A DNA stretch of 61,763 bases, taken from the NCBI GenBank assembly GCA_027487075.1, contig JAIYEG010000011.1, positions 1 to 61,763 of the forward strand, given 5' to 3'. Source of the DNA: a bacterium. Its GTDB lineage: Bacteria > Patescibacteriota > Minisyncoccia > Phycocordibacterales > CALRBL01. Both the position numbers and the translations under genes were made by a program. A model generated the notes under the pieces. That model saw only the letters and a list, made by a program, of their open reading frames with translations, was not told the DNA's origin and made no database searches. Numbering within the stretch: position 1 is the first letter of the stretch; the number at the start of each line of letters is the position of its first letter. Positions 1-61,763 of the stretch are shown in pieces.

Positions 1-2190
1 CTTAAAAAGATACTGAGCTGGGCATGTGAGAAAGTGATTAAGTGCTGTGACCGACAAGCCTTTCTCAAGAAGTACATGCTTTGCATATTCAGCAAGACGC
101 ACGTGCTTATGCTTGAGCTTTGGTGCTTCACGTTCTTCCACCACATCCGCTTCAACCACCTTCACCGAAGCCGGATCAAGCTCATCCACAAAGCGAAGGC
201 GTGTTGCAAGCTCTCCTACCGTATCTTCTGAAGGAACAATGATTGATGCATGCTTTCTTGCGCGTGTGAGTGCCACGTAAAAAAGGCGTCGTGCATCACG
301 CACCTCATCACCATCTTTCTCGAGTTTTTTTGAAGGTAATATAAACGAGGACCCGCGCTTTCGTGGAAGCCACGCTTCTTCGGTGGCGGTAGGAATAAAG
401 ACATAATCAAACTCCAAGCCTTTAGATCCGTGCGATGTCATTGCTTTGATATGCGCTTCAGAAGTTCCCACCGCAATCTTAATGTGCTTTCCTTCAGACA
501 CTTCTTTATACGTATGAAGCTTTTCAAGAAGCACGAGAGGGTCGGTGATGCGATATTGCTTGATGAGCTGATCAACTACGTTTAGTATAGCGCGCCACAC
601 CTCAACATACGCAGGATCGGCAATAATGAGCTTCGTAAAGCCAGAGGCCTCGACAATCATCATCACAGCAAGCATGGGATTATCTTCAAGGAGGTGTGAA
701 CGAAGCTGTGTAAGCTCAGGAATCTCTATTACCACTTCATCGATATTTCCTTTTCGAAGCATGCCGAGTAATCGCACCGCATCTGCGAATTCTTTTTTCC
801 ATAGCCCTGCAACGAGGGTTTTACCAAGTGCCTCACTATCGGCAGGATCTGCCACTGCTTTTGCTAGGGCAAAAAAGATTGTACCAACAGGGTGTGAGAA
901 AATGTCGATCGATCGTTCGGCTGCAATAGAAATCCCCGCTTCCTCTACGCGCTTGATCACACAATCAACCTCACGATTGGTGCGTGATATGACCGCCACC
1001 GTTGCCTGTGGTTCTTCGCGTTCGATACGACGCAACTCTTCGATAAGGAATGCGTCCTGGCTACGACGATCTTTTGCATGTACTACATCAATAGGAGTGG
1101 CATCATGTGATGCGCCCGCCTTAAGCTTCACACGCAAATGCTCGTGCTCACCTTCTGCATAGTTTGCTTCAATCATCTTATAACTCGCATCAAGAATATG
1201 CTGATGCGAACGATAATTCTCTTCGAGGGAAATGATCTTCATCTGTGGCCACGCCTTAGAAAACTTCAAGAAGTTCTCAACTGACGCGCCTTGGAAGCGG
1301 TAGATCGCCTGTTTTTCATCTCCCACGATAAAAATATTGGGATTCTCAAAGAAATCCGCAATCATGCGAATCATGAGGTTCTGGGTATCATTGGTATCTT
1401 GGTGCTCATCGACAAGAAGATATAAGAATCGCTCCTGCACCAAACGAAGCAGAAGTTCGTCCTGTCCAAGCGCAAGCACCACATTGAGTATAAGATCATC
1501 ATAATCAAGGAGCTTTAAAGTTTTCTTCTGTTCTTCATAACGTTCAAACACCTCGGCAAAAATACGTGTCTTGTCAAGTTTCTCAATCTGTTTTTTCACC
1601 TCCGCTTTGAACGATCCCTTTGTTGCTCCACGTGTCGAGAGTGATGCAGGATCATTGGTAAGTCGGGTAATCTCTGTTTGAACGTACTCCTTAATATCTT
1701 TAGAGGTCAGCGCTTCGCGTTTTGCTTCACTTATCCCTGCAATAATCGATCCTTCATACGCATCCGGCTTTCCTAGTGGTCGAAGATCTGCAAACTTCAC
1801 ATCTTCCAAAATACTTTTAATAAGCTCTGTCGTCTCAACATCGGTCATCTGAGTAAAGCCATCAATATGCAAAAAATGGTCAGGAAACTCCGACATCAAA
1901 GATGAGGCAAATCCATGGAACGTATGAATACGCACCTCATCCGCGCGAGAACCAATGAGTGCGCGCAACTTTGTCTTCATTGCCTTCACTCCTGCATCAG
2001 TAAAGGTAATAGCGAGAATTCCTGATGGTGGTGTGTCGGTGCTTTTAAGGATGTTGGCAATGCGAAGAGTAAGAATAGTCGTCTTTCCTGTCCCCGGCCC
2101 CGCAATCACCATTACAGGCCCTTCCAGCGTATCCACCGCTTCCTTCTGCGCTTTGTTGAGCTTCTTATATTCTTCGGTAAATCGATCCAT
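1..2190 (-). CDS. UvrD/PcrA-family SF1 DNA helicase, partial (C-terminus runs off the left edge); the tail may start a PD-(D/E)XK-type nuclease domain
   Basis: Own minus-strand translation from ATG 2188-2190: MDRFTEEYKKLNKAQKEAV...VMVIAGPGTGKTT (Walker A), LLVDEHQDTN (motif II), FYVALTRAR (motif VI). 730 codons stay open to position 1. Absent from the ORF track because there is no stop in the window. Confidence 0.85.
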   Translation of the reverse strand, partial: MDRFTEEYKKLNKAQKEAVDTLEGPVMVIAGPGTGKTTILTLRIANILKSTDTPPSGILAITFTDAGVKAMKTKLRALIGSRADEVRIHTFHGFASSLMSEFPDHFLHIDGFTQMTDVETTELIKSILEDVKFADLRPLGKPDAYEGSIIAGISEAKREALTSKDIKEYVQTEITRLTNDPASLSTRGATKGSFKAEVKKQIEKLDKTRIFAEVFERYEEQKKTLKLLDYDDLILNVVLALGQDELLLRLVQERFLYLLVDEHQDTNDTQNLMIRMIADFFENPNIFIVGDEKQAIYRFQGASVENFLKFSKAWPQMKIISLEENYRSHQHILDASYKMIEANYAEGEHEHLRVKLKAGASHDATPIDVVHAKDRRSQDAFLIEELRRIEREEPQATVAVISRTNREVDCVIKRVEEAGISIAAERSIDIFSHPVGTIFFALAKAVADPADSEALGKTLVAGLWKKEFADAVRLLGMLRKGNIDEVVIEIPELTQLRSHLLEDNPMLAVMMIVEASGFTKLIIADPAYVEVWRAILNVVDQLIKQYRITDPLVLLEKLHTYKEVSEGKHIKIAVGTSEAHIKAMTSHGSKGLEFDYVFIPTATEEAWLPRKRGSSFILPSKKLEKDGDEVRDARRLFYVALTRARKHASIIVPSEDTVGELATRLRFVDELDPASVKVVEADVVEEREAPKLKHKHVRLAEYAKHVLLEKGLSVTALNHFLTCPAQYLFK

Positions 2191-2210
2191 ATTCAAAAGT
2201 ATACCATATA

Positions 2211-2239
2211 TTGACCTATCTATATTTTTATGGTAATAT
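2211..2239 (+). promoter_or_regulatory. Sigma-70-type promoter TTGACC-N17-(TGg)TAATAT, 8 nt before the ATG at 2248 (near-leaderless)
   Basis: TTGACC at 2211-2216, TAATAT at 2234-2239 preceded by TGG, and no Shine-Dalgarno sequence before the ATG. Confidence 0.55.
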
Positions 2240-2247
2240 TTGCTTAA

Positions 2248-2655
2248 ATGAAACTTCTGTTCATTACCCTACTGGGAGTGATGTCCGCATTCTTCACCGG
2301 ATGCGCCACCACTCAGAACCCTTCGTTTCAGACATTCACCACCGAGGAGATGCGCCCGTATCTCCACGATCCCCACGCCCCGCTCATCAGAGCCGAAAAG
2401 GTGTACCGTGTGTGCATCACCAACCCGAACAGTGAGGTGGCCATCGTCAATTTCGGCGACAGCACGCCACACCTCCTCAAGCCCCAGAGCTATCGGGAAT
2501 TCAAGGTGCTCCCCGGTGAGTACGTCGGCACGATCACGATCGGTCGTGCTGCGAAAGATGGCGTCATTCGTCCCCCGATGACGAAAGACATCATCTACCC
2601 AACCAACTCAGATTTGGTGTTCGTGACACTGCCAGTGTTCCCCAAGAACCGGTAA
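2248..2655 (+). CDS. Small GC-rich lipoprotein, function unknown
   Basis: 135-aa ORF with a lipobox-type signal (MKLLFITLLGVMSAFFTGC|ATTQ). It is visibly more GC-rich than its flanks and has its own promoter and terminator. Confidence 0.6.
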   Translation: MKLLFITLLGVMSAFFTGCATTQNPSFQTFTTEEMRPYLHDPHAPLIRAEKVYRVCITNPNSEVAIVNFGDSTPHLLKPQSYREFKVLPGEYVGTITIGRAAKDGVIRPPMTKDIIYPTNSDLVFVTLPVFPKNR

Positions 2656-2679
2656 CCACGGCCCAAATTCAAAACCCAA

Positions 2680-2717
2680 CAGGGCGAGCCACAAACGGCT
2701 CGCCCTGTTTTCTTTTT
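2680..2717. terminator. Bidirectional intrinsic terminator between convergent genes
   Basis: Stem CAGGGCGAGCC / GGCTCGCCCTG with a 6-nt loop, followed by a T-run. Confidence 0.7.
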
Positions 2718-3972
2718 AATAATTCTTCAAGCGATTGATCTTCTCGTGCTGACGAATCTTTTCGTGTGCCTTCGCTTCGATCTGTCGAATACGCTCGCGT
2801 GTCACATTAAACTGCTTACCCACCTCCTCCAGTGTGTGCTGGATACCGTCAGTGAGACCGTGTCGAAGCTCAAGAATCTTGCGCTCCTTTTCAGAAAGAT
2901 CATTTAAGATTTCGCGCACCTGATCGGTGAGAATACGTCGTGATGATTCCTGATCCGGAGAAAGAATTTTATCATCTGAAATAAAGTCTCCGTAGGTTGA
3001 GTTCTTGTCATCTTCACCGTCACCCACCGGTGTGTCGAGTGAGAGTGTGCTCTGATCGATTTTTTCGATGTTGTAAATCTTTTCAACGTCGAGCCCCATC
3101 TCCACCGCAATTTCATCGGCAAGCGGATCACGTCCGAGATCTTGTGAGAGACGACGTACCACCTGCTTGTACTTTGCAATGGTTTCTACCATGTGCACCG
3201 GCACGCGGATGGTGCGAGACTGATCGGCAAGTGCGCGTGTGATCGACTGACGAATCCACCATGTTGCATAGGTCGAGAACTTAAATCCCTTTGACCAATC
3301 GAACTTTGAAACCGCCTTGAAGAGTCCAATGTTTCCTTCCTGAATGAGGTCGAGGAGAGTGAGGTCAGGCGATCGTCCTACGTATTTCTTGGCAATAGAC
3401 ACCACGAGACGAAGGTTGGCACGAGCAAGAAGATTGATTGCTTCTTGGTCTCCTGCTTCAATGCGCTTTGCAAGCTCGCGCTCTTGCTCTGCCTTGATGA
3501 GCGGATACTGTCCGATCTCCTTGAGATACATCTGGATAGAGTCGTAGTTTGAATCATTGCGATTGTAGACATACTTCTTCATCAAATCCTCTTCTTCGGC
3601 AACATCAAGAAGACCTCCTCCTTCAAGGACGTCGATACCAGCGGTTGAAAGCTTCTCGTAAAGTGAATCAAGGAACATCACATCCTCTTCGATCTGAGGA
3701 AATTCTTTGAGAATGTCGTCATAGGTGATGAAACCACGCTCTTTTCCCTTCACCATGAGGTGATGGGTTTTTGTTTCAAAATCTTTTTCTTTTTTTGTAT
3801 CCTTAGCAGACTTTACGGGAGTAACAACCTTTTTTGGTTTTGCGACTGCTTTCTTTGCTGGTTTCTTTGATACCTTTTTTATGACTTTTTTAGCTGGTTT
3901 TGATTTTGCTACTTTTTTCTTTGCAACTTTCTTTACGGCTTTTTTAGCTGGTTTTGAATTATTTTTTTTCAT
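2716..3972 (-). CDS. rpoD: Primary sigma-70 factor with a Lys/Ala-rich basic N-terminal extension
   Basis: 418 aa with region 2-4 signatures (LIQEGNIGLFKAVSKFD, TYATWWIRQSITRA, LEEVGKQFNVTRERIRQIE). The N-terminus is made of ~60 aa of AKK/PKK repeats. Confidence 0.92.
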   Translation of the reverse strand: MKKNNSKPAKKAVKKVAKKKVAKSKPAKKVIKKVSKKPAKKAVAKPKKVVTPVKSAKDTKKEKDFETKTHHLMVKGKERGFITYDDILKEFPQIEEDVMFLDSLYEKLSTAGIDVLEGGGLLDVAEEEDLMKKYVYNRNDSNYDSIQMYLKEIGQYPLIKAEQERELAKRIEAGDQEAINLLARANLRLVVSIAKKYVGRSPDLTLLDLIQEGNIGLFKAVSKFDWSKGFKFSTYATWWIRQSITRALADQSRTIRVPVHMVETIAKYKQVVRRLSQDLGRDPLADEIAVEMGLDVEKIYNIEKIDQSTLSLDTPVGDGEDDKNSTYGDFISDDKILSPDQESSRRILTDQVREILNDLSEKERKILELRHGLTDGIQHTLEEVGKQFNVTRERIRQIEAKAHEKIRQHEKINRLKNY

Positions 3973-5665
3973 TGAAATGATTAGTTAACGCTCTACGAAT
4001 TTCGTCACTCTTTTTCAAAAACTCTTGCGCTTTAGCTTCATCGCCTTCCTGATCAGCTTGCAAATACGCTTTCATCGTCTCTTGAAGCTCTGTGTGCAAA
4101 CGCTCTTTTTCTGCCGATGCCAATAGATCAGCAAGATATGCTTCTGGTGACTGTCCGCTCTTTGCGAGCCATTCTTCTACCACGAACTGCAGCTCATCCC
4201 GTATGGTGTCTGCATTATGTATATAAATTTTTGCTTTGTCCTCGTTGTTGAGGAGTAAATACGTGCCGGCGATGAGCCGGTGTTTGGAATTATGTTGTTG
4301 TGAAAGCATCGTATCATCAAATCGCTGTTCTGGCAACGGAGCCTTTCCTTGCCCTTGCCCTACCACCGACGGTGTGGTGCGAAGTGCTTGATACAGTGCC
4401 TCTTCCTTGATGCCCGTTCGAGCTGCCACGAGCGTCATGAAGTGCGCTTGGTCGATAGGGCTTTCGATAGCCTTGATGTACGGCAAGAGCTCATGCTCTA
4501 CTTCTTTGCCAAGCTCTCGCGGTGGCAGATTGCGAGCAAGGAGTGCACGAAGATAAAACTCCACCACATGCACCCCTTTCTTGATTACTTCTTTAAATGC
4601 ATCGACATCAGCTTTGATGAGGTCAGCAGGATCTGCACCACCTGGCATGAGCGCCATCTTCACATCCATACCGACTGAGAGTGCGAGCATCCATGCACGG
4701 CGCGCTGCTTCGATACCAGCTTTGTCGCCATCGTACGCAATGAGAATATTCTTGGAAAAGCGTCCGAGCATCTCAAGCTGCTGCGGAGTGAGCGCGGTTC
4801 CTGAAGTTGCCACTGCATTGCCATATCCTGCTTGATGACACATGAGCAAATCCATCTGTCCTTCCACCAAAAGCGTGCATTTCCACTTAGGGATTGCGAC
4901 CTTTGCTTTGTGGAATCCATACAAGGTACGCGACTTATCAAAGAGCGGTGTGTCGGGACTGTTGAGGTACTTTGCAGTGTGCACGTCTTCCTTGCCCACT
5001 TGCTTCTCCCACTCCTTTTCACGACCCGTGAAGGCAATCACCTTTCCTTGCGGGTCGAAGATGGGAAAGATAATGCGTGAGCGAAAGCGATCATAAAAGC
5101 CTCCACTCTTCTCACCCTTCTTGGCAAGTCCCGCCTTTTCGATATGCGCATCACTGATACCAAGACCTTTGAGGTGTTCGTACACATTACTCCATCCCTC
5201 TTTGGTGCTGCCGAGTCGCCATTCCTCAATCGTACTCTGTTCGAGTCCGCGAGAAGTGAGATACTCGAGCGACTTCTGATCCTTAGCGAGCTGTTCTTGA
5301 TAGTACGACGCAGCAAGCTCCATAACCTTACGGAGCATATCCCTCCCATCTTCTACCTGCCTTTCTTCAGGTGCGCGGTACGTGTCGAGCACTACCCCAG
5401 CGCGGTCAGCCAAAAGCTTGAGCGCTTCCTTGAAGTCGAGCTTTTCGAACTCCTGCACGAAGGTGAAAATGTCTCCCTTTGCCCCACAGCCGAAACAATA
5501 ATAGCTTCCGCGATCCACCGACACCATAAAAGAAGGCGTTTTCTCGTTATGGAACGGGCATCTCCCCTTATAGTTCGCCCCTGCCCGCTCGAGCTTCATA
5601 TATGAGCCAATGACGTCCTGGATAGGAAGGCGTTCTTTAATTTGTTCGGTGGCTTTTGAGGACAT
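3959..5665 (-). CDS. dnaG: DNA primase
   Basis: 568 aa with a CHC2 zinc finger (CPFHNEKTPSF...YCFGCGAKGD) and a TOPRIM region (LLVEGQMDLL). It overlaps the rpoD start by 14 nt, the classic dnaG-rpoD arrangement. Confidence 0.92.
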   Translation of the reverse strand: MSSKATEQIKERLPIQDVIGSYMKLERAGANYKGRCPFHNEKTPSFMVSVDRGSYYCFGCGAKGDIFTFVQEFEKLDFKEALKLLADRAGVVLDTYRAPEERQVEDGRDMLRKVMELAASYYQEQLAKDQKSLEYLTSRGLEQSTIEEWRLGSTKEGWSNVYEHLKGLGISDAHIEKAGLAKKGEKSGGFYDRFRSRIIFPIFDPQGKVIAFTGREKEWEKQVGKEDVHTAKYLNSPDTPLFDKSRTLYGFHKAKVAIPKWKCTLLVEGQMDLLMCHQAGYGNAVATSGTALTPQQLEMLGRFSKNILIAYDGDKAGIEAARRAWMLALSVGMDVKMALMPGGADPADLIKADVDAFKEVIKKGVHVVEFYLRALLARNLPPRELGKEVEHELLPYIKAIESPIDQAHFMTLVAARTGIKEEALYQALRTTPSVVGQGQGKAPLPEQRFDDTMLSQQHNSKHRLIAGTYLLLNNEDKAKIYIHNADTIRDELQFVVEEWLAKSGQSPEAYLADLLASAEKERLHTELQETMKAYLQADQEGDEAKAQEFLKKSDEIRRALTNHFNEKK

Positions 5666-5754
5666 TCGCGTATAGGCATAGTAGCATATTTTGGGGAGAG
5701 TTCGAGTTTAGGTCACACAGCTCGTATAAAAGGTTAATAATATGACCTAAAACT

Positions 5755-5785
5755 GAAATAAAAAAGAGAGCTGGTCAGGCTCTCG
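5755..5785 (-). terminator. Intrinsic terminator after the 5812-6201 gene
   Basis: Stem GAGAGC / GCTCTC with a 7-nt loop. The A-run on plus is a U-run on the minus transcript. Confidence 0.6.
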
Positions 5786-5811
5786 TTGATTTTGACCGTT
5801 TTAAGTTGAAA

Positions 5812-6201
5812 CTATGCCACTTTAGGCAGACGTGAATCACTTGTCACGTCCATGGTGAACCGCAAACAGCGGAGTTCAGCATCAGCAGCAGCCACAAGGC
5901 GGGCGACTGCAAAACGCTTGAACCTGGCGCCGCAGCGTTCCACTTCCTCAATCGCTTTTCCAAGCGGGAGGAAGTAATTATCGAGCACTTCTTTGAGTCG
6001 GACAGCGACCGTGGTCATGTCCGAATCGTCGAGGTCGAGTTCCGCCGCCATTCCGCTGATGTGGTGTGCCTGAGCTTTGAAGCGCCCGAGCATAGTTTTG
6101 GCGTGTGCGAGATCGATTTCGGGAAGCAAAGCCCCAAAGAGTGCCTCGGTATGAATGAGACGGTTAGGCACCGTGTCGTAGCCGTTTGGGATCAGTTTCA
6201 T
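5812..6201 (-). CDS. GC-rich hypothetical protein with no signal peptide
   Basis: 129-aa ORF with visibly higher GC than its neighbours. It has a TTGACG-N17-TTAAAT-like promoter upstream (minus strand, about 6205-6250) and its own terminator. Confidence 0.55.
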   Translation of the reverse strand: MKLIPNGYDTVPNRLIHTEALFGALLPEIDLAHAKTMLGRFKAQAHHISGMAAELDLDDSDMTTVAVRLKEVLDNYFLPLGKAIEEVERCGARFKRFAVARLVAAADAELRCLRFTMDVTSDSRLPKVA

Positions 6202-6251
6202 TGTGGAGAGCTGTTTGCGCTATTTAACTATTAAAAAAGAGTTACGTCAAC

Positions 6252-6283
6252 AAAAAACACAGGATCTCTCCTGTGTTTTTTGT
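6252..6283. terminator. Bidirectional intrinsic terminator downstream of rpoC
   Basis: Stem ACACAGGA / TCCTGTGT with a 4-nt loop, flanked by an A-run and a T-run. Confidence 0.75.
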
Positions 6284-6317
6284 TTATCTTAGCCCTCAAT
6301 AAAGGTGCCTGTCCCCT

Positions 6318-9300
6318 TTATTCTTCGTTCTTAGTGATCTCTTCGATGAGCTTTGCTTTCTGGCTTCCCTTGAATCCGGTGCCGGCTGGGATGAGGCGTC
6401 CGATGAGCACGTTTTCCATGAGTCCAGTGAGCTCGTCGCTTGAACCTCGCACCGCTGATCCGATAAGGATTTTAGTGGTGTGTTGGAACGAAGCTGCTGA
6501 AAGGAATGATCGTCGTGAGAGAGACACTTCAGTGATACCCATCACTACGGGATCTCCCTTCGCTTCAAGACCTCCCTTCTCCTTGATGTCGCGGTTTTCA
6601 GTGATGTATTCGTAGTTGTCGACAACATCTCCTGCTGAGAAGGTTGATTCTCCAGCATCCTTGATCTTCATACGAGTGAACATCTGACGCACGATCACTT
6701 CGATATGCTTTCGAGATACGGCTGCACCTTGGAGTTCGTATGGCTTCTTCACTTCGCCGATCACGTATTCCTGTGCTTTTTCCTTACCTGCAAACTTGAA
6801 GAGTTCGTCAATGTCACATGAACCATCGGTGAGCACATCTCCCTTCTTCACTTTGTCACCTACCTTTACGTAGAGTACGCGTACTGGGTGAACGGCAAGT
6901 TCGATTTCGTTCTTACCTGCCTTTGACTTCTTGTCTTCGATATCAGGAACGATAACGATAACCTTTTCTTTTCCGGTGTTGCGGATTTCTGAAACAGTTC
7001 CGTCAACATGTGAGATAGCAGCAGGATTCTTTGGCTTTCGCTTTTCGAAGATTTCTTCAACACGTGGAAGACCCGATACGATGTCTCCCTTAAGAGATGC
7101 AGTTCCTCCGGCGTGCTTGGTGTTCATCGAGAGCTGTGTACCAGGTTCTCCGATCGCCTGTGCGGCTACGGTTCCTACCGCTTCTCCGAGGTCTACATGC
7201 TTGTTCTTTCCAAGATCAAGACCGTAACACATTGAGCAGATTCCGTTGAGGGTCTTACATGTCATCGGAGAACGTACGATAGCTTTGGTGATTCCCTGAG
7301 CTTCAAGCGTCTTTGCTTCTGCCTTGGTGAGGAGATGATTTCGTTCGAATACCACCTTTCCGTTTGCATCCACAAGGTCAGCTGCGAGGACACGTCCGTA
7401 TACATTCTTTGCAAATGGAGTTTCGATACCAGATGCAGTTTCCTTGGTGAGCGTAATACCTTCCTTAGTTCCGCAATCCTTTTCGGTGATCACAATGCTC
7501 TGTGCTACCACGAAGAGCTTACGTGTGAGGTATCCGGCCTTCGCGGTGTTGAGCGCGGTGTCGGTAAGACCCTTACGTGAACCGTGAGATGAGATGAAGT
7601 ATTCGATAGGAGTAAATCCTTCCTTCGAAGATGAGATGATAGGCACCTCGATAACTTCTCCTCGTGAGTTCTGAATAAGTCCCTTCATTCCGGCCATCTG
7701 TGTCACGTTACCGATAGAACCTCGGGCTCCGGCGGTGATCATGTCGTTCACTGATGTTCCGTTCTTCACCATGTTTGCTGCGATGAGCTTTTCTACCTTT
7801 GACTTTGCATCGTGCCAGATTTCGACATTCTTTCGTTCCTTTTCTTCTTCAGAAAGGAGACCTTCGTTGTACTGGTTGGTGACGAGTTCTGATTCTGCTT
7901 TTGCAGCAGCGATCACTTCATCCTTTCCTTCAGGAATCTGAACGTCATCGATACCCCAAGTTGTTCCTGACTTGGTTGCATACTTGAATCCGAACTTCTT
8001 GATTTCGTCGATGATAGCTGGGATTGATTCAATGCCATTCAAGTTGATGAGCTCTTCGATGATTCCCATCATAGTGCTGCGGTTTACTTCAGTGTTGATG
8101 AAAGGATAATCCTTTGGAAGTACCCCGTTGAAGAGGATGCGTCCGACGCTGGTCTCGATGAGACCTCCATTACTTTCTTTTGCGAGCTTTTCCCACTTCT
8201 TTCCTTCACCAGGAAGCACCTTAACAGGAGCTCGAAGTGCAAGTTCTTTATATACATATGCTGAGATAGCAGCCTGAGGTGATTCGAAGATTTTTCCTTC
8301 TCCCTTTTCACCAGCCACAATCTTTGAAGTCCAGTAACATCCAAGCATCACGTCGAGGAGCTTAGCAGTCACCGTAGGATCTCCTGATCCAGGTGTGAGG
8401 ATGTTCTTGTCTGCTGCCATTACTTCTTTTGCTTCCATCTGTGCTTCTTCTCCGAGTGGAAGGTGAACGGCCATGGTGTCTCCGTCGAAGTCCGCGTTGA
8501 AGGCTGAACATACGAGTGGGTGTACCTGAATAGCGTTACCTTCAATAAGTACCGGCTGGAATGCCTGAATACCGAGTCGGTGAAGGGTTGGCGCGCGGTT
8601 CAAGAGTACATACTTTCCACGAATCACTTCTTCGAGGATTGCCCATACTTCAGGAATACCTTCGTCGATGAGGCGAGATGCCCCGCGGATGTTGAATGCC
8701 AATTCTCGTTCAAGAAGTTTTGAGATAACAAAAGGTCGGAAGAGCTCGAGTGCCATGTGCTTTGGAAGTCCACACTGGTTGAGGCGAAGTTCTGGACCCA
8801 CGACGATCACTGAACGTCCTGAGTAGTCTACACGCTTTCCAAGGAGGTTCTGACGGAAGAGACCGCGCTTACCCTTAAGATTGTCAGCAAGTGACTTAAG
8901 TGGACGTCGCTGTGCCTGATTCACCCCAGCAAAGAGCTGATTGCCATGTCGAATTGAGTTATCGATAAGGGCATCTACGGCTTCCTGAAGAATACGCTTT
9001 TCGTTTCGAAGGATCACATCAGGAGCTGAAATTTCCTTGAGCTTCTTGAGACGATTGTTTCGGTTGATCACACGTCGGTACAGATCGTTCACATCTGATG
9101 TTGCATGACGACCACCGTCGAGTGCCACCATAGGGCGAAGTGCTGCAGGAATCACCGGAATGTGGGTGAGGAACATCCATTCAGGTCGTTGTGCTGACTG
9201 AATCATGCCGCGAATAAGAGCAATACGCTTGTTAAGCTTTTCGCGTTCTGTTGAGCTTGCTGATTCGAGTTCTTTTTCGAGTGATCCAAGAAGTTTCTTA

Positions 9301-9986
9301 AGATCTACTTTTTTAAAGAGGTTGTATACTGCTTCTGCTCCGATCTGCGCTTCGAACAGTGTTCCAAACTTGAGTGAGAACTTGTGATACTCGATTTCAT
9401 CGAGCACACGTCCTTCCTGAATGCTTTCGATATCGCGCTTTGCTCCCATGAGGAGGTTGGTCACCGCCTCTTTGGTCTTTTCGTCCTGCACGCCTTTTAC
9501 CTTTGACTTATATTCAGAATCCAAATCCTTAAGCACACGAGCTCGTTCTTCTTCGTGCACTTTTGTGATGAGGTAGCCAGCAAAATACACTACCTTTTCG
9601 ATATCACCAGATGGCATACCGAGGACAAGTGCAATACGTGATGGCATTGAGCGAAGGAACCAGATGTGGGCTACCGGTGTTGCAAGCTCGATGTGTCCCA
9701 TGCGTTCACGGCGTACGATTGAGCGAGTGATTTCAACGCCACATTTTTCACAGACGATTCCCTTGTAGCGGATGCCGCGATACTTTCCACAGTAACACTC
9801 AAAATCACGGTCGGGACCGAAGATTTTTTCATCGAACAAACCGTTCTTTTCTGAACGCTGTGTTCGGTAGTTCATGGTTTCAGGCTTTGTCACCTCACCG
9901 TATGACCACTCTTTGATACGATCCGGAGATGCAACCTTAAGCGACACTGCATCGAAGTCGTTTATATTGTGTTCTTTAGTTTTCAT
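6318..9986 (-). CDS. rpoC: DNA-directed RNA polymerase subunit beta-prime
   Basis: The ORF translation carries NADFDGD, zinc-binding CxCGK...CxxCGVE, and conserved trigger-loop and bridge-helix regions. I prefer the ATG at 9984-9986 (MKTKEHNIN...) because the track start at 10046 would overlap the rpoB end. Confidence 0.95.
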
Positions 9987-10005
9987 ATATGTATGGATGA
10001 GGTGA

Positions 10006-13000
10006 TTATTGTGTTGATCTATTAGTATCCCCTGCTTCATGCTCAATGACTTCAGTCGTCATATCTTCGGTACCTCGCATCAATTCGACATCAAGAGCGA
10101 GACCGCGAAGGTTGTTCAAGAGTACACTGAACGAGGCAGGCACGTTTGACTGAGGAATCTTCTGTCCCTTGACGATAGCGTCGAAGGCAGCAGATCGTCC
10201 CTGAATATCGTCTGACTTGATAGTGAGCACTTCTCGAAGCGTATGTGCTGCTCCGTGTCCTGAAAGTGCCCATACTTCCATTTCTCCGAATCGCTGTCCT
10301 CCTCCCTGTGCCTTTCCTCCAAGAGGCTGCTGGGTAATGAGAGAGTACGGACCGATTGATCGCATGTGAATCTTGTCTTCCACCATGTGGTGAAGCTTCA
10401 TGACATACATGTATCCAACCGCAATGCGCTGATCGAAGGTTTCTCCAGTTCGTCCGTCGAAGAGTTCGATCTTTCCGTCTTCTGGAAGACCTGCCTTCTT
10501 GAGTTCTTCTTTGATTTCAACATCTGTTGCTCCGGCAAACGCAGGAACGATAGCCTGATAGTTCAAAGTGTGGGCTGCCATACCAAGGTGGATTTCGAGA
10601 ATCTGTCCGAGGTTCATACGTGAAGGCACGCCGAGCGGTGTAAGGATCACGTCGATTGGTGTACCATCGGCCATGTATGGCATATCTTCTTCAGGAAGAA
10701 TACGTGAGATAACTCCCTTGTTTCCGTGACGTCCCGCCATCTTATCTCCCACAGAAACTGAACGGAGCTGCGCAACTTCGATGTGAATGCGCTTGATGAT
10801 ACCTGATTCGAGCTTTTCACCCTTTTCTCGTGAGAATACTTTCACGCCGATCACGCGACCCTTCTTGCCGTTTTCCATGCGCTTTGACGTGTCTTTCACA
10901 TCGCGTGACTTTTCTCCGAAGATTGAGCGGAGGAGTCGTTCTTCAGGAGTAAGCTGAGTTTCTCCTTTTGGAGTAATTTTTCCTACAAGAATATCTCCAG
11001 GGTGTACTTCGGCACCGATACGCACAATACCTTCTTCATCAAGATTCTTGAGACGGTGCTCACCAACATTAGGAATATCAGGAGTAGTAATTTCGGGACC
11101 GAGCTTGGTGTCGCGTACATTCACCACGAATTCTTCGATGTGGATAGAAGCGAACTTGTTTTCTTTCACGAGACGCTCAGAAATAATGATGGCGTCTTCG
11201 TAGTTTGCTCCAGACCATGTCATGAATGCTACGAATACGTTCTGACCAAGAGCAATTTCTCCATGATCTGAGGTAGATGCATCAGCAAGCACATCACCCT
11301 TCGCAACTTTTTGTCCGAGTGATACCTGAGGACGCTGATAGTATGCGGTGAACTGGTTGGTTCGTGAGATAGGAGCAAGCTTGTATTCAGTTTCTTTGTT
11401 GTCTTTGTCGGCAACAAAGACGATGCGCTGTGCATCAACATACTTGATGGTTCCCGCTGAAGGAGCAACGATCACACGCTTGGTGTCGAGTGCTGCATGA
11501 CCTTCAATACCAGTGGCAACGATAGGAGCTTCGGGGATAACACACGGTGTTCCCTGCTTCTGCATGTTTGAACCCATGAGTGTTCGGTTTGCATCGTCGT
11601 GGTTCAAGAATGGAATCATCGACGTCGCCACAGAGTATGCTTGGTTGGTTGCAATATCCATGTAGTGAATATCTTCCTTCTTCACCACAGCAGGACGACC
11701 TTTCACACGCACCTCAACGATGTCGTCGGTAATCACTCCTTTTTCATCGGTGTTGGTAGCGGCATGCGCAATGTTGAATCCTTCTTCTTCGAGGGCATTC
11801 ATGTATACAATTTCATCGGTCACTTTTCCTTTGGTGACTTTAGCGTAAGGAGTCTCGATCATACCGAACTCGTTGATACGAGCGTAGGCAGACAAGTGAA
11901 GTACGAGACCGATGTTTGGTCCTTCAGGGGTGTGAATAGGACAGATACGGCCGTAGTGAGATGGGTGCACGTCACGCACTTCGAATCCCGCTCGTTCTCG
12001 CGTAAGTCCTCCAGGACCAAGAGCAGAAACGGTGCGGAGATGTTCGAGCTCAGTGAGGAGGTTTTCCTGCTGCATGAACTGTGAGAGCTGGTTAGTGGTG
12101 AAGAACTCTTTAATACGAGCCTGAAGAGGTCGTGGAGAAATAAACTGCACAGGAAGTGACGCATCGGTGTCGATGGTCGACATACGGTTCTGAATGTTTC
12201 GCTTGATCTGTGACATACCCACACGAATCTTCTGAGCAAGAAGCTCACCTACATAGCGCACTCGTCGTGATCCAAGGTGGTCGATGTCGTCTGCTTCAAC
12301 ACCAGTCGTATTATTAAGTTCTGCAATATGAGAAATGGTAGTCACCGCATCATCAAGGTCGATGGTTTTTCGCGCCAAATCCTTTTCCTCGACGCTCTTA
12401 CCAAAGCGCTTGTTGAAGCTGAGACGTCCAATCGGCGAAAGATCGTATCGTTCTGCTCCGAAGATAGAACCAACGAACTCACGTGCGTTTTCTACCGTTG
12501 CAAGATCACCATCACGAAGTCGCTTGTGAATTTCGATGAATGATTCATCGGCTGACTTTGCATGATCCTTTGCGAGGGTCATTTCGATTGCTTTCTTTGC
12601 TTCTGGCTTTCCATCAAAGAGTGCGAGGATCTGATCATTTGAGAGAGAGCCCTTCACACCACCAAGCACGCGAAGAAGTGTCGTTACCGGAAACTTTCGC
12701 TTTCGGTCGATACGTACATATATAGCGCCGTCGGGATCAGATTCAATCTCAATCCATGCACCACGAGCAGGAATGATTTTTGCACCAAAGTAGTTGCGAC
12801 CCTTGAGTTCTTCTGAGGTAAAGAAAATACCGAATGATCGTGCGAGCTGTGGCACAATAACACGCTCGATACCATTAATAATGAAAGTACCGTGATCGGT
12901 CATGAGCGGAAAGTCCGCCATGAAAATCTCCTGCTCTTTTACTGAGCCGAAGGTCTTATTCTTCACACGAACCATCACCTTAAGAGGTGCTTCGTATGAC

Positions 13001-13257
13001 ATCTTATTCTCCTTTGCATAGAATTCATCGAACTTTGGCTTTTCGAGTTCAAAGCTGGTGAAGTCGAGTTCGAACTTCTTGTCTGAGTAGTCCTTAATAG
13101 ATGAGAACTCAGCAAAGACTTCTTTCAAACCAGTCTCGAGGAGTTGATTGAATGAATCGATCTGAGCCTCCACCATGTTTGGAAGAGGAACGAGGGGCTT
13201 TTTGAACTTACCGAAATACTTCTTCTTAAGCTTACCTGGAGCGTGTTGATGCGCCAT
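10006..13257 (-). CDS. rpoB: DNA-directed RNA polymerase subunit beta
   Basis: 1083 aa with typical beta-subunit motifs (GRHGNKGV, FGEMEVWAL, the rifampicin-cluster region SQLSQFMQQ). Confidence 0.96.
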   Translation of the reverse strand: MAHQHAPGKLKKKYFGKFKKPLVPLPNMVEAQIDSFNQLLETGLKEVFAEFSSIKDYSDKKFELDFTSFELEKPKFDEFYAKENKMSYEAPLKVMVRVKNKTFGSVKEQEIFMADFPLMTDHGTFIINGIERVIVPQLARSFGIFFTSEELKGRNYFGAKIIPARGAWIEIESDPDGAIYVRIDRKRKFPVTTLLRVLGGVKGSLSNDQILALFDGKPEAKKAIEMTLAKDHAKSADESFIEIHKRLRDGDLATVENAREFVGSIFGAERYDLSPIGRLSFNKRFGKSVEEKDLARKTIDLDDAVTTISHIAELNNTTGVEADDIDHLGSRRVRYVGELLAQKIRVGMSQIKRNIQNRMSTIDTDASLPVQFISPRPLQARIKEFFTTNQLSQFMQQENLLTELEHLRTVSALGPGGLTRERAGFEVRDVHPSHYGRICPIHTPEGPNIGLVLHLSAYARINEFGMIETPYAKVTKGKVTDEIVYMNALEEEGFNIAHAATNTDEKGVITDDIVEVRVKGRPAVVKKEDIHYMDIATNQAYSVATSMIPFLNHDDANRTLMGSNMQKQGTPCVIPEAPIVATGIEGHAALDTKRVIVAPSAGTIKYVDAQRIVFVADKDNKETEYKLAPISRTNQFTAYYQRPQVSLGQKVAKGDVLADASTSDHGEIALGQNVFVAFMTWSGANYEDAIIISERLVKENKFASIHIEEFVVNVRDTKLGPEITTPDIPNVGEHRLKNLDEEGIVRIGAEVHPGDILVGKITPKGETQLTPEERLLRSIFGEKSRDVKDTSKRMENGKKGRVIGVKVFSREKGEKLESGIIKRIHIEVAQLRSVSVGDKMAGRHGNKGVISRILPEEDMPYMADGTPIDVILTPLGVPSRMNLGQILEIHLGMAAHTLNYQAIVPAFAGATDVEIKEELKKAGLPEDGKIELFDGRTGETFDQRIAVGYMYVMKLHHMVEDKIHMRSIGPYSLITQQPLGGKAQGGGQRFGEMEVWALSGHGAAHTLREVLTIKSDDIQGRSAAFDAIVKGQKIPQSNVPASFSVLLNNLRGLALDVELMRGTEDMTTEVIEHEAGDTNRSTQ

Positions 13258-13404
13258 ATATATGAATGTGGTTAGTGTGCTGCTAAAAATGAATAATACT
13301 GGCCGGTACTACGTTCTTTCTTAGCGCGACAACAATGACACAATCGGCGCAATGAGACCCAAAAGGTATCACAAACTAGCTAAAATTGCAAGGGCACTTC
13401 CCTT

Positions 13405-14703
13405 CTAAAACTCGCCGTACCCAGGATTCAACCGACAAACAGGGTCTGGAGTAAAGCGAACAGTCTTTGGCCCACCCTGATCAGCAGTACTACTATCAGT
13501 ACATGTAAAGGTGTGGGTACCGACGGAAACAGGCACAAGTACATTGTTATACGGATAAGGAACGGTAAGACCATCAATACTACATGTTACCGCTCCATTA
13601 CCAGCTGATGTAAGTGTCCAGTCAGAGAGATAACATGAACCACTTGGTGTCGTTACCAAACGAGGGCTGAGGTTATATGTCCCTGGAGTCAGATCATTAT
13701 TCACTGATGGAACACATACCCCCGCAACAACAGTTCCTCCTGTAGCACCACAATCAAATGAGCAACTTTGTGTAGAAGGGATAGGGTTTGGTCCAGTTCC
13801 ATTACATGTCCAATTGATTCTTGTTGAAGTATCTGGGAGGCTGGTATCTGGAGCATTATTTGGTCCACACGTATTGATTGCTGTTCCACATGATGCAGGA
13901 TACGATGTTGCCGGCACATAACAATTCCCTGCATCATCCACCTCACCAGGGGGCACTGTAGTCTGAACATCAGGATGTCCTACATCAGTACACATATCAG
14001 GGTTAAGCTCGGCATCCCACCGCATCCATCCAAGCAAAGCTGAGCCCCATCCCCATCCATTACCATTAAGCCCGCTCACCGAATAAGCGTTTGCTCCGGT
14101 CTTTCTCAGACTAATCCACCCATCCCATCCCCCCATCCTCTCACCGCTGGTTGGATTCGATGCATCAGGAATCTGAGAAACGACACGCGCCCATCCTTCC
14201 ATATAGTCATCATTAGAATTAGCAGGTGTTCCATTGTTATTGATTCTTGCATGAGTCGCAACCGTACCTGGAGCCCTTGCTACCGTAGGCACCGTTCCTG
14301 CACCTGAACCAAAGACAATCCATCCATAATTATCTGACCATGCATATCCGGTTAAATAACGGAATCGATTGCCAGTAAGAGGGCCCGCATTCACCCCATA
14401 ATCATACGATGTACCACTTTGAGGACAATTTCTATATTGACTTATGGACGGTGGAAGGGGTTCGTACAGATTATCACCATCTGGATCACAATTGAGACTA
14501 TTAAGACTGATCCACCCTGCTCCACCACTCGCAGCACCATTAGCATCTTCTACTCCATTATTAAGATATGCCTCAGCCCATATCCACCCTCGCACATTAT
14601 GACTTCCACCAGCATCAGCCTTATTACTATTAATAAGATATAAAGATACCGCCACTACCACACAAGACACCCCCATGAGTCCAAAGAAAAAATATTTTTT
14701 CAT
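13405..14703 (-). CDS. Secreted Trp/Gly-repeat, Cys-rich surface protein ending in PGYGEF (cassette copy 2, large subunit)
   Basis: 432 aa with a signal/anchor (cleavage-like ADA|GGSHNV). It has six GW-type repeats (GWIWAEAY, GWISLNS, GYAWSDNYGWIVFG, GWARVVS, GWDGWISL, GWGWGS..GWMRW) and a DPDGD Ca-like motif. Twelve C-terminal Cys are conserved with the paralog at 18247-19560. Confidence 0.8.
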   Translation of the reverse strand: MKKYFFFGLMGVSCVVVAVSLYLINSNKADAGGSHNVRGWIWAEAYLNNGVEDANGAASGGAGWISLNSLNCDPDGDNLYEPLPPSISQYRNCPQSGTSYDYGVNAGPLTGNRFRYLTGYAWSDNYGWIVFGSGAGTVPTVARAPGTVATHARINNNGTPANSNDDYMEGWARVVSQIPDASNPTSGERMGGWDGWISLRKTGANAYSVSGLNGNGWGWGSALLGWMRWDAELNPDMCTDVGHPDVQTTVPPGEVDDAGNCYVPATSYPASCGTAINTCGPNNAPDTSLPDTSTRINWTCNGTGPNPIPSTQSCSFDCGATGGTVVAGVCVPSVNNDLTPGTYNLSPRLVTTPSGSCYLSDWTLTSAGNGAVTCSIDGLTVPYPYNNVLVPVSVGTHTFTCTDSSTADQGGPKTVRFTPDPVCRLNPGYGEF

Positions 14704-14769
14704 AAACTAATACAAAGTATATCAGCTAAACCTAGATTATTCTATAACTTTCATAGTTTATGTGGATAT
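14704..14769 (-). promoter_or_regulatory. Promoter region of the 13405-14703 gene: extended -10 (TGaTATACT) with an ATATCCACA motif 39 nt upstream
   Basis: On the plus strand, AGTATA lies at 14716-14721 and TGTGGATAT at 14761-14769. The architecture matches the region upstream of 18247-19560. Confidence 0.5.
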
Positions 14770-14783
14770 CTTATAGAAAAAAT

Positions 14784-14811
14784 TTGACAATATATATAAA
14801 AAATGTACTAT
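14784..14811 (+). promoter_or_regulatory. Sigma-70-type promoter for the PEP-CTERM-like gene
   Basis: TTGACA at 14784-14789, 16-nt spacer, TACTAT at 14806-14811. AAGGAG lies about 7 nt before the ATG at 14873. Confidence 0.5.
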
Positions 14812-14872
14812 AAAACTCGAACTTGACTTGCAAAAGTCATCCGTCCTCAACAAAAAAACAAGGAGAATATCC

Positions 14873-15619
14873 ATGAAGTACGCAGCTTTTGTTTTTATGG
14901 TTGCACTTCTGTGCAGCCTTCTTCAGTCCCAGGCACAGGTTCGTGTATGGGATCAGACTGGGTCGTGGGAATTTAAAGACGACCTCTTCTACATTTTCGT
15001 GAAGAAAGGTGATGGGAGCGCTGATCCACAGGGTGGCAGCTTTACCCCAGAAGCCTTCCTCAAGGGAAGCGCAGAAGGTTCCACCGATATCACCACCACC
15101 AGAGGACACTTTGCGTGGACCGCCGAACCGCAACGAATAGCAATAGAGTTCGACAAGGATTCTCGCATCCTCACCTTAGAGGTGGGAAACGGCACAGGAA
15201 TGCTCACGCTCACCCGTACGGTGCGGAGCGACATGATCTTCAACGGTCTGTCGTTTGCAGCACTTATCAACCAAGGAAACGTGAATGCTCCAGCAGGTGT
15301 CGTCAGCTTCACACTGACAAACCTTAGGATTGGCCTTAACGAGCCCATCCGCATGGAGCTCAGCATGAGCAATCCAGGAAGGCCTACTGATGTACCTGAG
15401 GTCGTGTACACATGGGACCCCCATGGTCAACAGACCAGTTTCTCGGGGAGTGGCTACATCACCGCCACGAATGGGTGGGACTGGAACAGAGCAATCGTCA
15501 TCGGTCCGATGTGGATGACGGCACCAAACGCTCTGCCGACTCCTGAACCCTCATCAGGAGTGCTGGTATGGATTGGGCTCCTCTCCCTCTACGGCGTTGC
15601 AAGGCAGAGGCTGAAGTAA
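14873..15619 (+). CDS. GC-rich secreted protein with a PEP-CTERM-like C-terminal sorting signal
   Basis: Start chosen at MKYAAFVFMVALLCSLLQSQAQ (signal peptide, AAGGAG RBS). The C-terminus is ...PTPEPSSGVLVWIGLLSLYGVARQRLK: PEP motif, hydrophobic helix, basic tail. It lies on the opposite strand to the surrounding cassette. Confidence 0.7.
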   Translation: MKYAAFVFMVALLCSLLQSQAQVRVWDQTGSWEFKDDLFYIFVKKGDGSADPQGGSFTPEAFLKGSAEGSTDITTTRGHFAWTAEPQRIAIEFDKDSRILTLEVGNGTGMLTLTRTVRSDMIFNGLSFAALINQGNVNAPAGVVSFTLTNLRIGLNEPIRMELSMSNPGRPTDVPEVVYTWDPHGQQTSFSGSGYITATNGWDWNRAIVIGPMWMTAPNALPTPEPSSGVLVWIGLLSLYGVARQRLK

Positions 15620-15635
15620 CACCACAGAACGTCAA

Positions 15636-15672
15636 ACGGCACACTCTCTCGGGAGTGTGCCGTTTTGTTTTT
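15636..15672. terminator. Bidirectional intrinsic terminator
   Basis: Stem ACGGCACACTC / GAGTGTGCCGT with a 6-nt loop, then TTTTGTTTTT. It sits between the convergent stops at 15619 and 15685. Confidence 0.75.
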
Positions 15673-15684
15673 ATGAAATACACA

Positions 15685-16410
15685 CTAATTCTTTCTGCAA
15701 TAAAGTAACTGTATATAAGGAGCATTTGTGCCAGGCTTAGCACCTCCATCAACATCTCGAGTCTCCGCGGCAGGCACTGATGCCATCTGACTACCTGGAA
15801 GCGCATCATTATTTGTCACGATTCCAGTCGCTACACTTCTCCAATACGCATATGTATGCGTATGTGCTCCGGTTGGCACATTTTGTCCATCAGTAAGTGG
15901 AGTACCGACCGTTGCACCTAAAGTACCACCGGGCCTCAATCCGACGATATATCTTCCTTCAGAACCACCTGTTGTTCCACTGTATGGTGATGGGGATCCA
16001 GCGATATCTTTTGTCCACCCAACCGGACAAGAAGTTCGATTGAACGCAAGAACACCTCCTGAAGGAATTGGTCCTTTTCCTTGTGGACCCTGCGGACCTT
16101 GTAAGCCAATGGTAGACATCGTCCTACAGTTCAAACCATTATCATCACAATATTCTGTTGCTCCCAAACTCCCCTTTACAAGCACAAGAAGATTAGAAGG
16201 AACGGTCATGTTTGTATTAGCAAATAAATTCGAAGATCCACTTGATCGAAAACCTGAAACTCCCAGTGGTCCAGCCTTAGTTTGAGATGTTGCATCAGTT
16301 CTTAATGGTCGAGGAGGATTGCCTCCTGGTGGAACCTCGGTAGAACCCGACCACGCATACACACTTGATACACTTGCCAACATAATAAAGGTGAGAATGA
16401 TAATTTTCAT
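15685..16410 (-). CDS. Secreted collagen-like / tail-collar-like fibre protein (copy 2, chain c)
   Basis: 241 aa. Signal VYA|WSGS, YCDDNGLNC, GLQGPQGPQGKG, VPSGGVLAF..CPVGW..GRYIVG, TGAHTHTY, C-terminal GTNAPYIQLLYCRKN. Confidence 0.8.
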   Translation of the reverse strand: MKIIILTFIMLASVSSVYAWSGSTEVPPGGNPPRPLRTDATSQTKAGPLGVSGFRSSGSSNLFANTNMTVPSNLLVLVKGSLGATEYCDDNGLNCRTMSTIGLQGPQGPQGKGPIPSGGVLAFNRTSCPVGWTKDIAGSPSPYSGTTGGSEGRYIVGLRPGGTLGATVGTPLTDGQNVPTGAHTHTYAYWRSVATGIVTNNDALPGSQMASVPAAETRDVDGGAKPGTNAPYIQLLYCRKN

Positions 16411-16413
16411 ATA

Positions 16414-17160
16414 TTAATTTTTTTCACAATAAAGCATCTGAACATATGGCGCATTTGTTCCCGCTCGACCAGTAGCGTTGTCTGTTTTTGGTGTGCTATC
16501 GACAGCCATTTGACTACCAGCAATTTTTGATGTCTTTTCACCAGTGTAGGAAGCAGTGATCCTCCAGTACGTATACGTATGCGTATGTGCTCCGGTTGGT
16601 CGATTTTCTCCTTCGCTCAAGTTGTCACCAATCTGTAATCCGAGCCTACCACCATTATTGAGCCCAACAACATATCTTCCATCCGCAGGAGAGAACCTTG
16701 TCCATCCACTAGGACACACCGATGTAGAAAAAGGCACCACCGCCCCACTTGGTACGGTAGTTTCTCCTGGTAATCCTGCTAAACCTGCGGGGCCATCTAT
16801 AGCCATATCAAGGATCGTCTTACAATTTTGGGCATTATCATCACAGTAACGTGATGCTCCGGTATTTCCGTTTATTGCAAGCGTGAGTGTTGTTGGTGGC
16901 CACGATGCTCTCGTCGAAGACGAGAACCAACTTGCTCTATAAGGTGAAGCATAAAAAGGCATTGCGATGGAACGAAATCCTCCAACGGTGAGTTGGCCGG
17001 GAATTAATTGTGTGACATCACTGGTATTAACCGGCGGAAGAACATTACCTCCAGGCGGTGGAGCTGTTGGTCCACTCCACGCAAACGCATTACTTATAGA
17101 TAAAGTAAGCACGAGTGCAAGTAAGACAATTTGTATATTTTTATAAAAGAATGTTTTCAT
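16414..17160 (-). CDS. Secreted collagen-like / tail-collar-like fibre protein (copy 2, chain b)
   Basis: 248 aa. Signal AFA|WSGP, YCDDNAQNC, GPAGLAGLPGET, CPSGW, GRYVVG, TGAHTHTY, GTNAPYVQMLYCEKN. Confidence 0.8.
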   Translation of the reverse strand: MKTFFYKNIQIVLLALVLTLSISNAFAWSGPTAPPPGGNVLPPVNTSDVTQLIPGQLTVGGFRSIAMPFYASPYRASWFSSSTRASWPPTTLTLAINGNTGASRYCDDNAQNCKTILDMAIDGPAGLAGLPGETTVPSGAVVPFSTSVCPSGWTRFSPADGRYVVGLNNGGRLGLQIGDNLSEGENRPTGAHTHTYTYWRITASYTGEKTSKIAGSQMAVDSTPKTDNATGRAGTNAPYVQMLYCEKN

Positions 17161-17164
17161 GCTA

Positions 17165-17941
17165 TTAATTTTTTCTACACATCAAATACTGAACATATGG
17201 AGCATTTGTTGCACCCGCACCAGCAGCTCGTGTGGTTCCGCTGGTAAGACCCATTTGATTTAACGCAAATGTCGATGATACGTTTGTATATCCTACATAT
17301 GTTGGCGGTGTAGGTGAGAATGTATAGGTATACGTATGAGTATGCGCTCCCGTAGCAACGGCCTGTCGATCATTGAGCGCAGTACCTACTTGTCTTCCCA
17401 CCTGACCTCCAGGATTTACCCCCACAATATATCGCCCTTGCACCTCAACATATTCAGACCACCCACTTGGACACGATGTAACATTTGAAAAAGCAACCAC
17501 ACCACCTGATGGCATTTGTGCTGTGCTATCAGGTCCTGCCGGTCCTGCCGGTCCTATATCACCAAAATCAGTTGCCCTCAAACAATTCTGACCATTATCA
17601 TCACAATACTGAACTGAGCCTATTTTTCCATTTACACCCAACATCAAACTTCCAAGACCAGTCCAGCCAACACGCGTTTCATTAGAAAAGTAATTACCTC
17701 CAGAGGATATCGAGTGTAGACCACCATTAACTTTAAGTGTGCCATACTTCTCTTGCCATGAACTTCCTGTATTGAGAGGAGCTAGTGCATTATTTCCTGG
17801 TGCTACTCGTGTAGGAACTGACCATTCAGAAATGGTCGTAGGGGCAGTAATAGGAGCCGATTGAGAAAATACTTGAATCGCACCAATAAACACCAGTGAG
17901 AAAGTACCCGCTTTTAGGAATAAACTACTATATTTTTTCAT
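17165..17941 (-). CDS. Secreted collagen-like / tail-collar-like fibre protein (copy 2, chain a)
   Basis: 258 aa. Signal peptide, YCDDNGQNC, GPAGPAGPD, CPSGW, GRYIVG, TGAHTHTY, ATNAPYVQYLMCRKN. Its start overlaps the upstream gene's stop by 4 nt (ATGA). Confidence 0.8.
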   Translation of the reverse strand: MKKYSSLFLKAGTFSLVFIGAIQVFSQSAPITAPTTISEWSVPTRVAPGNNALAPLNTGSSWQEKYGTLKVNGGLHSISSGGNYFSNETRVGWTGLGSLMLGVNGKIGSVQYCDDNGQNCLRATDFGDIGPAGPAGPDSTAQMPSGGVVAFSNVTSCPSGWSEYVEVQGRYIVGVNPGGQVGRQVGTALNDRQAVATGAHTHTYTYTFSPTPPTYVGYTNVSSTFALNQMGLTSGTTRAAGAGATNAPYVQYLMCRKN

Positions 17942-18183
17942 CTTTCGATAAGATACTTATCCATATCTTTCACTTCTTCTCTGTTAATGTCTTGAGACGG
18001 CCGCACTAGACGACTATCCATCACCTGAAACTGTTGCTCGACAGTAAGCCTATCCCACTCATCATGCACTGAACGAGGTGTATTCAAATTAAAACTTAGT
18101 GACAGAGTAAAGATAGTGAGGGTAATAAAAATAATAGTATACAAAATAAAATGTGTACCCGTATATGTAATACGATGTTTCAT
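17938..18183 (-). CDS. Small single-pass membrane protein, first gene of cassette copy 2
   Basis: 81 aa, MKHRITYTGTHFILYTIIFITLTIF..., with a charged C-terminal tail. It is a paralog of 22144-22401 (shared R-I-x-Y-T-x-x-HFILYT-x-IF). Confidence 0.7.
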   Translation of the reverse strand: MKHRITYTGTHFILYTIIFITLTIFTLSLSFNLNTPRSVHDEWDRLTVEQQFQVMDSRLVRPSQDINREEVKDMDKYLIER

Positions 18184-18194
18184 ATCTTATTTTG

Positions 18195-18240
18195 ATTATA
18201 CTGTGATTATGATTACATTGACAAGTAACGGTTATCCACA
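18195..18240 (-). promoter_or_regulatory. Promoter of cassette copy 2: TGTGGATAA-N7-TTGTCA-N18-TATAAT-N11-ATG (read on minus)
   Basis: On the plus strand: ATTATA 18195-18200, TGACAA 18219-18224, TTATCCACA 18232-18240. Confidence 0.65.
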
Positions 18241-18246
18241 AACCAC

Positions 18247-19560
18247 TTAGAATTCACCGTAACCTGGACTACGTCGACAAACTGGATCAGGATTAAAGCG
18301 AACTGTCTGTGGCACAGGACTACTATCACGACAAGTGAGCGTATGTGTACCTACTGTTAGATTTGTACTATTGGTTCCTGTGTATGGAATATCTGCTCCA
18401 CCATTTATCTGACAGTTTACTTGTCCTACTCCTAGTGAAGTGAGTCGCCAATTCGAAAGTCTGCATGTTTCTGAAGGAGAATTTACAAATCTTGGAATAA
18501 GATCATATCCTCCTGCAGCAAGTGGGGTACTAGATGCTACACACACTTCACCTTGGATAATCTGACCTGCAGGACATGGGTAACTACATGTTGTGTCTTC
18601 AGCTGGAACCGGATTGGAACCACTACCTCGACAGGTCCATCGCAAGGTCGTTCCGGTGTTTGCCGGTGAATTTGTTATGACCGTGTTACCCATACCACAT
18701 CCATTTTGTTGAGTGTTCACACACTGTGCTGGGTATACAGGAGTTGGGATAGTACATGTACCATCCACATTTCGCACATAAGGATCTTGCACTGTATTTT
18801 GGATGCCATCCAGATTACTACACATATCCGGATTAGTATCAAACAATTGCCACTGCATCCACCCCATAAGACTTGATCCCCATGACCATCCTGGATTCGA
18901 CGAACGGGCCATTACTCTATACGTAATAGGACTTGCAGTCGTACTTGCTTTTCCAAGGCTTATCCATCCACTCCAGTCACCTGTTTTTTTTGAAAGACCA
19001 GTTCTTTGTGATACCACACGAGCCCAACCTTCGATATAATCATCGTCTAAGGTTGGCGTATTATTGTTGTTAATACGTGCGGCAACCGGAGTCAGTCCCG
19101 CTCCAGTAGGATAACCTGCTCCCGCGGCAGCAGTTCCAAATCCGATCCATCCATAATTATCTGACCATGCATAGCCAGTTAAATTTCTATATCGATCACC
19201 TGGCTGACCCGAAGCAGAAACACCATAATCATATGCTATTCCAGATTTTGGACAATTTTGATACAACCGTACACTTTCCGGAATAGCTTCATACTGCCCA
19301 TCTCCGTCAGGGTCACAATTTAAGCTATTAAGACTAATCCATCCTGAACCGCCATTTTGGGAACCCAATGCAGTTTCTGCAGGATCTTCTATTCCGTTAC
19401 CATTTTGATCAACATATGCTTCAGCCCATACCCACCCTTTCACATTATGACTCGATCCCGCCTCAGCATCAGGTGTTTTTCTTAAAAAAAACATCGCGCC
19501 TAACGAAAGTACTGAGGTAATAGTAAACAATGCGATGACAATAATAATTTTCTTTTTCAT
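18247..19560 (-). CDS. Secreted Trp/Gly-repeat, Cys-rich surface protein ending in PGYGEF (cassette copy 1, large subunit)
   Basis: 437 aa, paralog of 13405-14703. It has the same GW repeats (GWVWAEAY, GWISLNSLNCDPDGDG, GYAWSDNYGWIGFG, GWARVVSQ, WSGWISL, GWSWGSSLMGWMQW), the same 12 Cys positions and the same C-terminus SPGYGEF. Confidence 0.8.
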   Translation of the reverse strand: MKKKIIIVIALFTITSVLSLGAMFFLRKTPDAEAGSSHNVKGWVWAEAYVDQNGNGIEDPAETALGSQNGGSGWISLNSLNCDPDGDGQYEAIPESVRLYQNCPKSGIAYDYGVSASGQPGDRYRNLTGYAWSDNYGWIGFGTAAAGAGYPTGAGLTPVAARINNNNTPTLDDDYIEGWARVVSQRTGLSKKTGDWSGWISLGKASTTASPITYRVMARSSNPGWSWGSSLMGWMQWQLFDTNPDMCSNLDGIQNTVQDPYVRNVDGTCTIPTPVYPAQCVNTQQNGCGMGNTVITNSPANTGTTLRWTCRGSGSNPVPAEDTTCSYPCPAGQIIQGEVCVASSTPLAAGGYDLIPRFVNSPSETCRLSNWRLTSLGVGQVNCQINGGADIPYTGTNSTNLTVGTHTLTCRDSSPVPQTVRFNPDPVCRRSPGYGEF

Positions 19561-19577
19561 AAGAATCTTTACCCTAA

Positions 19578-19631
19578 ATTATAGCAATATATCGATAATA
19601 AACTATCACCATCGCAGTAACATGTGGATAA
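19578..19631 (-). promoter_or_regulatory. Promoter region of 18247-19560: extended -10 (TGcTATAAT) with TTATCCACA exactly 39 nt upstream
   Basis: On the plus strand: ATTATA 19578-19583 followed by GCA, and TGTGGATAA at 19623-19631. Confidence 0.55.
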
Positions 19632-19683
19632 CTATGTATGGATGTTTGACATACGTCAGCACCCTCCTCATACTCACATCAGT

Positions 19684-19716
19684 CAAAGCGGCACTCTTGC
19701 GAGTGCCGCTTTTGTC
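19684..19716. terminator. Intrinsic terminator after chain c of copy 1
   Basis: Stem AGCGGCACTC / GAGTGCCGCT with a 4-nt loop and T-rich flanks. It resembles the hairpin at 15636 in the equivalent position of copy 2. Confidence 0.65.
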
Positions 19717-19717
19717 T

Positions 19718-20482
19718 TTAGGAGACTTTTCTGCAGTAAAGTAACTGAACATAAGGTGCGTTGGTTCCAGGCACCAGAGAGGTGTTTGATGACGATATAT
19801 CCCCTCCCAGAATTGCCGGGTATCCTGGAGTTACGTAGGTTACCGTTGTACCATCATTACCTTGTTCAGAATTACCATCAGTTCTGGTGAAAGATACATT
19901 ATTCGGGTTATCACTACCAAGAACAAGATGTGTATGTGCACCTGTAGGACGATTAGCCAAATTCGACAATCTTGTTCCCACAACGGTTCCTATAGATCCA
20001 CGTGGTGATGCTCCCACAATATACAAGCCAGGGCCTGCATTGTTATCAAGTGGTTGCCATCCCAAATTGGCTGGGCACGATGTGCTTCTAAAAGCCGCGA
20101 TCGCACCAACGGGCACAGTACTCGTACCTTTAGGACCTACAGGCCCTGGTGTTCCACTTGCATTGATGGGCCTACAATTTCTTCCTAAATCATCACAGTA
20201 CTGAGATGCCCCTATACTTCCTCCTCTTACGGTAAGCACGAGATTTGAAGGAGGGTTAAATACACCTGAAGAGAAGGTTGATTGCCCCATTGCATAGAGT
20301 CCACGGGTAAACAAAATACCATCTTTTGTTTGACTACCTGATCCCACATTGATTGGTCGTACAGAGTTATTACCAGGAGCAATCTCATCGTTTCCTGACC
20401 ACGCATCAGCAACAGCCGAGACACTAAAAAGTAGTGCGATGATGAGCATAATTTTTAGTGTATTAACATTCTGTGTTGTCAT
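19718..20482 (-). CDS. Secreted collagen-like / tail-collar-like fibre protein (copy 1, chain c)
   Basis: 254 aa. Signal ADA|WSGN, YCDDLGRNC, GTPGPVGPKGTS, CPANLGW, TGAHTH, GTNAPYVQLLYCRKVS. It shares PSNL-L-V-GS-GA-YCDD with 15685-16410. Confidence 0.8.
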   Translation of the reverse strand: MTTQNVNTLKIMLIIALLFSVSAVADAWSGNDEIAPGNNSVRPINVGSGSQTKDGILFTRGLYAMGQSTFSSGVFNPPSNLVLTVRGGSIGASQYCDDLGRNCRPINASGTPGPVGPKGTSTVPVGAIAAFRSTSCPANLGWQPLDNNAGPGLYIVGASPRGSIGTVVGTRLSNLANRPTGAHTHLVLGSDNPNNVSFTRTDGNSEQGNDGTTVTYVTPGYPAILGGDISSSNTSLVPGTNAPYVQLLYCRKVS

Positions 20483-20491
20483 ATAAATAAA

Positions 20492-21274
20492 TTAGTTTTT
20501 AATACAATAAAGTAGCTGGATGTATGGAGCATTGGTTCCTGGAATATGATTTGATGAAGGTTGTGTAGCAAATGAAGCAGCTGCTCTGGTAATAGGTACA
20601 CTTCTTACAAGATATACATCATTTCTTGGGCTGCCTGACATACGAGAATTTCCCAACCCCCCATTTGGCACAGTTGGTCCTGTTATAGTCCGATTAATAT
20701 AATTTACTGTGTGTATATGATTTCCAGCTGGCCTGTTTTCACCATCTGAAAGAGCTCTCCCTACGGTTCTTTCTAAATTAGTTCTTGCTGTAGCGTTTGC
20801 AAGACCAACAACATATCTGCCTTGTGCTGCAGTATACAAACTCCATGTCGAAGGACACTGTGCCAAATCAAAAGCAACCACGGTACCTGCAGGCACAGGG
20901 TCACCAACCGGACCCTGAGGTCCAGCTGGACCAGAAGTAATCACATCACTAAACAATCGACAATTAAGACCATTATCATCGCAATATGACGCTGCGCCAA
21001 TAGAACCATTTGCTGCTAACGTAAGATTTCTTGGGGGCCACGAGGCTCTCGTCGAAGTTGAAAACCACGCCGTTCCTAACGAACCATACCCTCTTACCGT
21101 AAGCATCCCTGAAATTTCTTGAAGAACATTTGTCGTATTTACTGGAGACGGCATATTATTATTTGGAGGAATACCTGTAGGACCTGACCACGCAAGTGCA
21201 TGCGAAGAAGAAACTATCACTAGTGCAACCAATGACACACTAAAGATGGTACATATGTTTTTAAGTGTTTTCAT
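20492..21274 (-). CDS. Secreted collagen-like / tail-collar-like fibre protein (copy 1, chain b)
   Basis: 260 aa. Signal ALA|WSGP, WFSTSTRASWPP (shared with 16414-17160), YCDDNGLNC, GPAGPQGPVGDP, GRYVVG, AGNHIH, GTNAPYIQLLYCIKN. Confidence 0.8.
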   Translation of the reverse strand: MKTLKNICTIFSVSLVALVIVSSSHALAWSGPTGIPPNNNMPSPVNTTNVLQEISGMLTVRGYGSLGTAWFSTSTRASWPPRNLTLAANGSIGAASYCDDNGLNCRLFSDVITSGPAGPQGPVGDPVPAGTVVAFDLAQCPSTWSLYTAAQGRYVVGLANATARTNLERTVGRALSDGENRPAGNHIHTVNYINRTITGPTVPNGGLGNSRMSGSPRNDVYLVRSVPITRAAASFATQPSSNHIPGTNAPYIQLLYCIKN

Positions 21275-21280
21275 GTGAGA

Positions 21281-22141
21281 TTAATTTTTTCTGCAATAAA
21301 GAAACTGAATATATGGCGCATTGGTTCCAGGAACACCCTCATAAATAGCTGCCATGTTATTTGGTCTTAAATCAACATCTGCGCTTACAAACTCCAAATG
21401 ATCGAAATCATTTTTGCCATCTTGATAGAAAATAACCCTGTGGGTATATAAAATCCTATTATTTCCATCACGTAAAGGTTGACCATTAGTTCCTCGTCTT
21501 GGCTCGATCATTGCAGCTGTATCGATCATATTTCTTTGATACGAGAATACATGAGTTCCGTGTTCTCCTGTTGGTCTATTTTCTTCATTATCCAATCTTG
21601 TACCGCGCGTTGTTCTTACCGCAGAAGGTGAATTAGCTCCCACAATATATCGTCCTTCAGCTTCAGAAAAATATGACCACCCATCCGGACATGATGTGGC
21701 ACTAAAAGGCATTACCGCTCCACTTGGCATCACAGGTGCAGATGGCCCAGCCGGACCTCGTGGCCCCACCATCAACGCAGTAACTGAACGACAGTTCCCT
21801 CCATTCTCATCACAATACGCCCTTGCACCAATAGAACCATTCACCGCCAACATAAGATTAGAGCGGGGCCAAGCGCTACCATCAGGATTTCTTGTACGTG
21901 TCGATGTTGAAAACCACCCTGTCCCCAATGATCGAAAACCACCCATAACCCCTAAGATGCCGAGCTTTTCTTGTGGAATATTTGAAGTAGTTAGAGGAGC
22001 AACAACATTTCTTGAATTAGCGGTTGAAGGAGAGCCAGTGGTAGGTGCCGTCCATGCGTGCACCTGAGTTGCTATCACAAAGAAAGCCACTACGGCTACA
22101 ATTTTTGATACCACTGTCATGTGTTTAAAATAGGTTTTCAT
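21281..22141 (-). CDS. Secreted collagen-like / tail-collar-like fibre protein (copy 1, chain a)
   Basis: 286 aa. Signal VHA|WTAP, YCDENGGNC, GPRGPAGPS, CPDGW, GRYIVG, TGEHGTH, then a ~72-aa insert before GTNAPYIQFLYCRKN. Confidence 0.8.
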   Translation of the reverse strand: MKTYFKHMTVVSKIVAVVAFFVIATQVHAWTAPTTGSPSTANSRNVVAPLTTSNIPQEKLGILGVMGGFRSLGTGWFSTSTRTRNPDGSAWPRSNLMLAVNGSIGARAYCDENGGNCRSVTALMVGPRGPAGPSAPVMPSGAVMPFSATSCPDGWSYFSEAEGRYIVGANSPSAVRTTRGTRLDNEENRPTGEHGTHVFSYQRNMIDTAAMIEPRRGTNGQPLRDGNNRILYTHRVIFYQDGKNDFDHLEFVSADVDLRPNNMAAIYEGVPGTNAPYIQFLYCRKN

Positions 22142-22143
22142 AA

Positions 22144-22401
22144 TTAATAGGATGTAACTCGTAGCTTCATAACTTCGTAAGCATCTGTATCGTTTATCAC
22201 ACCACTAACAACACGGGACGACATTTCATCAACCTGTTTTTCCCACTCCTCTTCTGAGAGAGTAGTTTCATTTTGGAGAGGAGTAGCATGGTTTATCGAC
22301 TGATTAATTTCTTTCAAGAGCAAGGTACCTACTACAAGAGCAGTAAAAATAACCGTATATAAAATAAAATGCGAGTACGTATACTGAATGCGCGTATCCA
22401 T
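22144..22401 (-). CDS. Small single-pass membrane protein, first gene of cassette copy 1
   Basis: 85 aa, MDTRIQYTYSHFILYTVIFTALVVGTLLL..., with an acidic C-terminal tail. Paralog of 17938-18183. Confidence 0.7.
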   Translation of the reverse strand: MDTRIQYTYSHFILYTVIFTALVVGTLLLKEINQSINHATPLQNETTLSEEEWEKQVDEMSSRVVSGVINDTDAYEVMKLRVTSY

Positions 22402-22410
22402 GCTTTAATC

Positions 22411-22454
22411 ATTATACGTTCTTGCACGACACCGTGACAAGATACTTATCCACA
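22411..22454 (-). promoter_or_regulatory. Promoter of cassette copy 1: TGTGGATAA-N5-TTGTCA-N18-TATAAT-N9-ATG (read on minus)
   Basis: On the plus strand: ATTATA 22411-22416, TGACAA 22435-22440, TTATCCACA 22446-22454. Confidence 0.65.
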
Positions 22455-22456
22455 AA

Positions 22457-23155
22457 TTACTTCTCTTTTTTCTTTCCTCGCTGTTCCCTCCACTGATCTA
22501 TGAGCTTGTGATTACCTGAAAGCAGCACCTTCGGCACTTTATAGTTTTTTCCTTTGTAGCTGAGCACTTCGGGACGAGTATAGACTTCAGATGATGCAGT
22601 GCGTGATTCTTCGAGTGATTCAAATGAGCCGAGTACTCCCTTGATTTGACGAGCAATTGTATCGATCACCACCATTGCAGGGAGTTCTCCACCTGTGAGG
22701 ACGTAATCACCAATAGAAAGCTCTTCTGCTTTGAGAATTTTGACCACACGCGCATCCACTCCTTCATAGCGTCCGCAAATAAGAATGATATCGGTGTATT
22801 TCTTTGCAGTTTTCTTTGCGTACGCTGTTTCAAGTTGAGTACCGCTTGGAGAAAAGAAAATGATCTTTGGCTTCTTTGCATCTTTTATCTTCGCAATAGC
22901 CTCACGCGCCGCATCTACCGCTTTGAGCACCGGCTCAGCCTGCATCACCATACCAGGCCCGCCCCCATACGCTTTATCATCAATGCGCAAATACGGCTTT
23001 TCATTCTGCTTCTGTCCTTCGGTGGGCTCTACATAGTCACGAGGGTTATAAAACGCATATTCGATGAGCCCTGCTTTTTGTGCACGCAAAAGAATCGACT
23101 CATTGATATATGAATCAAACATATGCGGAAAAAGAGTGATGATGTGAAAACGCAT
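22457..23155 (-). CDS. trmD: tRNA (guanine37-N1)-methyltransferase
   Basis: 232 aa, MRFHIITLFPHMF..., ICGRYEGVDARV, GDYVLTGGELPAMVVIDT. Confidence 0.93.
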   Translation of the reverse strand: MRFHIITLFPHMFDSYINESILLRAQKAGLIEYAFYNPRDYVEPTEGQKQNEKPYLRIDDKAYGGGPGMVMQAEPVLKAVDAAREAIAKIKDAKKPKIIFFSPSGTQLETAYAKKTAKKYTDIILICGRYEGVDARVVKILKAEELSIGDYVLTGGELPAMVVIDTIARQIKGVLGSFESLEESRTASSEVYTRPEVLSYKGKNYKVPKVLLSGNHKLIDQWREQRGKKKEK

Positions 23156-23179
23156 CGTTATATATTATGAAGAGGCGAA

Positions 23180-23494
23180 TTAGAGGCGAAGATCGTCGAG
23201 TGCCTCATCTACACTCTTAAGCGCAGCTGCTTGACTCATACCACCTTCTGGTTCGTTGATCTTGAGGTTCACGCGAGCATTATTCTTCATACCCACCACA
23301 CGAAGGAGTGTACGAATTGCCTTTGCGGTATTTCCCTGTCGTCCAATGATCTTGCCCATATCTTCGGGTCCGACAATGAGTGTGAGAAGTACCCCCATCT
23401 CATCGACGGTGCGAGTAATTTTGACGTCTTCGGGCTTGTCTACGAGAGCTTTAACAACGTAATCCAAAAACTGTGCATCTTGATCGGTATTCAT
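23180..23494 (-). CDS. khpA: KH-domain RNA-binding protein (KhpA/YlqC-like) with a C-terminal extension
   Basis: 104 aa with GXXG motif GKIIGRQGNTAKAIRTLL, sitting between rpsP and trmD as in many bacteria. Confidence 0.8.
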   Translation of the reverse strand: MNTDQDAQFLDYVVKALVDKPEDVKITRTVDEMGVLLTLIVGPEDMGKIIGRQGNTAKAIRTLLRVVGMKNNARVNLKINEPEGGMSQAAALKSVDEALDDLRL

Positions 23495-23581
23495 ATGTAA
23501 ACGTATCGGTCGTTATTAAGTTTGTAATAACAAAATTATACCACAAGGTAAGGACATCCTTGAAGAGAGGGTGTGGAGAAG

Positions 23582-23938
23582 TTAGGCAGCAGGAGCTTCT
23601 GCGGGAGCTGGTACTTCAGGAGCAGCTTCAACTACAGGTTCTTCTTTCTTAGGAGCAGTCTTCTTTGGGAGAACGTTTACTTTCTTCCCATCGATGATTT
23701 TCTTCGAAATAAGGAGGTTGTTGACGGTTCCCGAAAGACCAGCACCGACTGACATCCAGTGCTTAATACGGTCTGCATTGATAACCGTCACCTCATCACG
23801 ACGAGGGTCGTATGAGCCAAGCACTTCCAAAATCTTACCGCTTTTAGCGCTGTTTTTTGAGTCGGTAGCCACGATACGGAAGGTGTTTTCGTGCTTTCGG
23901 CCTGTTCTTTGAAGTCTTATTTTGAGCATGACAGCCAC
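23582..23938 (-). CDS. rpsP: 30S ribosomal protein S16 with an Ala/Pro/Glu-rich C-terminal tail
   Basis: MAVMLKIRLQRTGRKHENTFRIVA... matches the S16 N-terminus. An alternative start at the second Met (23929) is possible. Confidence 0.9.
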   Translation of the reverse strand: MAVMLKIRLQRTGRKHENTFRIVATDSKNSAKSGKILEVLGSYDPRRDEVTVINADRIKHWMSVGAGLSGTVNNLLISKKIIDGKKVNVLPKKTAPKKEEPVVEAAPEVPAPAEAPAA

Positions 23939-24003
23939 ATTACCATGTCAATAGATATCTTGCAAGAATAAAGGGGTGACTTGCGAAATAGGGTGAAAAG
24001 GGG

Positions 24004-24060
24004 CTTGCGAGGCTCGACGGAGCGAGCACAAGGAATTTTCTAGCAAGAAAATATCCGTGC
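24004..24060 (-). repeat. 57-nt repeated core element, copy A (sense with rpsP, in its upstream region)
   Basis: The reverse complement, GCACGGATATTTTCTTGCTAGAAAATTCCTTGTGCTCGCTCCGTCGAGCCTCGCAAG, matches 39102-39158 with 2 substitutions. Confidence 0.8.
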
Positions 24061-24110
24061 CCTTGGAGACATATTTTATAAAAAGCTGTTTGTTTGCTAC
24101 CATCTACATC

Positions 24111-26036
24111 ATGAATCAAACACCTATTATTACCGGCAAAATGACCATTACCTCTAAAGGTATTGGCTATGTGAAGAACCCTGACCTTGAGCAGGATATT
24201 GAGGTCCAAAATCAGTTTTTGAACACCGCCCTTCATGGCGACGAAGTCGAGGTAACTCTCCACGCCAAGGTAGAAGGCATGCGCCAGAGTGGCGAGGTAA
24301 CCAAAATCATCTCACGTGCAAAGCTTGGCTTTGTGGGTGTTATCGACAAAGAAGCAGGTCGCACCTTCCTCATCCCCGACGATAAGAAGATGTATATCGA
24401 TATTATGGTCAATGAACAAAAAACCATGGGTGCCGAAAACGGCCAGAAGGCATTTGTCGTCATCACCAAATGGGACGATCCGAAGAAAAGCCCTGAAGGA
24501 GAGGTTCGCCAAATCCTTGGAAACAAAGGCGACAACAACGTCGAAATGATGTCGATCGTGCTCGAAAAAGGCTTCGACACCGACTTCCCTGACGAAGTGG
24601 TAGCAGAGGCTGATGATATCGAACGCAATGAACGCATCATTCCCGCAAACGAAGTAGCAAAGCGACGTGATATGCGCGACACCTTCACCTGCACCATTGA
24701 CCCCTTCGACGCTAAAGACTTCGACGATGCCCTCTCACTCAAAACGCTTCCAAGTGGTAACTACGAAGCTGGTGTACACATTGCCGACGTATCTCACTAC
24801 GTGCGCGAAGGTTCTGCCCTCGACAAAGAAGCACTGAAGCGCGGCTGCTCTATCTACCTTGTTGACCGCACCATCCCCATGCTTCCACATGTGCTTTCAA
24901 ACGATGTATGTTCACTTAATCCGAACGAAGACAAACTCACCTTCTCTGCCGTCTTTGAAATGACCCCACAAGGAGAGATTGTAAGTCGCTGGTTTGGTCG
25001 CACCGTTATCAATTCAGACAAACGCTTCACCTACGAAGAAGCACAAGGCATCATCAACGCGGGATCTGGCGAATACGCCGACACACTCCTCACCTTTAAG
25101 TCCCTCGCTGAAATACTTCGCAAGGAAAAATTCGCAAACGGCGCCATCGACTTCGAAACCACTGAAGTGAAGTTTCGTCTTGATGAGAACGGCAAACCAC
25201 TCGAGGTATACAAAAAAGAACGACTCGACACCCACAAACTTGTGGAAGACTTCATGCTTCTCGCCAACCGCGAAGTAGCGAAGTTCATCATCGACGAACA
25301 CGAAAAGCGAAAGGAAGATCCACTTGGTATCTATCGAAACCACGCCCTTCCTGAACGTGAGCGCCTTACCGACCTTTCTATTTTCCTTAAAGCACTTGGT
25401 TACACTCTCGATATCGAAAAGAAAGATGTCACCCCAAAAGATATTCAGACCATCATCAACCAAGCAACGGGAGATGTAAACGAACAACTCATCAAGACAG
25501 CAACCATCCGCTCAATGGCAAAAGCGGTGTATGCAACGCACAACATCGGTCACTTCGGTCTCGCATTCAAATACTACACACACTTCACCTCACCAATTCG
25601 TCGCTACCCTGACCTCTTAGTGCATCGCATCTTGCAAGACACGCTCGATAATAAGCGCACCGATGATAAAAAAGCTGCGTACTACATGATGGCTGCCCGC
25701 CAATCAAGTGATCGTGAAGTATCTGCATCTGAAGCAGAACGTGCATCTATCAAGTACAAGCAAGTGGAATACATGATGAGTCACATCGGCGAGACGTTCG
25801 ATGGTGTGATCACCGGCGTATCAGAATGGGGTATCTATGTCGAAGAAGCTGAAACAAAATGTGAAGGCATGGTAAAGCTCCGCGACCTGAACGACGATTA
25901 CTACACCCTCAACCCAAAGACGTATACCGTGACAGGTGGTTCAACCGGCAAGAAATACACCCTCGGAGACAAAGTACGTATCAAGGTGCTTGGCGCTGAC
26001 TTGGAGAAGAAGATTATTGATTATCGGTTTGTTTGA
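24111..26036 (+). CDS. rnr: Ribonuclease R / RNase II-family exoribonuclease
   Basis: Start chosen at MNQTPIITGKM (the track ORF starts at 24057 inside the repeat). RNB-domain motifs are present (DPFDAKDFDDALS, SIYLVDRTIPMLP, HFGLAFKYYTHFTSPIRRYPDL), plus a C-terminal S1 domain. Confidence 0.9.
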   Translation: MNQTPIITGKMTITSKGIGYVKNPDLEQDIEVQNQFLNTALHGDEVEVTLHAKVEGMRQSGEVTKIISRAKLGFVGVIDKEAGRTFLIPDDKKMYIDIMVNEQKTMGAENGQKAFVVITKWDDPKKSPEGEVRQILGNKGDNNVEMMSIVLEKGFDTDFPDEVVAEADDIERNERIIPANEVAKRRDMRDTFTCTIDPFDAKDFDDALSLKTLPSGNYEAGVHIADVSHYVREGSALDKEALKRGCSIYLVDRTIPMLPHVLSNDVCSLNPNEDKLTFSAVFEMTPQGEIVSRWFGRTVINSDKRFTYEEAQGIINAGSGEYADTLLTFKSLAEILRKEKFANGAIDFETTEVKFRLDENGKPLEVYKKERLDTHKLVEDFMLLANREVAKFIIDEHEKRKEDPLGIYRNHALPERERLTDLSIFLKALGYTLDIEKKDVTPKDIQTIINQATGDVNEQLIKTATIRSMAKAVYATHNIGHFGLAFKYYTHFTSPIRRYPDLLVHRILQDTLDNKRTDDKKAAYYMMAARQSSDREVSASEAERASIKYKQVEYMMSHIGETFDGVITGVSEWGIYVEEAETKCEGMVKLRDLNDDYYTLNPKTYTVTGGSTGKKYTLGDKVRIKVLGADLEKKIIDYRFV

Positions 26037-26550
26037 TGGCGCCCTTCGAAGGGCGCCATCCTCGGGCACTACTGTAAGGATACACATCCTCAGTCTCAAC
26101 TATTCCCGCCCTCACCGGATTTTTATGAATATATTCAATTAAATATTGATATTGCTCATCATTCTCAATAAGAACAGCCTTAAATCTATCTTGAAAAAGT
26201 GTACCCACACGATTGTATTTTTTATTAAAGTACTTTGCATAGCTCGTACACACTTTAACCATGAGTCTACTTATTGAAATATCAGCATTTTGCCTAAGAA
26301 GAATATGGTAATGATTCGGCATTAAGCAATAGCAAACAAGATCAATACTACCCAATGGAATTGGGATTCTAATGTAAATATTATTTTTAGATACTTTTTG
26401 TTTTTCAATTGATAGAGCTTCGAATATTTTCCTAAGAAAAAACGAATAATCTTGATGATCAAGAAAAATATTCATTCTAGCTGTTCCCCGATTATAAACA
26501 TGGTAAGAACAACCAGCAGAAAAGTTTTTATAATCTCGATTATTTCTCAC
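26014..26550 (-). mobile_element. REP-associated tyrosine transposase (RAYT, IS200/IS605 Y1 family TnpA-like)
   Basis: 178 aa with HUH motif (LMPNHYHILL) and catalytic-Tyr region (YIHKNPVRAG). It is AT-rich compared with its neighbours and flanked by identical 26-bp palindromes. Confidence 0.8.
26035..26060. repeat. REP-like perfect palindrome, left copy
   Basis: GATGGCGCCCTTCGAAGGGCGCCATC is its own reverse complement and overlaps the rnr stop codon by 2 nt. Confidence 0.9.
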
Positions 26551-26590
26551 ACACCCACTATAACGAAGAGACTTAAAGATTTTTTAAAAT

Positions 26591-26616
26591 GATGGCGCCC
26601 TTCGAAGGGCGCCATC
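26591..26616. repeat. REP-like perfect palindrome, right copy
   Basis: The identical 26-mer GATGGCGCCCTTCGAAGGGCGCCATC, overlapping the smc stop codon by 2 nt. Confidence 0.9.
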
Positions 26617-28858
26617 ATTTCGCCACACTCACCGCTTCATCGAACTGAATAGACAAAAGCTTTGAGAATCCTTCGCTTCCCATCGTCACTCCGTAGATAA
26701 TACCAGCACGAGACATAGTCTCACGGTTGTGCGTGATAAGAATAAGTCCTGAGTGAGCAGACAATCGCACGATCATATCGCCATACTTCTTTGAGTTTGC
26801 TTCGTCGAGCGCAGCATCGGTTTCATCGAGGATGATGAATGGTGGTGGGTTAACCTGAGAAATTGCAAAGAGGAGCGCGATAGAGGTAAGTGCTCGTTCT
26901 CCTCCAGAAAGCATCACCAGCCCCTTTGTTTTTTTGTGAGGAAGTCCCACATCAATCTCAATTCCCTCTTTCACATCTTCAGGCTCAACAGACTCTTCAG
27001 CTTCCTCTTCGTCTACTGATCGTCGCTTTTCTTCTTTCACTAATTTTAACAATGCATGACCTCCACCGAACATGAGGGTGAAGAACGTGTTGAATTCTTT
27101 ATTAATCTTTTCAAGGCCTTCTTTAAATTCGGAATCAATACGAGCTTCAAGATCAGTAATAAGTGTTTTCAATGATTCAGAAGAAAGACCAAGATCTGCA
27201 AGTTCCTTTTCAAGGAACTGATCACGACTTGTTACCTCTTCGTATTCCTTCATGATTTCAGCACCATTTCCGCCACCAATTTCTTCAAGACGAATTTTCT
27301 TTCGTTCCACTTCTTTGCGACGCTCGAGCTGCACTGAACGATCCTCTCTTTCAACCACCCCTTCTTGCTGTTCTCGGAATCGCAATACTTCATGACCAAT
27401 AAGCTGTCCTGCTTCATGTAGATCCCGCTTGAATTCTTCATCAAGCATTCTTACCCGCTCTTCTTCAAGACGAAGTGAGTGCAAACGATTTTCAATATCC
27501 TGCTCCTTGGACATAAGCTCAAGCATTTTCTTTTCAGCTTCGAAGGTATCATCTTTTTGACGATCCATATCTGCCTTAATCTGAGCTTCTTTTTGGCGAA
27601 GCTGCTGCTCTTCGCTCGAAAGATGTGCGATAGAAACCTCGATAGCTTCTTTCTCTTTTGTCTTTTCCTGCTGCTCCTGCGAAAGCGCAGCGATACGGCT
27701 TTCATATTCTTCTGATGACGAAGCTCGTGTTTCGATAAATGAGCCGATAGACTCGCGGATCTTCTGAACGAGAGAACGGATCACACCAACATCTTCTGTC
27801 TTTTCAGATTCTTCAACATACTGATCAATTGATCGCTTGAGGTGATGCACTTCTGAAAGTAGGATAGTCTTCTGATCATTCTGTCGAGACTTCGTTTCTT
27901 CTTCACGAATCGCACGTGCAAGATACGCTATCTCAGCTTCAAGCTTTCCAGAATCACGAACCAATGCTTCTTTTTGAGAACGTACCTCAGAGACCTTCAT
28001 CTGAAGATCCATAATTTCATCGCTTTCTTTCTTATGCTCATCCTTCTTACTGAGTGCTTCACGTATCTGGCTTATCTCAAAAGCAATTGCTTTCTTGGTG
28101 TCTTCTGGAATCTTTCGTTCTTCATGCACACGCGCTTTTTCTTGAGCAATGTAGCGCTCTTCAATATGAAAATACAAGAGATAAAGCGATTGGAGTTCGG
28201 TGCGAAGCGCGATCGCCTTCTCATATTTTTCTACCTGCTTCTTGAGAAAACGAATATGCGGCGCGATCTCGCGGCGGAGACTTTCGACTGACGAAATATT
28301 CTCAGCTGTCTTCTCGAGCTTTCGTTCGCTTTCTTCTTTCTTTACTTGATATGTCTTAAGCCCGAGTGCTTCTTCAAGCATTCCTCGACGCTCCTTGATG
28401 CTTGCCGTGAGCAAGCGATCTGCCTCGCCTTGAGAAATGATGTGGTGTCCTGACGTGCCGATATGCGCAGAAAACAAAAGCTCAGAAATATCCTTGAGGC
28501 GCACCTGTGAGCCGTTGAGCAAATATTCGTTCACGCTGTCTCGATGTACCACGCGCTCGATAGTGATCTCATCAAAATCCATCGGAAATACTTTCGAACG
28601 ATTATCAAACGTCAACTTTACGGATGCACGATTGAGACGTGCAAGGGTTTTGCCACCGTTAAAAATAAGATCTTCCCCACGCTTTCCACGAAGTGATTTG
28701 ATTGATTGCTCTCCAAGCACAAAGCGAAATGCTTCTGCGACGTTGGATTTTCCCGAACCATTTGGACCAACAATTGCTGAGATTGGCGAATTAAATTCAA
28801 GAACGGTCTTTTTCGCAAACGATTTGAAGCCGGAAATTTCGAGGGATTTGAGCAACAT
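26615..28858 (-). CDS. smc: SMC-family chromosome condensation ATPase, short form without a recognisable hinge
   Basis: Start chosen at MLLKSLEISGFKSF. Walker A is GPNGSGKSN and the C-terminal head carries LSGGERALTSIALLFA and ILDETDAALD. At 747 aa, the middle looks like continuous charged coiled coil. Confidence 0.8.
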   Translation of the reverse strand: MLLKSLEISGFKSFAKKTVLEFNSPISAIVGPNGSGKSNVAEAFRFVLGEQSIKSLRGKRGEDLIFNGGKTLARLNRASVKLTFDNRSKVFPMDFDEITIERVVHRDSVNEYLLNGSQVRLKDISELLFSAHIGTSGHHIISQGEADRLLTASIKERRGMLEEALGLKTYQVKKEESERKLEKTAENISSVESLRREIAPHIRFLKKQVEKYEKAIALRTELQSLYLLYFHIEERYIAQEKARVHEERKIPEDTKKAIAFEISQIREALSKKDEHKKESDEIMDLQMKVSEVRSQKEALVRDSGKLEAEIAYLARAIREEETKSRQNDQKTILLSEVHHLKRSIDQYVEESEKTEDVGVIRSLVQKIRESIGSFIETRASSSEEYESRIAALSQEQQEKTKEKEAIEVSIAHLSSEEQQLRQKEAQIKADMDRQKDDTFEAEKKMLELMSKEQDIENRLHSLRLEEERVRMLDEEFKRDLHEAGQLIGHEVLRFREQQEGVVEREDRSVQLERRKEVERKKIRLEEIGGGNGAEIMKEYEEVTSRDQFLEKELADLGLSSESLKTLITDLEARIDSEFKEGLEKINKEFNTFFTLMFGGGHALLKLVKEEKRRSVDEEEAEESVEPEDVKEGIEIDVGLPHKKTKGLVMLSGGERALTSIALLFAISQVNPPPFIILDETDAALDEANSKKYGDMIVRLSAHSGLILITHNRETMSRAGIIYGVTMGSEGFSKLLSIQFDEAVSVAK

Positions 28859-28933
28859 AAATAATAAGTAGTATAGCAAAAAGTGGATTTGTGAGCTATT
28901 TTAAATCCACTTTTCACACAATGATAAAAACAA

Positions 28934-28966
28934 ACGCCGAGACTAAAAATAGTCTCGGCGTTTTGG
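28934..28966. terminator. Bidirectional intrinsic terminator
   Basis: Stem ACGCCGAGACT / AGTCTCGGCGT with a 6-nt loop, flanked by an A-run and a T-run. Confidence 0.7.
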
Positions 28967-28975
28967 AAATACTCA

Positions 28976-29434
28976 CTACCTCATCCCACAAAGCCTATTG
29001 ATTTCCGCTTTCAGAGGTCCCATGTTGGGAACATCTTTACTCACATAACCAACCAGAGGATCATCACTCACCCCCGAGAAACTCATGACTTCTTGCCTAG
29101 TGTGATGAGTGAGGAAAATCCACGGGATAACGAGAGCGTTACGATGGCATGAGCGAAATACCTTAAGACACCGGATCCCCGCCAGACCGCAGTTGTGATC
29201 TGACGTAGGAGGATCTGTCGGTACTTCACACGGATAAGACCACCGTATCGACACTTCCGAAATGATCAGATCTGGAACTACTATCGTTCCAGCTACCATC
29301 TCCTTCACGAGAAGTCCGAACTCACACTCCTCCTCTACTACGCGTATGGAAATCGATCTCCATTGATGAAGCCACTCAATATAACCTTGAGCGACCTGAT
29401 TATCTCCTTCTAGTAACAAAGCAAACATAAACAA
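28976..29434 (-). CDS. Hypothetical protein
   Basis: 152-aa ORF with an AAAGGA-like RBS and a terminator downstream. I recognise no motif. Confidence 0.45.
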   Translation of the reverse strand: MFMFALLLEGDNQVAQGYIEWLHQWRSISIRVVEEECEFGLLVKEMVAGTIVVPDLIISEVSIRWSYPCEVPTDPPTSDHNCGLAGIRCLKVFRSCHRNALVIPWIFLTHHTRQEVMSFSGVSDDPLVGYVSKDVPNMGPLKAEINRLCGMR

Positions 29435-29534
29435 TCCTTTCTATGTGTTAGGTTTACACACGTTTTACCACAAAATCCCGAATATGAGAAAAAAGGGGGG
29501 ATTGAGTGATTATGTTAGAAATATATTTCTAAAG

Positions 29535-30224
29535 CTACAACCAATTCTTCAGCTGCAACCCCTTCCGTGCAGCCTCCTGCTCCGCATCCTGCTTCGACTT
29601 CCCTGTTCCTTCCGAAATTAAATCTTCGCCGAGGAATACACCGACCGTAAAATGCTTGTCATGATCAGGACCAACTTCTTTCAACTTTTTATATGATGGC
29701 GTAATACCAAGTCGCTCCTGCGCTTTTTCTTGAAACTTACTCTTCGCATCAATCCACAACCCTTCACGTACGATTTCCTCTGTTCGAGAAAGTACAAAAC
29801 GCACAATAAACTCATCCGCTTTTTCAAAACCCTGATCGAGATAGATTGCACCGATGATCGCTTCGAACGTATTGGCAAGAATGTATTGTCGTGCTCGCCC
29901 CACGTCTTTTGCCTCACCCTTCGACAAGAGAAGATAATCATTCACCCGAAGATGGTGAGCAACATCTGCAAGAGTAACTGCGTTCACGAGTGCAGAACGA
30001 AGTGCTGTGAGATCTCCTTCTGGCTTATCAGGAAATTGTTTATACAAATAATCAGTCACCGAGAGCTCGAGCACCGCATCACCTAAAAATTCGAGCCGTT
30101 CATTGTGTTCGAGGCGAAGGGTGCGATTTTCATTAAGGTACGAACGATGTGTCAATGCCTGCTTCAGCAGTGTCTTGTCTTTGAATTGCACGCCGATTGT
30201 TTCTTCAAATAATTCGAGTGCCAT
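29535..30224 (-). CDS. rnc: Ribonuclease III
   Basis: 229 aa with the signature NERLEFLGDAVLEL and a C-terminal dsRBD. Confidence 0.93.
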   Translation of the reverse strand: MALELFEETIGVQFKDKTLLKQALTHRSYLNENRTLRLEHNERLEFLGDAVLELSVTDYLYKQFPDKPEGDLTALRSALVNAVTLADVAHHLRVNDYLLLSKGEAKDVGRARQYILANTFEAIIGAIYLDQGFEKADEFIVRFVLSRTEEIVREGLWIDAKSKFQEKAQERLGITPSYKKLKEVGPDHDKHFTVGVFLGEDLISEGTGKSKQDAEQEAARKGLQLKNWL

Positions 30225-30225
30225 G

Positions 30226-31152
30226 TTACTTACTTATGATCTGTATCGCCTTGGTGATAATGGGCAGGATGTCATTATAAAAATTGAGGTTCACGATTTC
30301 GTCGAGCTTAAACCACTCGGCCTTGTCGAGCCCTCCTGTTTCTTCGAGTACGAGCGGCTGATACGATGCTTCTGCAAGGAAGTACGTTACTTGTTTTCGC
30401 ACCTTTCCTCGTTCTGGATGAGTAGCGATATATTCATTGCGAGAAAGTTCATCGCGTACTTCTACATCAAGACCCACTTCTTCTTTGATCTTTCGTGCGG
30501 TCTCTACGCGTTCATCAATGTTCCCTTCAGCATCGAGTGTGGTAGCACCTTCAAACAACTTTCCTTTTGAGAGCGTCCAGTGTCCGAATACATCATGCAC
30601 CAGTGCGAGCATGATCTGTCCTTCATGCTTTGCATAAATGACCGCCCCGCCGAGCTTGTCGATTGGCATCTTTTCGTACGGAATAGTTTTGAATTTGTAT
30701 ACCTTCGACTGGGTCTGATCATCTTTTCCAGGTTCACCCATTTCTTTGTACACTGCACCGAGCACGCCATTAACGAACTTTCCCGAGGTCTCACCACCAA
30801 ATGACTTCGCAAGCTCAATCGCTTCATTGATCGCCACCTTTGCAGGTACTTCAGAACGATCTGCAAACAGAAGCTCATACAATCCGATACGTAGGATATT
30901 TCGATCAACGATACCAATCTTGGCAATCGGCCATTCCGGTGCCGCCTTCTCAATGATCTGATCAATATCTGCGCGCTTTGCTAATACATTGAGGGTGAGA
31001 GATTTCATAAAAGAAAAATCGCCCACACCAGGAGCGAATTCTTCTGTATTACGGAGGAGCACATCTTCAATCACGTCATTAGAAAGCCCTCGAAAATCCC
31101 ATTCGAAGAGGGTTTGCATGACTATTGAACGTGAAAGGTGCCTGTTTGCCAT
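30226..31152 (-). CDS. nusB: NusB antitermination factor fused to a C-terminal Nudix-like domain
   Basis: The N-terminal ~140 aa are NusB-like (RSIVMQTLFEWDF..., PAKVAINEAIELAKSFG). The C-terminal ~160 aa carry a degenerate Nudix box (GKLFEG...ARKIKEEVGL). Confidence 0.75.
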   Translation of the reverse strand: MANRHLSRSIVMQTLFEWDFRGLSNDVIEDVLLRNTEEFAPGVGDFSFMKSLTLNVLAKRADIDQIIEKAAPEWPIAKIGIVDRNILRIGLYELLFADRSEVPAKVAINEAIELAKSFGGETSGKFVNGVLGAVYKEMGEPGKDDQTQSKVYKFKTIPYEKMPIDKLGGAVIYAKHEGQIMLALVHDVFGHWTLSKGKLFEGATTLDAEGNIDERVETARKIKEEVGLDVEVRDELSRNEYIATHPERGKVRKQVTYFLAEASYQPLVLEETGGLDKAEWFKLDEIVNLNFYNDILPIITKAIQIISK

Positions 31153-31173
31153 ATGAGGCTTGGTAACTAGCGG

Positions 31174-31392
31174 TTACTTATTCTTATTCTCTTTCTTTGC
31201 GTGCTTTTTGTCAATTTTTTTCTGAAGATCTACCACGGTCTTGCCTTTGTACTTTCCGCAGGTAGCGCACATAACGTGCTTTCCCTTCGGCTGGCCGCAA
31301 TCCTTGCACAAGGTCACTGAAGGTGACTTGAGGGCGTGGTGGCTTCGTCGTGATCCCGTCTGAGAACGGGTATGTCGCATATGTGTAACCAT
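31174..31392 (-). CDS. rpmF: 50S ribosomal protein L32
   Basis: 72 aa, RHTRSQTGSRRSHHAL, a CxxC...CxxC zinc knuckle, and a basic tail. Confidence 0.88.
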   Translation of the reverse strand: MVTHMRHTRSQTGSRRSHHALKSPSVTLCKDCGQPKGKHVMCATCGKYKGKTVVDLQKKIDKKHAKKENKNK

Positions 31393-31399
31393 GCGTGTG

Positions 31400-31428
31400 A
31401 ATATAGCGTAAAGGAGGCTTTTTGTAAA
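31400..31428 (-). promoter_or_regulatory. Promoter TTTACA-N17-TATATT, 7 nt before the rpmF ATG (leaderless configuration)
   Basis: On the plus strand: AATATA at 31400-31405 and TGTAAA at 31423-31428. Confidence 0.55.
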
Positions 31429-31445
31429 GAAGAACGTTCACATGT

Positions 31446-31485
31446 ATATAAAAATACAGCCGGACAACACGAGGTTGCCCGGCTG
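31446..31485 (-). terminator. Intrinsic terminator after the Trp-rich secreted protein gene
   Basis: Stem CAGCCGG.CAAC / GTTG.CCGGCTG, followed on the minus strand by TATTTTTAT. Confidence 0.7.
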
Positions 31486-31520
31486 CGGATCGATAGCAAG
31501 TCGACCACGAAGACGAAGAA

Positions 31521-31880
31521 TTACCAGCACCAGCCACCGCCCCAGCCACCTCCCCAGCTCCGCCGGATGATGATGCGCGGTTGCGGCTGCCACCACTGGC
31601 AGGACCCGAACTGGTCCATAATGAATGGGTTGCCACACTCATCATAGTAGAGAATCGGCGCTCCCCACGAGGAGGGTTGGCATTGGTTGAGCCACACGCG
31701 CCGACCGAAACGATCGGCACAGAACCCTTGATTGAGCCAGCCCCGGGGTTGTCCCCAGGCTTGACCCGACCGACTGTTCCATCCTCCCCGCCAACGCTGG
31801 GGGTAGCACAGGTCGTTCGCTTGAAGCTCTCCGATACTCACGGAGAGAAAGGCCATAAAGGCCAACAGGAGTGTTTTCAT
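31521..31880 (-). CDS. GC-rich small secreted Trp/Gly/Arg-rich, 6-Cys protein
   Basis: Start chosen at MKTLLLAFMAFLSVSIGELQA|ND (signal peptide). The mature ~98 aa have 6 Cys, many W and R, and end in SWGGGWGGGWCW. Confidence 0.65.
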   Translation of the reverse strand: MKTLLLAFMAFLSVSIGELQANDLCYPQRWRGGWNSRSGQAWGQPRGWLNQGFCADRFGRRVWLNQCQPSSWGAPILYYDECGNPFIMDQFGSCQWWQPQPRIIIRRSWGGGWGGGWCW

Positions 31881-31957
31881 GGTATTCAAACATTGTCCCC
31901 GCCCATCGATTGATGAACAACAAAGAGACAATTCGCTAATAAAATACTACATATTAA

Positions 31958-32542
31958 TTACTTTGGCAAGTTGCGACAAAAACTACTGCGGTGGGCTTTG
32001 GTAAGCCCCTTTTGGACAATTATTTCTCTATGTTTTTTGGTCCCATACCCTTTATGTAACTCAAATCCATAATCAGCATAGGTCTGTGCAAGCTTTGTCA
32101 TATATGTGTCGCGTGTGACCTTTGCCACAATCGATGCACAGGCAATAAGTGTTTCTTTCTCATCCCCTTTTATAATTGTTTTTTGTAGGGTGAATCGAGC
32201 AGGGGCTTTGAGTGCGCCATCAAGGAGAATTTTTGTATTATCGGACACCTTATTTAAACACTCGCCCATCGCTTTTTGAATTGCCCCTACAATACCTTTG
32301 GTATCAATTACTTTTACTGAAGCATGTGCTACTTCATACCACACATTTCCCTTCTTCTGCTCTTCAACAAAAATCGCAAACCACATTCCCCTTTCCTTTT
32401 CCGACATTTTCTTAGAGTCTCTTCCCTTCGGAAAGTTTTTTAGTCGAAATCCAGGCTTCATACCAAACGCCGCTACCGTTACCGGCCCAGCGAGTGGTCC
32501 TCTTCCCGCTTCATCAATACCAATAACATCACACATATCCAT
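31958..32542 (-). CDS. rnhB: Ribonuclease HII
   Basis: 194 aa with GIDEAGRGPLAGPV and ASIVAKVTRD motifs. Confidence 0.92.
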   Translation of the reverse strand: MDMCDVIGIDEAGRGPLAGPVTVAAFGMKPGFRLKNFPKGRDSKKMSEKERGMWFAIFVEEQKKGNVWYEVAHASVKVIDTKGIVGAIQKAMGECLNKVSDNTKILLDGALKAPARFTLQKTIIKGDEKETLIACASIVAKVTRDTYMTKLAQTYADYGFELHKGYGTKKHREIIVQKGLTKAHRSSFCRNLPK

Positions 32543-32571
32543 TCGAACATGTTAACACGCACTTTTGCAGT

Positions 32572-32606
32572 TTTTTCTAAGGTCACAATTTGTGACCTTA
32601 GAAAAA
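32572..32606. promoter_or_regulatory. 35-nt perfect palindrome in the divergent rnhB/dnaE intergenic region (candidate operator or RNA hairpin)
   Basis: TTTTTCTAAGGTCACAA-T-TTGTGACCTTAGAAAAA has 17-nt arms around a single central T. Confidence 0.5.
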
Positions 32607-32829
32607 CATAAAATCCGGATGATGAGTAGAGCGAAGATTGCTCATCCGCTATGCATCTTGCTCCTTTTCGCACGAAGAACAAACTCCACCTTTCGTCCTC
32701 CACTCTTTTTTGTTTTTGCGCGAAACTTAGCAATGACCTTCATACGTTTTCTCATATTCGCCTAAACCCTATAATACAAACCATACATCGTCAATGAGCG
32801 GGATTTTAGATTTCCTTTAGAATAGAGGT

Positions 32830-35800
32830 ATGGCGTTTACCCATCTTCACACTCACTCACACTATTCCCTCCTCCAGGCACTTCCGAAGATTCCTGATCT
32901 CATCGCAAAAGCAAAAGCGTGTGGGATGACCTCGATCGCGCTCACGGACAGTGGCAACATGTATGGCGCTGTCGAGTTTTATCAAGAATGTCAGAAGAAA
33001 GAAATCAAGGCGATTCTTGGCGTTGATTTTTATGTTGCCGCTCGCACCCGCCATGATCGAGAGTCCCGCATCGACAACAAGCGCACGCGCTTGGTACTTC
33101 TTGCGAAGAATCATGATGGCTACAAGCAGCTCATCAAGCTCGTCACCCGCTCACATAAAGAAGGCTTCTACTACAAACCCCGCATCGACGACGAGCTTCT
33201 CGAGCAACTCCACGAACACCTTGTGTGTATCATGCCTTCTTTTTCAGGCAGCATTGCACTTGCACTCAAAACGGGAAATGAAGAACTCGCGGTTGCAGAA
33301 CTCAAAAAATTCAAACATTGGTTCGGCGATGATTTCTATCTCGAGCTCACCCACCATCCAGAAATTGATGGTCATGAAGAAAATATGCAAAAGCTTGTAG
33401 CCTTTGCGCGTGCCACCAACACCAAACTTGTTGCCGCACACGATGTGTATTATCTCGAAGAAGACGACAAGGCTGCACGCGAAACACTCGTATCTATCCA
33501 GAACGATTTCTCTGAACGCAAAATGGGTGGCGATAAAAGCGATTGGTCATTCATCACTCCCGAAAAAGCGGCAGAGACGTTCAAAGACACACCTGATGCA
33601 CTCGCCAACATCGATGAAATCGTCGAGAAATGCAATCTTGATCTCCCACTTGGTAAGTGGCTCTTTCCTCATGTTGATGTCGAGGAAGGAAAAACACACG
33701 ACGACGTGCTCCGTGACATCGTGTTTCGCGGCATCAAGACCCGCAAACTTGAAGCAACCCCCGAACTCTTGAAACGTGTGGAATATGAACTTGATGTCAT
33801 CAAAACAAAAGGATATGCACCATATTTCCTTGTAGTAAGTGACCTACTTCGTGAAGCACACGAACGCAAAATCCTCACCACTATCAGAGGTAGCGTGGCA
33901 GGTTCGATGGTGACCTATCTCGCACATATTACGAATGTAAACCCCATGGAATACCTTTTGCCTTTCGAACGATTTTTGAACCCTGATCGTCCCTCCGCTC
34001 CCGACGTCGACATGGACTACGCCGATAACCGCCGCGACGAAATCATTTCGTACGCACGCGACAAATATGGCCACGACAAAGTGGCACAGATCGGAACCTT
34101 TGGAACCCTGATGGCACGTGGAGCGGTGCGCGATGTGGCGCGCGCCATGGGATATGAATACGGTATTGGTGATCGTATTGCCAAACTCATTCCCATGGGT
34201 GCCCAAGGTGCGCCAATGACCATCGACAAGGCACTCGAACTCACACCCGAGCTCAAGAAAATGTATGACGAAGAAGACGATGTAAAAGAAATTATCGAAA
34301 TGGCAAAAAAGATGGAAGGTTGCGCACGACACATCTCGGTGCATGCCGCCGGTGTGGTGATCTCGCCTATTCCCCTCGATGAAATCGTGCCGACACAGTA
34401 CGACCCCAAAGGTGAAGGCAAAATCATCACGCAATACGACATGCACTCAGTGGATGAAAATAGTGCAGGACTTCTCAAATTCGACTTCCTTGGTATTCGT
34501 AACCTCTCTATTCTTGCTGATGCGGTACATCTCGTAAAAGAACAACGTGGCATCGATATCGATATCGAAAACGTTCCCGTCGACGACAAGAAGACGTTCG
34601 AAATGCTTGCGCGCGGAGAAACCATGGGACTCTTTCAATTGAACGGTGACGGTATGACCAAAGCGCTTGTCGAACTCAAACCAACCAGCATTCACGACCT
34701 CAACGTGATGGTGGCACTGTATCGCCCAGGACCGATGGATACGATCCAAGAATACATCGCCCGCAAGCACGGCCGCAGCAAGACCACCTACTATCATCCA
34801 AAGATGAAAAAGTTTCTCGAACTCACCTTCGGACTTCTCGTGTATCAAGATGACTTGTTGTACACCGCTATCGAACTCGCAGGATATGACTGGGGATCAG
34901 TAGACAAATTCCGTAAAGCGGTGGGAAAAAAGATCCCCGCAGAAATGGCAAAACAGCACGAGATCTTCGTAAAAGGATGCGAGACGCATAGCGGCATCAG
35001 CAAGAAGGATGCGGAAAAAATTTGGAAATTGTTTGAGCCATTCCAAGGATACGGTTTTAACAAAGCACACGCCGCAAGTTACGGAAAAGTAGCGTACCAA
35101 ACAGCATACATGAAAGCCAACTTCCCTGCGCTCTATATGGCGGCCGCTCTCACCGCCGAATCAGGCGACACCGAAACCGTAGGGCTCTACATCGCTGAAT
35201 GTCGTCGCATGGGAATTCCGGTACTCGCCCCTGATATCAATGAAAGTTTCAAAGCGTTTACGGTGGTGAGCCAGCCGAAAGCTGGGCCTGATGGCGCACT
35301 TGGCGCACGCGAAGATGTGATCCGCTTCGGGCTCGTCACCATCAAGAACTTCGGCGAAGGTATCGCTGACTCAATTATTAAAGAACGCCAAGCGAATGGG
35401 AAGTTTATATCGCTCGAAGATTTCCTCGCGCGTATCAAAGATCGCAATCTCAACAAAAAATCACTCGAATCACTCATCAAAGCGGGAGCGATGGATGCAT
35501 TCGGAGATCGCGGCAATCTCCTTCACAATCTTGACACCCTTCTTCACTACAACAAAGAAACCGCCGCCCTCCCTGCCCACGAAGACACACTTTTTGGATC
35601 ACTTTCGAAAGAAGAATTTTCTGCAAAGCTCGTTCTCGAGTCTGGATATGAAGCAACTACAGACGAAAAGCTTGGCTGGGAAAAAGAACTTCTTGGTTTG
35701 TATCTTTCAGGACATCCGCTCGACAAGTACAAAGAAAAGTTTGAGCAAAGCGAGATGAATATTGCAAAGCTCAAAGAATGGGCAAAACCCCTCTTCCTCG

Positions 35801-36120
35801 AAATCCCCCTCGCGCCCGAAACTGCAACAAAAGATCAAATCAAAAAAGAAAAAGAACGACTCAAAAAAGAGCGTGACAAACAACATGTGATTGCCGGCAT
35901 GATCACCGCATCGCGCGAGATCATCACCAAGACCAACACCCGCATGATGTTCCTCACCCTCACCGACCTCACCGACTCCATCGAGTGTGTCGTGTTTTCT
36001 CGCACCTACGAACAGATGAAAGACATCTTCACCCCTGATGCCTGCATCGCCATCAAGGGAAAAGTAAGCGAGCGCAATGGCGAGCTGAGTGTGTTGGTGG
36101 AGAAAGCGAAGAAGTTGTGA
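32830..36120 (+). CDS. dnaE: DNA polymerase III alpha subunit
   Basis: 1096 aa with the PHP domain (FTHLHTHSHYSLL), polymerase core and C-terminal OB fold. AGAGG RBS upstream. Confidence 0.95.
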   Translation: MAFTHLHTHSHYSLLQALPKIPDLIAKAKACGMTSIALTDSGNMYGAVEFYQECQKKEIKAILGVDFYVAARTRHDRESRIDNKRTRLVLLAKNHDGYKQLIKLVTRSHKEGFYYKPRIDDELLEQLHEHLVCIMPSFSGSIALALKTGNEELAVAELKKFKHWFGDDFYLELTHHPEIDGHEENMQKLVAFARATNTKLVAAHDVYYLEEDDKAARETLVSIQNDFSERKMGGDKSDWSFITPEKAAETFKDTPDALANIDEIVEKCNLDLPLGKWLFPHVDVEEGKTHDDVLRDIVFRGIKTRKLEATPELLKRVEYELDVIKTKGYAPYFLVVSDLLREAHERKILTTIRGSVAGSMVTYLAHITNVNPMEYLLPFERFLNPDRPSAPDVDMDYADNRRDEIISYARDKYGHDKVAQIGTFGTLMARGAVRDVARAMGYEYGIGDRIAKLIPMGAQGAPMTIDKALELTPELKKMYDEEDDVKEIIEMAKKMEGCARHISVHAAGVVISPIPLDEIVPTQYDPKGEGKIITQYDMHSVDENSAGLLKFDFLGIRNLSILADAVHLVKEQRGIDIDIENVPVDDKKTFEMLARGETMGLFQLNGDGMTKALVELKPTSIHDLNVMVALYRPGPMDTIQEYIARKHGRSKTTYYHPKMKKFLELTFGLLVYQDDLLYTAIELAGYDWGSVDKFRKAVGKKIPAEMAKQHEIFVKGCETHSGISKKDAEKIWKLFEPFQGYGFNKAHAASYGKVAYQTAYMKANFPALYMAAALTAESGDTETVGLYIAECRRMGIPVLAPDINESFKAFTVVSQPKAGPDGALGAREDVIRFGLVTIKNFGEGIADSIIKERQANGKFISLEDFLARIKDRNLNKKSLESLIKAGAMDAFGDRGNLLHNLDTLLHYNKETAALPAHEDTLFGSLSKEEFSAKLVLESGYEATTDEKLGWEKELLGLYLSGHPLDKYKEKFEQSEMNIAKLKEWAKPLFLEIPLAPETATKDQIKKEKERLKKERDKQHVIAGMITASREIITKTNTRMMFLTLTDLTDSIECVVFSRTYEQMKDIFTPDACIAIKGKVSERNGELSVLVEKAKKL

Positions 36121-36132
36121 TATGAATGTGTT

Positions 36133-36633
36133 ATGGAAAACACTAATCTAAATTATGCACATCTTGTTCCAACAACATGGGATAAGCTCAATAAGATTGA
36201 GCGCACCGGCTGGATCATGTGGAAGGTGAAAAGCCCAGAGACTGTTCAGCAACATATCAACGCACTTCGTGCACTCGCCTTTTCTCTTTCTGATTCCCTC
36301 ACCGAATTCAATGATGAAGAGAAAAAAGATCTTGTCGACATGCTTGAAATCCATGATTGGGCTGAGGCAGTTGTTGGTGACATCGTGACAGTTGATCAAG
36401 ACAAAGATAAAGAAAAAACAAAGAAACAACTGCAATTCGAACAAGAATCAGTCGCAATAAAAAACATCTGTGATCAACTTGGCTCTGATGGAGAACGGAT
36501 CATGTCGCTCTGGATGCGTTTTGAAACTTCTTCAGATCCTGTCTCAACATTCGCGCGACAACTCGATAAATACCAAGCAATCGAGCAAGCATTCGCCTAT
36601 GAACAAGAACGACAAGAGGATCGTTGCGCTTGA
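36133..36633 (+). CDS. HD-domain phosphohydrolase (YfbR-like 5-prime-nucleotidase family)
   Basis: 166 aa with H...HD...D metal-binding motifs (QQHINAL, EIHDWAEAVVGD). Confidence 0.65.
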   Translation: MENTNLNYAHLVPTTWDKLNKIERTGWIMWKVKSPETVQQHINALRALAFSLSDSLTEFNDEEKKDLVDMLEIHDWAEAVVGDIVTVDQDKDKEKTKKQLQFEQESVAIKNICDQLGSDGERIMSLWMRFETSSDPVSTFARQLDKYQAIEQAFAYEQERQEDRCA

Positions 36634-36644
36634 GCAGGCATAAC

Positions 36645-36678
36645 AAAAAAAAACATCGCACGCATGCGACGTTTTTTG
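36645..36678. terminator. Bidirectional terminator between convergent genes
   Basis: An A9 run, a GC-rich hairpin around the CGCATGCG palindrome, and a T6 run. Confidence 0.5.
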
Positions 36679-36695
36679 CAACTCGTCTCCTACAC

Positions 36696-37241
36696 TTACT
36701 TCAACACCACCGGAATCGTCACCTTGTTTGGTATTCCCTCACCAGATGGATCATCTTCGGTGAATGAAAGGAGGAGGTTGTATCCTGAAGGAAGCTGATC
36801 AGGGTTATTGTAATCAAGGGTCACACTAAACGTTGTCTTGGTACTCATCCAATCCTTCACCATAATCGGCTTTGATACTACCGGAAGACTGTAGCCATCC
36901 TTTTCTTCGACAAGAAGCTCCGCAATTCCTGCCTGTCCCTCAAACATAATCCATGAACAACCGAGCTCTTGTGCTTTGGTATTGTCGATGGTTCCCGTGA
37001 TTGTGAGCGGAAACGATACTGCATCACCCTGCTTTACACTCTCTACGATCAATCCACAATTGGTGCTATCAACTACCTTTGTTCCCACATCAATAGGTGC
37101 CACCGGGGCCATAGCTTTGTGATAGTACAAGTATGAAGCGGCACCAACGACGATCAGAAGCAAAACGACAGCAAGCCCGATCAATCCTGTATGACTTTCT
37201 TGGCTTTCAATATTGTTGTTATTTGTATTTGTTGGTTCCAT
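36696..37241 (-). CDS. N-terminally anchored extracytoplasmic protein, possibly a Gmad2-like Ig fold
   Basis: 181 aa with a TM helix (LIGLAVVLLLIVVGAASYLYY), then PLTITGT...WIMFEGQAGIAELL, which resembles Gmad2-type domains. Confidence 0.45.
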   Translation of the reverse strand: MEPTNTNNNNIESQESHTGLIGLAVVLLLIVVGAASYLYYHKAMAPVAPIDVGTKVVDSTNCGLIVESVKQGDAVSFPLTITGTIDNTKAQELGCSWIMFEGQAGIAELLVEEKDGYSLPVVSKPIMVKDWMSTKTTFSVTLDYNNPDQLPSGYNLLLSFTEDDPSGEGIPNKVTIPVVLK

Positions 37242-37307
37242 ACCCCTATTGTACTCCTCTCAATCGAATGTCAACCTTCCAAAATGCATAACAGCATCTC
37301 TCATGCT

Positions 37308-39074
37308 ATGATGGCTCTCATGAATACCAACCTAGAAGCAAAACGCCATACCCTGGCTCATTTATTGGCTGCTTCGGTGCTCACCTTCCGCCCCGATGCA
37401 AAACCGACCGTTGGCCCTGCTGTTGACACAGGCTTCTATTATGATTTCGAGTTTTCAGAACCACTTTCTGACAAAGATTTCAAAGATATCGAAAAGAAAA
37501 TGCGCAAATTGCTTCCTAGCTGGAAGGCTTTTACCCATGAAGTGGTGACCGCCGACAAAGCCAAAGAAATCTTTAAAGATAATCCATACAAACTTGAACT
37601 CATTGATGGTATCGTCGAGCGAGGTGAAGAGATCACTCTCTACACCTGTGGTTCTGGAGACAGCGCATTCACCGACCTGTGCCGTGGTGGTCATTCAGAG
37701 TGCCCTGCTCAAGACATCGACGCTGATAGCTTCAAACTCTCACATATTGCTGGAGCCTACTGGCGAGGTGACGAAAAGAACAAGATGCTCACCCGTGTGT
37801 ATGGCCTTGCCTTTGATACAAAAGAGGAGCTTGATGCACATCTTGCACATATCGCTGAAGCAGAAAAAAGAGATCACCGAAAACTGGGACAAGAACTCGA
37901 CCTTTTCCATTTTGATGAATCTATTGGAAAAGGTCTTCCGATTTGGCTTCCGAAAGGAAATATTATTAAGGAAGAATTAGAGAAGTGGGCAAAAGAAACT
38001 GAAGAAGCGTGGGGATATCAACGTGTGACCACCCCCATTATCACCAAAGACAACCTATTCTATACGTCAGGACATCTTCCTTTGTACAGCGATTCAATGT
38101 ACGCACCCATCGTCATTGAAGAAGAGAACTACTACATAAAGCCGATGAACTGTCCATTCCATCACAAGACCTTTGCAGCTCGACCAAAAAGCTACAAAGA
38201 TCTTCCTGTAAGACTTGCAGAGTATGGATGGTGTCACCGTTATGAAGATTCAGGAAGTCTATTTGGAATGATGCGTGTACGAGGTATGCAGATGAACGAT
38301 GCTCATATTTATGTTCAAAAAGAAAAAGCGGTTGAAGAATTCGTAAACGTGATTAAATTACATGAGTACTACTACAAAGTACTCGGCATCACCAACTACA
38401 GCATGGAACTTGCCCTCCGTGATCCGAACAACATGAGTAAATACCATGGTGATGAACAAGATTGGAAAGACGCAGAACAAATGACTATGGATGCGATGAA
38501 AGCATCTGGCGTTCCTTATACTGTGGTTCAAGAGGGTGCAGCTTTTTACGGACCTAAAATGGACTTTCAAATTGTATCTTCAATCGGACGATCGTTCACC
38601 GCATCGACAAACCAACTAGACCTTTACATGGGAAAGAAATTTGAGCTTGAATATACCGATTCGGATGGGAAGAAAAAAACTCCTGCAGTAATTCACCGTG
38701 CCCCACTTGGTACTCACGAGCGATTTATTGGTTTTCTTATTGAACACTTCGCTGGAGCCTTCCCTCTGTGGCTCTCACCGGTACAAGTAAAAGTAATTCC
38801 TATTGCCGAACCTCATCACGACTATGCACGCAATGTTGCAACTGAACTCCGCAAAGTAGGTCTTCGTGTTGAACTTGATGACTCAAATGAAAGTCTTGGT
38901 AAGCGTATTCGTCAGACCAAAATAGAGAAAGTTCCCTACACCATCATCATCGGCGACAAGGACATCGAAGTAAATAAAGTAACTCTCGAAAGCCGCAAAG
39001 AAAGTCTTGGGCAGATGAGCCTTGGTCATGTTATTGAAAAGCTTGAGGAAGAGCGAGATAGCAAGAGCTTGTAA
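37308..39074 (+). CDS. thrS: Threonyl-tRNA synthetase, short form starting at the editing/second-additional domain
   Basis: The editing HxxxH region (RHTLAHLLAASV) lies at the N-terminus. Class II motifs are present (FHHKTF..., RVRGMQMNDAHIY, FYGPKMDF), plus the anticodon-binding domain. The start is uncertain (in-frame ATGs at 37284, 37308, 37311 and 37320). Confidence 0.88.
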   Translation: MMALMNTNLEAKRHTLAHLLAASVLTFRPDAKPTVGPAVDTGFYYDFEFSEPLSDKDFKDIEKKMRKLLPSWKAFTHEVVTADKAKEIFKDNPYKLELIDGIVERGEEITLYTCGSGDSAFTDLCRGGHSECPAQDIDADSFKLSHIAGAYWRGDEKNKMLTRVYGLAFDTKEELDAHLAHIAEAEKRDHRKLGQELDLFHFDESIGKGLPIWLPKGNIIKEELEKWAKETEEAWGYQRVTTPIITKDNLFYTSGHLPLYSDSMYAPIVIEEENYYIKPMNCPFHHKTFAARPKSYKDLPVRLAEYGWCHRYEDSGSLFGMMRVRGMQMNDAHIYVQKEKAVEEFVNVIKLHEYYYKVLGITNYSMELALRDPNNMSKYHGDEQDWKDAEQMTMDAMKASGVPYTVVQEGAAFYGPKMDFQIVSSIGRSFTASTNQLDLYMGKKFELEYTDSDGKKKTPAVIHRAPLGTHERFIGFLIEHFAGAFPLWLSPVQVKVIPIAEPHHDYARNVATELRKVGLRVELDDSNESLGKRIRQTKIEKVPYTIIIGDKDIEVNKVTLESRKESLGQMSLGHVIEKLEEERDSKSL

Positions 39075-39188
39075 AAAATTATTACGTATCATTATCTAAG
39101 AGCACGGATATTTTCTTGCTATAAAATTCCTCGTGCTCGCTCCGTCGAGCCTCGCAAGACTCTTATCTAACGATACGTAATAATTTTT
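39074..39188 (+). repeat. 115-nt MITE-like or structured element: 29-nt imperfect inverted repeats around the 57-nt core (copy B)
   Basis: Arms at 39074-39102 and 39160-39188 are complementary at 26 of 29 positions. The core at 39102-39158 matches the reverse complement of 24004-24060. Confidence 0.75.
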
Positions 39189-39204
39189 ACTAAGCTTACA
39201 CAAC

Positions 39205-39240
39205 AGAAAAGCCGCCCAGAAGGGCGGCTTTTCTGTTTAC
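39205..39240. terminator. Bidirectional intrinsic terminator
   Basis: Stem AGAAAAGCCGCCC / GGGCGGCTTTTCT with loop AGAA, then a T-run. Confidence 0.8.
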
Positions 39241-39265
39241 TTTGAAATGTGTTCAGTCAGAAGGA

Positions 39266-40375
39266 TTATTCTCCGAGTGACTGAAGGATTGCCTTTTCCT
39301 TGATCTTCTCATTTCGACGAGCGATATAGAGGTAGCTCAAGAAGGCTGACCACATGAAGAGTCCTGCTACGAAGAGCGACACCTTCATGGTTGGGCTGAT
39401 ACCTGTTGCAGGAATCGAACTCAAGTAGATACCACCATCAGTCTGAGGAGGAACAACTACGGTTCGATCCTTCTCAATATCTGCATAACAGCGTACGGTC
39501 TTTCGATCACCGTCTGACTTTACAGTCACTTCAGCTTCTTTGCGGCCGGCAGTGTTGTAGGTCTTGGTAATAGACTTATCGTCTCCATTGAGATTATCGT
39601 CACCATCCCAATCATAGGTGTAGCGACCATTACCTCCGTCCGGATATACCGTCCACTTGATTCGATCACCTACTTTTGCATCTGAAGGTGAAGCCTTACA
39701 ATATGCGTCGAGGTCATCGTTATCATCTTTCTTATCGTTATCAACTTTTACGGTACATGTTCGGGTGATTGATTCACCATCAGAGGTAATCTTCACACGA
39801 GCAGTTTTGGTTCCAGAATCGTTATAACGCTTGGTAATAGACTTATCGTCTCCATCAAGATTATCTGTTCCCGACCATTCATATTCGTAGTCCCCGTCTC
39901 CACCGCGAGCGGTAGCAGTCCAGGTAACACGTTCATCTTCGTCGACTCGTGAAGGAGTACCCTTACATGAACCTTCGAGATCTTTATTACGTGGGGGAAC
40001 ATAATCGTCTTCTACAGTTACTGAACAGGTACGGCTAATGGTTTCATTATTTGAAGTAATTTCGATTGTACCAGTCTTAACTCCTGGATCCATGTATCGA
40101 ATTGAAACTGTCTGATAATCGCTTTCGAGACCATCGTCACCGTACCAATAGAATGAGTAGTAACCATTACCACCCTCACCTTCTGTAGTCCATGTAACAA
40201 CATCTCCCACTTTTACATGTGTATTACTTACAAGACAATTGGCAACAAGAGGTGGATACTGACACACGGTTGAACCACACGCAGATGCATCTTTAATTCC
40301 CACCATCGCAAAAAATGCGAGAGCGAGGGTCATGCTTCCGAGAGTAGCTATGATGGTTGTTTTGTTGATTTTCAT
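39266..40375 (-). CDS. Surface protein with three PKD-like repeats and an IPATG sortase-type sorting signal
   Basis: 369 aa: a signal peptide, then three ~78-aa repeats (V(T/K)WT..GG(N/D)G.Y.(F/Y).W.G.D.L...K....Y...G.K...V...S.G). The C-terminus is IPATG, a hydrophobic helix, then ARRNEK. Confidence 0.8.
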   Translation of the reverse strand: MKINKTTIIATLGSMTLALAFFAMVGIKDASACGSTVCQYPPLVANCLVSNTHVKVGDVVTWTTEGEGGNGYYSFYWYGDDGLESDYQTVSIRYMDPGVKTGTIEITSNNETISRTCSVTVEDDYVPPRNKDLEGSCKGTPSRVDEDERVTWTATARGGDGDYEYEWSGTDNLDGDDKSITKRYNDSGTKTARVKITSDGESITRTCTVKVDNDKKDDNDDLDAYCKASPSDAKVGDRIKWTVYPDGGNGRYTYDWDGDDNLNGDDKSITKTYNTAGRKEAEVTVKSDGDRKTVRCYADIEKDRTVVVPPQTDGGIYLSSIPATGISPTMKVSLFVAGLFMWSAFLSYLYIARRNEKIKEKAILQSLGE

Positions 40376-40421
40376 AATAATTTAATTATATACTAAATGT
40401 TGTTTTATGTCAAGACCTTGT

Positions 40422-41111
40422 TTATATCTTTTCTACGTGTTCTAGATATGCCTCCGCAACATAACGATCTGTTTTCTGCCCAAAGCTATTACAGGTTGAG
40501 AGCGTAAGCATCGTACGATCACTCGAAAAACTCACCAATTCTTCATTAGCATTCACGAGTTTTACTGAATCCACCTTGTACGTATAGACCTGCGTATCAC
40601 CATACACCTTGATTTCATCGCCTTTTTTGAGGTTTTTGAGATTATTGAAGACCTGGAATGCTTTATTATTGACATACGTATAGCCGGTACTATGCCCGAA
40701 AATAAACATGTTTCCCTTACCTGCTACACCAGAACCTGGGTAATATACCGCGCCCTTTTCCAAAGCACTATTGAGAACCACATAATTCGCCGAAGTAGGA
40801 CGCACCACCTCAATATCGAGACCGATTGAAGAAGCCACCATACGCTGAGGTAATTCCCCTTTTACGGGAGCGACTTCGGTTTGAGATGAGGGAGAAGTGA
40901 GTCCAAGACCCTTAAAAGTGCTTTCCTGGAGCTTTGCCGCAACACTTGTGTCATTGGTGGTTTCCTGAAATTCAGTAGGAATAAAGCCAAGAAATCCAAG
41001 CACCATAAAGCTCACAGCAAAAAACGCAAAAAACGCACCCGCAAAAATAAGGAGATTTTTGACAAAGCTATGGTGGTCCTGCTTGAGGAAACGATTAAGA
41101 TGTTCTAACAT
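40422..41111 (-). CDS. Sortase-family transpeptidase
   Basis: 229 aa with an N-terminal TM helix, catalytic His (MFIFGHS), TLSTC Cys motif and a downstream Arg (TDRYV). It lies directly upstream of the IPATG protein. Confidence 0.85.
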   Translation of the reverse strand: MLEHLNRFLKQDHHSFVKNLLIFAGAFFAFFAVSFMVLGFLGFIPTEFQETTNDTSVAAKLQESTFKGLGLTSPSSQTEVAPVKGELPQRMVASSIGLDIEVVRPTSANYVVLNSALEKGAVYYPGSGVAGKGNMFIFGHSTGYTYVNNKAFQVFNNLKNLKKGDEIKVYGDTQVYTYKVDSVKLVNANEELVSFSSDRTMLTLSTCNSFGQKTDRYVAEAYLEHVEKI

Positions 41112-41139
41112 ATTTATATTATACCAGAAACATAGCTAC

Positions 41140-41169
41140 TTGACAAGATACCCTCATCTAGGGTACATT
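41140..41169 (+). promoter_or_regulatory. Promoter TTGACA-N18-TACATT, 6 nt before the ATG at 41176 (leaderless configuration)
   Basis: TTGACA at 41140-41145 and TACATT at 41164-41169. Confidence 0.5.
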
Positions 41170-41175
41170 CCCAGC

Positions 41176-42099
41176 ATGAATACTAACGAAATCACTCCCG
41201 TGCAGATCGCCATCCGCATCGTCATTATTATCGTCGTTATTGCCATCATTCTTATGGCAAGCTTTGCTATGGTACGCCTTGTACCAAAAGTCATTTCTTC
41301 TCTTGGCGGAATCAAGAATATCTTTGCCAAAAAAGAACGCATGATTGTATCTCTTGCCGACACCACCATCGACCAAGGCGATAGCACTACTCTTTCCTAT
41401 CGTCAGACAGGAGGCACCGATAATGGTACGTATCTCTTTAATTACTCATGTGCACACATCGATGCAGATACGCGTATCGAAGTTGCTTCAGGTAATGCGT
41501 CACAGATCGTTACGTGTGACCGACCCATCACTCTTGGTGCAGCAACTACTACTCTTTCAGAACCTCAAACGATCACCGTTCGCCCCATCACTGAAGACGT
41601 GACCTTCGACCAGAAAGTCGATATGACGGTGTCTCATATTACGACAGCTTCAGCAACTGCATCAATGGCATCAGCAGTTCTTAATATTCGCGGCAATGCA
41701 AAAGGCACCAATACCTCGGTAACGCCTGCAAAAAATAATGATACCAAGGCTAAGGCGACCTCAACACAGACTATCAAAACCCCGACCACCACTCGCCCCA
41801 CCACTTCAGTGACAGCGCCTGCGCGACTTATGGTACGCATGGGTCAAGTAACTATGGCGCCTAATGGTTTTGTTACCGCCACCTTTTACGTTACCAATAC
41901 CGGTGGTCGCCCATCTGGTGCATGGTCATTCTCTGCATTTCTCCCACGTTCAGTCGGACAGACTTCATACACCTCACCTCTTCAGCCATCTATTCCTCCA
42001 CAAGGAACCAGCACGATGTATCTTAGCTTTGCAAATGCACAAGCTGGCAGCATCATTGTGAACGTGAACGGACAGCGAGCAACCGCTACCCTCAAGTAG
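41176..42099 (+). CDS. N-terminally anchored Thr/Ser-rich surface protein
   Basis: Start chosen at MNTNEITPVQIAIRIVIIIVVIAIILM (TM helix). A T/S/A-rich linker leads to a C-terminal beta-rich domain (FYVTNTGGRPSGAWSF...) resembling CARDB-type folds. Confidence 0.6.
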   Translation: MNTNEITPVQIAIRIVIIIVVIAIILMASFAMVRLVPKVISSLGGIKNIFAKKERMIVSLADTTIDQGDSTTLSYRQTGGTDNGTYLFNYSCAHIDADTRIEVASGNASQIVTCDRPITLGAATTTLSEPQTITVRPITEDVTFDQKVDMTVSHITTASATASMASAVLNIRGNAKGTNTSVTPAKNNDTKAKATSTQTIKTPTTTRPTTSVTAPARLMVRMGQVTMAPNGFVTATFYVTNTGGRPSGAWSFSAFLPRSVGQTSYTSPLQPSIPPQGTSTMYLSFANAQAGSIIVNVNGQRATATLK

Positions 42100-42127
42100 T
42101 TAGTTACAAAATGGTATTTTCTTTTGG

Positions 42128-44206
<2,079 letters not shown>

Positions 44207-44357
44207 TTAGTATAGCAAGAAATGAGAGGATGCGCCAAGGCGTTTTTGAGAGAAAATAGAGGAAATAATGACTTGGTTGAGGGGCTATTTATATATTGAC
44301 TTTTTGTATATAATGTGATAATATTAACCTAAATCGAGTTCTTAATATTTTGATGTC

Positions 44358-44403
44358 TGACTGCATCTTTGAGAGCATTTATATGCTTTGAAAGATGCAG
44401 TCA
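44358..44403 (+). promoter_or_regulatory. 46-nt near-perfect hairpin in the leader of the GC-rich gene
   Basis: TGACTGCATCTTT...AAAGATGCAGTCA gives 13-bp outer arms plus an inner AGCAT/ATGCT helix. It lies downstream of TTGACT...TGTGATAAT (about 44297-44325). Confidence 0.55.
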
Positions 44404-44450
44404 CTAACCAAATCGACTGCACACAAACCAAACACCATTATTCCTATCCT

Positions 44451-45029
44451 ATGTTGAACGAAATCAAGCCAGGTCTGTTTGCAGTCGAGGACACCATGCC
44501 CTGTCTGCCCTCCAAAATCCGTCTCATGCGCTGGGCGCTCCCGAGCACCCTCGATCGCGCCGAAAGCGAAGAAGCGGCCGCCCGCATCCTCTCCTTCTCG
44601 AAGGAACTGGATCAGTGGGTCGGCGTGAGCTATCGGACGCTCTGCACGATGATGCTGGATGAGTATGAACTCTACCAAAGCATCCAGGACGCCCAGAACC
44701 ACAACTTCGACAAGAAGCGTCGGGTCGAACGGGAGCTCGTGAGCTACAACCTCAAGAGCTTCTTCTCCTTCGGCCTCTATCGTCGCTTCAAGGCGGCGCC
44801 GACGGCCGATCTGAAGGAAGTGCCCGAGGGAGAGGTCCCGTTCTCCGGTATCTTCACGGGTGGTCCTGAGCATGTGCTCACCGGAGTCCGCGAGCTCATC
44901 GCTAACGGCTTCCTCAAGCTCGTGACGCTGGGCGAACGGTCGCCCGAGAAAGATCAGGTGGACGTGTTCATGCCCACCCCGTCGCTCATCGAGCGGATCA
45001 TGCAGGTTCAGCGCATCGTCGCGAGCTAA
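44451..45029 (+). CDS. Strongly GC-rich hypothetical protein
   Basis: ORF 44388-45029. I prefer the ATG at 44451 (MLNEIKPGLF) because 44388 lies inside the hairpin. The antisense shadow ORF is typical of high GC. A hairpin terminator lies downstream at about 45046-45090. Confidence 0.5.
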   Translation: MLNEIKPGLFAVEDTMPCLPSKIRLMRWALPSTLDRAESEEAAARILSFSKELDQWVGVSYRTLCTMMLDEYELYQSIQDAQNHNFDKKRRVERELVSYNLKSFFSFGLYRRFKAAPTADLKEVPEGEVPFSGIFTGGPEHVLTGVRELIANGFLKLVTLGERSPEKDQVDVFMPTPSLIERIMQVQRIVAS

Positions 45030-45201
45030 GCAACGACATCAAAATAAAACCCGCGAGGGCTCGCAAAGGAAACGATGCGGGCCCTTTTTATTACTCAAGA
45101 AAATCCAAACTTTTATTTGACTCTCGATATTATTTTGCTACACTACATTTACAAATAGCCATTAGGCCAATTGAGAAGCTCCCGGAAGGGAGCTTCGTCC
45201 G

Positions 45202-45594
45202 TTATGGTTCAATTCTAATGAGCGCAACCACTTTCATCTGAATCTGTTTAAATTGATAGGGTGATATTTTTCTTATAAATCTTCTAAACCTTTTAACGCT
45301 TGCAAGTCGCATTTGGGATAGCATTATAGAAAAAACTATTCCGTCATGTTTGAGAAGATAATGAAATTCATTATCTTTAGTTTTTGAACTCATTGGCAAA
45401 ACCCAAGCAATATGCTTGTTAAATTTTCTTAAAACGAGTACAGGTCTTTCAAATTGATTATTTTTACCATCTTGTTCATCTCCGATGTTGAGACCAATTG
45501 AACACCACCAAATATCCCTCTCATAAAAAGGCGGCACATCACATTCATTGATTTCCTTCTTCTTACCATTCCATTCATCAAAATTCTTCTCCAT
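45202..45594 (-). CDS. MazF/PemK-like type II toxin (endoribonuclease fold), solitary
   Basis: 130 aa. RDIWWCSIGLNIGDEQDGKNNQFERPVLVL...VLPMSSKTK parallels MazF GDIVWV...G.EQ.G.RPAVVL...P.T(S/T). The gene is AT-rich and I see no antitoxin ORF next to it. Confidence 0.6.
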   Translation of the reverse strand: MEKNFDEWNGKKKEINECDVPPFYERDIWWCSIGLNIGDEQDGKNNQFERPVLVLRKFNKHIAWVLPMSSKTKDNEFHYLLKHDGIVFSIMLSQMRLASVKRFRRFIRKISPYQFKQIQMKVVALIRIEP

Positions 45595-45645
45595 CCACTA
45601 AGTCTAACCGCACGAATTCAAGTTCTTATAAAGAAAACTTCAAAC

Positions 45646-47607
45646 TTACCTCACTTCCCATCCCTTCCCTTTCATTTTTTCAGAAATATTTGTCATCACT
45701 TTATTTATCTCCTCATCTGTAAGTGTTCGTTCATTCGATTGGAAAATCATACGGAATGCATATGAGGTTTTTCCATCTTTCTTGAACGTATCGAAGAGTC
45801 GATGCTTTATCAAAAGGTCGGTGCCATTTTCTACGATTATCTCTTCTATTTCTCCGGCTTCTACTTCATCCGGAACAAACAAGGCAATATCTCGCACCAT
45901 GAACGGAAACGGCGAGAACGGTTTGTATTCGACTTTCGGTGCTGGCACAAAACCGAGCGTGTCGTATGCAGGGATTTCAATGTGAGGAATGATTGCATCA
46001 AGGTTTATTTCCATAATGCCATCAATGTTGTTGATAGTACCGATCTGTTGCCCCTTAAAACGAATGAGGCCTCCTGTGTCGTCGACGGTACACAATGTCA
46101 CGATGTTTACTCCCAACTTTTCAAAAAGAGTTTCGCGAAGCTGTCGAATATCTTCATTCGAAGTCTGGCCTTTTACTTTCTTTACGCGGCGAATACCAAC
46201 ACACAAAGAATTGTGTTCGCCTTTTTCGGTAAATACTTTTCCTATCTCAAACATTTTTACCGAATCAAGAAAGAGAAGATCGGCATTGCGAGCATTCATG
46301 TCGAGCGTTTTAAGCATGCCGTCAGAGAGATTTGTGCGGAGTGCTTTCTTGTCAGATGCAAGTGGATACGCCACCTCAATATCACCCTTATGTGTGAACG
46401 CATATAAATACGCTTCAGAAAAATTTTGTGTGAGCAGAATATTCTTAATGTACTCAGTGGCATAAAATGCAGGATGAGATGGAACATCTGAAGCCGTGGA
46501 TTTCTGTGGTGTTCCAGCAATCTTTTCATATCCATACAAACGTCCTACTTCCTCTACGACATCCTCAGGAAGCATAAGATCAAGGCGATGGAACGGAATG
46601 GTGAGCTCTAGATCATTTCCTTTCTCCGCCACTTCGATAGACTGCTTTTCGAGAAGCACCTTGATTTTACCCTGTGAAATAGTGCTTCCAAGTTTTTTAT
46701 TAATGAATTCTGCGTTGGTGGTGATAACGGTTTTAACTGCAGGATGCGGATAGAAATCCGAAACAGGACCGAATGTTGCATCTGGAGAAAGCTTCTTGAT
46801 GAGTGCGCTCACATGCACCATGCCATCCATGGCAAATTCAGGGGTAATCTCATTCTCAAAACGCTTTGATGATTCATTGCGAAGGTTGTATTTAGTTGCC
46901 GTACGACGCACTGCTGATGGATGGAAGTTTGCTGATTCAATGATGAGGTTCTTTGTTTCCATCGTCACCTCCGCACGCTTTCCTCCTTTTACCCCTGCAA
47001 TCGCAAGAGGACCTTCATCATCAGCGATGACTGAATCATCAGAAGTGAGCGTTACTTCTCTTCCATCAAGAAGTGTGATGACTTCGCCCTCTTGTGCTGC
47101 ACGCACCACAATAGTTCCCTTCACCTTATCAGCATCGAATGTATGAAGTGGCTGATTGTAATCGAACATTGCAAGATTGGTTGCATCGACAATAGTGTTG
47201 ATTGAGCGCCCATCCACTGCTTCAAGCATTGCTTTCACTTTCTCTGGAGATTCGGTGATAGAGACGTTGTTCACTCGACGAGACACATAGCGTCGGCAAA
47301 AATCTGCATTCTCAATACGAGCATCCACTACTGACACCGAAACATCTGCTTCTGGAGCATGCTCATCAATCGTATGCTCAACGCGAGAAAGGCCCGTAAG
47401 TGCCTGGACCTCGTCAGCAATCCCTCGATATGAAAGGCAAAAATGCGCTCGATCAGGAAGAATTTTTGCATCAATGACAGTGTCACCATTTTTCTCCTCA
47501 ATGCCTTCTACCTCAAATGAATGAAAGGTAAAAAGCTCAGCAAGCTTGTCAGCGCTCGGCAGTGTATCTTTGAAATATTCTTGGAGCCATGTGTGAGATA
47601 TTTTCAT
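45646..47607 (-). CDS. pheT: Phenylalanyl-tRNA synthetase beta subunit (short form)
   Basis: 653 aa. The B1 N-terminus is present (MKISHTWLQEYF...FEVEGIE), followed by the B3/4, B5 and FDX-ACB-like domains. The OB/tRNA-binding insert appears to be absent. Confidence 0.9.
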   Translation of the reverse strand: MKISHTWLQEYFKDTLPSADKLAELFTFHSFEVEGIEEKNGDTVIDAKILPDRAHFCLSYRGIADEVQALTGLSRVEHTIDEHAPEADVSVSVVDARIENADFCRRYVSRRVNNVSITESPEKVKAMLEAVDGRSINTIVDATNLAMFDYNQPLHTFDADKVKGTIVVRAAQEGEVITLLDGREVTLTSDDSVIADDEGPLAIAGVKGGKRAEVTMETKNLIIESANFHPSAVRRTATKYNLRNESSKRFENEITPEFAMDGMVHVSALIKKLSPDATFGPVSDFYPHPAVKTVITTNAEFINKKLGSTISQGKIKVLLEKQSIEVAEKGNDLELTIPFHRLDLMLPEDVVEEVGRLYGYEKIAGTPQKSTASDVPSHPAFYATEYIKNILLTQNFSEAYLYAFTHKGDIEVAYPLASDKKALRTNLSDGMLKTLDMNARNADLLFLDSVKMFEIGKVFTEKGEHNSLCVGIRRVKKVKGQTSNEDIRQLRETLFEKLGVNIVTLCTVDDTGGLIRFKGQQIGTINNIDGIMEINLDAIIPHIEIPAYDTLGFVPAPKVEYKPFSPFPFMVRDIALFVPDEVEAGEIEEIIVENGTDLLIKHRLFDTFKKDGKTSYAFRMIFQSNERTLTDEEINKVMTNISEKMKGKGWEVR

Positions 47608-47627
47608 AGGACTAGTTGAAGACTGTA

Positions 47628-48320
47628 TTAAAACTGATTGATCAAGCGAAGGTCACCATTATACAGATGACGCACGTCTTCAATGCCATACTTGAGTAGC
47701 ACAAGACGGTCGATACCGATTCCCCATGCAAAGCCTGACCACTCACTCGGATCTACTCCTGCTGCCTTGAGCACATTCGGGTGTACGAGCCCTGCACCAC
47801 CTACTTCCAACCACTTACCCTTCCATTTCATATCAACCTCAACTCCTGGCTCAACGAAGGGAAAGAAGCTCGGGCGAAAACGGATCTCGACATCATCACC
47901 AAATAACTTTTTGAAAAAGTATTCAAGCGTTCCCTTGAGATCCGCGAGTGACACATGCTTATCAACACACAATACTTCCACCTGATAGAACTGCGCTTCG
48001 TGCGTAGCGTCAGTTGCTTCGTTACGAAATACCTTTCCAGGTACCACGATGCGGTACGGCGGTTTGTTCTCGGTCATGTAGCGTATCTGTACAGATGATG
48101 TGTGGGTGCGAAGAAGCTTTCCCGATTCGCCTTTGATCCAGAACGTATCTTGCATATCTCGTGCTGGGTGATCTTTCGGCATGTTAAGCGCGTCAAAGTT
48201 GTTGAACTCTGTCTCAAGCTCAGGCCCGCTCGCAAACTGAAATCCGAGCTCATGGAACACACCGTATATTTCGCGGATAACATGAGAAGTGGGATGAAGA
48301 TGACCTTTTGGTGATTCCAT
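47628..48320 (-). CDS. pheS: Phenylalanyl-tRNA synthetase alpha subunit (catalytic core only)
   Basis: 230 aa with class II motifs (HPARDMQDTFW, FRNE..DATHEAQFYQVE, GGAGLVHPNVL, GFAWGIGIDRL). There is no N-terminal coiled coil. Confidence 0.9.
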   Translation of the reverse strand: MESPKGHLHPTSHVIREIYGVFHELGFQFASGPELETEFNNFDALNMPKDHPARDMQDTFWIKGESGKLLRTHTSSVQIRYMTENKPPYRIVVPGKVFRNEATDATHEAQFYQVEVLCVDKHVSLADLKGTLEYFFKKLFGDDVEIRFRPSFFPFVEPGVEVDMKWKGKWLEVGGAGLVHPNVLKAAGVDPSEWSGFAWGIGIDRLVLLKYGIEDVRHLYNGDLRLINQF

Positions 48321-48327
48321 AATGCTC

Positions 48328-49254
48328 TTATATAGATGTTGCGTTGATAAGGGTAGATGAGGCGGTAAACAAAAGTTCGTAGTAGCTATTTTTATCTTTT
48401 ATAAATACTCGCTGATTATCGACTTTAAACTGGAGATTACCAGAAAGAAGTTGATACGTGTTTTGTTTATCACGAAGATCGAGCTCAGTCGAGAACACTC
48501 CTTCTTTTGTGGAATAGAGGATCACATCAAAACGTCCCGGATAAAAATCTACTGCGGTGATGTCGCCGGTAGCTACCACAATCTTGTCGACACATGCGAG
48601 ACGATCGATATCGCAGAAATAGAAAGGGGTTGCCTCCTTATTCCCTTTCCATATAGCAACGATGCGCTTCGTGCCTTTATCTCCCGTAGGTTCGAGATCA
48701 ATCTGAATATCTTTTCGTACAAGAGCAGTTGATGATGACACAATAGGAACCGTAGTAGATGCCGCACGCACCTTGCTGATAGTTGGGTTGGTTGAGGTAG
48801 CAAAGAGCCTCACTACATCATCATATAAATCATTAGTAACAGAAGCTCCGGAATTGAGTGTGACAAATCGCTTCACCGAGCTCGTGCTTATAATTTCTGG
48901 AATGAGATAAGGCCATGCCTCTGACACCTTCCCCTCCTTTACATCAAGACTTTTTACCCATGGTCGATAGCCATCTTTCTTAACACTAAGTCCATATGTC
49001 TGAGACGAAAGCTTATCGATAAAAATACCCCGAGCAAAAAGACTGGTCTCATCGGCGAGCTGCCCATCGAGATACACCTTCGCGCCAGATTCTGGATAAA
49101 AGACATATACACCACCTGTTGGCATGAGTGCAAAATCTTTACCGAGCTTGTACCCTGTCGAATAGAGCACCACCACAGGAATGAGTAGGAAAAATAAGAT
49201 GATGAAAATAAGGGCTATAAAAAAGCGTTTTTTCTCCTGAAGAGGCCTTGTCAT
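48328..49254 (-). CDS. Membrane-anchored PEGA-domain protein
   Basis: 308 aa with an N-terminal TM helix and a PEGA-like segment (GAKVYLDGQLADETS...YGLSVKKDGYRPWVKSLDVKEGKV). Confidence 0.6.
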   Translation of the reverse strand: MTRPLQEKKRFFIALIFIILFFLLIPVVVLYSTGYKLGKDFALMPTGGVYVFYPESGAKVYLDGQLADETSLFARGIFIDKLSSQTYGLSVKKDGYRPWVKSLDVKEGKVSEAWPYLIPEIISTSSVKRFVTLNSGASVTNDLYDDVVRLFATSTNPTISKVRAASTTVPIVSSSTALVRKDIQIDLEPTGDKGTKRIVAIWKGNKEATPFYFCDIDRLACVDKIVVATGDITAVDFYPGRFDVILYSTKEGVFSTELDLRDKQNTYQLLSGNLQFKVDNQRVFIKDKNSYYELLFTASSTLINATSI

Positions 49255-49301
49255 GTCGCTTCACTATAGCAAATTGTGGGGGTTTGTGCTATAGTCCTTT
49301 C

Positions 49302-49532
49302 ATGACATTCATCGCTACATCTCTTCCCTACATCCAGATCGCCCTCGTCGTCCTCATTACCGTAGGAGTGCTTTTACAGCAGTCTGATACAGCACTTGGA
49401 GGCGCTTTTGGTGCGGGAGACAGTGGTACCACATTCCACACCCGTCGTGGAGCTGAGCGATTCCTATTTATAGGAACGATTGTCGCGTCCATCCTTTTCG
49501 TGGCTTCATGCCTCGTTGCGTTGGTCATCTAA
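49302..49532 (+). CDS. secG: Preprotein translocase subunit SecG
   Basis: Start chosen at MTFIATSLPYIQIALVVLITVGVLLQQS....GGAFG. There are two TM helices. Its stop overlaps the next start (TAATG). Confidence 0.75.
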   Translation: MTFIATSLPYIQIALVVLITVGVLLQQSDTALGGAFGAGDSGTTFHTRRGAERFLFIGTIVASILFVASCLVALVI

Positions 49533-51139
49533 TGAAACTACTCCCATACAACATACGTCACCTTTTCAGCGAATTTTCCGTCGTGGAAAAAGTGCTGTTT
49601 ACCATTGTGTCGTTTTTTCTTATGTGGAGTTCGGCAATGCTCTTTTACAGCGCTGTGGACATATTCCGTGTTGATGCACCCGCAAAAGGAGGCACGTTAC
49701 GAGAAGGAGTAATCGGTGAGCCAAGCTTTATCAATCCGATTCTTTCAGGAACTGATACAGGTCGCGACCTTGCATATCTTACCTACTCAGGCTTAATGCG
49801 CATCAATGAACATGGTGAGTTAGCGCCTGATCTTGCAGAAAGCTACACAATTTCTGATGACGGGCTCGTATACACTTTCAAACTTCGTAATGATATCTAT
49901 TTTCATGATAATGAAAAAATCACTGCGGATGATGTCGTGTTCACGATCACCAAAACAAAGGATCCTCGTATCAAAAGCCCCCTTGCTGCCAACTGGCAAG
50001 GAGTGGTTGTAAAGGCAATAGATGAACGAACTATTGAATTTACCCTCAAGTCACCCTATAATCCATTCCTCGAAAACACCACCATTGGTATCATCCCTGA
50101 GCATATCTGGAAAGATGCTGTGGAAGTAGACCAATTTGCATTCAGTAAATACAACTTTGAACCAATTGGTTCTGGTCCCTATAAGGTAGACGAAGTGAGA
50201 CGAGGGAGTGATGGTTCGGCTGTGTATTACAAACTCGTCGCATTTTCAAAATATGGACCTGGTGAAAAGAACATCACAAACATATACATTCACATCTACA
50301 AAGATATGGAATCACTTGTTACGGCATTACGTGCAGGAGATATTGATAGCGCTGCTGCTCTCTCCCCTGCAGCAGCTAGCCAGCTTACCCAAGAAGGATT
50401 TCGTATTGAAACTACCCCTATGCTACGCATCTTTGGTGTCTTCTTTAACCAAAATCAACAGACTGGTTTTGTGAAAAAAGAGGTACGGCAAAGCCTCGCA
50501 GACGCAGTAGACAAACAACGCATAATTGATAAAGTATTATACAGTTATGCTGATCCTGAAGATTCCCCACTTCCAAGAGGAATCTCTGAAGACGCTACGA
50601 CTACGGATCGAACAGTAGCTACCACCACTCTATCGTTTACACTGTCTACGTCAGACAATCCTGAACTTAAGGCAGTAGCAGATGCCCTTAAAGAACAGTG
50701 GGGGGCGATAGGAGTACAGGTGAATGTTGCCACTCTTGATCCGGCAGAGCTCACCAGAACGGTTATTAGACCTCGAAAATATGATGCACTTCTCTTCGGA
50801 GAAATCGTCGGACGAGGAAACGATCTCTACCCGTTCTGGCACTCGAGCGAACGAAAAGATCCTGGGCTTAACATTGCACAGTACACCAATACCAGAGCAG
50901 ACGCACTCCTTCAGAGAGCACGTGCCGCAACAACAACAGCTGAAATGAATGAAAACCTCTCCGCTTTCGAAGACATCGTAAAGCAAGATGTTCCCGCAGC
51001 ATTCCTCTATTCCCCTCATTTCATCTATGTCGTTCCCAAAGAGCTGAAAGGCCTCAAGCTTCCCGCAATCGAATTAGCGAATGAACGATGGGCCGGAATT
51101 CTCGCTTCATATATCAACGTACGAAGAGTATGGAAATAA
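49532..51139 (+). CDS. Family-5 (peptide/nickel) ABC substrate-binding protein, N-terminally anchored, with no permease genes nearby
   Basis: Start chosen at MKLLPYN (TAATG coupling). SBP_bac_5-like segments are present (LAESYTISDDGLVYTFKLRNDIYFHDNEKITADDVVFT). Confidence 0.75.
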   Translation: MKLLPYNIRHLFSEFSVVEKVLFTIVSFFLMWSSAMLFYSAVDIFRVDAPAKGGTLREGVIGEPSFINPILSGTDTGRDLAYLTYSGLMRINEHGELAPDLAESYTISDDGLVYTFKLRNDIYFHDNEKITADDVVFTITKTKDPRIKSPLAANWQGVVVKAIDERTIEFTLKSPYNPFLENTTIGIIPEHIWKDAVEVDQFAFSKYNFEPIGSGPYKVDEVRRGSDGSAVYYKLVAFSKYGPGEKNITNIYIHIYKDMESLVTALRAGDIDSAAALSPAAASQLTQEGFRIETTPMLRIFGVFFNQNQQTGFVKKEVRQSLADAVDKQRIIDKVLYSYADPEDSPLPRGISEDATTTDRTVATTTLSFTLSTSDNPELKAVADALKEQWGAIGVQVNVATLDPAELTRTVIRPRKYDALLFGEIVGRGNDLYPFWHSSERKDPGLNIAQYTNTRADALLQRARAATTTAEMNENLSAFEDIVKQDVPAAFLYSPHFIYVVPKELKGLKLPAIELANERWAGILASYINVRRVWK

Positions 51140-51163
51140 ATTATTAAGATTAGTAATAAGTAA

Positions 51164-53068
51164 ATGAACAAAGACAATAAAACAGCAGATCTCGATCAGG
51201 TAGTAGACAGTATGGCAGCAGCAACCGTAAACGTGGCAACAGCTGCCCCACAAGGACCAAAGCGTAGCAACAATCGCCGTGGTAACGCTCGTGGTGGCTC
51301 ACGTGGTGGACGCTCACACGAACGCCCACGCCCTATGAATCGCAACAACAGCGAAGATAAGAAAGCCGGAGGAGTGATTCCTCCACTTAAAGAAGGTGAT
51401 ATTCGTATCATCCCACTTGGAGGTGTAGAAGAAATCGGTAAGAACATGACCGTTATCGAAATGGGTAACGACATCATTGTTGTAGACGCAGGATTCCAAT
51501 TCAAGGAAGAAGATACACCGGGTATCGACTACATCCTCCCAAACACCAAGTATCTTGAGGAACGAAAGGATCGTGTGCGCGCCATCATCATCACGCACGG
51601 TCACCTCGATCACATCGGTGCGATCCCTTTCATCATGGACCGCATCGGCAACCCGCCTCTCTATACCCGCAACCTCACCTCGCTCATGCTTAAGAAGCGT
51701 CAGAGTGAATTCCCTCACCTTCCACCTATTGATTTCAAGATCGTAGAAAACAATGATCGCATCAAGATGGGAAATCTTTCAGTGCGCTTCTTCGGCGTGA
51801 CTCACAGCATCCCTGATTCTATGGGTATCATCGTTGAGACTCCCTACGGACACATCGTGACTCCTGGAGACTACAAGCTCCAGCACGAGAAAGGCGTACC
51901 GACTGATGCGGAAGAAAAAGAATATGCGGTATTCGACAAAGAAAAGACACTCGTACTTCTCACCGACTCGACCAACATCGAAAACCCTGGCTTCTCTACT
52001 CCCGACAGCGAAGTGTTTGAGAACCTCGAAAACATCGTGAAGAACACGAAGGGTCGCCTCATCATGACCATGTTCGCGTCACACATCTATCGTATGGCGC
52101 ACATCATCAAGTCTGCCGAGAAATACGGCAAGAAGGTGGTGGTAGAAGGGCGCAGCATGAAGAACCACGTAGAAATCGTGATGTTCGCAGGTATTCTCAA
52201 GGTAGATAAGAATGTGCTCATCAAGCCAGAAGATATCGATCAGTACCCACCTGATAAGATTGTGGTGCTTGCAACCGGTGCTCAGGGAGAAGAATTTTCT
52301 TTCCTTGGTCGCCTCATCCACGACAACTACAAGCACTTCAAACTCAACGAACGCGACACCGTCGTGCTTTCTTCATCGATTGTTCCAGGAAATGAAAAGG
52401 CGGTGCAGAAACTCAAAGACGGTATCGCACGCAAAGGCGCGCACATCATGCACTACCGAACATCAGAAGTGTACATTCACTCAACTGGTCACGGTAACCG
52501 CGGTGAAATCGAATGGCTTCATAAGAAAGTTAAGCCTCGTTTCTTCATCCCTATTCACGGTAGCCACTACATGTTGAAGCTCCACGCAGAACTCGCTGAA
52601 CAGCTTGGCATGCCGAAGAATCACATTGTCGTACCTGATGATGGTTCTATCATCGAAATCACCGAAGGTGGTACCAAGATTGCTGCCCTTCCGGTGAAGG
52701 CTCCTTCAGCTCAAGTGATGGTGGATGGATTCACCGTTGGAGATATTCAGGAAGTCGTGATCCGCGATCGTCAGATCCTCGCACAAGATGGTATCTTCGT
52801 CTTCGTTGCCATGATCGATGCAAAGACCGGCAAACTCAAGAAGTCTCCTGATATCATCTCTCGAGGTTCAGTGTATCTTCGCGAATCACAGGATCTTCTT
52901 CGTGAATCACGCTTTATCATCAAGCGCACGATTGAGCGTGCCATCAGCACCTCAAACCCGGTAAACTTCGATCACGTGAAGAACATCGTCACCGACGAAA
53001 TGTCTCGCTTCCTCTTCCAGCAGACCGCAAAGCGTCCGATTGTGATTCCTGTGTTGTTGAGTGTGTAG
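51164..53068 (+). CDS. rnj: Ribonuclease J with an Arg/Gly-rich N-terminal extension
   Basis: 634 aa: metallo-beta-lactamase HxHxDH (ITHGHLDHIGAIPF) and the beta-CASP region. The first ~75 aa are low-complexity (NNRRGNARGGSRGGRSHERPRP). Confidence 0.9.
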   Translation: MNKDNKTADLDQVVDSMAAATVNVATAAPQGPKRSNNRRGNARGGSRGGRSHERPRPMNRNNSEDKKAGGVIPPLKEGDIRIIPLGGVEEIGKNMTVIEMGNDIIVVDAGFQFKEEDTPGIDYILPNTKYLEERKDRVRAIIITHGHLDHIGAIPFIMDRIGNPPLYTRNLTSLMLKKRQSEFPHLPPIDFKIVENNDRIKMGNLSVRFFGVTHSIPDSMGIIVETPYGHIVTPGDYKLQHEKGVPTDAEEKEYAVFDKEKTLVLLTDSTNIENPGFSTPDSEVFENLENIVKNTKGRLIMTMFASHIYRMAHIIKSAEKYGKKVVVEGRSMKNHVEIVMFAGILKVDKNVLIKPEDIDQYPPDKIVVLATGAQGEEFSFLGRLIHDNYKHFKLNERDTVVLSSSIVPGNEKAVQKLKDGIARKGAHIMHYRTSEVYIHSTGHGNRGEIEWLHKKVKPRFFIPIHGSHYMLKLHAELAEQLGMPKNHIVVPDDGSIIEITEGGTKIAALPVKAPSAQVMVDGFTVGDIQEVVIRDRQILAQDGIFVFVAMIDAKTGKLKKSPDIISRGSVYLRESQDLLRESRFIIKRTIERAISTSNPVNFDHVKNIVTDEMSRFLFQQTAKRPIVIPVLLSV

Positions 53069-53149
53069 AAGGAGTTCGAGTCCTAGTTCTGCAGCAAATT
53101 CGATACAACTCCAAACTCCGACAACATCAACCCTGCCAAGGGCCTAAAA

Positions 53150-54310
53150 CTAAGGCTGCGGCTCTTCCACACCAGTCAAACTCACCGTTACAGTTTTTGG
53201 TGAGAAGGTAATCACACTCACATAGCTAGGTTTTGAAATACTTGTCTCATCGACAGGTATTTTGAATGTTCCCTGCCCTTTGTCTTTCAAATCAACGGAG
53301 GCATACATATCTGATTCTTTGAGATTTTGTATATCTTGGTTATTACCTGTTACCGTTATCTTAATTTCAGCAGGATTAGCAACTACTACCGTAAGATTTT
53401 CTGCAATATTAACGAATTGGAATGGAATAACGAATTCTCTTGTTACAACATTTGCTTGAAAAATAAAGAAAAACCAAAGAGCACATGCAGAAATTACGGA
53501 CACTACTTTGAGTGCATTATCACCTAGAAATATTCGCCTCCATAGTGAATACTGAGGCTTCTGCTCTTCACTCAAGAATGAATGAAGCGCATCTTCAACA
53601 CTTTCTCGATCAGGGAGGGTGCGGAGGACACCACCTTGTGCAACCGAGATGGTTCCCCGCTCTTCTGACACGACAAGCGCCATGGCATCAGTACGCTCGG
53701 TGATACCGCACGCTGCACGATGACGAGTACCCATGGTTGCAAAACCTTTGAACTCTTCGGCAAGTGGGAGGTGTACACCGAACTTACTAATGCGTCTGTT
53801 TTCAATGAGAATCGCACCATCATGCCCCGGTGTCGAATCATCAAAAATACTCAACAAAAGTGGCACCGTAATCTTTCCATCAAGCTTGAAACCGCCCTGA
53901 ATAATGTCGTCGAGGGGGTATTCTCCAGAAAGCACGATAATTGCTCCGGTTTTTCGCTGAGCCATGGTCATGATTGCCTCAGTAAGATATGAAGCCACCG
54001 CTTCATTGAGAAACGCTGCACGATGCTCAAGACGTCCGCGAGAAAGCGCAAGCCATCGGAAAAAACGACGGATTTCGCTCTGGAATACAATGACAAAAAT
54101 TACTAAGAAGAAGGTGACGAGTGGCTGGATCATCTTCCGGGTAAGACCAAGATCAAGCTCAGTAGAAAGAAAACTTACGAGCGCAACAAAACCAAGACCA
54201 TACATGATTGAGTATGATCTGGTTTGTTTGATGAAGATGAGGAGGAGATAAATACCGCCAGCAACTAATGCAACATCAATAACATTCGAGAGCGTAATAA
54301 TATCGTTCAT
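53150..54310 (-). CDS. cdaA: Diadenylate cyclase CdaA fused to a C-terminal TM segment plus a YbbR-like (CdaR-type) domain
   Basis: 386 aa: three N-terminal TM helices and a DAC domain (TPGHDGAILIE, GTRHRAACGITE, ALVVSEERGTISVA). A further TM helix and a ~110-aa YbbR-like beta domain follow. Confidence 0.8.
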   Translation of the reverse strand: MNDIITLSNVIDVALVAGGIYLLLIFIKQTRSYSIMYGLGFVALVSFLSTELDLGLTRKMIQPLVTFFLVIFVIVFQSEIRRFFRWLALSRGRLEHRAAFLNEAVASYLTEAIMTMAQRKTGAIIVLSGEYPLDDIIQGGFKLDGKITVPLLLSIFDDSTPGHDGAILIENRRISKFGVHLPLAEEFKGFATMGTRHRAACGITERTDAMALVVSEERGTISVAQGGVLRTLPDRESVEDALHSFLSEEQKPQYSLWRRIFLGDNALKVVSVISACALWFFFIFQANVVTREFVIPFQFVNIAENLTVVVANPAEIKITVTGNNQDIQNLKESDMYASVDLKDKGQGTFKIPVDETSISKPSYVSVITFSPKTVTVSLTGVEEPQP

Positions 54311-54319
54311 ACACCCATC

Positions 54320-55072
54320 TTACAAAGAAATTGCTTCAATGCAAAGAAAAAGTGGAATTTCCTTACGTGAGGTATCCTCCGCATCAGATCGTTTACCTTT
54401 CTGGCTTTTCTTATGTGAGTCCCATTCTTCAAGACGCGTCACCGCAAAACCAGCTTTTGAAAGATGTTTGAAATAGACCTGAAGGGGTCGATGGAATGAA
54501 ATGGTTTTCTCGCTATACTTTTTGCCTGGGTGCATATCAATCTCGATTTTTGCTTCTGAAAGGTAGCCGTCGATGCGGCGATATTGAATATTTACTGCTT
54601 CATCGTACCCCCATGATGAACGTTTTGGAATACGGAAGGTCGGATGATTAAGTACAAAAATAAGCGAGCCTCCAGGCTTGAGCACTCGCTTACATTCCTC
54701 AAACGTTTCTTTCATCTTCTCGATATTTTGAAGTGCCAATACAATCACCACCTTATCAACACTTCCCTTTGGAAGAAACCCTAGTTCGTGTGAGGGTGCA
54801 ACATGAAATGTAGCTGATGCACCATTATGTGATGATGTTTGGGCTTTCTTGATGAGCTCTTTTGAGATATCGACTCCCGTCACGAAAGCACCTAAAGAGG
54901 CAAAATGATGTGAGAAAAATCCCTGACCACATGCAAGATCGAGCACAGTCATAGAAGACGTCGGTGCCACGATACGCATCAAATTCGGCAAAATTACTTT
55001 TGCTTGATAGGTATCATCATCAGCCAAAAGTTCATCATACCAATCTGCTACTCCTCCCCACGATGTTGTCAT
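54320..55072 (-). CDS. Class I SAM-dependent methyltransferase
   Basis: 250 aa with motif I VLDLACGQGFF and post-I GVDIS. Confidence 0.75.
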   Translation of the reverse strand: MTTSWGGVADWYDELLADDDTYQAKVILPNLMRIVAPTSSMTVLDLACGQGFFSHHFASLGAFVTGVDISKELIKKAQTSSHNGASATFHVAPSHELGFLPKGSVDKVVIVLALQNIEKMKETFEECKRVLKPGGSLIFVLNHPTFRIPKRSSWGYDEAVNIQYRRIDGYLSEAKIEIDMHPGKKYSEKTISFHRPLQVYFKHLSKAGFAVTRLEEWDSHKKSQKGKRSDAEDTSRKEIPLFLCIEAISL

Positions 55073-55447
55073 TTATTTCTTAGCTACTTTCTTTACCGTC
55101 TTCTTAGCTTTTTTAGCTGGCCCTGCCATGTGCTTGCGGATATTCTTCCAGTGACCCTTAAGATCTTTTACGAGGGTATCAATATCTTCGCCGTGTTCAT
55201 TCTTGAGCTTGCGATATTTTTCGGTAACCGTATCAACAATCTTGTGATAATTTTCTTCGGTGAGTTCTCCCTTTACGGTCTCCATCTTTTCAAGCACTTC
55301 CCCCTTTGCTTTGAGGACCCATCCTTTCACTGATTTTCGATTCTTCTTTGCATCTTTTGAACCATAGAGAAAATATGCGCCTGCTGCCGCAGCAGCCGCG
55401 AGTGCCAAACCTAATCCTGGATGTCCTTCGTCCTGTTTTTTAGCCAT
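55073..55447 (-). CDS. YtxH-like protein with a Lys-rich tail
   Basis: 124 aa. GLGLALAAAAAAGAYFLYGSKDAKKNRK resembles the YtxH N-terminus. The C-terminus is AKKAKKTVKKVAKK. Confidence 0.6.
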   Translation of the reverse strand: MAKKQDEGHPGLGLALAAAAAAGAYFLYGSKDAKKNRKSVKGWVLKAKGEVLEKMETVKGELTEENYHKIVDTVTEKYRKLKNEHGEDIDTLVKDLKGHWKNIRKHMAGPAKKAKKTVKKVAKK

Positions 55448-55473
55448 ATGTTTGTATTAAATTATGTATAAAT

Positions 55474-55749
55474 TTAGCGTTTTCGTTTTCCAAAAAATGT
55501 TTTTTTGAAAAACATAAATACTGCCGAAGCTCGTCGCACTGCCCCACCATCTTCCTTGAGCTTCATACGAAGGTCGTGCACATCTTCGAGAATAAGATCA
55601 CTTTCCTTCTTCACGTGTTCCATCATGCGCTTGAGATTACGCACAATAAAAAGCACGTACACAAGAAGAACGGCTCCCAGTATCGAAAGCACTGCCACCG
55701 CAAGCGTAGTAATAACAAAGAAGATATCTGATTTTGCGACATCGGCCAT
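55474..55749 (-). CDS. DUF948-like small membrane protein
   Basis: 91 aa with one TM helix followed by a charged helix. Pairing with a YtxH-like gene is as seen in Firmicutes. Confidence 0.5.
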   Translation of the reverse strand: MADVAKSDIFFVITTLAVAVLSILGAVLLVYVLFIVRNLKRMMEHVKKESDLILEDVHDLRMKLKEDGGAVRRASAVFMFFKKTFFGKRKR

Positions 55750-55796
55750 GTGCGTATTGTAGCACGAATAGCCCGTGAATAGGTAAACAGGTAAGC

Positions 55797-55827
55797 AAAC
55801 AAAAAGTCGCCCGAAGGCGACTTTTTG
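55797..55827. terminator. Bidirectional intrinsic terminator
   Basis: AAAAAGTCGCC-CGAA-GGCGACTTTTT. Confidence 0.8.
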
Positions 55828-55887
55828 CGATATTTACTTTGTATGAGCTCATACTATTGATGTAAGCCCTCACATACCTCTAATGTA

Positions 55888-58086
55888 TCACATTCGATTT
55901 ATTGCGTCAATGCGTTTTTGTCCTTCTGCTTCGAAGTTTGGAGCTATCTTTATTACTTCGTTAATTTGCTGAATTGCTGCCTCCTTATCTCCATTGTTTA
56001 CTAGCTCCTCAGCATATTCAAGCTTGTACATAATTGCTTTCTGCAATCTATCTTGCAGCTTAATTGTATAATATGCTCGCAGCAACCGTAGATCACCCAT
56101 ATATTTTGTTCCCTTAAGTGGAAGTAATACTTGATCTGCCTCACCAAGCTTATTAGCATATATCAATCCTACCGCATACAGAAACCTCGCTTCATTATAC
56201 GATGGTGCGCTTTCATATGATTTTTTAAGATATGTTAAAGCTTTATCATACTGTTTTATATCCAAGTATAATGATCCGAGTTGCATAAGAATGGTTTGTT
56301 TTCGAGGACTCACTTCAAGAGCTTTCTCATAAGAAGAAGTCGCCATATCAATTTGTCCTATCTGTGCATAAAAACTTCCTATGAGCAGGTTGGTCCGAGC
56401 ATCTGGTGGTATATTATTTTTTATCTTTTCGATTTCCAGCATCAGCCTATTGTAATATGCTATCTTGAACTCATCTGAAACTTCAGGTGCACCTATCATT
56501 TGTGGTGCTGCAAGCAAAAACTGTTCTCTTACTTCTCCGATTCCCACCACACCATCATACGATAATGCTTTCTCATAAGATTTCAGTGATTCTTTGAGTG
56601 CTCGTTCACCAGCTCCCTGCTTTGCGTATGATTGAAACGTAAGACCTTGAATGAGTGATGATGCAGAGATATAAGGAGCAATAGTAAAATAATACAGTGA
56701 CACTATTCCCAATCCCACCGACACAACTCGTAAGAACATGATGTTTGCAGTTTCTTCTATCTTCACGTATTTGCTTTCTATTTTTTTATGTGACGCATCA
56801 ATAAACGCAAGAACACCAAAAAAGAGAATGTAGCTTGTTATACTATCAAACACAAAGAGGTTATGAATAAAATATGCTACAAGAAGAGCGGTCAGCAACA
56901 CTTTATCTGAAAATAGGAGACCCCATGATTCGTGATGATGTCTCTTTTTCCAAATCATTATAAGAGCAACACCAAAGAGTGCTAAGTATGCAATGAGACC
57001 AAGCAAGCCTCCTGCGATGAGCCAGTCAAGAAATACATTGTGAGCTCTATCAAACCACTGCTCCTGATCATAAATCTTAGGATCATAATATTTATCAAAT
57101 ACATAATTGAAATTTTCTTGACCCCATCCAAGAATCGGTCGTTCCTTAAAACCCTGTATAGCAATTCCCCAGATTCCCAAACGTCCTTTACCTTCTGTTG
57201 CCACCAACTGCTGTATTCCTTCGCTATCAAATGTTGCCAATTTTGCAAAGCGAGAGAGGAGAGGTTGATTCTTTACATAGTCACTATCTTTAAAAGACGC
57301 GAGCGCACCCATACTGAGTACTACTGCAATGAGCGCAGTAACGCCAAGAGTTCGAATACCCTTATGCTTTTCCCAAAACGCAAAAGCAACAGAAGCAATA
57401 AACGCACCGAATAATAGTCCCAAAAAAGCGCTTCGCGTACCTGTCTTATAGAGCACATACAGATTAAGAACAATGACACCAGCGTAAACCAACCCTATGA
57501 GCCACTTAGCTGCGAGATCACCCTTTCTTTGAATAAGTCGAGTTATAAGAAGTGCTGCAAAAAAAACATGGAACAACATGTAGATTCCGAGATATGTTGA
57601 GTTGCCCAAATTTGCAAATACACGACCTCCCTGACTCTTGGTAAGATCAAAACTGATAAACGCCATGATCACACTTGCTCCTAACGAGGTTTGAAAGAAG
57701 CGTATCCACAACTTTTCTTCGATGAATACCGCACTCAACATCACGAAGTAAGCAAACAGATGAAGATGAGTGAAGAAACCTTCCATTCTCTCAAAGTTTG
57801 ACCAGAACGATTTAAAGGGATAGACACCGAAAACATCTGCCGCAAAGATAACGGTAATAAATGAGAGGAATGCAATCGTGATCGTAGAAAGTTTTGGACG
57901 ATACCTCGGTTCACCTATGGCAAGTAATGCATACAAAACTGCAGCAATCTCAACAATGAGTCTAAAAAACAGATTCTTACCGGTAATATATGGGAAAAAG
58001 AGATTTGGACTCAGTATAAAACCCACAAAAGGGATGATGAACAAAAGGCCAATAACACCGTATCTTAAATAGGTTTGTGTGGGCAT
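55888..58086 (-). CDS. O-antigen ligase/polymerase-like (Wzy_C) polytopic membrane protein with C-terminal TPR repeats
   Basis: 732 aa with at least 10 predicted TM helices. The C-terminal ~230 aa are TPR-like repeats (YEKALEVSP..., YDKALTYLKKSYE...). Confidence 0.7.
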   Translation of the reverse strand: MPTQTYLRYGVIGLLFIIPFVGFILSPNLFFPYITGKNLFFRLIVEIAAVLYALLAIGEPRYRPKLSTITIAFLSFITVIFAADVFGVYPFKSFWSNFERMEGFFTHLHLFAYFVMLSAVFIEEKLWIRFFQTSLGASVIMAFISFDLTKSQGGRVFANLGNSTYLGIYMLFHVFFAALLITRLIQRKGDLAAKWLIGLVYAGVIVLNLYVLYKTGTRSAFLGLLFGAFIASVAFAFWEKHKGIRTLGVTALIAVVLSMGALASFKDSDYVKNQPLLSRFAKLATFDSEGIQQLVATEGKGRLGIWGIAIQGFKERPILGWGQENFNYVFDKYYDPKIYDQEQWFDRAHNVFLDWLIAGGLLGLIAYLALFGVALIMIWKKRHHHESWGLLFSDKVLLTALLVAYFIHNLFVFDSITSYILFFGVLAFIDASHKKIESKYVKIEETANIMFLRVVSVGLGIVSLYYFTIAPYISASSLIQGLTFQSYAKQGAGERALKESLKSYEKALSYDGVVGIGEVREQFLLAAPQMIGAPEVSDEFKIAYYNRLMLEIEKIKNNIPPDARTNLLIGSFYAQIGQIDMATSSYEKALEVSPRKQTILMQLGSLYLDIKQYDKALTYLKKSYESAPSYNEARFLYAVGLIYANKLGEADQVLLPLKGTKYMGDLRLLRAYYTIKLQDRLQKAIMYKLEYAEELVNNGDKEAAIQQINEVIKIAPNFEAEGQKRIDAINRM

Positions 58087-58089
58087 GAA

Positions 58090-59025
58090 CTAGAATATAA
58101 CACCAAAACGGTGATACAAAAAGCGCACTATCGGTTTAAGGTGTGTTACTTCAAGAAACTTAATGGCGTGTCGTCTCCAGCTCCAGCGACTCACTCTTAT
58201 TTTTGCAAGTAATCTCTGTTCAAAATCATTATCGATCTTAACTTTTTCTTTATTAGGCAACTTGTCGCAATCAAGATCATACGATGTCACCCCATCAAAA
58301 TCTCGAATATTTGTATGTGTTCCATACACACCTATATTTGTTACTAGATTTTTCGAAGGAACAATACACAACTGCTTATGAAGCACGCTTGCAAAAAGCC
58401 ATTGAATGTCCCATGTATTTGCTCGGCCATCATACGCCATATCGAAGTAATCACTAAAGAAACCAGCGACATTTTTATCTTTGAAAACCTCTTTTGCAAA
58501 CCCTTTGTTTTTTAATGATGGCCATTGCTTCATTTCTACATCCCACTTATTCCATGCCCTCCTCCACGTTGCCCATCCCCATATATATGTTGTTTGTGTA
58601 AAATAATACGTATCACGTGATTCACTTTCGAGCAGATTTGATCCCGTAATCATTCCCACTCTATTATCATTTTTATAACGCTCAAGCATCAAAGAAGTAA
58701 ATTCGAAAAAGGATGCGTTTGGCAAACAATCATCCTCAAGAATAATCCCTTCTTCAATGTGTTTAAAAAACCATGTAAGAGCAGATCCTACTGCCTGCTT
58801 ACAACCTAGATTTTTTTCTCGATAAAGCGTAAGGACTTCACACTCCCAATCTACGTTAATAACATTTCGAGCCTCTTGACATAGCCGGACATCATCTTCC
58901 TTATCTGTCCTTGGACCATCTGCAGCGACAAATAACTTGGTTGGCTTTACACTTCGAATTACTTCAAAAACTTGTTTGGTGTATTGAGGCCGATTAAAGA
59001 TAATAAATAAGACGGGCGTGTTCAT
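58090..59025 (-). CDS. Nucleotide-diphospho-sugar glycosyltransferase (GT2/HlpA-like)
   Basis: Start chosen at MNTPVLFIIFNRPQYTKQVFE. It has an EDDCLP acidic motif and is AT-rich. Confidence 0.6.
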   Translation of the reverse strand: MNTPVLFIIFNRPQYTKQVFEVIRSVKPTKLFVAADGPRTDKEDDVRLCQEARNVINVDWECEVLTLYREKNLGCKQAVGSALTWFFKHIEEGIILEDDCLPNASFFEFTSLMLERYKNDNRVGMITGSNLLESESRDTYYFTQTTYIWGWATWRRAWNKWDVEMKQWPSLKNKGFAKEVFKDKNVAGFFSDYFDMAYDGRANTWDIQWLFASVLHKQLCIVPSKNLVTNIGVYGTHTNIRDFDGVTSYDLDCDKLPNKEKVKIDNDFEQRLLAKIRVSRWSWRRHAIKFLEVTHLKPIVRFLYHRFGVIF

Positions 59026-59053
59026 AAACAAATTATACCTTATAATCACCTTC

Positions 59054-59920
59054 ATGATATCTATGAACGAATTCGGGGGGCGATTTGGAAACCACCTCTT
59101 TCAATATGCATTTCTAAGAACACACGCAAAAAATCTCTCAACAACCTTTTATTGTCCTTCATGGATGGGAGATCGTATCTTTTCCCTTAATGATTCATCT
59201 CTCAAATCACCTTTCACCCATCTTACTCACACCTATAGAGAGCAGGAATATCGACCTGGTTTTCATTCCGAGGCACTACTCATCAACGACAACACCAGTA
59301 TTACAGGGTTTTTTCAATCACCACAGTATTTTGACAAGATGGATGTAAAGAAATGGTTTACCTTTAAAGAAGAACTATTTACTTCTATAAAGAAGAAGTA
59401 TGCACATGTATCGTTTGAAACGAGTACCGCAGTCCACATACGACTTGGGGACTACACAACCCCTCAATTAACATTCTATACACCTCGTCCCTTTTATTAT
59501 AAAAACGCTATTGAACTTCTTGCTGCACAGACATCACTTATCATTTTTTCAGATGATCCAACACTTTCAAAAAAGTATCTTGGTGAAATTTCTAAACACG
59601 CAGTTTTTATTGAAGGAAACACATTTGAAGAAGATTTTTATTTAATGTCACAGTGCAAGCATTTCATATGTTCATCATCAAGTTTTAGCTGGTGGGCAGC
59701 ATATCTTGGCTCGCATCCAGAAAAAAAAGTTGTGGTTCCAAGCTCATGGTTTGTACCTGGCTGCCCCACAAAAAATGAAGATATCTTTATGGATGGGTGG
59801 ATCAAACTACAAGCACACTTCTCGTTTATTGATCACTACTATATTCGATTCATCCCCCACTACTCCCTTCGTGCAATCCGTAAAGTTTTTAAAAGCGTGG
59901 TATCAATGACTTCAAAATAA
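59054..59920 (+). CDS. GT11-family alpha-1,2-fucosyltransferase-like glycosyltransferase
   Basis: GGRFGNHLFQYAF at the N-terminus, VHIRLGDY, FSDDP, and SSSFSWWAAYL, which are the four GT11 signature blocks. The start is uncertain (59054 or 59063). Confidence 0.75.
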   Translation: MISMNEFGGRFGNHLFQYAFLRTHAKNLSTTFYCPSWMGDRIFSLNDSSLKSPFTHLTHTYREQEYRPGFHSEALLINDNTSITGFFQSPQYFDKMDVKKWFTFKEELFTSIKKKYAHVSFETSTAVHIRLGDYTTPQLTFYTPRPFYYKNAIELLAAQTSLIIFSDDPTLSKKYLGEISKHAVFIEGNTFEEDFYLMSQCKHFICSSSSFSWWAAYLGSHPEKKVVVPSSWFVPGCPTKNEDIFMDGWIKLQAHFSFIDHYYIRFIPHYSLRAIRKVFKSVVSMTSK

Positions 59921-61184
59921 ACAACGCATGCTTTCTTGTTTTCTTAAATAAAACAATTGAAAATGTTGCTGATACGTATGAGATAAGTGTTGCATACGCT
60001 GCACCGTCAATTCCATATAAAGGAATTAATATTACATTGAGCACGATATTGATGAGTGCTCCACAAACTGAAGTAAGGGCTGAAATTGCTGTAAAATTTT
60101 CTGTAACTAAGTATTGACTGAGAGCAAAACCGAGTGATGTTGCTATTCCTGCCCATACATAAATTCGAAGTGAACTCACCGCTCCAATAAATTCCTGTCC
60201 AAACAAAAACAAAACAGCATAATGTGCAAACACTGTCGTTGCAGCTGCAATACCGACAGGCAACCAAAACATAAGAAAGTATAACTTCTTAAGTCGTGCT
60301 TCATATAATTCTTGTCCAACCTTTTTTGCGTTTACGATTGCGGGAAACAAAGCTCCTGCGATTACACCTGGAATGAAGTACCATACTTCAGAAAGTTTGA
60401 CGGCAACTGCATATACACCCGCAGACTCATTACCTAACATATGCTTAACAATGATTTGATCGATGTCCATATATACCGTCACCGCTACACCAGAAAGCAT
60501 GAGTGGCAAAGAATCTTTTAAAATACTGATAGCGATACGCGGATCAAATCTCCATGCTTTAAAGGTGTGTCCCTTCTTAAAAAAGAAGTAAAGCAAGCCA
60601 AGCATGGAGAGAAGTCCTTCAAGGGTGTAGACACCCACCAACCATATAAGTCCTCCTCCTGCTATCATTATGACTACCTTGAGAAGTGCTGACACAACTC
60701 CCCCCGCAATCATTATGATAGTTGGGTATTTTGAGAGTACCTGAGACTGAAAATATGTATCAATGACACCAAAGGCGCTAAAAATATAGATAAGTGAGTA
60801 CAAAGAGATTAGTCCGATGAGCACTATGTCATCTGTGCTGAACCATGCGGCCAGCACCATAACAATAAAAGCAAGAACACTTCCACCAAACTTCAAGAAA
60901 AATGCGGTGCCAATAATCTCATCTTTTCGTGAATGATCTTTAATTATCTCTCTACTTAATACATTTTCAATTCCTAAGGAGGCAAGAAATCCAAAAAGGC
61001 CGACAAAGCTAAAAGTGTAATTGAGGAGGCCATAATTTTCTGGACCCAAATATCTCGCCATGTAGATATTAACGAAGAATGCGATTGCCATCACAAAAAT
61101 ACGCCCCGCAAACATCCAGCTCATGTTTGCAAAATAGCGTCTAAATCCTGTATGATTCCATTTTTCTATGACGTACGCGTACAT
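59889..61184 (-). CDS. Wzx-like polysaccharide flippase (MOP superfamily)
   Basis: About 430 aa with 12-14 TM helices and the typical N-terminus (FANMSWMFAGRIFVMAIAFFVNIYMARYLGPENYG). Confidence 0.75.
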   Translation of the reverse strand: MYAYVIEKWNHTGFRRYFANMSWMFAGRIFVMAIAFFVNIYMARYLGPENYGLLNYTFSFVGLFGFLASLGIENVLSREIIKDHSRKDEIIGTAFFLKFGGSVLAFIVMVLAAWFSTDDIVLIGLISLYSLIYIFSAFGVIDTYFQSQVLSKYPTIIMIAGGVVSALLKVVIMIAGGGLIWLVGVYTLEGLLSMLGLLYFFFKKGHTFKAWRFDPRIAISILKDSLPLMLSGVAVTVYMDIDQIIVKHMLGNESAGVYAVAVKLSEVWYFIPGVIAGALFPAIVNAKKVGQELYEARLKKLYFLMFWLPVGIAAATTVFAHYAVLFLFGQEFIGAVSSLRIYVWAGIATSLGFALSQYLVTENFTAISALTSVCGALINIVLNVILIPLYGIDGAAYATLISYVSATFSIVLFKKTRKHALFILKSLIPRF

Positions 61185-61207
61185 ATATTCATGGTAGCAT
61201 AAGAACA

Positions 61208-61763
61208 ATGGGATTAATAAAACAACTCAAACACACCTTGATATCACTCTTTTGTGTGATTCTCAAAAGAATTCCCCGCAAAAAATCATCGGGCACTCTT
61301 ATCGTCAAACTTGAGGTGTTAGGTGACTTTCTAATATTTCTTCCTTTTCTTGAACACTACCGACAAAATAATCCTAGGGAACACATCACCCTTCTCATTA
61401 ATCATCCTGCCAATCTTCCTATTGCCGAACGCTACCGAGCAAAAGGTTTTATTAATGAGATTATCCTGTTAAGTAATAGGCGCCTTAGTATCAATCCTCT
61501 ATATTTTTTATATATTTCGTATCGACTCTACTTCCGCCACTTCCAAAAGACGCTTCACCCTGTCTATTTTCGAAGGAATCTAGGTGATCTGCTAGTTGAA
61601 CTGACTCATGCACATGAAAGAATCGGTTTCTCTGGTTTTGATCATGACAGACATCACGTGCCTCTACCTGAAAACATATACACCAAGATTGTTACTCCCC
61701 CATCCTATAAATATAGTGAGTTTGAGAAAAATAAATTATTTTTGGAAATCATATTCAATAAAA
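61208..61763 (+). CDS. GT9-like (heptosyltransferase-family) glycosyltransferase, partial (runs off the right edge)
   Basis: Own translation: MGLIKQLKHTLISLFCVILKRIPRKKSSGTLIVKLEVLGDFLIFLPFLEHYRQNNP... resembles the GT9 N-terminus (I.....GD......P.l..lr...P). The frame is open to the window end. Confidence 0.45.
   Translation, partial: MGLIKQLKHTLISLFCVILKRIPRKKSSGTLIVKLEVLGDFLIFLPFLEHYRQNNPREHITLLINHPANLPIAERYRAKGFINEIILLSNRRLSINPLYFLYISYRLYFRHFQKTLHPVYFRRNLGDLLVELTHAHERIGFSGFDHDRHHVPLPENIYTKIVTPPSYKYSEFEKNKLFLEIIFNK

Follow-up and report, generated by a model that had tools for sequence, protein, structure and literature searches.

Introduction

The mosaic adhesive trimer (MAT) fibres of Bdellovibrio bacteriovorus are located on the surface of this predator, which uses them to bind glycans of its prey; they combine a signal peptide and a conserved N-domain with trimeric tips that vary (PMC10769870). 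Pam pili have recently been solved in a CPR bacterium; the Pam pilins are two-domain Ig-like subunits that are connected by donor-strand exchange and involve PapD-like chaperones, and they occur mainly in Saccharimonadia and Microgenomatia (bioRxiv 10.64898/2026.03.03.709456).

Here we describe a locus within a stretch of 61,763 nt (the window) from a bacterium that probably belongs to the Patescibacteria (candidate phyla radiation, CPR), which are ultra-small and host-dependent; the organism itself would thus also depend on a host. From the sequence we propose that its products are adhesive fibres on the cell surface, with phage-type tips that can be swapped, and that this system has been amplified to six chains, and we rate the chances of this reading as slightly better than even. 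The locus is a good candidate for the way in which CPR bacteria recognise surfaces or hosts.

Organization and duplication of the modules

The ORF listing contains two collinear minus-strand modules, each with the genes m, chains a, b and c, and L (Table 1), in agreement with the first-pass annotation, ORF positions included. The two modules had been described as having the same make-up, and this is correct for the gene order, but they differ in content, because the gap between c2 and L2 carries an additional gene, X; this gap comprises 981 bp, compared to 157 bp for the gap between c1 and L1.

Table 1. Genes and putative regulatory elements of the locus (positions in the window).
Feature	Position	Strand	Description
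TTATCCACA box	22446-22454		just upstream of the module 1 promoter-like site
Module 1 promoter-like site	22411-22440	-	TTGTCA-18-TATAAT, 11/12 match
m1	22144-22401	-	85 aa, single-pass membrane protein; acidic tail C-terminal to helix
a1	21281-22141	-	chain, 286 aa; matched by the HMMs of the N-domain (E 5.6e-36) and the C-domain (E 3e-46)
b1	20492-21274	-	chain, 260 aa; 4 Gly-X-Y triplets, HIH, GTNAPYIQLLYC tail
c1	19718-20482	-	chain, 254 aa; architecture as in a1/b1
Terminator-like hairpin c1/L1	19685-19712		12-bp, G+C-rich, A and T runs on flanks
L1 upstream region	19578-19631	-	TTATCCACA box 19631-19623 and extended -10 TGcTATAAT 19586-19578, read from sequence
L1	18247-19560	-	437 aa; GW-repeat/Cys-rich
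TTATCCACA box	18232-18240		by the module 2 promoter-like site
Module 2 promoter-like site	18195-18224	-	TTGTCA-18-TATAAT, 11/12 match
m2	17938-18183	-	81 aa, single-pass membrane protein
a2	17165-17941	-	chain, 258 aa
b2	16414-17160	-	chain, 248 aa
c2	15685-16410	-	chain, 241 aa
Terminator-like hairpin X/c2	15634-15665		14-bp perfect, G+C-rich; between convergent X and c2, both directions
X	14828 or 14873 to 15619	+	in c2-L2 gap; listed ORF start TTG 14828
Promoter-like site near X	14784-14811		TTGACA-16-TACTAT
TATCCACA box	14761-14768		upstream region of L2
L2	13405-14703	-	432 aa; L1 paralogue

An all-against-all BLASTP comparison revealed reciprocal best matches for L1/L2 (46% identity, E 1e-111), b1/b2 (46%, E 3e-63) and m1/m2 (41%, E 2e-9). 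The best match of a1 is b1, that of a2 is b2, and c1 has its best match in c2, but c2 in b2. The first-pass annotation had held that position-matched genes are each other's closest relatives, and had named a lack of reciprocity as an argument against its view; the claim stands for m, b and L, and the counter-argument is half borne out, by the a pair and c2. Neighbour-joining trees are poorly resolved. The C-domains of a2 and c2 are 64% identical, and a DNA patch of 53 nt with 85% identity links c2 with b2; the C-domains of module 2 thus look homogenised, and concerted evolution within this module is likely. Tandem duplication of the cassette followed by divergence, as had been proposed, is the simplest reading of the collinearity, given that m, b and L pair up by position and that the promoter block is duplicated as well; the chain triplication may have come before or after the cassette duplication. 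An assembly artefact as source of the two modules is excluded by their divergence (41-46% protein identity).

A six-frame translation of the window confirmed that the motif WFS.STRASWPP is confined to b1 and b2. The motif PSNL.L.V.GS.GA..YCDD, which had been assigned to the c chains, is found in none of the chains as written, but its looser form PSNL.{5,8}GS.GA..YCDD occurs in c1 and c2 only.

Both modules are opened by one and the same promoter-like site (TTGTCA-18-TATAAT). The perfect TTATCCACA 9-mer has only three copies in the window, and the box is present upstream of m and of L, both in the window and in the related locus L002. The genes might be co-regulated, as is suggested by the box that four promoter regions have in common. 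A terminator and a promoter had been predicted between c and L; terminator-like hairpins do follow c1 and c2, but the gap in module 2 also holds the conserved plus-strand gene X.

Gene X

For X, ATG 14873 is the likely start; the protein would then be aligned with the N-termini of the orthologues and begin with MKYAAFVF... X is a predicted secreted protein with a PEP-CTERM-like tail, which is composed of PTPEPSSG, a hydrophobic stretch and ARQRLK. Its layout is that of PEP-CTERM/exosortase substrates (TIGR02595), in which a signal peptide and a beta-rich domain are followed by a PEP motif, a hydrophobic helix and a tail of basic residues. With the TIGR02595 model, which has a cut-off of 16 bits, the L001 orthologue reaches 19.7 bits and the L002 orthologue 21.3 bits, and the window copy has no match to this model at E<=1. 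X is conserved at this position in four related assemblies; in L001, L002 and L018 it is located between chain and L and has the opposite orientation. No exosortase was found within the 62-kb window, which encodes a sortase and an IPATG-type substrate. The latter pair points to a monoderm envelope, in which PEP-CTERM sorting would be unusual. The PEP-CTERM signal goes together with exopolysaccharide and envelope biology.

Architecture of the chains

The signal peptides of the chains terminate with ..A|W, as read from the sequences. At the start of the mature chains are a motif that is conserved over about 35 residues, AW[TS]xPTxxPPxxNxxxP[ILV]Nx5QxKxGxL, and a Cys-Cys loop, YCDDNGxNC, which are followed by a stalk of three to four Gly-X-Y triplets, on their own too few for a stable collagen helix. 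For example, a1 is composed of a signal peptide, the AW-T-x-PT N-motif, a YCDENGGNC loop, three Gly-X-Y triplets and the collar-like C-domain, in which HGTH replaces HxH. The C-terminal domain of about 130-170 aa contains an invariant Cys pair, a conserved HxH, a hypervariable stretch and the conserved end GTNAPYxQxLYCxK. Among 36 diverse family members C15, C132 and H61 are invariant and H63 nearly so (numbering from the start of the b1 C-terminal domain), while the stretch after HxH is just 10-34% identical among the six paralogues of the window.

At E<=1e-3 the C-domain family comprises 5,028 representative sequences (clusters at 50% identity), and this large branch of more than 5,000 representatives is unrecognised by Pfam, NCBIfam and PHROGs. 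The components encoded in the window had no match in these three databases (ten proteins were scanned against PHROGs, all but m1), and Pfam Collagen did not match the chains. The domain is located at the extreme C-terminus in 148 of 179 occurrences, and directly follows long collagen repeats (PF01391) in the homologues P0016, P0018 and P0088.

At the fold level the C-domain appears to resemble the phage tail-collar/T4 gp10-gp12 head-domain class, as judged from a poor structure model of b1 (mean pLDDT 59). In a Foldseek search of predicted structures of viral proteins (BFVD) with this model the named matches among the top 14 were 'phage tail collar domain' or MdpB (best E 2.7e-4, probability 0.93). 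All eight PDB matches belong to the phage fibre class (6OV6 C24 fibre tip, 9NXK Pa223 tail fibre, T4 gp10 C-domain, T4 gp12 and baseplates), with E values of 0.02 to 4.4, individually non-significant. The TM-scores of the Foldseek matches are about 0.2. The C-domain is also encoded on seven IMG/VR viral contigs, on one of which (L028) its gene follows a tape-measure gene and two further ORFs, and a typical family member matches tail-fibre genes of Synechococcus myophages (E 7e-6). The syntenic chain in L023 has a sub-threshold Gp10_C match (E 0.006, 100/139 profile positions), and a chain in L036 contains the classical collar motifs GEENHTLTVSEIPSHTH ... QPSIALLYCQKN.

L proteins and conservation of the neighbourhood

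L1 consists of an N-terminal hydrophobic helix, a GW-repeat domain of about 240 aa, a Cys-rich Ig/PKD-like part and the C-terminal PGYGEF, in which both L proteins end, as had been noted before. L1 and L2 have 14 Cys columns in common, not 12 as first counted, and 11 of these are invariant in four orthologues. The N-terminal GW domain is found in more than 1,000 clusters, whose source-named members are all Patescibacteria, and has no PDB relative by sequence or by fold. Within the GW family, conservation is highest in this domain. An extreme C-terminal motif of the family, ..PxWKE[IV]xPF or ..NPxYxE[FI], is present in its strict form in 61 of 120 proteins, and at least 90% of the alignment retains its Glu.

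The genes for m, a fibre with the AWTGPT N-motif and a GW protein are adjacent in nine of the 11 independent CPR loci that were retrieved with the GW domain and have enough flank (L001, L002, L005, L006 (Saccharibacteria), L007, L019, L035, L036 and L037), and also in L014, which was retrieved with a chain. In all relatives examined, the chain gene comes after a gene for a small transmembrane protein, and m and chain occur without a GW gene nearby in L017 and L021-L027. The unit is not strictly the five-gene cassette of the first-pass annotation; the conserved core elsewhere is m plus chain, usually beside a GW protein, and in this lineage L is found together with X.

The locus occupies a hypervariable slot between trmD and rpoB, and these two genes bound the slot in every relative found with both flanks on the contig. 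In relatives with about 90% RpoB identity it contains m and one or two chains, with at least six tip types across these relatives, and tips differ even between strains with identical RpoB. In L019 two chains have near-identical N-halves and different tips, and three of the four chains in L036 have recognisable tips, i.e., GP38 (PF05268), Gly_rich_2 and Gp10_C.

Discussion

In the proposed fibre system the chains would be exported by the Sec pathway and would form trimers by means of the collar-like C-domain and the few collagen-like triplets. If T4 gp12 and gp37 are a guide, a metal ion on the three-fold axis could be bound by the HxH histidines. The hypervariable stretch would be displayed as a distal binding surface, and the conserved N-terminal motif would keep the fibre on the cell, with the co-encoded GW protein L and/or m as likely docking partners. 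Triplication of the chain gene and duplication of the cassette would have led to six different tips and two L variants, and the six chains might form six homotrimers or two a/b/c heterotrimers. The six tips may widen or alter the range of ligands, most plausibly structures of the host cell surface. The locus had been put forward as a candidate for host attachment or recognition, and such a role fits, because the tips are of the phage-receptor-binding type and variable between relatives, and the slot is hypervariable. MdpB-type collar-domain proteins are common in free-living bacteria, which counts against the proposed reading.

The fibres could also be structural parts of the envelope or matrix, e.g., a nap or coat like the collagen-like BclA filaments on Bacillus exosporia, or a scaffold for cohesion or biofilms, with L and X as envelope-anchoring partners and without host recognition. 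Collagen-like triplets before a C-terminal trimerising head, as in BclA- and C1q-type proteins, the PEP-CTERM-type tail of the neighbour X, the polysaccharide genes at the end of the window, and a C-domain family that is widespread outside the CPR (e.g., in Vibrio and Planctomycetota) are all in agreement with this explanation. It is nonetheless rather doubtful, as tip swapping between strains with about 90% identical or even identical RpoB and phage adhesin-type tips (GP38, Gp10_C) would not be expected for a purely structural coat, and with about 210-260 mature residues the fibres are short.

It is unlikely that L and the other GW proteins polymerise into, or form the stalk of, a pilus-like filament of the CPR type, which would carry the chain trimer as an adhesin at its tip and depend on m as a membrane-anchored assembly factor. 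This explanation, which is modelled on the donor-strand-exchange Pam pili, would replace the anchoring mechanism and leave the function the same. GW proteins do terminate in Ig/PKD-like domains, their family-wide C-terminal motif could be a donated strand, and the GW/chain clusters of L019 and L037 adjoin PilB or PilC genes. However, neither a PapD-like chaperone nor an usher nor a Pam-type pilin was detected at the locus, m has no Pfam match above the cut-off, GW conservation peaks in the repeat domain and not in a linker strand, each module has three chains but a single L, and several relatives lack a nearby GW gene.

Phage receptor-binding-type tips and a hypervariable, amplified locus, which is typical of arms-race loci, might likewise indicate defence or competition, with the fibres as decoys, receptor-masking or bacteriocin-like binders against phages or competitors. 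This is very unlikely, because no toxin, lysis or immunity gene adjoins the chains, and because the conserved N-motif and the membrane partners argue for retention on the producer's surface. Hardly any credence can be given to a phage-derived locus (prophage remnant, tailocin fragment or phage-carried fibre module) with products that belong to a virion: the C-domain does occupy the tail-fibre position on viral contigs and in cyanophages and all fold matches are phage proteins, but there is no significant PHROGs match for the ten proteins scanned and no other phage gene in the trmD-rpoB slot, virion fibres lack the Sec signal peptides and the CPR-specific N-motif of the chains, the partners m and GW protein are cellular, and a single mobile-element gene was found in the window, an IS200-like transposase (26014-26550), which is located outside the locus.

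Comparison with known systems

The first-pass annotation knew of no described system with this composition. For the neighbourhood of m, chain and GW protein no description was found in the searchable literature, but the C-domain appears to resemble a known fold class. The chains share with the phage collar/T4 gp10-gp11-gp12 class (PF07484, PF21939 Gp10_C, MdpB) the start PxGxhxxF..CPxGW, the HxH and the hydrophobic C-terminal strand ..PYhxLxYC; it is the sole class that Foldseek returned with the b1 model, and the C-domain occurs in phage tail modules. In contrast to that class, neither the six chains nor the 36 family members match PF07484 at E<=10, and the segment from 'GW' to the Gly-rich loop is much shorter than in the classical Collar consensus.

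As in the collagen-like proteins of the Bacillus BclA and C1q types, a globular domain at the C-terminus comes directly after Gly-X-Y triplets. The PF01391 repeats are long in homologues that share this head, and three adjacent paralogous chains recall the A, B and C chains of C1q. However, the window chains have only three to four triplets, and no search identified the head as a C1q/TNF jelly-roll.

Like Pam pili, the fibres would be a CPR-specific, Sec-exported surface filament without a trans-envelope machine, and the two systems have in common membrane-anchored accessory proteins and Ig-like domains with disulfides. The Pam study reports a 'tail fibre-like protein' that is consistently encoded beside the pam operon, which would also fit a pilus, but it does not describe the GW domain or AWTGPT chains (bioRxiv 10.64898/2026.03.03.709456).

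MAT fibres are beta-helical proteins of 900-1,150 aa, often with an S74 chaperone-protease, in contrast to the chains of 240-290 aa described here; neither a partner with a GW domain nor a small membrane protein has been reported with their genes, and the window organism is probably a monoderm CPR bacterium. Common to both are secretion via a signal peptide and a conserved N-domain directly after it, which is proposed to sit on the surface of the producer (PMC10769870), as well as phage-fibre-like trimers (predicted here), exchangeable C-terminal tips, many paralogues per genome, and a producer that must recognise other cells, as would also apply to the window organism. By analogy, the overall logic of the locus thus seems to match that of the Bdellovibrio MAT fibres (PMC10769870).

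A duplicated, putative fiber locus between trmD and rpoB

The best-supported reading of the eleven genes between rpoB and trmD is a surface fiber system with a constant cell-proximal end and interchangeable tips of the phage-adhesin type. The genes form two modules, each with a small single-pass membrane protein (m), three paralogous fiber chains (a, b and c) and a GW-repeat protein (L); the eleventh gene, X, sits between c2 and L2 and is read from the other strand (see the table).

The first-pass annotation had proposed a tandem duplication of the five-gene cassette, which was borne out: the duplication is real and old. In an all-against-all BLASTP comparison of the locus proteins, L1 and L2 (46% identity, E 1e-111), b1 and b2 (46%, E 3e-63), and m1 and m2 (41%, E 2e-9) were reciprocal best matches, and the promoter-like sites of both modules are found inside a duplicated DNA block (repeats D16 and D20). 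The sequences of the m, b and L pairs and of the promoters thus support duplication of the cassette. Similarity at the DNA level persists only in patches that are 60-85% identical. An assembly artefact was rejected, as the two modules are just 46% identical at the protein level.

The claim that all position-matched genes are reciprocal best matches holds for m, b and L, but not for the remaining chains, as the best match of a1 is b1, and that of both a2 and c2 is b2. Three details had to be corrected: PSNL.L.V.GS.GA..YCDD, proposed as a c-chain motif, has zero matches as written; L1 and L2 have 14 common Cys columns instead of 12; and the c2-L2 gap, described as a mere terminator and promoter, contains X and spans 981 bp, compared to 157 bp between c1 and L1.

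The two chain domains differ in their relationships. In the N-domain b1 and b2 are closest (61%), a1 is nearest to b1 (58%), and c1 is nearest to c2. It is the module 2 chains that are alike in the first C-domain half (a2-c2 64%, b2-c2 58%). This likeness, the GAHTHTY.Y motif common to the three module 2 chains, and a 53-nt patch with 85% identity between c2 and b2 (repeat D5) point to gene conversion within module 2. Neighbor-joining trees, built with outgroups for the N-domain and for the C-domain, gave no resolution of the order of triplication versus duplication.

Features of the locus, of its relatives and of other parts of the window (positions refer to the window unless another locus is named)
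Feature	Position	Strand	Remark
rpoB	10006-13257		slot boundary
L2	13405-14703	-	module 2
C-terminal GW-family motif	13405-13422		L2
TTATCCACA, 8-mer copy	14761-14768		upstream of L2
X	14828-15619	+	likely start 14873
G+C-rich hairpin	15634-15665		3' of c2
c2	15685-16410	-	module 2 chain
b2	16414-17160	-	module 2 chain
a2	17165-17941	-	module 2 chain
m2	17938-18183	-	module 2
Promoter-like TTGTCA-18-TATAAT	18224-18195	-	start of module 2, 11/12 positions
TTATCCACA	18232-18240		upstream of m2
L1	18247-19560	-	module 1
C-terminal GW-family motif	18247-18264		L1
Extended -10 TGcTATAAT	19586-19578	-	L1
TTATCCACA	19623-19631		upstream of L1
G+C-rich hairpin	19685-19712		3' of c1
c1	19718-20482	-	module 1 chain
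b1	20492-21274	-	module 1 chain
a1	21281-22141	-	module 1 chain
m1	22144-22401	-	module 1
Promoter-like TTGTCA-18-TATAAT	22440-22411	-	start of module 1, 11/12 positions
TTATCCACA	22446-22454		upstream of m1
trmD	22457-23155		slot boundary
IS200-like Y1 transposase	26014-26550	-
Sortase substrate	39266-40375	-	adjoins sortase
Sortase	40422-41111	-
TTATCCACA in L002	5008-5015, 7072-7079		upstream of m and L
IS200-like Y1 transposase in L002	972-1487
TTATCCACA in L021	950-957		upstream of m
Additional stretch in L022	8248-9187		between m and chain
IS200-like Y1 transposase in L022	20145-20672

Putative co-regulation of the chain operons and L

The 61.7-kb window contains three copies of the 9-mer TTATCCACA, which we take to be the DnaA-box consensus, compared to about 0.6 expected, and all three are in the fiber locus. 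In L002, a homologous locus of a relative, the 17.7 kb contain just two copies, one 30 nt before m and the other 38 nt before L; L021, another relative, has a single copy, 52 nt upstream of m. As this motif precedes m and L both in the window and in relatives, co-regulation of the chain operon and L is suggested, and TTATCCACA is a candidate operator common to the promoters of the locus.

Probably trimeric chains with a phage-like head

All chains have a common layout, i.e., a signal peptide ending with ..A|W, an N-motif, a Cys loop (YCDDNGxNC), three to four Gly-X-Y triplets and a C-domain. The mature N-terminus reads AW[TS]xPTxxPPxxNxxxP[ILV]Nx5QxKxGxL. The C-domain starts with PxGxVxxF..CPxGW...GRYxVG...ENRPxGxHxH, continues after HxH with 37-73 hypervariable residues (10-34% identity among paralogues), and is completed by GTNAPYxQxLYCxK. 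Across the family, HxH and a Cys pair of the domain show no or almost no variation.

A profile search of 1.84 billion representatives retrieved 5,028 proteins with the C-domain at E<=1e-3, and 659 at E<=1e-30. It is located at the extreme C-terminus in 148 of 179 cases and is preceded in various homologues by collagen repeats, F5/8 type C, Laminin_G_3 or a pilin-type N-terminus. The collagen HMM PF01391 is matched by three homologues with the same C-domain (P0016, P0018, P0088), but not by the window chains with their three to four triplets each. No Pfam family was found at E<=1 for five of the six chains, no Pfam match, including Collar (PF07484), was obtained for the C-domain of the window chains, and none of 36 members of the C-domain family matched PF07484 at E<=10. 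Pfam, NCBIfam and PHROGs yielded no significant family for the ten locus proteins other than m1. None of the window chains matches Gp10_C (PF21939, the C-terminal domain of the T4 baseplate protein gp10; gathering score 27 bits). The syntenic chain of L023, a close relative, has 17.9 bits (E 0.006, profile positions 33-132 of 139), below the threshold, and a chain of L036, a 489-kb CPR contig, has a precomputed "weak" match and contains classical collar motifs. The collar-like HxH head thus represents a large family (>5,000 cluster representatives) that is unrecognized by these three databases.

Despite the missing Pfam match, five independent lines of sequence and model comparison appear to tie the C-domain to phage fibers, one of them being the Gp10_C match of L023 together with the collar motifs of L036. 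The AlphaFold2 model of b1, based on an alignment of 27 sequences, is poor (pLDDT 59). In a Foldseek search of BFVD, a set of predicted viral structures, with this low-confidence model, the named matches within the top 14 were tail-collar proteins or MdpB (E 2.7e-4 to 0.1, TM about 0.2), and in the PDB all eight matches were fiber tips or baseplate heads (6OV6, 9NXK, 2FKK, 1PDI and others; E 0.02-4.4, TM about 0.2). A passage of PMC11821841 that cites Pellizza 2020 describes 6OV6 (C24) as the receptor-binding protein of a temperate phage of Bizionia argentinensis. Seven IMG/VR viral contigs encode the C-domain, and on one of them (L028) the respective gene lies downstream of a tape-measure gene and two further ORFs. 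A typical, consensus-like family member matched annotated tail-fiber genes of Synechococcus myophages (E 7e-6); b1 itself had no tblastn match in cultured phages, and its sequence retrieved nothing from the PDB. The C-domain profile had one weak PDB match, which is at the HxH motif of the phage long tail fiber 8KEC (E 0.58).

In T4 gp12 and gp37, the HxH motifs of such trimers hold a metal on the three-fold axis, and collagen triplets need a trimer. By analogy, we infer that the chains would form trimeric fibers.

The GW protein L

L consists of an N-terminal hydrophobic helix, a GW domain of about 240 residues with four repeats of the G[YW]AWSxNxGWISF type, and a Cys-rich C-part ending with PGYGEF. 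A profile search for the GW domain, for which only 8,000 candidates were scored, yielded more than 1,000 clusters, and all members with a named source belong to Patescibacteria, Parcubacteria or Paceibacteria. The GW domain is a second large family (>1,000 clusters) unrecognized by Pfam, NCBIfam and PHROGs. In most members it is followed by Ig_Rha78A_N or PKD domains. The AlphaFold2 model of L1 is moderate (120 sequences, pLDDT 67); in Foldseek, the matches of its C-part were generic (Ig, fn3 or PKD), and the GW domain had none. The sequence of L1 retrieved nothing from the PDB, and the GW-family profile retrieved only PKD/Ig domains, in the C-part.

The extreme C-terminus of the family reads ..PxWKE[IV]xPF, ..NPxYxE[FI] or ..INSGGRIE[VI], and no transmembrane segment follows. 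The strict pattern is present in 61 of 120 sequences, with the Glu retained in at least 90% of the alignment. This motif may serve as a docking or donor strand. Full-length homologues of L are very few (P0027, P0028, P0171, P0183). The first three were placed on contigs and lie just upstream of rpoB, in the trmD-rpoB slot where the contig reaches that far. A pattern-based scan of the GTDB representative genomes yielded only N-terminal GW matches and none that spans L completely; the lineage may be absent from this collection, or the scan may have overlooked L. A metagenome scan yielded short contigs only.

Conservation of the neighborhood in CPR bacteria and variability of the slot

HMMs of three domains, i.e., the N- and C-domain of the chains and the GW domain, were applied to all retrieved loci. 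A chain gene adjoins the GW gene in nine of eleven GW-retrieved loci with adequate flanks (exceptions: L011 and L012), and a small single-pass membrane protein is usually encoded between or beside them. Adjacent chain and GW genes are found in L005, L006 (a Saccharibacteria assembly), L007, L014, L019/L020, L035 (Parcubacteria GW2011_GWB1_57_6), L036, L037 and the lineage of L001, L002 and the window. The two chains of L019 (7732-8433 and 9874-10446) have near-identical N-halves of about 130 residues and different tips, and they are separated by an AAA ATPase/DUF4143 gene, which looks like a tip-cassette arrangement. A PilB gene follows about 1 kb downstream of the second chain, and L019 and L037 adjoin PilB or PilC genes. 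In L036, four chain genes with a common N-motif surround the GW gene (2140-5982), and three of the four tips are recognizable, namely as GP38 (PF05268), Gly_rich_2 and Gp10_C.

The trmD-rpoB slot itself was compared across relatives. Among the window, L001, L002 and L017, RpoB is about 90% and TrmD about 73-75% identical. The slot of L017 contains m and one chain of 181 aa, that of L001 and L002 m, one chain, X on the opposite strand, and L, and that of L018 X and L, at which point the contig ends. L021, from the 90% RpoB cluster of the window, has m and two chains with an Ig-like tip, and no L. L022 to L027, with identical RpoB proteins, have m and one chain of 243 aa. The slot contents thus differ across relatives, with m plus chain as the conserved core, and L and X are accessory in the window lineage. 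The N-terminal part of the chains of these relatives is conserved, while the C-terminal parts are mutually unrelated, with at least six tip types in the slot. Of the slots seen, that of the window is the most expanded, with six chains and two L variants.

The chain call in L022 is shorter (230 aa), and, compared to L023 and L026, there are an additional 940 bp between m and the chain, which include a chain-like fragment. The antisense ORF pattern of this stretch suggests that it is the degraded remainder of a second chain, in which case the contigs would differ at the strain level. An IS200-like Y1 transposase gene is present near the conserved housekeeping region in the window, in L002 and in L022.

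Gene X and putative envelope genes of the window

The product of the conserved gene X is secreted and has a PEP-CTERM-like tail. The X orthologues of L001 (19.7 bits) and L002 (21.3 bits) are above the TIGR02595 cut-off of 16 bits; the window X has no match to this model at E<=1 and matches only PEP_NF038129 (E 0.1). The PEP motif is aligned in all four copies, and the remaining tail in the three complete ones; the L002 copy has a weak match to the "choice-of-anchor W" domain. No exosortase (Exosortase_EpsH) was found among the scanned proteins of the 62-kb window. The window encodes a sortase-substrate pair (39266-41111, minus strand), which points to a monoderm-type envelope; the substrate starts with a signal/anchor helix, which is followed by three tandem repeats (one of them Pfam PKD_4) and a C-terminus comprised of IPATG, a transmembrane helix and ARRNEK. 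PEP-CTERM sorting would be unusual in the genome of an apparently monoderm CPR bacterium with a sortase.

At the window end (55888-61208), surface-polysaccharide genes encode an O-antigen-ligase-like protein (Wzy_C) that carries TPR repeats, a glycosyltransferase of family 11 and a Polysacc_synt flippase. No Pfam match was obtained for three further proteins, which are 300-350 aa long (41059-42099, plus strand; 48328-49254 and 58090-59055, minus strand); the first has one transmembrane helix and a Thr/Ser-rich part, which is probably extracellular. No Rfam RNA family was found in the window.

Interpretation and comparison with known systems

From these comparisons we infer the function of the fibers, their trimeric state and their anchoring, as well as what m, L and X would do. 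A role of the fibers in the envelope or a matrix is the first alternative. The second is a Pam-like polymer with the chain as its tip. Pam pili are built from Ig-like pilins with donor strand, and their operon encodes membrane-anchored PapD/FimC-like chaperones. The C-part of L is Ig/PKD-like only in a generic way, and no scanned protein (m1 excepted) has a chaperone-usher-type Pfam match. The Pam preprint goes no further than noting a "tail fibre-like protein", itself uncharacterised, close to the pam operon (bioRxiv 10.64898/2026.03.03.709456). A defensive or competitive role of the fibers is a further alternative. A phage remnant is the least likely explanation, because the slot contains no phage gene and the chains have Sec signals.

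Type IV pilins were rejected, as the chains have no N_methyl Pfam match and no prepilin motif of a class III signal peptide (G|F/M-T-L-I-E), and their N-termini are of the Sec type, ending with ..A|W. An S-layer or known pilus operon was rejected because no domain supports it.

Apart from type IV pili and the recently described Pam pili, little is known about the means by which ultra-small CPR bacteria locate their hosts and stay attached to them. The locus offers concrete candidates, namely, a constant, putative docking motif at the N-terminus and swappable phage-type tips, and it genetically links a candidate fiber to a Patescibacteria-restricted GW protein, in a slot that varies between close relatives. 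Tentatively, and with rather less than even confidence, we propose a Patescibacteria-wide undescribed surface apparatus of three components (m, a GW protein with its C-terminal motif, and short trimeric fibers docked via about 35 residues ("AWTGPT") with swappable collar/gp10, gp38, Gly-rich or other tips) that would set which hosts the episymbionts bind. The window would then contain two amplified three-chain sets, possibly C1q-like a/b/c heterotrimers, and the trmD-rpoB slot would be a strain-level site for host-range cassettes. Saccharibacteria are now culturable and genetically tractable, and a Saccharibacteria assembly (L006) has the same neighborhood; therefore, knock-outs and binding assays are feasible.

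The initial view that no system of this composition has been described needs to be divided. The components are of a recognizable kind, as they belong to the phage-collar-like, collagen-associated trimeric fibers used by cells. In the literature searched, neither the CPR-wide pairing of these fibers with a GW protein and a small membrane protein, nor the AWTGPT N-motif, nor a hypervariable trmD-rpoB slot is described. The nearest known counterpart are the mosaic adhesive trimer (MAT) fibers of Bdellovibrio (PMC10769870). In a comparison of architecture only, the likeness comprises a conserved N-terminal domain directly behind the signal peptide, in all six chains and in chains from at least 15 other loci, and a constant base with a variable, exchangeable C-terminal tip, as seen in the slot relatives, L019 and L036. 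The fibers described here would therefore work like MAT fibers, from which they differ in size, stalk and partners.

Follow-up and report, generated by a model that had tools for sequence, protein, structure and literature searches.

Six diverged secreted proteins encoded between trmD and rpoB on the chromosome of an ultrasmall Paceibacterota bacterium are best explained as alternative homotrimers for host-cell binding and not as a C1q-style complex, a reading to which we assign a probability of about 60%. An initial annotation of the window (the whole stretch of 61,763 nucleotides that was analysed) had proposed a 1:1:1 C1q-style heterotrimer. Against that assembly stand the variable number of chains in relatives, the absence of a, b and c groups outside the contig and the scarcity of chain-specific signature columns.

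Organization of the locus

The six paralogous genes are carried on the minus strand in two duplicated cassettes, both with the order SMALL, a, b, c and LARGE (Table 1). All six chain reading frames are intact where the initial annotation had placed them, and its grouping of three chains per cassette stands, except that SMALL and LARGE also belong to each copy. The chain genes are separated by gaps of 3–9 nt, and at the SMALL1/a1 junction (ATGA) the TGA stop codon of SMALL1 overlaps the ATG of a1. An identical promoter-like site (11/12) lies immediately 5′ of SMALL in both cassettes, and a strong hairpin directly 3′ of both c1 and c2. The neighbours are housekeeping genes (rpoB/C, trmD, rpsP and RNase R), and the locus is chromosomal, not phage.

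The two SMALL proteins are 41% identical and the two LARGE proteins 53%. Searches of Pfam, NCBIfam and PHROG with LARGE2 gave no match; the LARGE family is confined to hypothetical proteins of Patescibacteria, and a homologue adjoins genes encoding the N-module described below in at least 13 other loci. The secreted protein encoded on the opposite strand likely starts at the Met at 14873, within its 263-aa reading frame, and displays a PEP-CTERM-like C-terminus with a weak match to NF038129. Its homologue in the relative L058 (E 6e-12), found in the same place and orientation, ends ...VPEPAALGLLLAGATFLGSLRLRKL.

Table 1. Features of the two cassettes and their surroundings, by position in the window
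Feature	Coordinates	Strand	Description
Promoter-like site upstream of SMALL2	22440-22411	-	TTGTCA-18-TATAAT, 11/12
SMALL2	22144..22401	-	85-aa single-pass membrane protein, heads cassette 2; ORF
Chain a2	21281..22141	-	286 aa; ORF, alignment
a2 Gly-X-Y	21740-21766	-	GPR-GPA-GPS
Chain b2	20492..21274	-	260 aa; ORF, alignment
b2 Gly-X-Y	20897-20932	-	GPA-GPQ-GPV-GDP
Chain c2	19718..20482	-	254 aa; ORF, alignment
c2 Gly-X-Y	20120-20155	-	GTP-GPV-GPK-GTS
Hairpin just past c2 stop codon	19685-19712		strong
LARGE2	18247..19560	-	437-aa secreted Cys-rich protein; GW...GWISL repeats; PGYGEF end
Promoter-like site upstream of SMALL1	18224-18195	-	identical to SMALL2 site
SMALL1	17938..18183	-	81-aa single-pass membrane protein, heads cassette 1; ORF
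Chain a1	17165..17941	-	258 aa; ORF, alignment
a1 Gly-X-Y	17528-17563	-	GDI-GPA-GPA-GPD
Chain b1	16414..17160	-	248 aa; ORF, alignment
b1 Gly-X-Y	16759-16794	-	GPA-GLA-GLP-GET
Chain c1	15685..16410	-	241 aa; ORF, alignment
c1 Gly-X-Y	16072-16107	-	GLQ-GPQ-GPQ-GKG
Hairpin just past c1 stop codon	15634-15665		14-bp stem
Opposite-strand secreted protein	14828..15619	+	263-aa ORF, between c1 and LARGE1
Promoter-like site of (+) secreted protein	14784-14811		own site
LARGE1	13405..14703	-	432-aa secreted Cys-rich protein; PGYGEF end; directly upstream of rpoB

Layout of the six chains

The shared layout described initially was recovered in all six chains: a signal peptide, an N-module ending in YCDDNGxNC, a Gly-X-Y run and a C-domain, whose motifs in the family are SCPxGW, HxH and GTNAPYxQxLYCxK. 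Since the family profile matches each chain with E-values of 1e-88 to 1e-107, their resemblance is not due to chance. The whole-length alignment contains 45 invariant columns, including W40, Y-C-D, N-C, G-P-x-G, P-x-G, F, C-P, W, G-x-Y-x-V-G, H-x-H and T-N-A-P-Y-x-Q-x-L-x-C-x-K. Most of the motifs listed earlier hold, with GRY replaced by GLY in c2, LYC by LMC in a1 and H-x-H by H-G-T-H in a2. In a1, the conserved Trp lies about ten residues further from the hydrophobic core of the signal peptide.

The Gly-X-Y run occupies the same alignment position in every chain. Strict counting gave four triplets for a1 (three without GDI), three for a2 and four each for b1, b2, c1 and c2. With 3–4 (a), 4 (b) and 4 (c), the earlier count of 3/4/4 in both copies is roughly right, a1 being the exception unless GDI is dropped. 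The variable insert of the C-domain measures 74, 57 and 53 aa in a2, b2 and c2, and 42, 39 and 41 aa in a1, b1 and c1.

Remote relationship of the head to collar proteins

Direct searches of Pfam, NCBIfam, PHROG and PDB sequences with the six chains returned no match, nor the significant Collar HMM match that a tail-collar-like head had led one to expect. The collar-type relationship of the head is nevertheless supported remotely, by intermediate homologues and by Foldseek. Two proteins matching the profile of the window C-domain (P0024 and P0025, E 3e-11 and 7.5e-10) exceed the Pfam Gp10_C threshold, with 29.3 and 31.2 bits (cutoff 27). Other proteins with the window-type N-module have heads of classical collar type: that of P0013 passes Pfam Collar (3e-18) and that of L061_267 shows, by eye, the DLRG motif.

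Monomer models of chain b1, at full length and as the C-domain, were of only moderate confidence (pLDDT 62 and 77, respectively). Foldseek comparison of the AlphaFold2 C-domain model with BFVD yielded E-values of 9.8e-5 to 5e-3 at probabilities of 0.97–1.00, and nearly all matches are named phage tail collar, Gp10_C or MdpB. The PDB matches (6ov6, 8on5, 2fkk, 9nxk, 2xgf and 5iv5) are all trimeric fibres of phages or contractile injection systems and individually non-significant (E 0.02 or worse, TM-scores 0.2–0.4). Likewise, hhalign against T4 gp12 and gp10 gave short, non-significant matches only.

Variability of the trmD-rpoB interval

Comparison with close relatives, whose RpoB is 80–91% identical to that of the window, revealed a fast-evolving, hypervariable island in which chain number and heads differ. 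The syntenic interval is without the island in L064 and L065 (RpoB 80–81%). It holds SMALL and one chain in L060 and L061/62 (RpoB 90%), SMALL and one chain with a differing, Cys-rich head in L058 (RpoB 91%), and SMALL and two chains, one headed by Peptidase_S74, in L059 (RpoB 91%). A constant number of chains per cassette, as the heterotrimer would lead one to expect, is contradicted by these counts of 0, 1, 1, 1 and 2 against six here. Elsewhere in Patescibacteria, 1, 2, 3 or 6 N-module genes occur per locus; because single-chain loci are common and the relatives have 0–2 chains, one chain type would suffice for assembly.

A SMALL-type gene immediately precedes the chain gene in every island-bearing relative. 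LARGE is missing from some relatives; LARGE1 orthologues adjoin rpoB in L059, recognised by a LARGE-profile match, and in L058, where LARGE is 35% identical against 91% for RpoB, so that the locus evolves very fast compared with housekeeping genes.

Proposed homotrimeric surface fibres

In the reading that we prefer, each gene would encode a Sec-exported protein with a mature length of about 215–260 residues, the subunit of a short surface fibre that follows the plan of phage tail fibres. The N-module would attach or present the fibre on the cell surface, and its YCDDNGxNC motif likely forms a Cys-x6-Cys disulphide loop. The Gly-X-Y run would serve as a short neck or linker, although 3–4 triplets alone are insufficient for a stable triple helix. 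Trimerisation of the minimal collar-type head, similar to those of T4 gp10 and gp12, would be centred on a metal site formed by HxH at the three-fold axis. The C-terminus would be pinned by another likely disulphide, from SCPxGW to LLYCxK, and ligands would likely bind to the hypervariable stretch of 39–74 residues that separates HxH from GTNAPY. Most likely, every chain trimerises with copies of itself, and the two SMALL-a-b-c operons would therefore provide six alternative tips instead of two three-chain complexes. The array would have originated in this lineage by tandem triplication and block duplication. Its likely role is to recognise the surface of the cell that hosts this episymbiotic bacterium, or to adhere to it. 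SMALL, apparently co-transcribed throughout, could act as an anchor in the membrane or help in assembly, and LARGE could be an optional partner.

The head is probably trimeric. Of 81 homologues, at least 90% keep HxH, the motif from which gp37, gp12 and R-pyocin fibres build a metal site of six histidines along their three-fold axis (PMC6116203). About 8 of 75 homologues have genuine collagen runs, from 4 triplets to more than 14, directly upstream of the head domain, and Pfam Collagen is passed by 5 of 81, while close relatives show a poly-Gly linker where the window chains have Gly-X-Y. Like the window chains, T4 gp10, gp11 and gp12 are encoded by sequential paralogous genes, there on a single mRNA, and each forms a trimer of identical chains (PMC3004832). 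By analogy with these relatives, and with gp37 and the R-pyocin fibres, which are also identical-chain trimers, mixed chains would not be expected here.

The chains could instead be secreted soluble collar-domain proteins, maybe monomeric, with a lectin- or bacteriocin-like, envelope-structural or MdpB-type function, which we consider unlikely. They are short for a fibre and without a recognisable anchor motif, and MdpB/collar proteins that stand alone and are of unknown function occur widely among bacteria, for instance on plasmids of rhizobia and cyanobacteria, where they carry the annotation 'hypothetical protein'. However, the N-module right behind the signal peptide and the ever-present SMALL membrane protein argue for cell attachment, and heads that are exchanged while the N-module stays constant, one of them the Peptidase_S74 chaperone head, are the hallmark of receptor-binding fibres. 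The collagen or beta-fibre stalks upstream of the same head in homologues and the fast evolution of the locus also speak against soluble proteins.

Relationships among the chains and mixed assemblies

Pairwise identities of the six chains are 37–54% (46–63% divergence). Robust orthology is limited to b1 and b2 (54% identical, 97% bootstrap); the a1-a2 pairing is weak (47% bootstrap) and c1-c2 was not recovered in the trees, so that the correspondence of a, b and c by position holds for b, weakly for a and not for c. Positional pairing is marginally the best of 15 possible, with three supporting columns and a tie with another pairing. The six-chain alignment contains no column with three chain-specific residues, signature columns being nearly absent. 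The collar core is 41–61% identical between chains, the highest value being that of a1 and c1, and insert lengths cluster by cassette rather than by position. Each chain finds its best external match at 31–38% identity, always among the same few proteins, and nearly every pair within the window exceeds this. Among the external homologues retrieved from two public protein collections, none is an a, b or c orthologue, and the orthologous groups across genomes for which the initial annotation had suggested a phylogenetic test do not extend beyond the contig.

An obligate 1:1:1 heterotrimer, with a, b and c joined through the Gly-X-Y neck and the collar head into two asymmetric fibres, would fit the three tightly packed chains of both cassettes, apparently on one promoter-to-terminator transcript, the intactness of six out of six reading frames despite their divergence, the b1/b2 counterparts and the loss of the 'STRxSWP' loop common to c1 and c2. 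The aberrant H-G-T-H of a2 might be tolerable only within a mixed trimer. The linkers of cassette 2 (20, 21 and 19 residues) would accommodate a one-residue collagen stagger, but those of cassette 1 (22, 22 and 19) speak against it. The retention of three chains through duplication, previously taken as evidence, amounts to one event, since a block duplication copies all three genes, and not to independent retention. Given also the variable chain number, the common single-chain loci, the chain relationships above, the identical-chain trimers of known fibres and a head fold that is not gC1q and has no long collagen stalk, this assembly appears improbable.

A similarly low probability attaches to promiscuous trimers, in which chains from the same mRNA would combine freely into up to ten compositions per cassette. 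With core and HxH clasp conserved, any combination might assemble; the 45 invariant columns, the apparently coupled translation within one operon and the similar inserts of cassette 1 (39–42 residues) are compatible with this. Yet pseudo-symmetric packing of an intertwined head is unlikely with a core just 41–61% identical and cassette 2 inserts of 53–74 residues, and the phage fibres cited (PMC3004832, PMC6116203) have no reported assembly of mixed chains. A prophage or tailocin tail-fibre remnant is very improbable despite the shared head fold class, as other phage genes are missing beside the housekeeping neighbours, tblastn against 50,697 phage records and PHROG gave no match, virion fibres are not expected to bear Sec signal peptides, and related modules fill the equivalent chromosomal site in several relatives.

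Comparison with known systems

With Collar (PF07484), the C-terminal 'flower-motif' domains of T4 gp10, gp11 and gp12 (Gp10_C, PF21939) and MdpB-type proteins (COG4675), the window chains share an opening strand, V-P-x-G-A-V-x-x-F...P-x-G-W, that aligns with T4 gp12 338-357, the motifs G-R-x-x-V-G and HxH and, at the close, the N-x-x-P-Y-x-x-L-x-x-C/I strand. Foldseek matches include Collar, Gp10_C and MdpB, and homologues bridge to both Pfam models. In the window chains, which lack a direct Collar HMM match, the loop of about 25 residues of the Collar model ('ls..y..Lf...F.LPDLRGR') is missing and 'GGxxxH.LT..E.P.H.H' becomes 'L.D.ENRP.G.H.H'. In contrast to T4 fibres, they are cellular proteins with a predicted Sec signal, a novel N-module and two probable disulphides, outside any virion.

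HxH, the metal-clasp motif of the T4 gp37 tip, T4 gp12 and the R-type pyocin fibre shaft (PMC6116203), is nearly invariant in the window family, two fold matches (2xgf and 5iv5) belong to such fibres, and the relative P0031 has tandem DPGHxH repeats similar to those of the gp37 needle; each window chain, however, has one HxH (H-G-T-H in a2), with a predicted metal site. C1q shares three tandem paralogous genes and Gly-X-Y placed N-terminal to a globular head, but the window head has no gC1q/TNF-like jelly roll, the triplets number just 3–4, and relatives vary in copy number without conserved a/b/c groups. The collagen-like tail-fibre proteins of enterohaemorrhagic E. coli prophages, which are trimeric with Gly-X-Y between trimerisation domains (PMC3368898), place Gly-X-Y in a similar phage-fibre-type setting, although their collagen domains are long, independently stable and flanked by PfN, Pf2 and PfC.

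The MAT fibres of Bdellovibrio bacteriovorus are trimers displayed on the surface, in which a signal peptide and a conserved N-domain precede tips that are swapped, S74 among them (PMC10769870). Compared by layout, they differ in size (600 to more than 1000 aa versus about 250 aa) and in their long beta-helical stalks, and the window genes are grouped in a small operon that includes SMALL and, in some cases, LARGE, within one hypervariable island of a monoderm-like Patescibacteria lineage. Both systems nevertheless combine a signal peptide, a conserved N-terminal domain, a variable fibre and exchangeable C-terminal tips (Peptidase_S74 in L059) with many paralogues per genome, a life on other bacteria and a proposed role in recognising the partner surface.

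Genomic setting and organization of the cassettes

The window is a chromosomal contig from the Paceibacterota/Parcubacteria (Patescibacteria), with an RpoB that is 74-79% identical to proteins of Paceibacterota, Parcubacteria, Taylorbacteria and Kaiserbacteria and 88-91% identical to those of metagenome relatives. Between trmD and rpoB it carries two cassettes, each composed of a gene for a single-pass membrane protein (SMALL), three genes for paralogous secreted chains (a, b and c) and a gene for a secreted Cys-rich protein (LARGE). A prophage or tailocin origin was rejected given the signal peptides of the encoded proteins and the housekeeping context, which comprises rpoB, rpoC, dnaG, rpoD, trmD, rpsP, RNase R, SMC, dnaE, gyrB and tRNA synthetases.

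An identical promoter-like site, matching the consensus at 11/12 positions, lies upstream of SMALL1 and SMALL2, a strong hairpin directly follows the 3′ end of c1 and c2, the SMALL1 stop and a1 start overlap (ATGA), and the chain genes are spaced by 3-9 nt. On these grounds SMALL-a-b-c looks like one transcription unit, the promoter sites being consensus matches only. LARGE1 and LARGE2 are 53% identical, SMALL1 and SMALL2 41%. A recent duplication was ruled out, since the DNA repeats between cassette copies are 60-85% identical and mirror protein conservation only. Within cassette 1, c1 and b1 share a 53-nt stretch around the ENRPTGAHTHTY motif at 85% identity, well above the level elsewhere in both genes; this may reflect local gene conversion. 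A further cell-surface-related gene on the contig encodes a 732-aa protein with an O-antigen-ligase-type (Wzy_C) membrane domain and C-terminal TPR repeats.

Coordinates of the trmD-rpoB islands and of associated genes, in the window and in loci of other genomes (L numbers)
Locus	Feature	Position	Strand	RpoB identity	Content
Window	trmD	22457-23155	-		One edge of the duplicated array
Window	rpoB	10006-13257	-		Other edge of the duplicated array
Window	Island	13405-22401		100%	2 x (SMALL + 3 chains + LARGE)
Window	Cassette 2, between trmD and rpoB		-		SMALL2, a2, b2, c2, LARGE2
Window	Cassette 1, between trmD and rpoB				SMALL1, a1, b1, c1, one opposite-strand gene, LARGE1
Window	SMALL	17938-18183; 22144-22401
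Window	LARGE	13405-14703; 18247-19560
Window	a2	21281-22141
Window	53-nt stretch	15839-15891 (c1); 16562-16614 (b1)
Window	Opposite-strand gene	14828-15619	+
Window	Wzy_C/TPR gene	55888-58086	-
L064, L065	Island			80-81%	Empty interval, ~200 bp
L060	Island	8664-9879		90%	SMALL + 1 chain with classical collar-type head; no LARGE
L060	SMALL	8664-8906
L061/L062	Island	8722-9848 (L061)		90%	SMALL + 1 chain with DLRG collar-type head; no LARGE
L061	SMALL	8722-9018
L058	Island	5038-8480		91%	SMALL + 1 chain with unrelated Cys-rich head; opposite-strand PEP-CTERM-like gene; LARGE
L058	SMALL	5038-5298
L058	Opposite-strand gene	6249-6977	-
L058	LARGE	7110-8480
L059	Island	4692-9845		91%	SMALL + Peptidase_S74-head chain + 159-aa Cys-rich protein + other-head chain; opposite-strand Calx-beta gene; LARGE
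L059	SMALL	4692-4937
L059	LARGE	8814-9845
L059	N_methyl pilin-like gene	3417-3926
L001	LARGE	2256-4313
L001	SMALL	4310-4597
L001	Type IV pilus genes	4616-12000
L002	SMALL	721-1029

Six chains of common layout

The six chains align over their full length with 45 invariant columns and a pairwise identity of 37-54%, confirming the common layout that the initial annotation had described. All carry a signal peptide with an A-x-A↓W cleavage context (atypical in a1), followed by a conserved mature N-terminus, the N-module (W-S/T-x-P...P-x-x-N...P...Q-x-K-x-G-x-L, then G-x-x-Y-C-D-x-x-x-x-N-C), a Gly-X-Y run and a C-domain, the head (P-x-G-x-x-x-x-F...C-P-x-x-W...G-x-Y-x-V-G...G-x-H-x-H...T-N-A-P-Y-x-Q-x-L-x-C-x-K). 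The motifs first proposed hold overall, with exceptions in c2 (GLY instead of GRY), a1 (LMC) and a2 (H-G-T-H). In a2, one residue is inserted into the HxH motif, elsewhere near-invariant (giving T-G-E-H-G-T-H-V), and the variable insert, of 74 aa, is the longest of the six; judging from this motif, any metal site in a2 would differ from that of the other five chains.

Conservation of a, b and c by position, also part of the initial annotation, is robust for the b1/b2 pair (54% identity; bootstrap of 97%, or of 72% on the N-module alone), weak for a1/a2 (bootstrap of only 47%) and absent for c1 and c2, which are not paired in trees yet have both lost the short STRxSWP loop. In the collar core, a1 and c1 are the closest pair (61%), and the variable inserts group by cassette (cassette 1, 39-42 residues; cassette 2, 53-74 residues). 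Strict Gly-X-Y triplets number 4, 4 and 4 in cassette 1 and 3, 4 and 4 in cassette 2. Among the 15 possible splits into three pairs, positional pairing is only marginally the best, with 3 supporting columns, equal with one other split, and no column of the six aligned chains shows three chain-specific residues.

The window chains form one clade (58% bootstrap). The best external match of each is always drawn from the same few proteins and is 31-38% identical, below nearly all chain pairs inside the window; the a, b and c orthologous groups anticipated across genomes were not found among the external homologues retrieved. The six chains are lineage-specific paralogues.

A remote collar-like head

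The proposal of a tail-collar-like head was retained as a remote relationship and dropped as Pfam membership. The Pfam scan of the six chains gave no match at E up to 1, leaving the gathering score of Collar (PF07484, 24 bits) unreached by every chain, an outcome that the initial annotation had named as counting against its model. Scans against Pfam, NCBIfam and PHROGs returned nothing significant for the chains, LARGE, SMALL or the opposite-strand ORF, and the Collar HMM matched 0/81 of the closest C-domain homologues at E up to 0.01. A 31-member family profile retrieved nothing relevant from the PDB sequences, and tblastn of b1 found no match in 50,697 phage records.

The Collar HMM misses these heads because the window subtype lacks the F-x-L-P-D-L-R-G-R central loop and has an altered H.H motif. 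Inspection of the alignments by eye showed ~8-20 residues from CPxGW to GRYxVG in the window chains; the loop (~25 residues), missing from all six, is present in the homologues P0013, P0007 and L061_267 (as DLRG). The GGxxxH.LT..E.P.H.H of Collar is replaced by L.D.ENRP.G.H.H.

Intermediate homologues point to a remote link between this subtype and known families. At E up to 1e-3 the family counts 6,851 representative proteins, of which 49 remain at E up to 1e-30; it is modular, the N-module and C-domain also occurring apart. P0013 joins a window-type N-module to a different head subtype that matches the Collar HMM (3.2e-18), and L061_267 joins one to a classical Collar-type head with DLRG. 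P0024 and P0025 match the window C-domain profile (E of 3e-11 and 7.5e-10) as well as Gp10_C (PF21939, the C-terminal domain of T4 baseplate gp10; 29.3 and 31.2 bits for a cutoff of 27), a model without direct match in the six chains.

Fold comparison pointed in the same direction. The AlphaFold2 model of the b1 C-domain (pLDDT 76.7, from an 81-sequence alignment) showed similarity to collar-domain proteins by Foldseek against BFVD, where the top matches (E 9.8e-5 to 5e-3, probability 0.97-1.00), nearly all named phage tail collar, Gp10 C-terminal or MdpB, are moderate, with TM-scores of only ~0.4. Against the PDB nothing was significant (E 0.02 or worse); these non-significant matches are all trimeric fibres, namely the prophage tip C24 (6ov6), the Photorhabdus eCIS fibre (8on5), the T4 gp10 C-domain (2fkk, E 0.83), the Pa223 fibre (9nxk), the T4 gp37 tip (2xgf) and a T4 baseplate chain. 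The full-length b1 model was poor (pLDDT 62) and its PDB matches weak. Alignment of family profiles with single T4 gp12 and gp10 sequences by hhalign gave short, non-significant matches (E 0.01-0.18, probability <5%) at structurally sensible places (gp12 331-360, gp10 511-537). From sequence intermediates and model comparison, we accept the head as collar-like. No C1q Pfam match was obtained for the six chains; gC1q is a TNF-like jelly-roll, whereas the fold matches of the window head are collar-type or tail-fibre proteins.

Gly-X-Y run and probable trimeric state

With only 3-4 triplets each, the six chains did not match Pfam Collagen (PF01391), which 5/81 C-domain homologues pass. In ~8/75 non-window homologues, 4 to >14 Gly-X-Y triplets end 2-5 residues before the C-domain, while other homologues show typical beta-fibre repeats at this junction and close relatives a poly-Gly linker at the Gly-X-Y position. 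The triplets of the window are too few for stability alone; they are best read as a short neck or linker, with nucleation by the head.

HxH is found in 5/6 window chains (HGTH in a2) and in at least 90% of the 81 homologues. In R-pyocin fibres, T4 gp37 and gp12, three such motifs build an octahedral Fe/Zn site on the three-fold axis (PMC6116203). From these junction repeats and the HxH motif together, we infer that the window chains are probably trimeric. Some homologues carry two or three C-domain copies in tandem within one chain (P0031, 601 aa; P0005/P0006, 338 aa; P0037, 295 aa; P0033, 878 aa), with DPGHxH repeat runs like the T4 gp37 iron-binding needle; this arrangement would fit a homotrimeric fibre with heads stacked along its length.

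A hypervariable island between trmD and rpoB

In relatives, whose loci were located through RpoB and LARGE, the trmD-rpoB island contains 0, 1, 1, 1 or 2 N-module chains, for 6 in the window. N-module gene clusters elsewhere in Patescibacteria hold 1, 2, 3 or 6 genes, often adjoining a LARGE homologue. A tblastn comparison of a collar-type homologue with plasmids revealed single copies only, which says little about triple arrays elsewhere. Within this Paceibacterota clade, the stretch between trmD and rpoB is a hypervariable island. The N-module is common to chains with collar-type, Peptidase_S74, Cys-rich and other heads, and LARGE is just 35% identical where RpoB is 91% identical. The six heads, and the complete exchange of heads among genomes whose RpoB is 90-91% identical, indicate a very fast turnover, which is typical of partner-recognition proteins.

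Partner and neighbouring genes

LARGE belongs to an uncharacterised Patescibacteria family and adjoins N-module genes in at least 13 loci. Its N-terminal region contains H-N-x-x-G-W-x-W...G-W-I-S-L/F repeats, its C-terminal half is Cys-rich, and its C-terminus is invariant in this clade (...C-R-x-x-P-G/N-Y-G-E-F). The SMALL gene, always directly 5′ of the first chain gene, encodes a single-pass membrane protein of 80-102 aa with a charged tail, in which each protein has 2-3 short internal repeats. SMALL sequences are hardly alignable across genomes, BLASTP finding no match between window SMALL1 and that of L058. T4 gp57A is a small helical fibre-folding chaperone, to which SMALL can possibly be likened.

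The opposite-strand gene, located between chain genes and LARGE, encodes a secreted protein whose C-terminus is PEP-CTERM-like, with a PEP motif, a hydrophobic helix and a basic tail; the protein is shared between the window and L058 (E 6e-12). To our knowledge, PEP-CTERM/exosortase sorting is not expected in Patescibacteria, and no exosortase was detected among the window proteins scanned. In L001, type IV pilus genes (T2SSE ATPase, T2SSF platform, N_methyl pilins) directly follow a LARGE/SMALL/single-chain cluster, and in L059 an N_methyl pilin-like gene lies just upstream of the island, flanked by a KH-domain gene and trmD.

The last ~30 residues of the N-module (G-x-I/V-G-A-x-x-Y-C-D-x-x-G-x-N-C) recur as a repeat unit in giant proteins, with up to 6-8 copies in proteins of 1,000-5,000 aa and a length reaching 6,785 aa among the representative matches (L021, L023, L026, L029, L030, L034-L039, L042, L044, L047, L048, L052-L056). 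They are encoded in, among others, Micavibrio and further Alphaproteobacteria, Gracilibacteria, Peregrinibacteria/Peribacteria, Elusimicrobiota and archaea of the DPANN type; many of these groups live as predators or episymbionts.

Assembly of the chains

Most likely, each chain would be Sec-exported and then trimerise with itself. The collar head would be clasped by an axial metal, with the hypervariable insert displayed as a binding face, and the constant N-module would hold the fibre at the cell surface. We infer that the partner of the N-module is probably the co-transcribed SMALL; LARGE may take part too.

The possibility that a homotrimeric tail-fibre-like adhesin recently became, in this lineage alone, a co-translated three-chain fibre (a:b:c or freely mixing) is given roughly one chance in eight. 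Such a fibre would have an asymmetric or combinatorial collar head, which would multiply its binding specificities. If real, it would add a heteromeric bacterial example to a fold class in which the characterised members cited here are all identical-chain assemblies (PMC3004832, PMC6116203), and it would belong to a so far undescribed Patescibacteria fibre system (SMALL, N-module chains, LARGE) in which tips are swapped between near-identical genomes.

Free mixing of the chains in trimers appears very unlikely, as does an obligate a:b:c assembly. The latter, proposed in the initial annotation as a C1q-style heterotrimer of three conserved chains, is unsupported: chain number varies, which is a second outcome that the initial annotation had named as counting against its model, and only b1/b2 pair robustly. 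Relatives carry at most two chains at the trmD-rpoB site, where one chain type is evidently enough, and outside the window all six chains find the same few proteins instead of separate a, b and c groups. The nearest structural parallel comes from T4, where gp10, gp11 and gp12, three sequential diverged paralogues from one mRNA, each form a trimer of identical chains (PMC3004832). A confirmed heterotrimer, improbable as it is, would be notable for fibre structural biology.

Comparison with known systems

The fold class and cellular tail-fibre-like adhesins are already known. The head subtype, the N-module, the SMALL and LARGE partners and the trmD-rpoB island of Paceibacterota appear undescribed so far, since no family models and no papers were found; the literature search returned nothing on tail collar proteins of Patescibacteria, nor on MdpB/COG4675. 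According to two publications, host recognition by Patescibacteria (CPR) episymbionts is largely unknown beyond type IV pili (PMC12206443, PMC11665869). Here, in a family without Pfam model, a constant N-module is combined with interchangeable heads of phage-fibre type (collar-type, Peptidase_S74 and others), and the island that carries them is completely different between genomes with 90-91% RpoB identity, the pattern expected of host-range determinants. If confirmed, this would provide a concrete candidate for host specificity in uncultured Paceibacterota and make trmD-rpoB a marker locus for strain-level host switching.

The pattern of the island parallels the MAT fibres of the predator Bdellovibrio, surface-displayed trimers with a signal peptide, a conserved N-domain and swapped tips that include S74 (PMC10769870). 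At the family level the window proteins share this architecture of signal peptide, conserved N-domain and exchangeable tips, as a likeness of design only.
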